Assembly: GCA_032718475.1 (NCBI GenBank)
Contig: JAUCBJ010007646.1
Location: 1-40,013 of the forward strand
Direction of reading: 5' to 3'
Length of the DNA: 40,013 nt
Source of the DNA: Nemertoderma westbladi
Lineage: Eukaryota; Animalia; Xenacoelomorpha
The position numbers and the translations under genes are program-made. Of this stretch, positions 1 to 40,013 are shown piece by piece. How positions within the stretch are numbered: position 1 is the stretch's first letter; each line of letters opens with the position of its first letter. The notes beneath the pieces were generated by a model, which was not told the origin of the DNA, ran no database searches, and saw only the letters and a list, made by a program, of their open reading frames with translations.

Positions 1-399
1 CGGTGTGTCTGTCGTTCTGTTGATCTGTCGATCTGTTGTGTCCAATTTTAAACGTTAATAACTCAGCCAAATCTCGATAAAATATATCCAAACTTGGTAC
101 ATATGTAGTCTGGCAAAAGTTTAGAAATTTTCCAAGTTGAATTTGCGTGGGGTCTTCGTGCAGCATCTGTGTAAATGTCTTACAGTTATATTAAATTAAT
201 CTACGCAAAAAGTATTAGGATTGGCATCAGCGGGGGGTGCAGATTAAAAGGGCTGAACACGTACTGTCCCCCTTTCTTTGATTGATTGCCGGTATGGTTA
301 AATTTCTCAAATACAGATTTTGTGATACAGTCGCTCAATTTTAATTTGTATCTCATAACTGGGCCTCGTCCTGCGGGAAGGCCCCACGAATGTGTTAGT
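1..399 (+). mobile_element. Partial non-autonomous Helitron/Helentron-like (HINE/DINE-type) repeat
   Basis: (TCTG)-type microsatellite at 7-40, and a GC hairpin gggcct...aggccc (361-384) followed ~10 nt later by TTAGT. This layout is typical of such elements; the family is not confirmed. Confidence 0.4.
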
Positions 400-989
400 T
401 GTTAGAGCAAACAATTATTACATTAGCATTAGACAGTGGAAAAGTAGTTGATGCTGGTCAGCCGGTAGGCATAATACTTCTGTACTACAGGTACAGCATT
501 GCTGTACTGCAGTACTGTTGTGTATTGTTCTTATATAAGTATAGGACCGTGAACTCGCCAGGCTTGCCAGCTTGTATATATCTAAACGCTTTCGCGCCTC
601 TAAGAGGCGCCTACATCCTGCATTGACTCTCTCCACACGTTCTTATTGGATGCTAAAGTTCTTAATCTGTTTAGATCCTTGCGGTTTTTTAAAAAGTTAT
701 TCCATATATCCGACACATCCTTCCTAATCACTGCGTATAGACAACACAGGCGTCCCATACCTTTACATATTTTTAGATGGATTGGTTGATAGTATAGAAT
801 TAAGCGCTTGCTGGGCTGGGGTGTCACTGTGAAGCCGAACAATGCGGCCCAGTAGAGAGATAAGACTATGTTTCACTATATTTGAGATTCAGCTAGTCTT
901 TGTATATAAGTCCTCATTGGATATATTATCAGGCCATCTTATACCAACTAACCATCTAAGTTATGGTGATCCCAGGAGGATATCTTAAT

Positions 990-1115
990 TTGAGACAAAA
1001 TAAGATAAGTAGTGCGATTTGAAAGAACATAATTATTGTTTAAATCCGGAACGTTCCGGATTTAAACAATAATTATGTTCTTTCAAATCGCACTACTTAT
1101 CTTATTTTGTCTCAA
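990..1115. repeat. Perfect 126-bp palindrome (63-bp arms, no spacer)
   Basis: ttgagacaaaataag...tccggaac|gttccgga...cttattttgtctcaa, centre between 1052 and 1053. Confidence 0.95.
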
Positions 1116-1941
1116 GTAACCATCTCATATGGTGTCTATGAAAAACATTAATTTTGTCCGGCCATGTGCCACAGTTATATATTAAAATTGGTCTGACAAA
1201 AGCATTCAATAATTGTATTCTCGACTGAATGGACAATTTCTTACTGCGAAGTATGACACAGAACTAGATAGCATCTATCAAATCAAACTCAATATAATCC
1301 TACCGTGTATGACATGACATGACATGTGAAATACAAGTTGTTGCTGTTCGAAGGAAAAACACATTTATTACCATAACCTTGAAGAAAGCTTTAATTATTC
1401 TAATTATATGAAGGAAAAGCTTTATATTGCCAAATATGAATTATTAAATTCTCCACAAAAGTAGCTCTGGTTTAACCACAGGAGGGCTTAACTATAACTA
1501 TAAGTAACACAGAGAGTATCTGGGAAGAAAGACTTATTAAAGATTATACACTCATGCCTCATCTGTCATTGATCATGCATCATCATTAATCTGGACTACA
1601 TAATTTGGAAGTTAAGCAGCTACACATTAAATCCATAAGCATAATGTGATAATGGTAAGTGACCAATATTTACCAAAAAAACTCAACAGTGTTTGATGTA
1701 CAATCTCCACAGCTATTGCTTCAAACTTCTACCTCTCGAATTGTAAATCTTTTAAAAAAGTTACTTCTTTTTTGTAATGGTATAAAACTGGGAATGTTTG
1801 AAATAATGAAATTAATAACTAATCAAATTATTTAAAATCGGCAGGTAAATCTGACCCCCGCGTTAAAAATAAGTACAATAGTACATTTACTAAGTCAATG
1901 CAACCACTATAAGAACTAATATACCACTATACTGCTTAATG

Positions 1942-2730
1942 CAATCCACTATACCAAGGTGGAATACTTCACTATACCAAGGTGGTATACTTCACTATAC
2001 CATGATTGTATACTTCACTATAACAAGGTGGTATACTTCACTATAACAAGGTGGTATACCAAGGTGGTAAACTTCACTATACCAAGGTGGTATACTTCAC
2101 TATACCAAGGTGGTATACTTCACTATACCAAGATTGTATACTTCACTATACCAATATGGTATACTTCACTATACCAAGGTGGTATACCAAGGTGGTATAC
2201 TTCACTATACCAAGGTGTTATACTTCACTATACCAAGGTGGTATACTTCACTATACCAAGGTGGTATACTTCACTATACCAAGATTGTATACTTCTCTAT
2301 GACAAGGTGGTATACTTCACTACAACAAGGTGGTATACCAAGGTGGTAAACTTCACTATACCAGGGTGGTATACTTCCCTATAACAAGGTGGTATACCAA
2401 GGTGGTAAACTTCACTATACCAAGGTGGTATACTTCACTATACCAAGGTGGTATACTTCACTATACCAAGATTGTATACTTCTCTATGACAAGGTGGTAT
2501 ACTTCACTACAACAAGGTGGTATACCAAGGTGGTAAACTTCACTATACCAGGGTGGTATACTTCACTATAACAAGGTGGTATACCAAGGTGGTAAACTTC
2601 ACTATACCAGGGTGGTATACTTCACTACAACAAGGTGGTATACCAAGGTGGTAAACTTCACTATACCAGGGTGGTATACTTCGCACTACCAAAGTGGTAT
2701 ACTTTACTATACCAAGGTGGTATACTTCAC
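1942..2730. repeat. Minisatellite, 23-bp unit GGTGGTATACTTCACTATACCAA with 13-bp variant GGTGGTATACCAA
   Basis: Directly visible tandem units; the overlapping ORFs are repeat translations. Confidence 0.95.
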
Positions 2731-3102
2731 ATGGGCCGATATTCCTGAATAGTTCGCTAAAAGACCATGGTCGTGGTAATGCATATAAGTTGGTGTTTTA
2801 AAACAGTGGGAATATTGCCTACCACAACTATGGGCTTCTCGCAGACAAAACTTCAATACAAAATCCATTAAATTATATCTAGACATGATACAATATATAG
2901 AAAAAGCTTGCCAACATTGTAAACAAAGCAACCGCCCGCCATAGCAGAAACTATCGAAACAGCACTCGGAGGTACAGGTGTCTCATAACTGAATTGATTT
3001 ACTGATCTGAATCCGCCTTGAAGGAAATTTAATTTACCATAAATAATGGTGAAATAAATTAACATCAATTGTAGCAGAATTATGAGCACAACCTTTAATA
3101 TT

Positions 3103-4175
3103 ACAAGCTTCCCAGCCGAGAGCTGGCAATAATGGACGGATCCATTGCTAACAATATTTTGTTGTAATAAATTACGCGCTTATGCAGGGCCAGCCTAATA
3201 ACGAAAAACGAAACATTGGGCAAAGTACCGGCTGTACAATTATGTAAAAAAAACACTCTTTTTAAGACGTGTACCTTCTCCTCCCACAATTCTAAACGAA
3301 ATAAAGTGAAATTTTGCACAAAGCATGTCCAATAGATACTCCCTATTTGGTGTCGACAGAAATTTGATTGAGTGAATTCTACGATTATGATCGGTCATTC
3401 TATGATTAATTTTACTGTTGCTAAGCAACCTAGAGGTGCCTCGCAACCAAAACCTTTCATACACAACTAGGTCCGATAATGAACCTATCATCAAAGTTTC
3501 ATCCAATTCCACCAACATTAAGTGCATTAAAAATGCAGCTGCAATGCAGCATGCCGATCCTAGTAGTAAGTGCACGAAGTTGTGTGTACAAACAAACAAA
3601 CAAACAAGCCTCCCAGCCGAGAGCTGGCAATAATGGACAGATCCATTGCAATCAATAATTTGTTGTAATAAATTATACGCCTATGTAGGGCAGCCTAATA
3701 ACGAAAAACATGCTTTCTGCCAAATTTCGCTTTATTTCGTTTAGAATTGTGGGAGAAGATACATTTCATACAAACGGTGTTTTATTTACATACAATTAAT
3801 TGCACAGACGGTACTTTGCCCAATGTTTCGTTTTTCGTTATTAGGCTGCCCTGCAAAGGCGCATAATTTATTACAACAAATTATTGATAGCAATGGATCC
3901 GTCTATTATTGCCAGCTCTCTGCTGTCAAACTTGTAGTAGTATGTATGTATATGTTTGTAGGAAATGTATCTTCTTCCACAATTCTATACGAAATAAAAG
4001 TGAAATTTTCCAGAAAGCATGTCCAATAGATGTCGACCGAATTTTGTTTGAATTAATTCTACGATTATGATCGGTCATTCTAGAATTAATTTCACTGTTT
4101 GCTAGGAAACCAACAGGTCGCTCGCAACCAAAAACCTTGCATACACAACTAGGTCCGATAATGAATCTATCATAA
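3103..4175. mobile_element. Cluster of rearranged non-autonomous repeats (Helitron/Helentron-like)
   Basis: Block cccagccgagagctggcaataatgga at ~3110 and ~3612, inverted at ~3900-3925. Block aaataaagtgaaatttt...acacaactaggtccgataatgaa at ~3300-3490 and ~3990-4170. CAAA/GTAT microsatellites; hairpin gctgca-a-tgcagc upstream of CTAGT at 3560. Confidence 0.5.
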
Positions 4176-4877
4176 TTTTCAATTCAGTTCGTTACGGCTT
4201 ACGCCCCGGTGGCTATATTAACTTTGGTTTATATAGTCCATAATTACTTCTTGCTTGGACCCGAAATCAGTAAAAGTAGTAACCCTCATATTTAATACAC
4301 AAGTTATAAACCAGGTTTTTAAAAGATCCACGTCTGAGATATCTTGCTGTTCACTACACCTCTTTTGTTTTAGAAGAGTTCTAATTCCGTATTTATTGAC
4401 ACTCAGTTAAGGTAGTGATGGAAGATCTAGCAACCACGAATTGATTTTATGATGCGAAAATATATCTGTTTTGGTGCCACCCATTAAATGTAAAACAAGC
4501 CAATAACTATACAGGGCAGTCAACCTATTGTTGCGTGTATTAAACACATTGTTAACAAGTCTGCAGTTGTGAAATCTGATTAAGGTCTCTAATTTTGGTT
4601 GGTTCAAAATACTGCAAAGTGTCGCAGAGTCCAAGTAATTTCAAAGTCGGAGTGTTCTTCATAAGCCTTTGCGACATGATCGTGCTACTTCAAGAAGGCG
4701 TGTTTCACCTAGTAAGCAGACCCATACAGAGCCGGGGTAAGCAGATAGATGCCCATAGTTTTGAGACAATGGAAAGTGGGACCCTATTAACACATAGGCC
4801 TCTCGATTCTAAATTGCTCACTTGATGCCATAGCTTACTCTTGAAGTGCCTTGCTATACCTTTATGGTTAAATGGAA

Positions 4878-6062
4878 CTGAAAATGCGAGTGGATTAGAT
4901 GAAATCCCAGTGGAGGTATGACAAAACCGGAGTGCTAAACAGACCATTATTGAATGTTTGCAACCGGATGTTAAAAGGGGAAAAGCCACCACCAATTTGG
5001 ACTAAAGGTAAACTAAAGCCTCTCCCTAAGAAAGGAGACCTTGGCATACCAACAAACTATCGTGGGATCTGTCTGCTTGTGGTAGCTGCCAAAATATACA
5101 ATAAAATGATTCTATATAGGATTAGGCCTCACATAGAGAAACTACTGCGTAAGAGCCAAATCGGATTTCGACCAAGTAGATCAACAATAGCTCAGATACT
5201 TGCACTACGGAGACTGATTGAAGGAATTAAGTCAAAGAATCTCCCCGCAGTCATGACTTTTGTGGACTTCAAGAAGGCATTCGACTCCATCCATAGAGGT
5301 AAAATGCTTGAAATCCTAAGAGCTTATGGAATACCAGAAATAATTGTTGCTGGCATTGGATTGTTATATTGTGACACAGAAGCGCAGGTATTCTCACCAG
5401 ATGGTGAAACTGAGTTTTTCTAAATCCTGGCTGGCGTACTGCAAGGTGACACATTAGCACCATTAGCATTTGTAATTGTGCTGGATTACGCAATGAGGAC
5501 GGCCACAAAGGGTGAAGATCTGGGATTCACACTTCAAGAAAGCATAAGTAGTAGATATCCGGCAACTACAGTCACAGGCACCGACTTTGCGGATGACATC
5601 GCTCTGCTCTCTAATACGCTACCAGATGCACAGCTTCTACTAAATAAAGTGGGGAGGGCTGCTAAGGAGGTTCGATTGCATATAAATGCTACTAAGACCG
5701 AATTCATGATTTTTAATGTTGATAGAAACTTGACAACCATTGATAATAATCAACTAAGGAAGGTCGACGACTTCCAGTACCTTGAATCATGGATAGAGAG
5801 TAGCAAAAAGGACATAGAAGATAGGAAAGCAAAGGCTTGGGTAGCTCTATCAAAAATGGATACCATCTGGAAATCAGATCTCTCCAGGCACCTGAAGACT
5901 AAGTTCTTGCGAGCCACAGTGGAAAGTGTATTTTTATACGGGGGTGAGACCTGGACACTAACTAAATCACTTGAACAACGAATTGATGGTTGCTACACAA
6001 GACTACTAAGGGCAGCCCTAAACATCAGCTGGAGACAACACATGACAAACGCCGAGCTTCTC
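4878..6062 (+). pseudogene. Truncated RTE-type non-LTR retrotransposon reverse transcriptase
   Basis: Motifs PKKGDL..NYRGI, FVDFKKAFDSI, GVLQGDTL, DFADD, ATVESVFLYGGETWTL. ORFs 4899-5423 and 5478-6095 share a frame, split by TAA at 5421; 5' and 3' ends are missing. Confidence 0.88.
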
Positions 6063-6986
6063 CATGATCGATCAGATCTCTCCATGACTGTATAGCTCCA
6101 CATATCCCCCAGGAACAATTTTCTCATTTTTATCTATTACTATGTAGTGTGATTTATTGGGATTAGGACTTATCAGAAGATGGTTATGGGCAAAGTATTT
6201 TTCAGCGTTTGTGATCATTTTTTCGATGTCTGTCTTCGTATTTCCAATAAAAATGATACCGTCTGCATAACTAATCGCGCCACAAGGTAAATGTTTTATG
6301 GTATTCCTAATCCACTGTTCTCTATCTCATGGAATAGATCAGCCATATATAGATTGAATAATATGGCCGATAGGACACCACCCTGACGTACGCCCTGCAA
6401 AAGATCAAATTTATTCTTGTAGAGCAGACCATCGATCTTAAGGGTTGCTTTCCCGGATTGATAATATGAGTGAATGATTTATGAGACGTTCATACAATTT
6501 ACTGAAAACTGGCCCCCTTGCCTCTTACTCGTTGCTTGTCAACGAGCATTTCATTTGAAACTGTGTAGAATGCCTCATAGTCAGCAAATTTATTATATTT
6601 CTCATAAAGAAGTACTCTGCTTTTCCTGCATCCAAACCGTAGTGTTCTTCGAGAATCAACAGAAGTGGAGATTCTTCAGCAACAATTATCGTAATGTAGT
6701 TTAAACTGTTTATGTAACCGTGACAGTTAAAGGACATTATCTTAACATCTGTGGCTGGAGTATTGTTGTTAAATATGTCATCTTTAATTGTAAGATGGTG
6801 ATTGTCTTGCAGTTTCATCCAATTCCATCAACATTAAGTGTAAGAAATTGTTTGTACAAACAAACACACACACCAACACACCCCCACACAGACATGTGGA
6901 GAAATAAGGACTTCCAACATGGATCCGTCCAATATGATCTCATAATATTATTTTTTTAATGATGATTTACAGGTGGTGGTGACATG

Positions 6987-9177
6987 GGAGTGCTGATGTT
7001 GATACCGGAGTGCTGATAGCAGCATATTAATACTGTAGTAGGCCACTTATAGCGGCATGTTGATACTGTAGTGCTGATAGCGGCATGTTGATACTAGAGT
7101 GATGATACTGCCGCAGCATGTTGATTCTGTAATGCTGGTAGCGGCATGTGGATACTGTAGTGCTGATGGCGGCATGTTGGATAATGTAGTGCTCATAGCA
7201 GCATGTTGATACTGTAGTGTAGATAGCAGCATGTTTATACTGTAGTGCTTAAATAGTGGCATGTTGACACTGTAGTGCTTATAGTGGCATGTTGGATACT
7301 GTAATGCTGATACTGCAGCTGCATGTTGGATACTGGAGTGCTGATAGCAGCATGTTGATACTGTAGTGCTGATGTGGCATGTTGATACTGTAGTGTGTGA
7401 TAGCATCATGTTGGATACTGTAGTGCTGATATCAGCATGTTGGATACTGTAGTGCTGATAGCACCATGTTGATACTGCAGTAGACCACTTATAGCGTCAT
7501 GTTGATACTGTAGTACTGATAGCGGCATGTTGGATACTGTAGTGCTGATAGCGGCATGTTGATACTGTAGTGCTGATAGTGGCATGTTGATACTGTAGTC
7601 GACCACTTATAGCGGCATGTTGATTCTGTAGTGCTGATAGCGAAATGTTGGATACTGTAGTGCTGATAGCGGCATGTTGGATACTGTAGTGCTGATAGCG
7701 GCATGTTGATACTGTAGTGCTGATAGTGGCATGTTGATACTGTAGTAGACCACTTATAGCGGCATGTTGATTCTGTAATGCTGATAGCGGCATGTTGGTT
7801 ACTGTAGTGCTGATAGCGGCATGTTGAAACTGTAGTGCTGATAGTGGCATGTTGATACTGTAGTAGGCCAATTATAGCGGCATGTTGATACTGTAGTACT
7901 GATAGCGGCATGTTGATTCTGTGCTGATAGCAGCATATGGATACTGTAGTGCTGATAGCGGCATGTTGGATAATGTAGTGCTGATAGCAGCATGTTGGGT
8001 AGTGCTGATAGCAGCATGTTGATACTGTAGTTGACCACTTATAGCTTCATGTTGATTCTGTAATGCTGATAGCGGCATGTTGGATACTGTAGTGCTGATA
8101 GCGGCATGTTGATACTGTAGTGCTGATAGTGGCATGTTGATACTGTAGTAGGCCAATTATAGCAGCATGTTGATACTGTAGTACTGATAGCGCCATGTTG
8201 ATTATGTAGTGCTGATAGCGGCATGTTGGATTCTGTAGTGCTGATAGCAGCATGTTGATACTGTAGTGCTGATAGTGGCATGTTGATACTGTAGTGTGCT
8301 GATAGCATCATGTTGGATACTGTAGTGCTGATATCAGCATGTTGGATACTGTAGTGCTGATAGCACCATGTTGATACTGCAGTAGACCACTTATAGCGTC
8401 ATGTTGATACTGTAGTACTGATAGCGGCATGTAGGATACTGTAGTGCTGATAGCGGCATGTTGATACTGTAGTGCTGATAGTGGCATGTTGATACTGTAG
8501 TAGACCACTTATAGCGGCATGTTGATTCTGTAGTGCTGATAGCGAAATGTTGGATACTGTAGTGCTGATAGCGGCATGTTGATACTGTAGTGCTGATAGT
8601 GGCATGTTGATAATGTAGTGCTGATAACAGCATGTTGATACTGTAGTTGACCACTTATAGCAGCATGTTGATTCTGTAATGCTGATAGCGGCATGTTGGT
8701 TACTCTAGTGCTGATAGCGGCATGTTGAAACTGTAGTGCTGATAGTGGCATGTTGATACTGTAGTAGGCCAATTATAGCGGCATGTTGATACTGTAGTAC
8801 TGATAGCGGCATGTTGATTATGTGCTGATAGCAGCATATGGATACTGTAGTGCTGATAGCGGCATGTTGGATAATGTAGTGCTGATAGCAGCATGTTGAT
8901 ACTGTAGTTGACCACTTATAGCAGCATGTTGATTCTGTAATGCTGATAGCGGCATGTTGGATACTGTAGTGCTGATAGCGGCATGTTGATACTGTAGTGC
9001 TGATAGTGGCATGTTGATACTGTAGTAGGCCAATTATAGCAGCATGTTGATACTGTAGTACTGATAGCGCCATGTTGATTCTGTAGTGCTGATAGCGGCA
9101 TGTTGGATTCTGTAGTGCTGATAGCAGCATGTTGGATACTGTAGTGCTGATAGCAGCATGTTGGATACTGTAGTGCT
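6987..9177. repeat. Satellite array, block 1 (28-bp GCTGATAGCGGCATGTTGATACTGTAGT; 29- and 33-bp variants)
   Basis: Tandem monomers; ~902-bp higher-order duplication (compare 7406-7606 with 8308-8508). Confidence 0.97.
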
Positions 9178-10547
9178 TGTTCGTGGTATTTCAACTTTTC
9201 CTAACGCGAGTTGAATATTTTTTTGGATTTATTTTAAATGAATATTCCGATATCACTACTGGGTGCGGGAACATGGGTTTTGGGCACATTCAATGGACTG
9301 GGGGCGATTTATGGGCGAATATTGGGGCGACTTACGGGGTACGGGAGTCATTTTATGTATTTAAGGGCCAGGGGTGGGAGGTAAAGTTAAGCAGTATTCA
9401 GGTTTGCCTGATTACTATTAGGCCTAGCCAACTTCCTGCTGCCTGTAGAGGTGGATTTGGTAACTCGCTAGGTCTAAAAGACAAGGGCTGCCCTTAGCGG
9501 TCCCTGGCCAACAGCAGTTATTACGAGACTGAAAAGGACATTGGAAAGTCTGCTGCTTGTGTCAGGGATTTGCGACGGGAACCGACGACAGACCCCTAGC
9601 CAAGCCGTACTGGTTCCTGATGACCGATCCCTTCGGGGTTCGGGAAGGGTGGGACGGACACGCGAATGGGTCGACCGACTAACGGAGGAAGGGTTAGACG
9701 AGGACTGCCTTCCTGGAGTGGGTTCCACGACTGGCGTTAGTACGAGCCTGAATAAGGACTCGGCAAACCACCAACCATTGGGGCTCACGACGGGCTGACA
9801 GACCCCTTGCCAAGCTGTACCGCTTTCCTGATGACAGATCCCTTCGGGGTTCGGGAAGGGTGGGACGGACATGCAATGGGGTCGAAAGACAAAGGACTGG
9901 ACTCTACTGGCCTACCGACTGTTCGGAGCAGCTTCTTGGCTGCCGAAGCGACTACGAGCCTGAATAAGGACTCGGAAAGCCTAGGTGGTTGGGTCCCTGC
10001 GATGAACCGACGGACCCCTAGCCAAGCCGTACCGCTTTCCTGATGACTGATCCCTTCGGGGTTCGGGAAAGGTGGGACGGACACGCGACAGGGTCTACCG
10101 ACTAGACCGACCCTTAGCCAAGCCGTATCGCTTTCCTGATGACCGATCCCTTCGGGGTTTGGGAAGGGTGGGACGGACACGCAACAGGGTCGACCGACAC
10201 CGACACTACGGTACCGAGACTAGGACCGGGGGAAAATTGGGGAACATTAGTTAGGCTAAAATCTGAGCGAACAGTGGGTAATTAAATAATGTACTGTAGG
10301 GATTTATATTGTCGTGTTATATTATTGTGAATATTTGGTGTATATTGGTTTGGGGAAGCCCAACTTATTCTCAATCAAGTTTCAACTGTAGGGAAGTTAC
10401 ATTAAAGAGTACATCCAACCAATGAAACTTTTCCTCAACCGCAATCTTGCATTTAAGAACGTATTCCTTCTCCACTACCAATGTCCGGTGACTGGCCGGG
10501 ATTCCGTGGTCTGAAAAGTTCCGAATGGTGCCGGAATAACGGCAACA
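9178..10547 (+). repeat. 5' LTR (1370 bp)
   Basis: Starts TGTTCG, ends GCAACA; collinear with 21673-23005; U3 is built from ~215-bp subrepeats. Confidence 0.95.
10341..10406 (+). promoter_or_regulatory. Putative LTR core promoter and R region: TATATT (10341), Inr-like TTATTC (10365-10370), poly(A) signal ATTAAA (10401)
   Basis: Spacing fits U3-R-U5 organisation, and all three motifs are conserved in the 3' LTR. The start site is inferred. Confidence 0.55.
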
Positions 10548-10549
10548 AA

Positions 10550-10561
10550 ATTGAGAATAAG
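10550..10561 (+). promoter_or_regulatory. Non-tRNA primer-binding site ATTGAGAATAAG, complementary to LTR 10364-10375
   Basis: Begins 2 nt after the LTR end; exact reverse complement of CTTATTCTCAAT; no TGG start. Confidence 0.7.
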
Positions 10562-10942
10562 ACGCGGCCAACTTCAACTGGTGGAAGTTGGGAATCCTAC
10601 AATACTCTTCAAACTGTCTCCGTGCTTACCAGCACCCACTACGAGGAAACTCTGGTATTTGATTTAAGACAAAGCCATGGTTTAATCAATCGACAAACTC
10701 GAACTAATAAACTCGTAGTCGGCAGATCACATATAGAGAGTCATTAACAGGGAATGGAAGTATCGATCATACCCATTGATATAATCCAAGTTGGGCCAGG
10801 AATCTGGCACGTCGAAGTTGAAGTACAAGGAACGAATGTCGGACCCATTCAGGATTACCGTTCGGGTAGTCCAAGCTGAATACGAGACCTACGAAGAACT
10901 ATTTTACGACATCGCATATCTAGCTATCAACGAGGCGCTAGA

Positions 10943-13540
10943 ATGACGACGAATAACGTCTCTGATACCGATGAGATGGACCCCCACACAGACTCGGAAG
11001 CTGACGAGGTGCCGAATGTGAAGAACATGGGTCGTCGACTGGGAGCTCTCAAAGGCGGAGTGACTCGAGCATACCAACGTATAGAGAAACAACTAAGGGG
11101 AGTCGAAACCCCCCTCAACGAGATACAGACTCAGCTACAGAATATCCGAAGTATCTTACAACGATATGAGAGGATGATACAGGCATACCAAGAACTCATA
11201 CCCGCCACCGATCAGGTAAACTACCCCAAACTCGAAGAACACGTCGCACATTTGGACGAGTTCCGGAAGCAACATCGGAGGACCCTCAGCCTTGTAAGAG
11301 GCTACGAGGAACAGTACTATAAGAGAACTGAAAGGACAGACGCAGAATCGGTGCGGACCTCCAGCACCAGGACAGCAATTCATCGAAAGAGAACGGGGTC
11401 CTCGAGGCACCAACACTCCAGCGCTAGGAGCGAGATGTCCGGTTCAGCGCGCAGTTCTCAAGGGGGTCAGCCACTCCGAGATCAGTTACGAGAACAGAGG
11501 GCATTGGCCCTTAAAGCTCGAATGGAAGACGAATATGTTCAACTGCAGATCGAACAGGATGTATTGGCAGCCGAAATGCAAAAACGAGAGGCCAAACAAC
11601 AGGCCAAACAACGTAAACGAGAGGCCGAACAACAGGCTGAACAACATAAACGAGAGGCCGAACAACAGGCCGAACAACGTAAATGAGAGGCCGAACAACA
11701 GGCCGAACAACGTAAACGAGAGGCCGAACAACAGGCCGAACAACGTGAATGAGAGGCCGAACAACAGGCCGAACAACGTGAACGAGAGGCCGAACAAGAG
11801 GCCGAACAACGTAAACTAGATGCAGAAATGTGTAAACAACATGCCGAGGCCCAAGCGATTCTCATCCATAAAAAGAATGCGGATATTGCGAAACTCGCGG
11901 AATATGAAGCCGCACTCATAGAACGAGATCTTCAATTATACGAGGACTGGGAAAGGGGTATAGAACATAGCTATGAACCAATAACGGTCCCGGAACTAGA
12001 GAAGTCATTTACGCCACCGGCGGCGAAACCTCTGAAACCCGAGTTCCCGCCAACCATACAGTCTACGTTATCGGCACAAGCTCCGGTATTCCATCCCCCA
12101 CCGGTTACGCTTAAGAATGAGGAACCTTATTTCCCATCCAACCCCATGGTACCGAGCGTTCCCAAGTACGAGCCTGAAAAGGACTCAGAACGGGACGCCA
12201 CCCCTCGATCCAACAACCCGTTTACATCTACACCACAAATCCGTAACCGCGTCATCATTAAAACTCCACCTCTCATCGATCCATCGTGCATGGGAGAGAG
12301 TGCTAATAACTATAACCCTCCTAGTCATTCCAGTTCAGATGACGTCGGCATTATCTGGGCATTGGAAAACCGCCTGGCCATGCCCAAGATGGAGATCCGC
12401 ACCGTCGAAGGAGACCCCGTTGGATTACCTCGGATTCAAGAAACGGTTCTTCACTCAGATTGGGTCAACGGATATAACCGACGCACAAAAACTGGTATAT
12501 TTATCCCAATACCTGGGTGACAAACCACGTCGAATCATTAAATGTTTCGACGGAGGATCTCATGAAGCATACTATGACGCATGGAAAACTCTAGACAAAA
12601 GATACGGAAATATCGGGACTATAATTAATAAAACTCTCGAGAAACTGATACAGGACGCGGGATCCCTAGGGGACCCACAGAATATCCAGGAATTCTCGGA
12701 TTCCATGAAAGATGCCTACTACACTCTAAAACCATTAAATAAGGAGGAACAAGTAAACAACATTCTAAACCTCCGACAGATTGCCCAAAAGTTCCCCGGA
12801 TGTCTACAAAGCAAGTGGGCGTATAAATGCGTAGATCTCCGACGCAGACGCCCAGATTGAGATCCCAGTTTCCTCAAAATGTCGGCATTCCTAGATGATA
12901 TCTCCAAAGCCATGAATGACTCGATGTTCTCCAAACAAAGTCTCTCCAAGTTAGACGGAATAGAGAACAACTCCAGGAGCAGGACAACCACTCCGAAACC
13001 GAGATTCTGTCCCCCTCCGGTGAGTACGATGGCCATCACCATGGCCGAGGATTGTGACGACGAGGACTACGAGGAACCGACATCAGCCGAGGAATGGGTG
13101 TGATATCTAGCGAATTGGGCACCTGAAAGGGAAGGCACCACAACCTCCCTTCTATGTCTTTTCTGCGGAGAGAAACATAAGGTGGAATTCTGCAGAAAGT
13201 TCCAGTTTGCTGAACTCGTCCCACGATTCGAGGCGATAATGAAACACCGAGGATGCTTCCGGTGTCTCGGAACAGGTCACTATGTTCGGGATTGCGACCA
13301 AAGATCATGCTGCGCGGTCTGTAATGACCTACGTCATCACACACTCCTCCACATCCCCGCGAACTTTGACTTTACCACCCTCCCCTTTCGGATCGAAGCC
13401 AAACGAAGAGGAGAAATGAACCACGTCTCTAAAGGAACCCGGATGATTCAACGGAGGGAAACCAATCCGTTTAAAACCTCCACCGATGTATCACAAGTGA
13501 CAAATATCTCGGCTACGATCAACCTTATAAATCGCCGTTC
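10943..13540 (+). pseudogene. gag: BEL/Pao gag, disrupted
   Basis: Coiled-coil N-terminus; DUF1759-like region (GDP...F...KLVYLSQYL...AWKTLDKRYG); three Cys/His knuckles CLFCGEKHKVEFC, CFRCLGTGHYVRDC, CAVCNDLRHHTLLH. Stops at 11684, ~11750, 12858, 13101; frameshift near 12415. Confidence 0.9.
11582..11812 (+). repeat. 7 x 33-bp coding tandem repeat (KREAEQQAEQR) in gag
   Basis: Unit aaacgagaggccgaacaacaggccgaacaacgt. Confidence 0.93.
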
Positions 13541-16500
13541 ATGGTCTTTGCCAAAGTAATCCCAGTAAGAATTCAAGGGGTCGGGAAATCCTTGACAACG
13601 CTCGCATTCCTTGACAACGGGTCGGACGGAACCATCATCGACCGAGATTTCCTCGAACAACTTGGCCTAGACTATGAACCTTGCAAACTGCCCATACAAA
13701 CTATCACCGACCATAGAGAAGTAGAGTCCGGGGAGGTGCAGCTCCAGATGGAAGGAGTCATGAAGGGTTACGAGACGGTCAAGCTGACGATCATGAACGC
13801 CTTGGTACACACCGATCTCCGAGTGCGGTTCCGACAATCGGCTGAATACGCACCCCTCATACAGCTAGACCGGGAAGATGTAGACCTACGATGTCCACCG
13901 TTGGACGTGAACCGAATCACCCTATTGATCGGACTAGACACACCGGAATTACACATACCCACCAGAGACGTCGCCCGATCTGTAAAGCCGGATGACGGCT
14001 TTTATGCCGAACGCACGATCATGGGATGGACACTCTGCGGCATCAAGGAGGAGATTACAGACACCTATACATATCTCCCTAAATGTCAGATTAAAGAGAA
14101 TGCAACATCCATGGGTTATTGTTCAGCAACAGACTTGGACGAGGATTTATTCCTAGAGACGGAAAAAACCCAGCAGGAAATGACCAAATACTTTAATCTA
14201 GAGACCCAAGAGTTTGCTGAAAAGGACAAGAACCCGTCCGAGGAAGATCAATATTGTATTACGTCCTTGATCAGGCCACGTTCAAAGATGGACATTGGTG
14301 TTTGCCCATGTTGTGGAAAGACCCAGATAAACCGATGGCAAATAATGTCAACATGGCCCTTAGGCGGCTCAAAGGAATCCTACGCCGGTTGAATGAACAA
14401 CCCGAGATAAAGGAGAAATACAACAATGTAATCAAAGGATATCTAGAAGATGGATTGGCGGAAATGGTACCCCGGAATGAACTGCAAGGGGGTAGACGGA
14501 CATATTATCTCCCAACCCACTATGTGGTAGAAGCCCGGAAGGGCGGGAAAATCCGAGTAGTGAATGATGCTGCTGCTATGTACCAAGGCGAATCCCTGAA
14601 CAGCCAACTTTATACAGGGCCCAACATATACAGTACACTTATCGGCGTGTTGATCAGGTTCAGGGAAAACCGGATAGCATTCACATGCGACATCAAAGCG
14701 ATGTTTCACCAGGTCCGAACGCTACCAAGAGACTCAGACTGTCTGCGTATATTATGGACGGATAAAACATTAACTCCACAGGAGATAAGTCAACTCACAT
14801 TGAAGGATGTGGACGTAATGCGCATGATTGTCAGGATCTTCGGCGCTAAGGACTCGCCGGTAGCATGTAGTGACATGCTGAAGAAAACAGCGACTATGTG
14901 CGAAAACGAGTTCCCTCCGACAGTCATAGAAACCATCCGACGATGCTTCTACGTGGACGACGGATGCGCCGGTGCCGATAATGTTGACGAGGCATATCAG
15001 CTGGCGATGGGGATGGTGGAATGCTTAAAGAAAGGAGGTTTCCCTCTCGTAAAGTTCAGATCCCACGACAAGAAACTTATAGAAAAGCTTCCGGAGGAAA
15101 TCAGACTGGACAACAATAAAATGTATTCCGAGGATGTGGATCACCGTGTACTCGGCATTGAATGGGACATAGAATTGGATGAATTCATCTTCAAATATAA
15201 CCCCCTACCCAAGCCCATGACAAAAAGGGGATGTCTGTCCATAAAGAGTGCTATATTCAATCCACTAAACTTCATATCCTCAGTAACATTAGCCGGAATG
15301 AACTTGATCAAGGAAATGTGGATAGAAGGACTGGGATGGGACGAAGAACTCCCCCCACACCTCAGTGTCAAATGGAGAAAGTATGACGGAACAATTCGAA
15401 TATCTATATCTTATGCGGATCCCTCGACCGTTCTTCCTCGATAAACTACCCACCGATATATTCCAGCTCCATACTTTCTCGGATGCTTCAAATACCGGAA
15501 TCGGCGTAGTCACTTTCCTAAGAAGACTAAGTCAGGATGAAAACAGCGATACGAGCTTCTTATTTTCCAAGGCTAAGACAGTATCCGGGGAATTCGTAGC
15601 AACGATACCGAGACTCGAGCTACAGGCCGCAGTTTAGGCAGTGAGACAGAACCGCATGGTCATGCGGAACCTACGAATCCCCATCGAATCGCAACATTTC
15701 TGGGTCGATTAGAGTATCGTTCTCTACTACCTCCACTCACCATCACGGCGACACACCACGTTCGTAGCGAACCGAGCCACAGAGATAAAACAGTGCACCG
15801 GCCGAGAACAGCGGCACCATGTAAACGGGAAAGAAAATCCAGCGGACCTATCGAGCAGAGGCGCCACCCCAAAACAACTCGGTAAAAGTAAACTCTGGCT
15901 CACAGGCCCGGAATTTCTACAGCAGCCACAATTAACCTGGAGTACCCGATTCGATCCCGAACTCGATAGTGGAAAATACTCCGAAGACGACAAGGAGATC
16001 CGTAAAGTCCATAGAAGCACCACAGTGGAGATCTATAGTTGTCTGACCGAGCTTGCAAAGGACTCGGGCAGGCACTATAACATCGCGACTATCACGCAAC
16101 CAGCGGCGTCTTTACAACTATTGATAGAGCGAACCTCCTCAATGAAATGTCTCATCCACCATGTATTAACCCTTCGCAACTTCCTGCGGTGGAAGAACAA
16201 CAAACCGATAGTTCGAAGAAGTATACAAGAACTCATTATCGCGGAGAAGTGTATTGTTAGATATGTCCAGAGAGAAAATTTCCCCGATGAGTGGGAACAA
16301 CTCAGTGCGGGCAAGACCTTGAAACCGGACAGTCCAGTCTACCAATTGAGACCAATGATGGGAGAGGACGGACTGATTCGACTGAATACCCGGATGGCAA
16401 ACGCCCCAGTTGAATATGAAGTCAAATACCCAGCGCTTCTGCCCGGAACGTCAACACTAGCCAAGCTATTAATCCAACAGTGTCACGAGGAAAGCCATCA

Positions 16501-17656
16501 CGCGGGACAGAGCTGGATTATGGCTAATATATGGCAAAGATATTGGATCACCCACATCCAGCCACTGATCCGGAAAGTGTTAAAACGTTGTTTTCCCTGC
16601 AGAAGATATCTAGTGCCACCACTCACACAAAGGATGGCCGACTTACCAGCCACACATCTACAGTCCGATTCCCCACCGTTCTACGTAACCGGAGTAGACT
16701 GTTTCGGACCATTCACGGTCATCGAGTGACGATTCAACATCAAATGCTGGGGAGCCATCTTTACATGCCTTAGGTCTAGGGCAATCTACCTAGACATTGT
16801 GGTGAACCTTACGCAACACGCATTTATCAACGCCCTGCATCGGTTCGTGGCGAACAATGGAACATGTCGTCATATGTACTCCGATAATGGTACAATCTTC
16901 GTGGGAGGAGAAAGAGAACTTAGAGAGGCGATCGAAGGATGGTTCACCGAGGACACCGCATCCCAAGTCTGGAGGGAACACCATATACAGTGGCACTTCC
17001 AAACACCCTTAGCACCCCATACGAGCGGAGTGTGGGAGAAGCTCATCAACTTGGTAAAACGATCCATGCGCGTCGCATTAGGAGACACCCGGGTAACCCA
17101 CGACACCCTCCGCACAACATTCTGCGAGATCACGGCTACCCTAAACAACCGGCCCATCGTACCTATCCACGACGACCCCACAGATCTGGAGCCTCTCACT
17201 CCTAACCATCTACTCGGAAGACCCAAACCCCGCATTCTTCCAGAGACGATGTTTCCGGATCCCAACGATATCGCGAGACATACCAATTGGAAGAAGGCCC
17301 AAGCGTTGGCAGCGCATTGGTGGAGAATCTGGGCGCAAGAGTACCTCATAACCCTCCGGACTAGTAGGAAGTGGAACAACACCTATAGGAACATCGCAGT
17401 TGGCGACATGGTGCTAGTGAAGGAAGACCTTAAAGACCGCGTCCACTGGCCTGTGGCGCGAGTCGTGGCAATAAACCCAAGTAAAGACGGACTTGCGAGA
17501 ACTGTGACGATACGAACGGCAAAGGGCCACTACCAACGCCCTATCCAGAGGCTGTGCCTTCTTGAAGGCAATGACAGTGGTGACTCTACGAGAGGTGATA
17601 AGTTCCCTACTCAGGATCCTGCTGCAGACATTGGTGACAATGCTAAACCCATTTAA
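13541..17656 (+). pseudogene. pol: BEL/Pao pol (aspartic protease, RT, RNase H, integrase), disrupted
   Basis: AFLDNGSDGT; KIRVVNDAA, DIKAMFHQV, FYVDD; FSDAS, TIPRLELQAA; integrase H..HH...CxxC, DCFGP, SDNGT, WEKL; C-terminal WWRIWAQEYL...RPIQRLCLL. Several frameshifts and stops. Confidence 0.95.
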
Positions 17657-17920
17657 ACCCTTCTCATCCTGTTGACAAACTCTTTAAACTGTGATTTATC
17701 GACAATGAATAATGGACCCCCTTAAACCAACTGTAACCACGCAATGGTATTTGTGTTTCCTCGTGTGTTATGTGGAGTCCAGCGTCACCCTGCAGATGTT
17801 TCGACTGACGCAGGGTCGTTTAGGTATTGTTAAGCCTGATTTTGGTCATTGGGACCAACGACATTGGATTATGGTAAAGATTTGAAGTGGAATTCATTGT
17901 ATCCATTGTATTATGTTGTG

Positions 17921-18345
17921 TTGTCCGTTGCGTGCGCAGTTCGGGGCGTAGGTGGTGTAACTAGTCCAGCTGTAGATCCCGGATTGCCGCGCAACACCCC
18001 CTCTATCCCGTTATTCTGGTGGGTCCATGGTACATCCACATGACTTCGTCGATAGAGGTTTTATGTTTCTCAGTCGCGTTATTCTGGTGGGACCGTTGCG
18101 TGGATTTTGGGGCGTAGGCGGTGTAACTAGTCCAGATGTAGATCCCAGAATGTTGCGTAACCCCATCCCACATGACTTCTTCGGCTGAGCTTTATGTTGT
18201 TGGGAGTGTTATTCTGGTGGGTCCCTGGTGCATTCCACTTGACTTCACTTCCAGCGTCTTCATTGTCCGTTACGTGTGTAGTTTGGGGCGTAGGCGGTGT
18301 AACTAGCCCAGCTGTAGATCCCAGATTGCCTCGTAACACCCCTTC
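17921..18345. repeat. Three diverged ~170-bp direct repeats between pol and the extra ORF
   Basis: Core ggggcgtaggYggtgtaactagYccagMtgtagatccc at 17943, 18109, 18285; ttattctggtggg recurs three times. Confidence 0.85.
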
Positions 18346-18892
18346 CACAACGAAAATTTCCCAAAGAAGATGGTTGAATGTAGTTGGAAATGATGAAAAG
18401 AAACAGACAACCCTTCTATAAACTGAATGATGACGCGTATGATGATGAAAATGTAATGATGCGCACCCTGGTGCTGCGCTTATAACAAATGATGATAGCC
18501 GGGGGGTTATAACCCCAATGATGATATGGCAATAAATGAAATGTGTAATAAATGTGGAAATAAATGATGAAATGTGGAAAGAAATAATGAAATGTACAAT
18601 GAGCAATAAATGAGAAATGAAAAAAGACAAAAAAAATGTATAAAATGTAGAAAGGAAAAGAATTGGAAAAAGAAGAGGACATAAAAAGTCAAAACTGGTT
18701 GGATATTAATGTATAGCTATAGTAACTGTAAATGCTGAATATATTAGCAATAAGATGGTAGATGCCTATATAGCAATGTTATTTAATAAACTGAATTACA
18801 AATAATCTGAATTATTCTGCAGTCACTATAGTATCAGACTTTCTGGATTTATAATTAACTGATGTAAATTTGCAACGGACATAATCGAAAAT

Positions 18893-21493
18893 ATGGACCC
18901 AAATCGACAAATTATCAGCGAACTACGTAATATGATAGATTTACTGGAATATCCACAACCTGGTTCCCCTAACTTTGATACAAAATGGAACGCCCTGATA
19001 AATGAGCATGTGCGAGTCGTTAAAATCTCCGGGCGAGAGGGACCGGATTCCCGGAATCTACGAGACCTCCGGTTGTCCGATGCTAGTACGAGACTGAAAA
19101 GAACTCGGAACGCAAAGGCAACCGGAGGAGATGAGCTGTCGTTCTGGGAAACGTTCCGGCAAAGCGTTTACAAATCCCGATGTTTGATATACGACAACGA
19201 GGGAAACGCGACGCCCACCTCGAAAGTGATTACATTGGCGCAATGCCAAAGTTTCGTCGACGACAAGAGTATGTACCTCACCCACTGGGGAAACCTAGCG
19301 GAGTGTACGGCAACGCTGTGAGAGGAACGTATATCAGTTATCCAGAATCGCTACGACTACCAGGAGAAGTACGGGACGAAGGAGTACGGTCGATCCTTGG
19401 TCGTTGTCCTCGGAACCCTAGACGGTTTGGTGTTGGTATGTCGAATATTTCCGACACCCAAACAGGAGGTGCGGACAGCCGGAGCAATCTGGCTACTACC
19501 ACCTGATATCCAAAAGATCCTATTTGACTTCGACATTATTAAAATCGGGTCGGATATAAAGGCAGACATCCGAAACGACTATGCGAACGCTCCTTTCGGA
19601 AGAAACTGTCGAGAAGATCTTAACGCCATTAGTCATTGCGTCGACACCCAAACACTTCTAGCCTGGTTGCGATCCGCCGACTTCATGCGAGGATTCCGAG
19701 AAGTGAGACGGACGAAATCCGGTATCGGCTACCTCGCAGTGCTAAACGGCGGTATAGACTTTAAACCCCAGAAATTCCAGGACTATAATAAGATATATGG
19801 TGGATACCCGGGATTAGAAATAAAGAGTGAGCGAGAGAGTCGCTGGAAGGACGTTGAAAGAAAGTGGACGATCCACCACAAGTGGGAGAATCCGGAGCGA
19901 CGGAACTACATCTACGTCATTATGGAATCCTACACAGTCGCTAAGTTCATATGTAAAACTCTCGATAGCCTCATTACGGCGGTTCCTAGTTCCTTTATCG
20001 ACTATGAGTGGAACGAAGTTATCAACCACGCGTTCAAAGCAGTAGAGAATATTTCACCGGGAGAGACGAAAACGCTCACAGCCATCGCATCCTGGGACGA
20101 GAATGGGCCGTTCAACATCCCTACGATTACCGATCTCTTCGGTGCGGAGGAACCTCTGATTTCTTCGGATGGGGAAGAATTATGGCTACAGGAAGGTGTT
20201 CTACTGTCCACCCCAAAGCGACAACTCGATCCGGAAGCCGCGTCCGAACCGGCCGCCAAACCGGTCGCCTCGGCCGAACCTGCGACGGAAGCAGGTGTTT
20301 CAACCCCACTTGGCTCCGGTAGCCCCGCGAGGGAGTTAGTCACTACCTTCGCGTCACTACTACTTCGGCGACATATGTCAGAGGTTATCTCCATATCCGT
20401 TCCCGGGTGGTGAAGACTGGTCTTCGGAGATTCCGAGTACCAGCACCCAACGGACCCGCTCAGCAATACTGGTTGAAAAGGGTCCTAGCGCTGCGCCGAC
20501 TCCCGAAGATCTCCTCGGAATCCCTCCGTCGAAAACCCCGGCACCTCTTCGCCAACCAGCGGTGGCAACTACCCCCTCCGTTCCACAGGATCCGATGCGA
20601 CTTACCCGATGGTACACCGAGCAGACCGAATGGATCCACCGCCAGAAACGGTCACACGAGATGAGTCCGGCAGGATATAAGGAAGGTTATCGAAACGAGA
20701 ACATACTACGCCAGAGCACAGCTTTTCGCGGGCTACCGGCCACAGCGAATATTCCTAAAAGCGACCGACGACTCGAGTATCACGCCGGCGTCCCGACTCC
20801 AATATTCTTCGGCCGGGAGATGCAACTGGAGGTGTGCGAAGACTGCGGTTCGGAGCAGTGCCCACGCGGTAGAAAAAATCGGGTTACCGAGTCGTGCCTC
20901 CAGCTCCTCGGGATACTTTATTGTCCCTATTGCGAGACATCGGGCCACGATGTTTCAGTTTGTCCGATCCTTTATAACCTCTGCACAACTTGCGGTTTCC
21001 GGGGACATTCCGCTAGCCCCCGCTGTAATATAAAATGTCCTACGAAAGATGTTACCGCTATGGGCAATATGGTTATGTTCGAAACCTACGCAAACAACCA
21101 CGTAAAGACCAAAGTACGGAGAAACGCTCGAAATATCGCGCAAGAGATGGCTGCGGGTATTTTTCGTTCCCGGAACGCCTCCATACGACAGCGGCGCTAC
21201 CATTCCATTACATGGATCTGTTGCTAAGCGCTGGATTATTCGGCCCATTCGAGATCCTTCGGCGTTTATATTCATATAAGGAAGAGTTCGGCGATGGAAA
21301 GTGGTTCCTAGAGGCACGCACCACCGAGTTAGAAAGACGAACAGATATGATCCCGCTACCATCGAAAGGAAGAGCTGCCAGGAGACAAGCCGAAACGTTG
21401 CTCACGATGGATGTTGACGCTCCCCTACCAGCACTAGCGATCGACGAGAGTCGACGGGCGAAGAGGAGAAAGGCGTATCAGAGTAAGAAATAG
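18893..21493 (+). pseudogene. Accessory ORF (~870 codons): DEDDy 3'-5' exonuclease (WRN/RNase D-like), Pro-rich linker, CCHC zinc knuckles
   Basis: ExoI LIYDNEG (19193); LPPDIQKILFDFDIIKIGSDIKAD with ExoII D at 19565; VDTQTL; W..YVIME as ExoIII (19913); CPYCETSGHDVSVC and CTTCGFRGHSASPRC. Reconstructed across a TGA at 19319 and inferred frameshifts near 20340-20410 and ~21160. Confidence 0.72.
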
Positions 21494-21663
21494 AGGACCA
21501 GGATATTCCAGGAACATTTATATCGAACATTTATTTTTTATATTTACATAAACAAACTCTAGGCCAAATTAATCAAGACTATGCAATATTAATATTTTGG
21601 GTTTTTTATATGGGAAATGACCTACGCAAACTCGATCTACCGATAGACCTCACAAAGGTCATT

Positions 21664-21671
21664 GGGGGGGA
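21664..21671 (+). promoter_or_regulatory. Polypurine tract
   Basis: GGGGGGGA one base upstream of the 3' LTR TGT. Confidence 0.8.
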
Positions 21672-21672
21672 C

Positions 21673-23005
21673 TGTTCGCGGTATTTCAACTTTTCCTAAC
21701 GCGAGTTGAATATTTTTTGGATTTATTTTAAATGAATATTCCGATATCACTACTGGGTGCGGGAACATGGGTTTTGGGCACATTCAATGGACTGGGGGCG
21801 CTTTATGGGCGAATATAAGTAATCAGTATCAGTATCATCTAATAGTAATCAGGCAAACCTGAATACTGCTTAACTTTACCTCCTACCCCTGGCCCTTAAA
21901 TACATGAAATGAGTCCCATACCCCGTAAGTCGCCCCGACTTACGGGGTACGGGACTCATTTCATGTATTTAAGGGCCAGGGGTAGGAGGTAAAGTTAAGC
22001 AGTATTCAGGTTTGCCTGATTACTATTAGGCCTAGCCAACTTCCTGCTGCCTGTAGAGCTGGATTTGGTAACTCGCTAGGTCTAAAGGACAAGGACTGCC
22101 CTTAGCGGTCCCTGGCCAACAGCAGTTATTACGAGCCTGAAAAGGACATCGGAAAGTCTGCTGCTTGTGTCAGGGATTTGCGACGGGAACCGACAACAGA
22201 CCCCTAGCCAAGCCGTACTGGTTCCTGATTACCGATCCCTTCGGGGTTCGAGAAGGGTGGGATGGACACGCGAACGGGTCGACCGACTAACGGAGGAAGG
22301 GTTCGACGAGGACTGCCTTCCTGGAGTGGACTGGACTCTACTGGCCTACCGACTGTTTGGAGCAGCTTCTCGGCTGCCGAAGCGACTACGAGCCTGAATA
22401 AGGACTCGGAAAGCCTAGGTGGTTGGGTCCCTGCGATGAACCGACGGACCCCTAGCCAAGCCGTACCGCTTTCCTGATGACCGATCCCTTCGGGGTTCGG
22501 GAAGGGTGGGACGGACACGCGACAGGGTCTACCGACTGGACCGACCCTTAGCCAAGCCGTACTGCTTTCCTGATGACCGATCCCTTCGGGGTTCGGGAAG
22601 GGTGGGACGGACACACAACAGGGTCGACCGACACCGACACTACGGTACCGAGACTAGGACCGGGGGAAAATTGGGGAACATTAGTTAGGCTAAAATCTGA
22701 GCGAACAGTGGGTAATTAAATAATGTACTGTAGGGATTTATATTGTCGTGTTATATTATTGTGAATATTTGGTGTATATTGGTTTGGGGAAGCCCAACTT
22801 ATTCTCAATCAAGGTTCAACTGTAGGGAAGTTACATTAAAGAGTACATCCAACCAATGAAACTTTTCCTCAACCGCAATCTTGCATTTAAGAACGTATTC
22901 CATCTCCACTACCAATATCCGGTGACTGGCCGGGATTCCATAGTCTGAAAAGTTCCGCCTCCAGCATCGGCGTTTTCCCCCATGGTGTCGGGAATAACTG
23001 CAACA
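21673..23005 (+). repeat. 3' LTR (1333 bp)
   Basis: Collinear with the 5' LTR except a net +114 fold-back insertion, a 174-bp deletion (equivalent to 9721-9894) and ~+23 bp near the end. Confidence 0.95.
21839..22029. repeat. Inverted repeat, 94-bp arms, 3-nt loop, one mismatch
   Basis: ctaatagtaatcagg...gtaagtcg-ccc-cgacttac...cctgattactattag. Confidence 0.93.
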
Positions 23006-24842
23006 GTGCTGATAGCAGCATGTTGATACTGAAGTAGACCACTTATAGCAGCATGTTGATACTGTAGTACTGAGAGCGGCATGTTGATACTGTAGTGCTG
23101 ATAGTGGCATGTAGATACTGTTATTAGGCCACATATAGCGGCATATTTGATTCTGTAGTGCTGATAGCAGCATGTTGGATACTGTTGTACTAATAGTGGC
23201 ATGTTGATACTGTAGTAGACCACTTATAGTGGCATGTTGATACTGTAGTGCTGATAGCAGCATGTTGATACTGTAGTGCTGATGCGGCATGTTGATACTG
23301 TAGTGCTGATAGTGGGATGTTTATACTGTAGTGCTGATAGCAGCATGTTGATACTGTATTAGGCCACTTATAGTGGCATGTTGATACTGAGGTGCTGATA
23401 GCGGCATGTTTATACTGTAGTGCTGATAGCGGCATGTTGATACTGTAGTGCTGATAGCGGCATATTTATACTGTAGTGCTGATATCAGCATGTTGTTACT
23501 GTAGTGCTGATAGCAGCATGTTTATACTGTAGTGCTGATAGCAGCATGTTGATACTGTATTAGGCCACTTATAGCGGCATGTTGATACTGTAGTGCTGAT
23601 AGTGTCATGTTGATACTGTAGTAGGCCAATTATAGCGGCATGTTGATACTGTAGTACTGATAGCAGCATATTGATTCTGTAGTGCTGATAGTGCATGTTG
23701 GATACTGTAGTGCTGATAGCAGCATGTTGGATACTGTAGTGCTGATAGCAGGATGTTGGATACTGTAGTGCTGATAGCAGCGTGTTGATACTGTTGTAGA
23801 CCACTTATAGCAGCATGTTGATACTGTAGTACTGATAGCGGCATGTTGATACTGTAGTGCTGTTAGCAGCATGTTGATACTGTAATGCTGATAGTGGCAT
23901 GTTGATACTGTAGTGCTGATAGCGGCATTTTTATAATGTAGTGCTGATAGCAGCATGTTGATACTGTAGTGCTGATAGCGGCATGTTTATACTGTAGTGC
24001 TGATAGCAACATGTTGATACTGTAGTGCTGATAGCAGCATGTCTATACTGTTGTGCTTATAGCAGCATGTTTATACTGTATTAAGCCACTTATAGCGGCA
24101 TATTGACACTGTAGTGCTGATAGCGGGATGTTGATACTGTAGTGCTGATAGCGCATGTTGGATACTGTAGTGCTGATAGCAGCATGTTGAATACTGTAGT
24201 GCTGATAGCAGGATGTTGGATACTGTAGTGCTGATAGCAGCATGTTGATATTGTTGTAGACCATTTATAGCAGCATGTTGATACTGTAGTACTGATAGCG
24301 GCATGTTGATACTGTAGTACTGTTAGCAGCATGTTGATACTGTAGTGCTGATAGTGGCATGTTGATACTGTAGTGCTGATAGCGGCATTTTTATACTGAA
24401 GTGCTGATAGCAACATGTTGATACTGTAGTGCTGATAACGGCATGTTTATACTGTAGTGCTGATAGCAACATGTTGATACTGTAGTGCTGATAGCAGCAT
24501 GTCTATACTGTTGTGCTTATAGCAGCATGTTGATACTGTATTAAGCCACTTATAGCGGCATATTGATACTATAGTTCTGATAGCAGCATGTTGATACTTT
24601 AGTGCTGATAGCAGCATGTGGAAACAGTAGTGCTGATAGCGGCATGTAGATACTGTAGTGCTGATAGCGGCATGTTGATACTGTTGTAGACCACTTATAG
24701 CAGCATGTTGATATACTGTAGTACTGATAGCGGCATGTTGATACTGTAGTGCTGTTAGCAGCATGTTGATACTGTAATGCTGATAGTGGCATGTTGATAC
24801 TGTAGTGCTGATAGCGGCATTTTTATAATGTAGTGCTGATAG
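23006..24842. repeat. Satellite array, block 2
   Basis: Same monomers as block 1; ~460-bp higher-order repeat. Confidence 0.97.
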
Positions 24843-25011
24843 TTTAATAGTTAAAAGGGTGATACGGAAAGTGTATGTACTTTTAGCACCCATAATTCAC
24901 AAATATATCACAATAATAAAGTACTGTTAAATTAGTTTGAGACAATATACCGGTATTTTGTTTTACGTAGAGTAAGTAGGAAAAGAAGCAAGTAAAATAT
25001 ATTATACTGGC

Positions 25012-25163
25012 ACATTTAAAGCATGCAATACAGTTAGTTACTATGGAAATACGTCTGTCCGGATTGAATATAAATAGGGCAATAGTACATTTAATGCATG
25101 CAATACAGTTAGTTACTATGGAAATACGTCTGTCCGGATTGAATATAAATAGGGCAATAGTAC
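25012..25163. repeat. Tandem duplication, 75-bp period, in the LINE 3' region
   Basis: gcatgcaatacagttagttactatggaaatacgtctgtccggattgaatataaatagggcaatagtaca starts at 25021 and 25096. Confidence 0.9.
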
Positions 25164-25765
25164 ACAGTATGCATGACACATGTAAATCGTAGTGTAGTGT
25201 AAAACACGGGCTGAATAAAATCATTTATAAAAAAAGTTGCATCAACAGCTCAAAATAAAATAAGGTAGAGTGACGCTAGACAGTGTAACGACTAACGAGT
25301 AAAAGGAAGCATTAAAATAATTAAGATTGGCAAACATATTACAAAAGATATTTATATATATATATAAACACTGTTAAATGAGTAAATAAATAAAATAGTC
25401 ATAATCACTGTATGTATGTACATGTACAGTGATTATATTCACCTGCGGTACTGTTTGTATAATAAAATAAATGCATTGACAATAGCATTGTCCAATTTGT
25501 AATGACACGTACACTTTCGATTTTTTAGAATAGCATGAACTTGAAACATGGTAAAAATTAGTTGTGTTTCACAAGTGACAAAATGATAAGTGATATAAAA
25601 AGATAGATAGCCTAAAAGGATTAAGAAACGATAAAAATAATTCTCTCCACTCAAAAATTGCTAATATTCACATAATTACATTTCATACAAATTAAATCTT
25701 GAATAAAATAAATGTTGATATTTGGATGGCGATGGTTAATTAAATTAATTAATTATTATACGGTA

Positions 25766-28693
25766 CTACCACCAGGATGGGGAAAATTTCAATGGCAAAT
25801 TCTTATAGTGTTCGTTTAGCCTTGACTTGAATGTGTTTAGAGTCGGCGATGAAACAACAGATTCGGTAAGACTGTTCCAATCGTCGATTACTCGATAGCT
25901 AAAGGTGTCATTACATAATACCAAACGCGCCCGAGGTTTGAATAACTTCAGAGAGTTTCCGCGACGACTGGAAGGATCCAATGTGAAGTAAGTGCGGTAG
26001 TCTGCGTTATCGAGACCGGTCAGCAGTTTATAGACTTGGATCATATCGGCGCGGTGGCGCCGGTATTCCAACGTTGGCAGACCCAACTTACGAAGGCGTG
26101 AAGGATAATCGAGATCACGGAGACCTGAGACAAGCCGCGTCGCGCGGCGTTGTACTCCTTCGATTAGTTTCGATTCGCCAATTTTTTTTGGAGACCAAAC
26201 CACAGATGAATATTCAAGAATGGGACGAACCATACTCTTATATAACCCAAGAAATATATCGCCATCTATATGATTAAAGCTGCGGTATATAAGACCAAGA
26301 TGGCTGTTTGCTTTCTTAACAATGTTGGCGATGTGGATGCTGAAATGTAGATTATTCTGGAAGTAAACACCAAGATCTTTTTCTGTTGTAGTTTCCGCAA
26401 GGTGATGCTGGTTGGTAATATCTCCCAGGGTGTAAGCAAACTTTGGGTTTGTCCTTCCTATGTGCATAATTTTGCATTTGTCATTATTAAATAGCTGCTG
26501 CCACACGACACTCCATCTGTAAAGGTTGTCAAGAACGTTTTGGAGGGGCCCGCATGTTAGATATGGGGATGGGGTAAATATGGCACTGTCCTTAGTGTCG
26601 TCTGCGAAGAGGTGTATTATCCATGTCACAGCGTCCGGTAGATCGTTAATAAATCCCAGATAGCAAAGAACGCCCAAAATACTCCCTTGAGGTACTCCAC
26701 TAAGAACGGGAACCCATTTGGAGTGAGACCCGCCAACTACGACTCGTTGCCAGCGACCTGTAATAAATGACCTGAGCCATACAAGCAGGGAACCAGAAAT
26801 CCCCATATTCTCCATCTTTTTAATTAATCGCTGGTGTGGCACAGTGTCAAACGCCTTGAGGAAATCTAGGTATACAACATCTATGCATTTGCCTTCATCC
26901 AGGGCCTTTGCCCACTGGAACACAACGTCAATGAGTTGGATTGTGCATGACTTTCCTCTTTGAAATCCATACTGTGCCATGGTTAGCAGAGAGAACTCTT
27001 TCCAGAAAGAGTATAAGTTATTGGCTATGATTCTTTCCATTAGCTTGCAGAGAATCGAGGTCAAGCTAACAGGCCGGTAGTTTATAGGAAGGTAGCGGAC
27101 TCCACGCTTGAATATAGGCGTAATATTTGCTTCCTTCCAAGGCTGGGGAACAATGCCGCTTTCCAACGACTTCTGAAAAATAATAGAGAGGGGTAGAGCC
27201 AGTACGGCGATGAGTGTCACTATGAGTATCGGGAAGATTCCATCAGGGCCAGGGGCACCAGATGAGTTTATCTGAGATGCAGCTTGTTCCACCACAGATG
27301 GTGTAAATTCTACCCTGTTAATTGTTGCTTCTGGAATTGAGGTTGATGTATCAGGAACAGAATGTGTGTCCTCGGTAGTAAAAGTAGAAAAGTATTGTTG
27401 ATTCAAAACTTCTGCTTTGTCAACATTAGATGTTGCTATATTTCCCTGCTTGTCTTTCAAGGAGGCTATTGTGCCGCGAGACTTTGTTTTCGACCGCACA
27501 AATTTCCAGAACTGTTTCGGGTCTTTGCTGGCTGCTAGTGCTACTGAGCGCTCGTAATTTTGTTTGGATTTTTTCACAGCATCATTGCAAATATTTCTCC
27601 TTTGTTTATATGTGTTGTAGGCAGAAGGTGTATTGGTCCTCCGGAAGGTTCGCCATGCTGATTTCTTCAGGGAAATGAGTTTGCGCACATCCCTGGTCAT
27701 CCATTTGGGGTAGTTGTATGAACGGCATTTTTTGACAGGTATATATTTATGTATACAATACTCAAGAGTTTTGTAAAGACATGCACATGCCTCAGTTGTA
27801 TCCATTGGTGTTAGGACTTCTATCCAATTGAATGACTGTATATATGTCGCCATTGCATTATAGTTTGCCTTTGATAATACTTTATATTCAGTTACAGGTG
27901 ATGCTGGACTTGAAAGTGTGGTCAGGCTAATCTCGAGGACAACGTGGTCACTAGCTCCAAGAGGGGGTGTGTAGGAAATTTTATCTACCATGTCACGTTC
28001 AGATGTTAGGACTAGGTCTAAGATGCGTGGAATGTTTCCTTCGCGAAAGCGGGTGGGTTGGTCGACATGTTGGCTCAAGTAGTTGTCCTGAAAGCAACAA
28101 AGAATTTCAGATTCCTCTGAATTTGATGTTTGCAAAGTTGTCCACTGTGTCTCAGACATATTAAAGTCACCAACTAATATTATTTGAGTAGGATTATTTT
28201 CTTTACACAATAAATTAATGGAACTGATTAGCTCTTTATTATTGTCCGGGGTGGAATTGGGACTACAATAAATACATCCAAATATAACTGTCTCTTTTTT
28301 GCCTAGATATTGGTAGATGTATTGTATCAAAACAATCACCGAAAATGTAGTGTATCTCAATCTGATGGTACGTAAGTCCATAGATGTTCCACAATTGTTA
28401 TTCTTTGTGTAGATTATGATCCCGCGTTGACAAAACGAGTCGTCCAGATTATGATGTTCACTGTTATAACCGTCTAGGGCGTAATCTTTTATACTATATT
28501 CAAATATTTTGTTTTTCGGTAAAACCTCTGTAATTGCAATAATGTCGGGTTGGAAACTTGCAATTCGTGTTTGCAAATTACTGAGTTTGTTATGTAAGGA
28601 ATCAGCATTAGTATAAAGGATGTTAAGCTGCTTTGTGCCTGCAGCTGAGGCACTTGGGGTATGGATAGTAATGTCGGACCCACCTGAAATCAT
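25766..28693 (-). CDS. LINE ORF2: APE endonuclease + reverse transcriptase (CR1 group), 975 aa
   Basis: YTNADSL, IIAITE, GDFN, ILDLVLT, SDH; NYRPVSLTS, DFLKAFDTV, SGVPQGSILG, LFADD, EKDLGV, LEYSSVVWSP. Confidence 0.95.
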   Translation of the reverse strand: MISGGSDITIHTPSASAAGTKQLNILYTNADSLHNKLSNLQTRIASFQPDIIAITEVLPKNKIFEYSIKDYALDGYNSEHHNLDDSFCQRGIIIYTKNNNCGTSMDLRTIRLRYTTFSVIVLIQYIYQYLGKKETVIFGCIYCSPNSTPDNNKELISSINLLCKENNPTQIILVGDFNMSETQWTTLQTSNSEESEILCCFQDNYLSQHVDQPTRFREGNIPRILDLVLTSERDMVDKISYTPPLGASDHVVLEISLTTLSSPASPVTEYKVLSKANYNAMATYIQSFNWIEVLTPMDTTEACACLYKTLEYCIHKYIPVKKCRSYNYPKWMTRDVRKLISLKKSAWRTFRRTNTPSAYNTYKQRRNICNDAVKKSKQNYERSVALAASKDPKQFWKFVRSKTKSRGTIASLKDKQGNIATSNVDKAEVLNQQYFSTFTTEDTHSVPDTSTSIPEATINRVEFTPSVVEQAASQINSSGAPGPDGIFPILIVTLIAVLALPLSIIFQKSLESGIVPQPWKEANITPIFKRGVRYLPINYRPVSLTSILCKLMERIIANNLYSFWKEFSLLTMAQYGFQRGKSCTIQLIDVVFQWAKALDEGKCIDVVYLDFLKAFDTVPHQRLIKKMENMGISGSLLVWLRSFITGRWQRVVVGGSHSKWVPVLSGVPQGSILGVLCYLGFINDLPDAVTWIIHLFADDTKDSAIFTPSPYLTCGPLQNVLDNLYRWSVVWQQLFNNDKCKIMHIGRTNPKFAYTLGDITNQHHLAETTTEKDLGVYFQNNLHFSIHIANIVKKANSHLGLIYRSFNHIDGDIFLGLYKSMVRPILEYSSVVWSPKKIGESKLIEGVQRRATRLVSGLRDLDYPSRLRKLGLPTLEYRRHRADMIQVYKLLTGLDNADYRTYFTLDPSSRRGNSLKLFKPRARLVLCNDTFSYRVIDDWNSLTESVVSSPTLNTFKSRLNEHYKNLPLKFSPSWW

Positions 28694-28852
28694 GGATGGA
28701 GCTGGGTTAGTGATAGGATTGTATGTATTGGCAGTTGTGGTTGATGATATAGGGGTAGTAGGGAAATTATGACGTGCCAGTTGGGAAAATATATGGGGGT
28801 GGGGGTGGGGTATGGGATGTGTAGGTGTACCATTAGCAGTAGATATTAATTG

Positions 28853-29869
28853 TCAGTCAACCCTATCAACATTGTTGGATAGTGTTGCGGATGGACGATT
28901 CTGTAGTCTACGTCGCTGCCTTTCCTTGTAGGCACGTTCACGATCGAACCTCGAAAGGTCCTTGTCAAAATAATATCGCACAGTAGCTGAATCAGATTCC
29001 ACTGTGAATGATTTCTTTTCCAGGACTCTGTAGGCAGTTTCTGATGATTGAAATATTAGTCGTAGAGGACGTGGCTTTCCATCATCTCTTTTCTTCCCCA
29101 GGCGGGATATCTCATGGTGAGGAAGGGAAGTATGTAAGGTTGATTGTAAGAACTGGTTATCGGAAAGACGTTGGGTTTCAGGAGTAGCTTGAGTATCACC
29201 TGGTACACCACGAATTATAACATTCTTTTTGCATTGCTCATTTACAGATATGATTTTCTCTATGCTCTCCAAGGATTGCGTATTAGTAGTAGTGGCCGCT
29301 GCACCCTCAAGTTTCTTTGTTAGATTGCCGATTTGGTCAGCATTTTTCTTGACAATATCAGCCCAAGAGTTATTTTCACTGCAACCGGAACCAAGCCCGC
29401 CTCCAACAGTTTCAATATTATTTAATTTGTCCTTAACTTCGCAGGTTGTGGCCGCGATTTCATCAATCCGAGACTCTAATTCAATCCGCAAGGAAGACAC
29501 ATCTGAGGATATATCTTTGCTTTCGGCAGATGCACTATCTGCTGCATTCTGAATTTCCGTGTAGAGCACATCAGACTTACTGGAGTGGGATTCTTGGAGC
29601 ATCTGAAGTGCTTGCTGGAGTTTGTTGATGAGTTCAGCAGAGCAGAAACCACACGAGAAAGGCTCATTTATAATATCTGATTTCTTTCGAATCTCAACCT
29701 CGGTCCATGTGTGAAGACAGATTGTGCATTCAACTTTCACTGTCTCCCATTCTACAGGTCTTGGTTTTAATCTTGGACTTTTGGATTTTATCCCCTGTTT
29801 TGTTGAGGGAGCCATACCACAAGAATCTCGTTGACTAAAGCTAGATCGACGTTGGTTCTGACTGGACAT
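28853..29869 (-). CDS. LINE ORF1: PHD-like Cys cluster, coiled coil, RRM-like C-terminus, 338 aa
   Basis: CTICLHTW...FSCGFC; heptad region; NVIIRGVP and RLGKKRDDGKPRPLRLIF motifs typical of CR1/L2 ORF1; lies upstream of ORF2. Confidence 0.88.
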   Translation of the reverse strand: MSSQNQRRSSFSQRDSCGMAPSTKQGIKSKSPRLKPRPVEWETVKVECTICLHTWTEVEIRKKSDIINEPFSCGFCSAELINKLQQALQMLQESHSSKSDVLYTEIQNAADSASAESKDISSDVSSLRIELESRIDEIAATTCEVKDKLNNIETVGGGLGSGCSENNSWADIVKKNADQIGNLTKKLEGAAATTTNTQSLESIEKIISVNEQCKKNVIIRGVPGDTQATPETQRLSDNQFLQSTLHTSLPHHEISRLGKKRDDGKPRPLRLIFQSSETAYRVLEKKSFTVESDSATVRYYFDKDLSRFDRERAYKERQRRRLQNRPSATLSNNVDRVD

Positions 29870-30053
29870 TATTGGACATTATTCCCTATTATGAATAGCA
29901 GATGATGTTGTTTCAACAATTATAATACAATTGACGAAATGCAGTTGTATATAGCAATATCACAATTCACAATGATGTATGTATTGTATAGTATATAGGC
30001 TGCTACTCTGCCTGCACTCTGCAAAATCTGCACTACCAGCAGACCAGTACCTA

Positions 30054-33000
30054 TGATAGCAGCATGTTGATACTGTAGTGCTGCTAGCAGGATGTTGGAT
30101 ACTGTAGTGCTGATAGCAGCATGTTGATACTGTTGTAGACCACTTATAGCAGCATGTTGATACTGTAGTACTGATAGCGGCATGTTGATACTGTAGTGCT
30201 GTTAGCAGCATGTTGATACTGTAATGCTGATAGTGGCATGTTGATACTGTAGTGCTGATAGCGGCATTTTTATAATGTAGTGCTGATAGCAGCATGTTGA
30301 TACTGTAGTGCTGATAGCGGCATGTTTATACTGTAGTGCTGATAGCAACATGTTGATACTGTAGTGCTGATAGCAGCATGTCTATACTGTTGTGCTTATA
30401 GCAGCATGTTTATACTGTATTAAGCCACTTATAGCGGCATATTGACACTGTAGTGCTGATAGCGGGATGTTGATACTGTAGTGCTGATAGCGCATGTTGG
30501 ATACTGTAGTGCTGATAGCAGCATGTTGGATACTGTAGTGCTGATAGCAGGATGTTGGATACTGTAGTGCTGATAGCAGCATGTTGATACTGTTGTAGAT
30601 CATTTATAGCAGCATGTTGATACTGTAGTACTGATAGCGGCATGTTGATACTGTAGTACTGTTAGCAGCATGTTGATACAGTAGTGCTGATAGTGGCATG
30701 TTGATACTGTAGTGCTGATAGCGGCATTTTTATACTGAAGTGCTGATAGCAGCATGTTGATACTGTAGTGCTGATAACGGCATGTTTATACTGTAGTGCT
30801 GATAGCAACATGTTGATACTGTAGTGCTGATAGCAGCATGTCTATACTGTTGTGCTTATAGCAGCATGTTGATACTGTATTAAGCCACTTATAGCGGCAT
30901 ATTGATACTGTAGTTCTGATAGCAGCATGTTGATACTTTAGTGCTGATAGCAGCATGTGGAAACAGTAGTGCTGATAGCGGCATGTAGATACTGTAGTGC
31001 TGATAGCGGCATGTTGATACTGTAGTGCTGATGGCAACATGTGGATACTGTAGTTCTGATATCAGCATGTTGATACTGTAGTGCTGATAGCAGCATGTTG
31101 ATACTGTAGTGCTGATAGCAGCATGTTGATACTGTAGTGCTAATAGCGGCATGTAGATACTGTAGTGCTGATAGCGGCATGTTGATACTGTAGTGCTGAT
31201 GGCAACATGTGGATACTGTAGTTCTGATATCAGCATGTTGATACTGTAGTGCTGATAGCAGCATGTTGATACTGTAGTGCTGATAGCAGCATGTCTATAC
31301 TGTTGTGCTTATAGCAGCATGTTGATACTGTATTAAGCCACTTATAGCGGCATATTGATACTGTAGTTCTGATAGCAGCATGTTGATACTTTAGTGCTGA
31401 TAGCAGCATGTGGAAACAGTAGTGCTGATAGCGGCATGTAGATACTGTAGTGCTGATAGCGGCATGTTTATACTGTAGTTCTGATAGCAGCATGTTGATA
31501 ATGTAGTGCTGATAGCGGCATATTCTGGATACTGTAGTGCTGATAGTGGCATGTTGATACTGTAGTGCTGATATCAGCATGTGGATACCGTAGTGCTGAT
31601 AGCAGCATGTTTATACTGTAGTGCTTATTGCAGAATGTTGATACTCTACTGTAGTGCTCATAGTACATGTTGATACTATAGTGCTGATAGTGCATGTTGA
31701 TACTGGAGTGCTGATAACAGCATGTTGATACTGGAGTGCTGATAACAGCATGTTGATACTGGAGTTGTGATAGTAGCATGTTGATACTGTATTAGGCCAC
31801 TTATAGCAGCATGTTGATACTGTAGTGCTGATAGCGGCATATTGATACTGTAGTGCTGATAGGTGGCATGTTTATACTGTAGTGCTGATAGCGGCATGTT
31901 GATACTGTAGTGCTGATAGGTGGCATGTTTATACTGTAGTGCTGAAATCAGCATGTTGATACTGTATTAGGCCACTTATAGTGGCATGTTGATACTGTAG
32001 TGCAGATAGCGGCATGTTGATACTGTAGTGCTGATAGTGGCATGTTTATACTGTAGTGCTGATAGCAGCATGTTGATACTGTATTAGGCCACTTATTATA
32101 GCATCATGTTGGATACTGTAGTGCTGATAGTGCATGTTGATACTGTAGTGCTGATAGCAGCATGTGGATACTGTAGTGCTGATAGCAGCATGTTGATACT
32201 GTGTAGTGCTTATTGCATAATGTTGATACTGTAGTGCTGATAGCAGCATGTTGATACTGTATTAGGCCACATATTATAGCGGCATGTTGGATACTGTAGA
32301 GCTGATAGTGCATGTTGATACTGTAGTGCTGATAGCAGCATGCTGATACTGTAGTGCTTATTGCAGAATGTTGATACTGTAGTGCTGATATTGCATGTTG
32401 ATACTGTATTGCTTATTGCAGCATGCTGATACTGTATTAGGCTACTTATAGTGGCATGTTGATACTGAGGTGCTGATAGCGGCATGTTTATACTGTAGTG
32501 CTGATAGCGGCATGTTGATAATGTAGTGCTGATAGTGGCATGTTTATACTGTAGTGCTGATAGCAACATGTGGATACTGTAGTGCTGATAGCAGCATGTC
32601 TATACTGTTGTGCTTATAGCAGCATGTTGATACTGTATTAAGCCACTTATAGCGGCATATTGATACTGTAGTGCTGATAGCAGCATGTTGATACCTTAGT
32701 GCTGATAGCAGCATGTGGAAACAGTAGTACTGATAGCAGCATGTAGATACTGTAGTGCTGATAGCGGCATGTTGATACTGTAGTGCTGATAGCAATATGT
32801 GGATACTGTAGTTCTGATATCAGCATGTTGATGCTGATAGCGGCATGTTTATACTGTAGTTCTGATAGCAGCATGTTGATACTGTAGTGCTGATAGCGGC
32901 ATGTTTATACTGTAGTTCTGATAGCAGCATGTTGATACTGTAGTGCTGATAGCAGCATATTCTGGATACTGTAGTGCTGATAGTGGCATGTTGATACTGT

Positions 33001-34399
33001 AGTGCTGATATCAGCATGTGGATACTGTAGTGCTGATAGCAGCATGTTGATACTGTAGTGCTTATTGCAGAATGTTGATACTCTAGTGCTGATAGTGCAT
33101 GTTGATACTGTAGTGCTGATAGTGCATGTTGATACTGGAGTGCTGATAACAGAATGTTGATACTGGAGTTGTGATAGTAGCATGTTGATACTGTATTAGG
33201 CCACTTATAGCAGCATGTTAATACTGTAGTGCTGATAGCGGCATGTTGATACTGTAGTGCTGATAGGTGGCATGTTTATACTGTAGTGCTGATAGCAGCA
33301 TGTTGATACTGTATTAGGCCACTTATAGTGGCATGTTGATACTGTAGTGCTGATAGCGGCATGTTGATACTGTAGTGCTGATAGTGGCATGTTTATACTG
33401 TAGTGCTGATAGCAGCATGTTGATACTGTATTAGGACACTTATTATAGCAGCATGTTGGATACTGTAGTGCTGATAGTGCATGTTGATACTGTAGTGCTG
33501 ATAGCAGCATGTGGATACTGTAGTGCTGATAGCAGCATGTTGATACTGTAGTGCTTATTGCATAATGTTGATACTGTAGTGCTGATAGCAGCATGTTGAT
33601 ACTGTATTAGGCCAAATATTATAGCGGCATGTTGGATACTGTAGTGCTGATAGTGCATGTTGATACTGTAGTGCTGATAGCAGCATGTTGATACTGTAGT
33701 GCTTATTGCAGAATGTTGATACTGTAGTGCTGATATTGCATGTTGATACTGTATTGCTTATTGCAGAATGTTGATACTGTAGTGCTGATAGCAGCATGTG
33801 GATACTGTAGTGCTGATGCTGCATGTTGATACTGGAGTTCTGATAGCGGCATGTTGATACTGTATTAGGCCACTTATATCGGCATGTTGATACTGTATTA
33901 GGCCACTTATAGCAGCATGTTGATACTAGAGTGCTGATAGTGCATGTTGATACTGTATTAGGCCACTTATAGCAGCATGTTGATATTGGAGTGCTGATAG
34001 CGGCATGTTGATACTGTATTAGGCCACTTATAGCAGCATGTTTATACTGTATTAGGCCACTTTATAGCGGCATGTTGATACTGTATTAGGCCACTTATAG
34101 CGGCATGTTGATACTGGAGTGCTGATAGCGGCGTTGATACTGTATTAGGCCACTTATAGCAGCATGTTGATACTGTAGTGCTTATTGCAGAATGTTGATA
34201 TTGTAGTGCTGATTGTGGCATGTTGTGTTGATACTGTAGTGCTGATAGTGCATGTTGATACAGGAGTTCTGATAGCAGCATGTGGATACTGTATTAGGCC
34301 ACTTTATAGCAGCATGTTGATACTGTATTAGGCCACTTATAGCGGCATGTTGATGCTGTATTAGGACACTTATAGTGACATGTTTATTCTGTATTAGGC
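30054..34399. repeat. Satellite array, block 3
   Basis: Same monomers; ~1.3-1.4 kb higher-order duplication. Confidence 0.97.
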
Positions 34400-35035
34400 G
34401 GTACGTACCAAAAGGTAGAACGATCTATAACGGGCTATAACGATCTATAACGATCTATAACGGGCTATAACTTCCAATATCAAGCTATAACCACCTATAA
34501 CGAGCTATAATATGAAAATTTACATTAGAAAAACGCCCCTTGGGTGTGTTTAACTTTTGGATTAACACGGTGGTCTGAAAAATACCGCAGGTTCAAAATT
34601 AAGGTAGGCCTATCTGCCTATGCGTAATTGATACTGATAAGTTTTTTTATTGGCCTATATTGCTCACTATATTCATGTATTCTATATCGACCAGAAGCTG
34701 ACAGCGGATATCAGAATGGAGGATAGACAGAGAGATGGGAGACCTCTCCACAGCTGCACTATCTGATAGTCAGATAATGCAGTAGTGGCATGCTGGCTAA
34801 TGCAGTAATGACTGATTTCGTGATACCACAAAGATGAAAAGCATTATGGAATAAAAAACCAAATTGCGTAATTAAATTACTGACTAGGAAAATAAATCCA
34901 TTCTAAAATATGTTTTTTTATTGTAAATTTTCATATTATAGCTCGTTATAGGTGGTTATAGCTTGTTATAGTAGTTATAGCCCGTTATAGATCGTTATAG
35001 CCCGTTATAGATCGTTCTACCTTTTAGTACATACC
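34400..35035. mobile_element. Non-autonomous DNA transposon (Mutator/foldback-like MITE), 636 bp
   Basis: ~125-135-bp imperfect TIRs starting GGTA with 10-bp CTATAAC subrepeats; 9-bp TSD GTATTAGGC (34391-34399, 35036-35044). Confidence 0.85.
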
Positions 35036-35656
35036 GTATTAGGCCACTTATAGTGAAATGTTGATACTGGAGTGCTGATAGCGGCATGTTGATACTGTAT
35101 TAGGCCACTTATAGCAGCATGTTGATACTGTATTAGGCCACTTATAGCAGCATGTTGATGCTGTATTAGGCCACTTAGTGACATGTTGATAATGTATTTG
35201 GCCACTTATAGCGGCATGTTGATACTGGAGTCCTGATAGTGGCGTTGATACTGTATTAGGCCACTTATAGCGGCATGTTGATACTGTATTATGCCACTTA
35301 TAGCGGCATGTTAATAGTGTATTAGGCCACTTATAGTGGAATGTTGATACTGGAGTGCTGATAGCGGCATGTTGATACTGTAGTGCTAATAGCAGCATGT
35401 TGATACTGCATTAGGCCACTTATAGCAGCATGTTGATACAGTAGTGCTGATAGCGGCATGTTGATACTGGAGTTCTGATAGCAGCATGTGGATACTGTAG
35501 TGCTGATAGCAGGATGTTGATATTAGATTGCTTAAAGCGACATGTTGATACTGGAGTGCTGATAGCAGCATTTTGATACTGGCTGACTGGAGTACTGATA
35601 GCAGCATGTTGATATTGGATTGCTTAAAGCGACATGTTGATACTGGAATGCTGATA
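35036..35656. repeat. Satellite array, block 4 (degenerate edge)
   Basis: Monomers enriched in the 33-bp variant, decaying into unique sequence. Confidence 0.93.
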
Positions 35657-36979
35657 CCATCACGTTTGTTCGACTCTGAGTTTGGCATAACAGCATGTTA
35701 TATTATTATTATATATTATAATATAATATAGGCCTATAATATAATATATATTATTATATTATGCTAATTGCGAAAAATTCTTCTACGAATTACCAATGGT
35801 AGTAATTTATTGGTTTAAATTCGTTATAAATTCGTTTTTGTATAGTTTACTGAGGTTGTTTTAAGATTTTGTTTTTAATCTGTGTCAACACGTCAAGGAA
35901 TGGGAATAATGTGTGGGAGTAATCATTGCTGAATTGTATACCAGAGTTTTGGAATAGATCTAGTTGCAATAGTACATGCAGTATGATACTGTAACTGTCG
36001 TCAACAAAACGTTTATAGAATGGATTAAGTTAAGTTTTGGTATTTTTTGGTTGGAGTTGTTATGGAAGGATCTGTGCTAATTGAAATCTCTGCTGATGTA
36101 GTTATTTTTGGAAAGTGGGTTGAAGAATGAAGATGGCCATAGTGGGATCAGGGTGAAATTAATTGATAAAGAAAATTAAAAAGCTTTTCGTTTTGTGCCA
36201 GAGCAGTTAGAAAGACCATTAAACAACCACACATCAACGTATATTTTGATGTATGCCCTAAAATCAGAAAACTGCAACGTGACAGTAACCGTAAGCGTCT
36301 TTTCAGTAGTGGACTTTCAAAGTCATAACAGAAGCAGATCGCCATAACGCTACTGCGCTCTCTATTAAGCCAGTTGAAGATTAGTTAGTTAATTAATCGG
36401 CACTAACAATAATTATTACCTATACAAATCTGATTTATATTGACCATGAAAAGAGAACTGGGGAGGGTTTATGATGCATAAGTGGATGAATACTGTAATG
36501 GTACCTTTTGTTTGATGTGCTATATGTTGCAATCAGCATAATAATATTCCAGATACCCTTCGTTGCCTCCAGGTGATTGCACTACTATGTATCTGATTGA
36601 AAAACTGATTTCCATCCGCCAGATCTGAATGATCTACTTTATGTAATGAAATTGCTCTTGATTGCAACCCTTAAAAGTGTCCTCTGTCTTCTTTCCGGCA
36701 TATAGGTTTTAATTAGATTTCTTGTTTAAAATTCATTGCCCGCTTTTCAATCACATCTATTCCATCTTGTTGTGTGTTTGCAGGTATTTATATTTAGTTC
36801 GTGTACTCTGATGATTTTGATGTTACAGAAATGCCAGTTGGAAAGCTGAACATTTTAAATTTATCTTGCATGTGCGTAACAGAATAAATCCTGCATAATG
36901 TATACGAAATGCCTTATTCATGTTCACTGTGCCACGATTGCTGTTAGTTCAACCTTGGTGTAGTAGTTGCATGCAGGCA

Positions 36980-37394
36980 CATTATGGAGTCCGCCCTTGG
37001 CACCAATATAACGGAACCCCCGAAGTCTCAAAATCTCTGGATGGCACATTCACAAGAAACACTACGCTGGGTTTACTGCGTCAAGAACAATGCACACAAC
37101 TCCAACCAGACAGTACATAAACATTGGAGGTGTCTCATTGATTCTCCCAAGCTTGACACTAGAACAAAGCCGCCTCCTCTTTGCAGGACATTGCTTTCGC
37201 CATGAGGACCAGCCAGTGCATAATCGTGTGCTTTGGCGGCCTCATGGAGTGAATAAGCATGGTGGACAGCCCATGACTTTCTTGAGACGCATCTTAAAGG
37301 ACACTGGCCTTGAAGATGCAGATGATGTAGCAAATGTCATAGGTGATAGGGAGTTGTGGCGGTGCAATTTTGTTGACAAGCCGGCACAGCATTC
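36980..37394 (+). pseudogene. 3' relic of an RTE-type LINE ORF
   Basis: LDGTFTR, then RLLFAGHCFRHEDQP..VLWRP..GGQP..LKDTG..DRELWR, the C-terminal pattern of RTE-like ORFs; frameshifted. Confidence 0.75.
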
Positions 37395-37789
37395 TTAAAA
37401 ATGCAGCTGCAATGCAGCATGCCGATCCTAGTAGTAGTAGTGCACATGAACTGATGGAGTTTTCAATTTAATAACTAAACACGATATCGCGCATCGCACC
37501 AGCCTGGTTTCAAAATTCCAAAACGAGGTCTTCACTAGTTGCAGGTCGATTTTGTTATAGAATTGAGCAACTACAGTAATAATAGATCGAATTTATTAAT
37601 AATTATTGTATGAAATATGATTGTATTTTTACATAATTATTAGTTCTATACTAATTCTCGTTGTCTCTTTTATTTGAAATAAAAAGTCGGTTCCTTATCG
37701 GGCCGCTAGGCCCGTCACTAGTTTAATATAGGAAAGTTAGAGACTTAATTAATTAGAAGACCGGTAGGACTTCTTACCCTAAAAGTATT

Positions 37790-37905
37790 CACTGGCCTTG
37801 ACGATTTGGATGATCTAGCAAATGTCATGGGTGATAGGGAGTTGTGGCGTTTCAATTTCGTTGACAAGCCGGCACAGTATTCGCCTCAGGGCGAGAGTGT
37901 CATTG
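37790..37905 (+). mobile_element. Second short 3' fragment of the same RTE-type family
   Basis: Close match to ~37302-37394 (cactggccttga...gacaagccggcacag). Confidence 0.75.
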
Positions 37906-38119
37906 ATATGGTGTTCATCAAACTCTCTGGCCGATCCAAAGCAAGTTTGCCCATACTAAACCTCATCCTGGACCCAATTAAGAAACATGAACGCACTCAG
38001 GTTTCTCTTACTTTTCTGATTCTAATCGACAACCGACTAATCCGTGACAACCGACTAATCCACTGCGATTTACACGGAAGTTAAACTCTGATATCTTCCG
38101 GCAGCACTGCAACCTACCA

Positions 38120-38620
38120 TTAACCCGATTACCACTGGGGTGTTTAGACCATTAGCAGCACTCTGGCGGGGTGTCGATTCGCCCCCCCCCCCCTCGCTAT
38201 ATTTTTGTTATCATCCAATAAAATCCTTACGAAATTTGGGCTGCAGGTGAAAAAATTATCGAAGAACATTTTCAAATCCCAAAAAATGAAAATTTCATAA
38301 GGTGGGTATAATAATTTTCATGATTTCATTTTCATTTCCTGGGTTATACGGGTTTGTGAGGGTTCTGAAATCAATGCAATAATTAAAATTGCATTGCCGT
38401 TGTCAAACTTGTTTTTTCGGCGTTGGGTGAAAGTTTTTGTGCCATAGCACCAAATTTTTGAAAATAAGCAAATTGACCAATCAATAGATATTATCATCTT
38501 GTTTTTTGTGTTATACGGGTGTTTGAGTGTCCTGAAACCGATGGAATCAATAAAAACAGCACTGGACATCTTTTACTTGTTCTTTTTGGTGTTGGGTGCG
38601 AAATTTGTTGCTAGCACCAA
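38120..38620. mobile_element. Possible DNA-transposon relic (TTAA-CCC end)
   Basis: ttaacccg start, GC-rich subterminal hairpin ggggtgtcgattcgcccc, internal repeat ttatacggg...ctgaaa...tagcaccaaa at ~38344 and ~38511. No matching second end was found. Confidence 0.3.
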
Positions 38621-40013
38621 AAGTTGCCATATTACGCCGTAAAATACGAGTAGCAATGATCTGACAACTTAGAAATGTATCAAATTACAATCAGCGCAAC
38701 ATAAATCCTGAAAATGTGAATTTATAGCATCGTATAAGTGAATTAACAATTTTGTGTTCAAACTGAAAAGTGTTGGTTACTTTTTTTTATTTTTTGCCTG
38801 CGTAGAGAACTAAAACAGCCATTTAAGGTAATCAGATTATTTTTAAATATTTTCCAATGGATTTTGAGCCTCAGAAAACCTATATTGAAAAACGATTAGC
38901 CAAAACTGTAACTTTAAATTTTTTTGAAAATTGTTCACTAGTTGAAACTTTGCTGCAAATTAACCACCCCAGTACACTTTATCGAAATTTTTTTTCGGTC
39001 GGATTCAGACTATTAAAATCTACGTACCTAATACGTACGTACATACGTACATACATACATACGTGCATACATTACGATACGTACGTAATCAAAAGAAACG
39101 CCACGATGCGGCAAAAACAGTCAGAATGCTGATGTTTTATGTTAGTTCACAATGTGTTAGGTGCCACTGAAGTAGCGGTCCAGTGTTCTTTCTGGTCAGT
39201 CTTGGTAGCAGTAAATTTTTTCCAAATAAAATTGATATACATAAAAACATACACAAAAAAATGATATATATTTGAGGATTGTGATTCTTTTCCCCAGTAT
39301 TTTATTGAAGGACTAACATTAAAATCCGAAACTTCAATTTGAAAGTGAGATAGAAAGTATTAATACGGTTTTGTGTGCTTACTAAAATAATAATCGCTGT
39401 AAAAAATAGTCTTGGCTAGATAAGTAAAGTAAATAATAGTAAATATAATAAAGATAAAAAATAAAATAAAAAGTAAATAATTATATGGGATATTATTAAA
39501 ATGTGCTGTAAATCTTTACTCCTTCGATTTACACAGTAATCCTAGCAAGTTTATAACACAATAACTTTATAAAAGTTAATCTTCATACAAACTGTATTGT
39601 TATTATCTTAGTTAAATTTATCTGTTGTCGTAGGTAGGCTACTTATACTTACTCTACAGCTACTAATGAAGGACTGTAAAATCTGATCCAAATCAACATA
39701 TAAAATTAAACTTTATTTTACTCGATACTACATTTCCCACTGCTTATATTCCATGTGTATAGATGGATCAAAATCAACAGAAATGCCGTTGTAAGCTAAC
39801 CAATCATTGATTGTTTGCAAACGCCCTCTTCTCATTGGACAGGGGTACACTATTTGCTTCATTTCATATAATTTTTGTCACAAATTGTTGTATTTTTCTG
39901 CTCATTCTAAACAGTTTCTAATGAACAAACATATTTACTTCATGTCATTTAAAATTAACGGGGCATTAATATTCCCAAACATAAATTAGTATAAGTTGTC
40001 GTTCAGGCATTAC

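Follow-up and report, generated by a model that had tools for sequence, protein, structure and literature searches.

A predicted self-primer in a BEL/Pao retrotransposon of Nemertoderma westbladi and its putative intron-split counterparts in related elements

In the Tf1/sushi elements, among them Tf1 and Tf2 of Schizosaccharomyces pombe, Tj1 and Tosmo1-3, the primer-binding site (PBS) is not one for a tRNA, and its complement is a stretch of about 11 nt within the R region of the element itself. The initial 11 bases of Tf1's RNA are paired with the PBS, and RNase H cleaves between bases 11 and 12 (PMC7175516), and Tf1/sushi elements form a three-duplex pretzel around the PBS (bioRxiv 10.1101/2022.12.06.519325). 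Self-priming has been described for Tf1/sushi and Tcn1 and predicted for the Ty1/copia TAR lineage (Houba, Osr-1), the criterion being a stretch of at least 10 nt that starts 0–5 nt after the 5′ LTR and is complementary to the LTR (PMC6317226). Fungal Copia elements of the GalEa type, which have a conserved hairpin site, likewise lack a tRNA PBS; their site pairs with downstream sequence, and no complement in the LTR was found (PMC5445492). Within BEL/Pao, Achilles of the olive fly has a TG...CA LTR and an ATTAAA poly(A) word and is primed by tRNA-Tyr (PMC4580426). A term look-up in the available text of three BEL/Pao surveys (PMC554778, PMC3118150, PMC6238403) found no discussion of priming, and no BEL/Pao self-priming was found in the available text of PMC3601003, PMC5445492, PMC5443660, PMC13524379, PMC3286476, PMC8220671 or PMC9094657. 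More generally, the mostly open-access literature covered here yielded no description of BEL/Pao self-priming or of a primer built by splicing in the text available.

Here we analysed a stretch of 40,013 nt of Nemertoderma westbladi (the window; contig JAUCBJ010007646.1), which contains a BEL/Pao element with a PBS complementary to its own LTR (Table 1). In this it resembles Tf1/sushi and differs from GalEa; in its superfamily, LTR ends and poly(A) word it resembles Achilles, whose tRNA-Tyr priming contrasts with the non-TGG site of the window element. The site has the length, position and LTR complementarity by which self-priming was predicted for the TAR lineage and Tcn1, but these are plant and fungal elements of other superfamilies, and an intron-split primer is not mentioned for them in the available text of PMC6317226. 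Tf1/sushi elements are Ty3/gypsy chromoviruses, whereas the window element has BEL/Pao domains and no chromodomain among its Pfam hits, and is therefore not a member; by analogy, it may nonetheless work like Tf1. Two further differences are that the window primer need not be the first bases of the RNA, and that the primer of its relatives is split by an intron, which the available text on Tf1/sushi does not describe (PMC7175516, bioRxiv 10.1101/2022.12.06.519325).

The window element and its primer-binding site

A first-pass annotation, made from the letters of the window, had placed the LTR end at 10547 and, after a 2-nt spacer, a PBS without TGG; the alignment of the two LTRs and the GTGCT target site duplication (TSD) confirm both. 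The LTRs agree in 1160 of 1195 aligned columns (97.1%), and the 28-bp satellite of the host halts at 9177 and picks up again at 23005, so that the element ends are fixed independently of the LTR alignment. Pfam matches along 12036-17653 occur in the order DUF1759, CCHC knuckle, protease, Peptidase_A17, Integrase_H2C2 and DUF5641, which identifies a BEL/Pao element (Belpaoviridae), and the TG...CA LTR pair, short TSD and polypurine tract are present as well. Identity to BEL polyproteins is 35–41%, the closest named proteins (at most 41%) coming from marine invertebrates and fish. The copy in the window is broken, with at least three frame changes and several stops in gag-pol; in three DNA runs, which come from two studies, its family shows up as repetitive. 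The 5′ LTR is without 23 nt of U5 after 10523 (10523/10524), which are present in the 3′ LTR (22958-22980) and in many family contigs.

Table 1. Coordinates of the element and its predicted priming features in the window
Feature	Position	Strand	Remarks
BEL/Pao LTR retrotransposon, 13.8 kb	9178-23005	+	LTR pair, TSD, domain order
Left TSD, 5 bp, GTGCT	9173-9177	+	Within 28-bp satellite
5′ LTR, 1370 bp, TG...CA	9178-10547	+	Long U3 with internal 96-bp repeats
TATA-like word TATATT	10341-10346	+	Role as promoter box doubtful
Predicted self-primer, contiguous	10364-10375	+	11-nt core 10365-10375; ends AT
ATTAAA poly(A)-like signal	10401-10406	+	25 nt past primer end
U5 segment complementary to 10565-10570	10493-10498	+	Possible pretzel arm
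PBS without TGG	10550-10561	+	2 nt past LTR; complementary to 10364-10375
Predicted 8-bp hairpin	10568-10591	+	Directly 3′ of PBS
gag-pol, BEL/Pao order	10880-17656	+	DUF1759, CCHC knuckle, protease, RT with YVDD, Pao RNase H, integrase, DUF5641
Extra coding region between pol and 3′ LTR, about 860 codons	18863-21493	+	In pieces; preceded by acceptor-like site near 18823
Polypurine tract	21664-21672	+	
3′ LTR, 1333 bp, TG...CA	21673-23005	+	Second primer copy 22798-22809
Right TSD, GTGCT	23006-23010	+	

The element was inserted into the satellite, which forms higher-order repeats and occupies 6996-9177, 23005-24842 and 30054-35656. Between two of the satellite blocks lies a LINE (25766-29878, minus strand) with an open endonuclease-RT frame of 1028 aa and an upstream frame of 341 aa. 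The window also holds inverted repeats resembling MITEs, a palindrome of 148 bp, a 23-bp minisatellite and the broken RT of a further retroelement (3096-3998, 34399-35036, 979-1126, 1947-2730 and 4899-6095). Within the element, the 3′ LTR alone carries a near-perfect inverted duplication (21839-22029; 94-nt arms, 3-nt spacer), the interior of gag a 33-bp (11-codon) tandem repeat (11504-11860), and the spacer downstream of pol an 83-bp unit in three copies (17921-18345). The extra coding region had no match in Pfam, PDB, a homologue search or the 80 BEL loci described below, and its single-sequence fold (pLDDT 34) was unusable. By eye, its piece 19322-20413 carries what may be a 3′-5′ exonuclease motif, and the next piece has Cys/His knuckle-like motifs. 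Extra ORFs have been reported in bdelloid LTR elements (PMC5408684).

The PBS is the exact reverse complement of the 12-mer upstream in the 5′ LTR, as already noted in the first-pass annotation, with no extension on either side, and the 12-mer stands unchanged in the 3′ LTR. When the LTR was shuffled with its dinucleotides kept, a 12-nt complement at any start 0–5 nt past the LTR appeared in 7 of 20,000 cases; among 11,000 internal positions none matched the LTR over 12 nt and two did over 11 nt. The match is real and far beyond chance. Predicted pair probabilities of the duplex are 0.8–1.0 for RNAs starting at 10335 to 10364, slightly weaker for starts at 10365 and 10368, and the duplex is absent when the RNA starts at 10371. 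Among the listed family contigs, which come from two studies, there is no substitution in the PBS, one contig having a one-base insertion behind 10560; the core shows one rare variant (10370, one contig), and further variants fall at 10348, 10364, 10378 and 10380. Because 10364 varies, the stable core is 11 nt long. No compensatory change was seen within the element's own family. As for the pretzel, the 6-bp arm in U5 (Table 1) reached p values of 0.04–0.11 with a pair probability of 0.16, the other arm p 0.02 in the 5′ LTR and 0.78 in the 3′ LTR, and across 22 families the arms were not enriched on average (p 0.62 and 0.12).

An ordinary TGG PBS in intact copies had been named beforehand as evidence that would speak against self-priming; none follows 10547 and none occurs among the listed family contigs. 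No tRNA gene was found in the window and no Rfam match at 9178-11000; read as an anticodon loop, the core is not known to fit any cytosolic tRNA. Nor does the window element have a spliced form of the primer, the best GT-AG-spliced match being only 5 nt, and the listed family contigs show no intron-like loose end.

Where the transcript begins is less well captured by the first-pass annotation. Its TATATT word, put about 25 nt before the 12-mer, is present, with a spacing of 23 nt from start to start, and its ATTAAA downstream of the 12-mer stands; two further TATA-like words lie 46 and 59 nt upstream. The start it proposed at 10364-10367 from the TATA and Inr-like words is not supported. The canonical distance from TATA box to start is about 30 nt, which from 10341 leads to about 10371, where the duplex no longer forms, and in the relatives a second helix with a bulge, 5′ of the core (see below), suggests that the RNA begins further upstream. 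A fixed TATA distance was rejected as a start marker, as the relatives show none.

Self-matches and predicted LTR introns in related elements

A metagenome scan for relatives gave 80 BEL loci. In 11 non-redundant families two LTR copies overlap at the 3′ end and diverge after CA, so that the LTR end was set blind to the PBS. None of these 11 has TGG at the PBS, and their sites differ from one another. Contiguous matches to the own LTR were mostly short (6–10 nt) and began immediately behind AG and its preceding pyrimidine tract. The remainder of the site matched the bases just before an upstream GT; all GT-AG junctions were therefore tested. Ten families thereby reached 11–15 nt, and L070 has a contiguous match of 11 nt. 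With the window element included, all 12 have a self-complement of 11–15 nt (10 spliced, 2 contiguous), compared with 2 of 130 in a cross-family null. Four loci with overlapping repeats not ending in CA were added: L004 (11 nt) and L034 (14 nt, with a PBS that begins with TGG), where the LTR end was set by eye after the match was seen, and L010 and L048, which gave no match and have an unclear LTR end. The full tally is 14 of 16 with 11–15 nt (12 spliced, 2 contiguous) against 7 of 240 in the cross-family null. Only GT and AG were required of a junction, and the donor reads GTAAG in 10 of the 12 introns compared with 19 of the 556 GT sites in those LTRs. Intron lengths are 76–186 nt in this 16-element set and up to 536 nt elsewhere.

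That relatives keep an 11–15 nt match between PBS and own LTR while the sequences differ is covariation and supports the earlier proposal of tRNA-independent self-priming. The first-pass annotation had overlooked the main feature of the group: the predicted primer of most relatives is complete only across an LTR intron. Exact loss of such introns is seen in two cases. One 5′ LTR copy of L024 is without its 117-nt intron to the base, and a comparison of the 3′ copy of L070 with L075 shows 536 nt gone to the base, as would be expected from reverse transcription of spliced RNA; the contigs concerned are probably mosaics of insertions. The LTR intron of L075 (137-672) has two acceptors, both followed by the same five primer bases, of which the distal one was used in the intronless copy of L070.

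Another 14 families were found de novo or by eye; they were picked because they match and thus show diversity, not a hit rate. An initial de novo scan, limited to ACA ends, did not pick up L016, L034 and L004. A second scan, over the 27 loci with sufficient 3′ LTR, found a spliced match of at least 11 nt in 15, compared with 33 of 702 cross pairs, 19 of these 33 being same-family or close pairs. About 35 loci without usable upstream DNA or a readable LTR end enter no count, and near-identical loci were dropped from the family counts (L050; L056; L059, L061, L062; L060, L065; L064; L072). Altogether, 28 families (24 spliced, 4 contiguous) have 27 distinct primer cores of 10–15 nt, located 0–4 nt from the LTR end and ending in AC (26) or AT (2: the window element and L052); L078, with 10 nt and a weak donor, is a doubtful case. 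A poly(A)-like word stands at or past the primer end in 20 of 26 families. The window primer has this same format, with 12 nt, AT, a distance of 2 nt and a poly(A) word 25 nt downstream.

This diversity of cores bears on a different reading of the duplex, in which it is a regulatory or packaging structure, for example one that masks the 5′ poly(A) site or reports splicing, and a host RNA such as a tRNA half is the primer. Priming by half-tRNAs exists in Copia lineages (PMC6317226). For the present elements, however, 27 different cores in 28 families would require 27 host primers, each core matches its own LTR only, and the duplex always ends 0–4 nt from the LTR end, where the primer end must sit. 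We regard host-RNA priming as very unlikely.

In the relatives a second helix of 1–5 bp beyond a bulge, 5′ of the core, is enriched (mean 2.07 vs 1.29; a post hoc comparison), with 0 of 20,000 permutations reaching this value, or 151 with G-U pairs allowed; it is absent in the window element. It suggests that the relatives' RNA starts upstream of the core. Viral contigs gave 59 pattern matches, none of which was confirmed as a relative.

In one well-supported subclade (L027, L028, L035, L039, L057, L063, L070, L078, L080) the PBS directly adjoins the LTR end (spacer 0), the spacer of the other relatives being 2–4 nt, which predicts a different processing of the ends by integrase in this subclade. 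In a sister group, L006 (1-60, with little LTR sequence) has a non-TGG site of similar look, with a 2-nt spacer followed by GT.

Phylogenetic placement of the window element

In RT, the window element is 34–40% identical to the self-primed rows of the alignment, which share 41–73% among themselves. A tree of 33 of the 61 rows and 947 columns (LG+C20) placed it within a 19-row group (SH-aLRT 98) to which all 13 self-primed rows belong and from which the mosquito rows and a fish-crinoid pair are absent. The element forms a long branch: its sisterhood to the 13 self-primed rows had a support of 59, and FastTree placed it elsewhere. Given this distance and the long branch, the covariation in the relatives supports self-priming of the window element only indirectly. 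L022 and L025, both contiguous, sit within the intron-bearing rows of the tree, a pattern expected from intron loss, and it is plausible that the window family, too, is contiguous by descent with intron loss; its self-primer may also be of independent origin.

The long branch could also be taken to mean that the window 12-mer is unrelated to self-priming in the relatives and arose by chance, or was left as a scar when a small stretch was duplicated in inverted orientation. Such events do occur, as the inverted duplication at 21839-22029 shows, and an initial reading of a sequence favours the picking of matches of this kind. Yet few shuffles reproduce the 12-mer, its complement lies exactly at the position of a PBS, its length (11–12 nt), AT end and downstream poly(A) word agree with the relatives, it is kept across the listed family contigs, and no other primer site is evident. 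A chance match or scar is thus highly improbable.

A proposed model of self-priming and its meaning

From the pairing between R and PBS, we predict that the window family primes reverse transcription with its own RNA, independently of tRNA, and hold this to be quite probable. By analogy with Tf1, transcription would start at or somewhat upstream of 10364; the R segment would fold back onto the PBS, and cleavage behind 10375, for which the element's RNase H is the probable enzyme, would create the 3′ end of the primer. Minus strong-stop DNA would then run, again as in Tf1, through the 2-nt spacer, U5 and R to 10376 and jump to the 3′ copy of R upstream of the poly(A) site. The homology for this first strand transfer would be R from 10376 to the poly(A) site downstream of 10406. 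In the intron-bearing relatives, splicing of the 5′ copy would complete the primer, and an unspliced 3′ copy would pass the intron on to both new LTRs; were the 3′ copy spliced too, the intron would be lost exactly and permanently. With the primer bases removed from the 5′ end, the 3′ LTR would be the template for all sequence upstream of the cut, and for this reason the relatives could depend on splicing of the 5′ copy without losing the intron. The window family has the contiguous form, perhaps through such an intron loss.

The primer might be the same R sequence but be supplied in trans, by short transcripts of R alone that end at the poly(A) site of the 5′ LTR, or by the 3′ copy of R in the genomic RNA, rather than by fold-back of the 5′ end in cis. 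It occurs in both LTRs, ATTAAA follows it after 25 nt, the pretzel arms that would favour cis are not established, and the poly(A) signal of L034 overlaps the primer. We consider this unlikely, because the cis duplex dominates the predicted ensemble and because a primer from the 3′ copy would need the 3′ intron to be spliced, so that the intron should vanish from the progeny; yet it is held in 12 of the 14 matching families. Furthermore, the primer end usually lies well upstream of the poly(A) signal, and a trans primer would still have to be cut.

Beyond fold-back priming in cis by the window family, the relatives point to a wider proposal, to which we give about even chances: a large lineage of BEL/Pao elements in marine animals would self-prime, with the spliceosome building the primer from the 5′ LTR copy only, so that splicing gates replication and the unspliced 3′ copy keeps the intron heritable. 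The window family would be a deep branch that escaped this gate by intron loss. The splice-built form in the relatives is the most surprising part, and the window family its divergent contiguous counterpart; with its intron-bearing and intronless members, this natural pair opens the mechanism to direct testing.

Such elements will be wrongly classed as defective by annotation tools that insist on a tRNA PBS. If the prediction is true, self-priming extends to a third superfamily of LTR retrotransposons, a point relevant to the question, raised in PMC3601003, of which mode is older, priming by tRNA or by the element itself. If splicing completes the primer, reverse transcription would be coupled to host RNA processing in a novel manner, and the persistence of an intron within an LTR would have an explanation. 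Elements primed in this way would be independent of tRNA and presumably beyond control by tRNA fragments.
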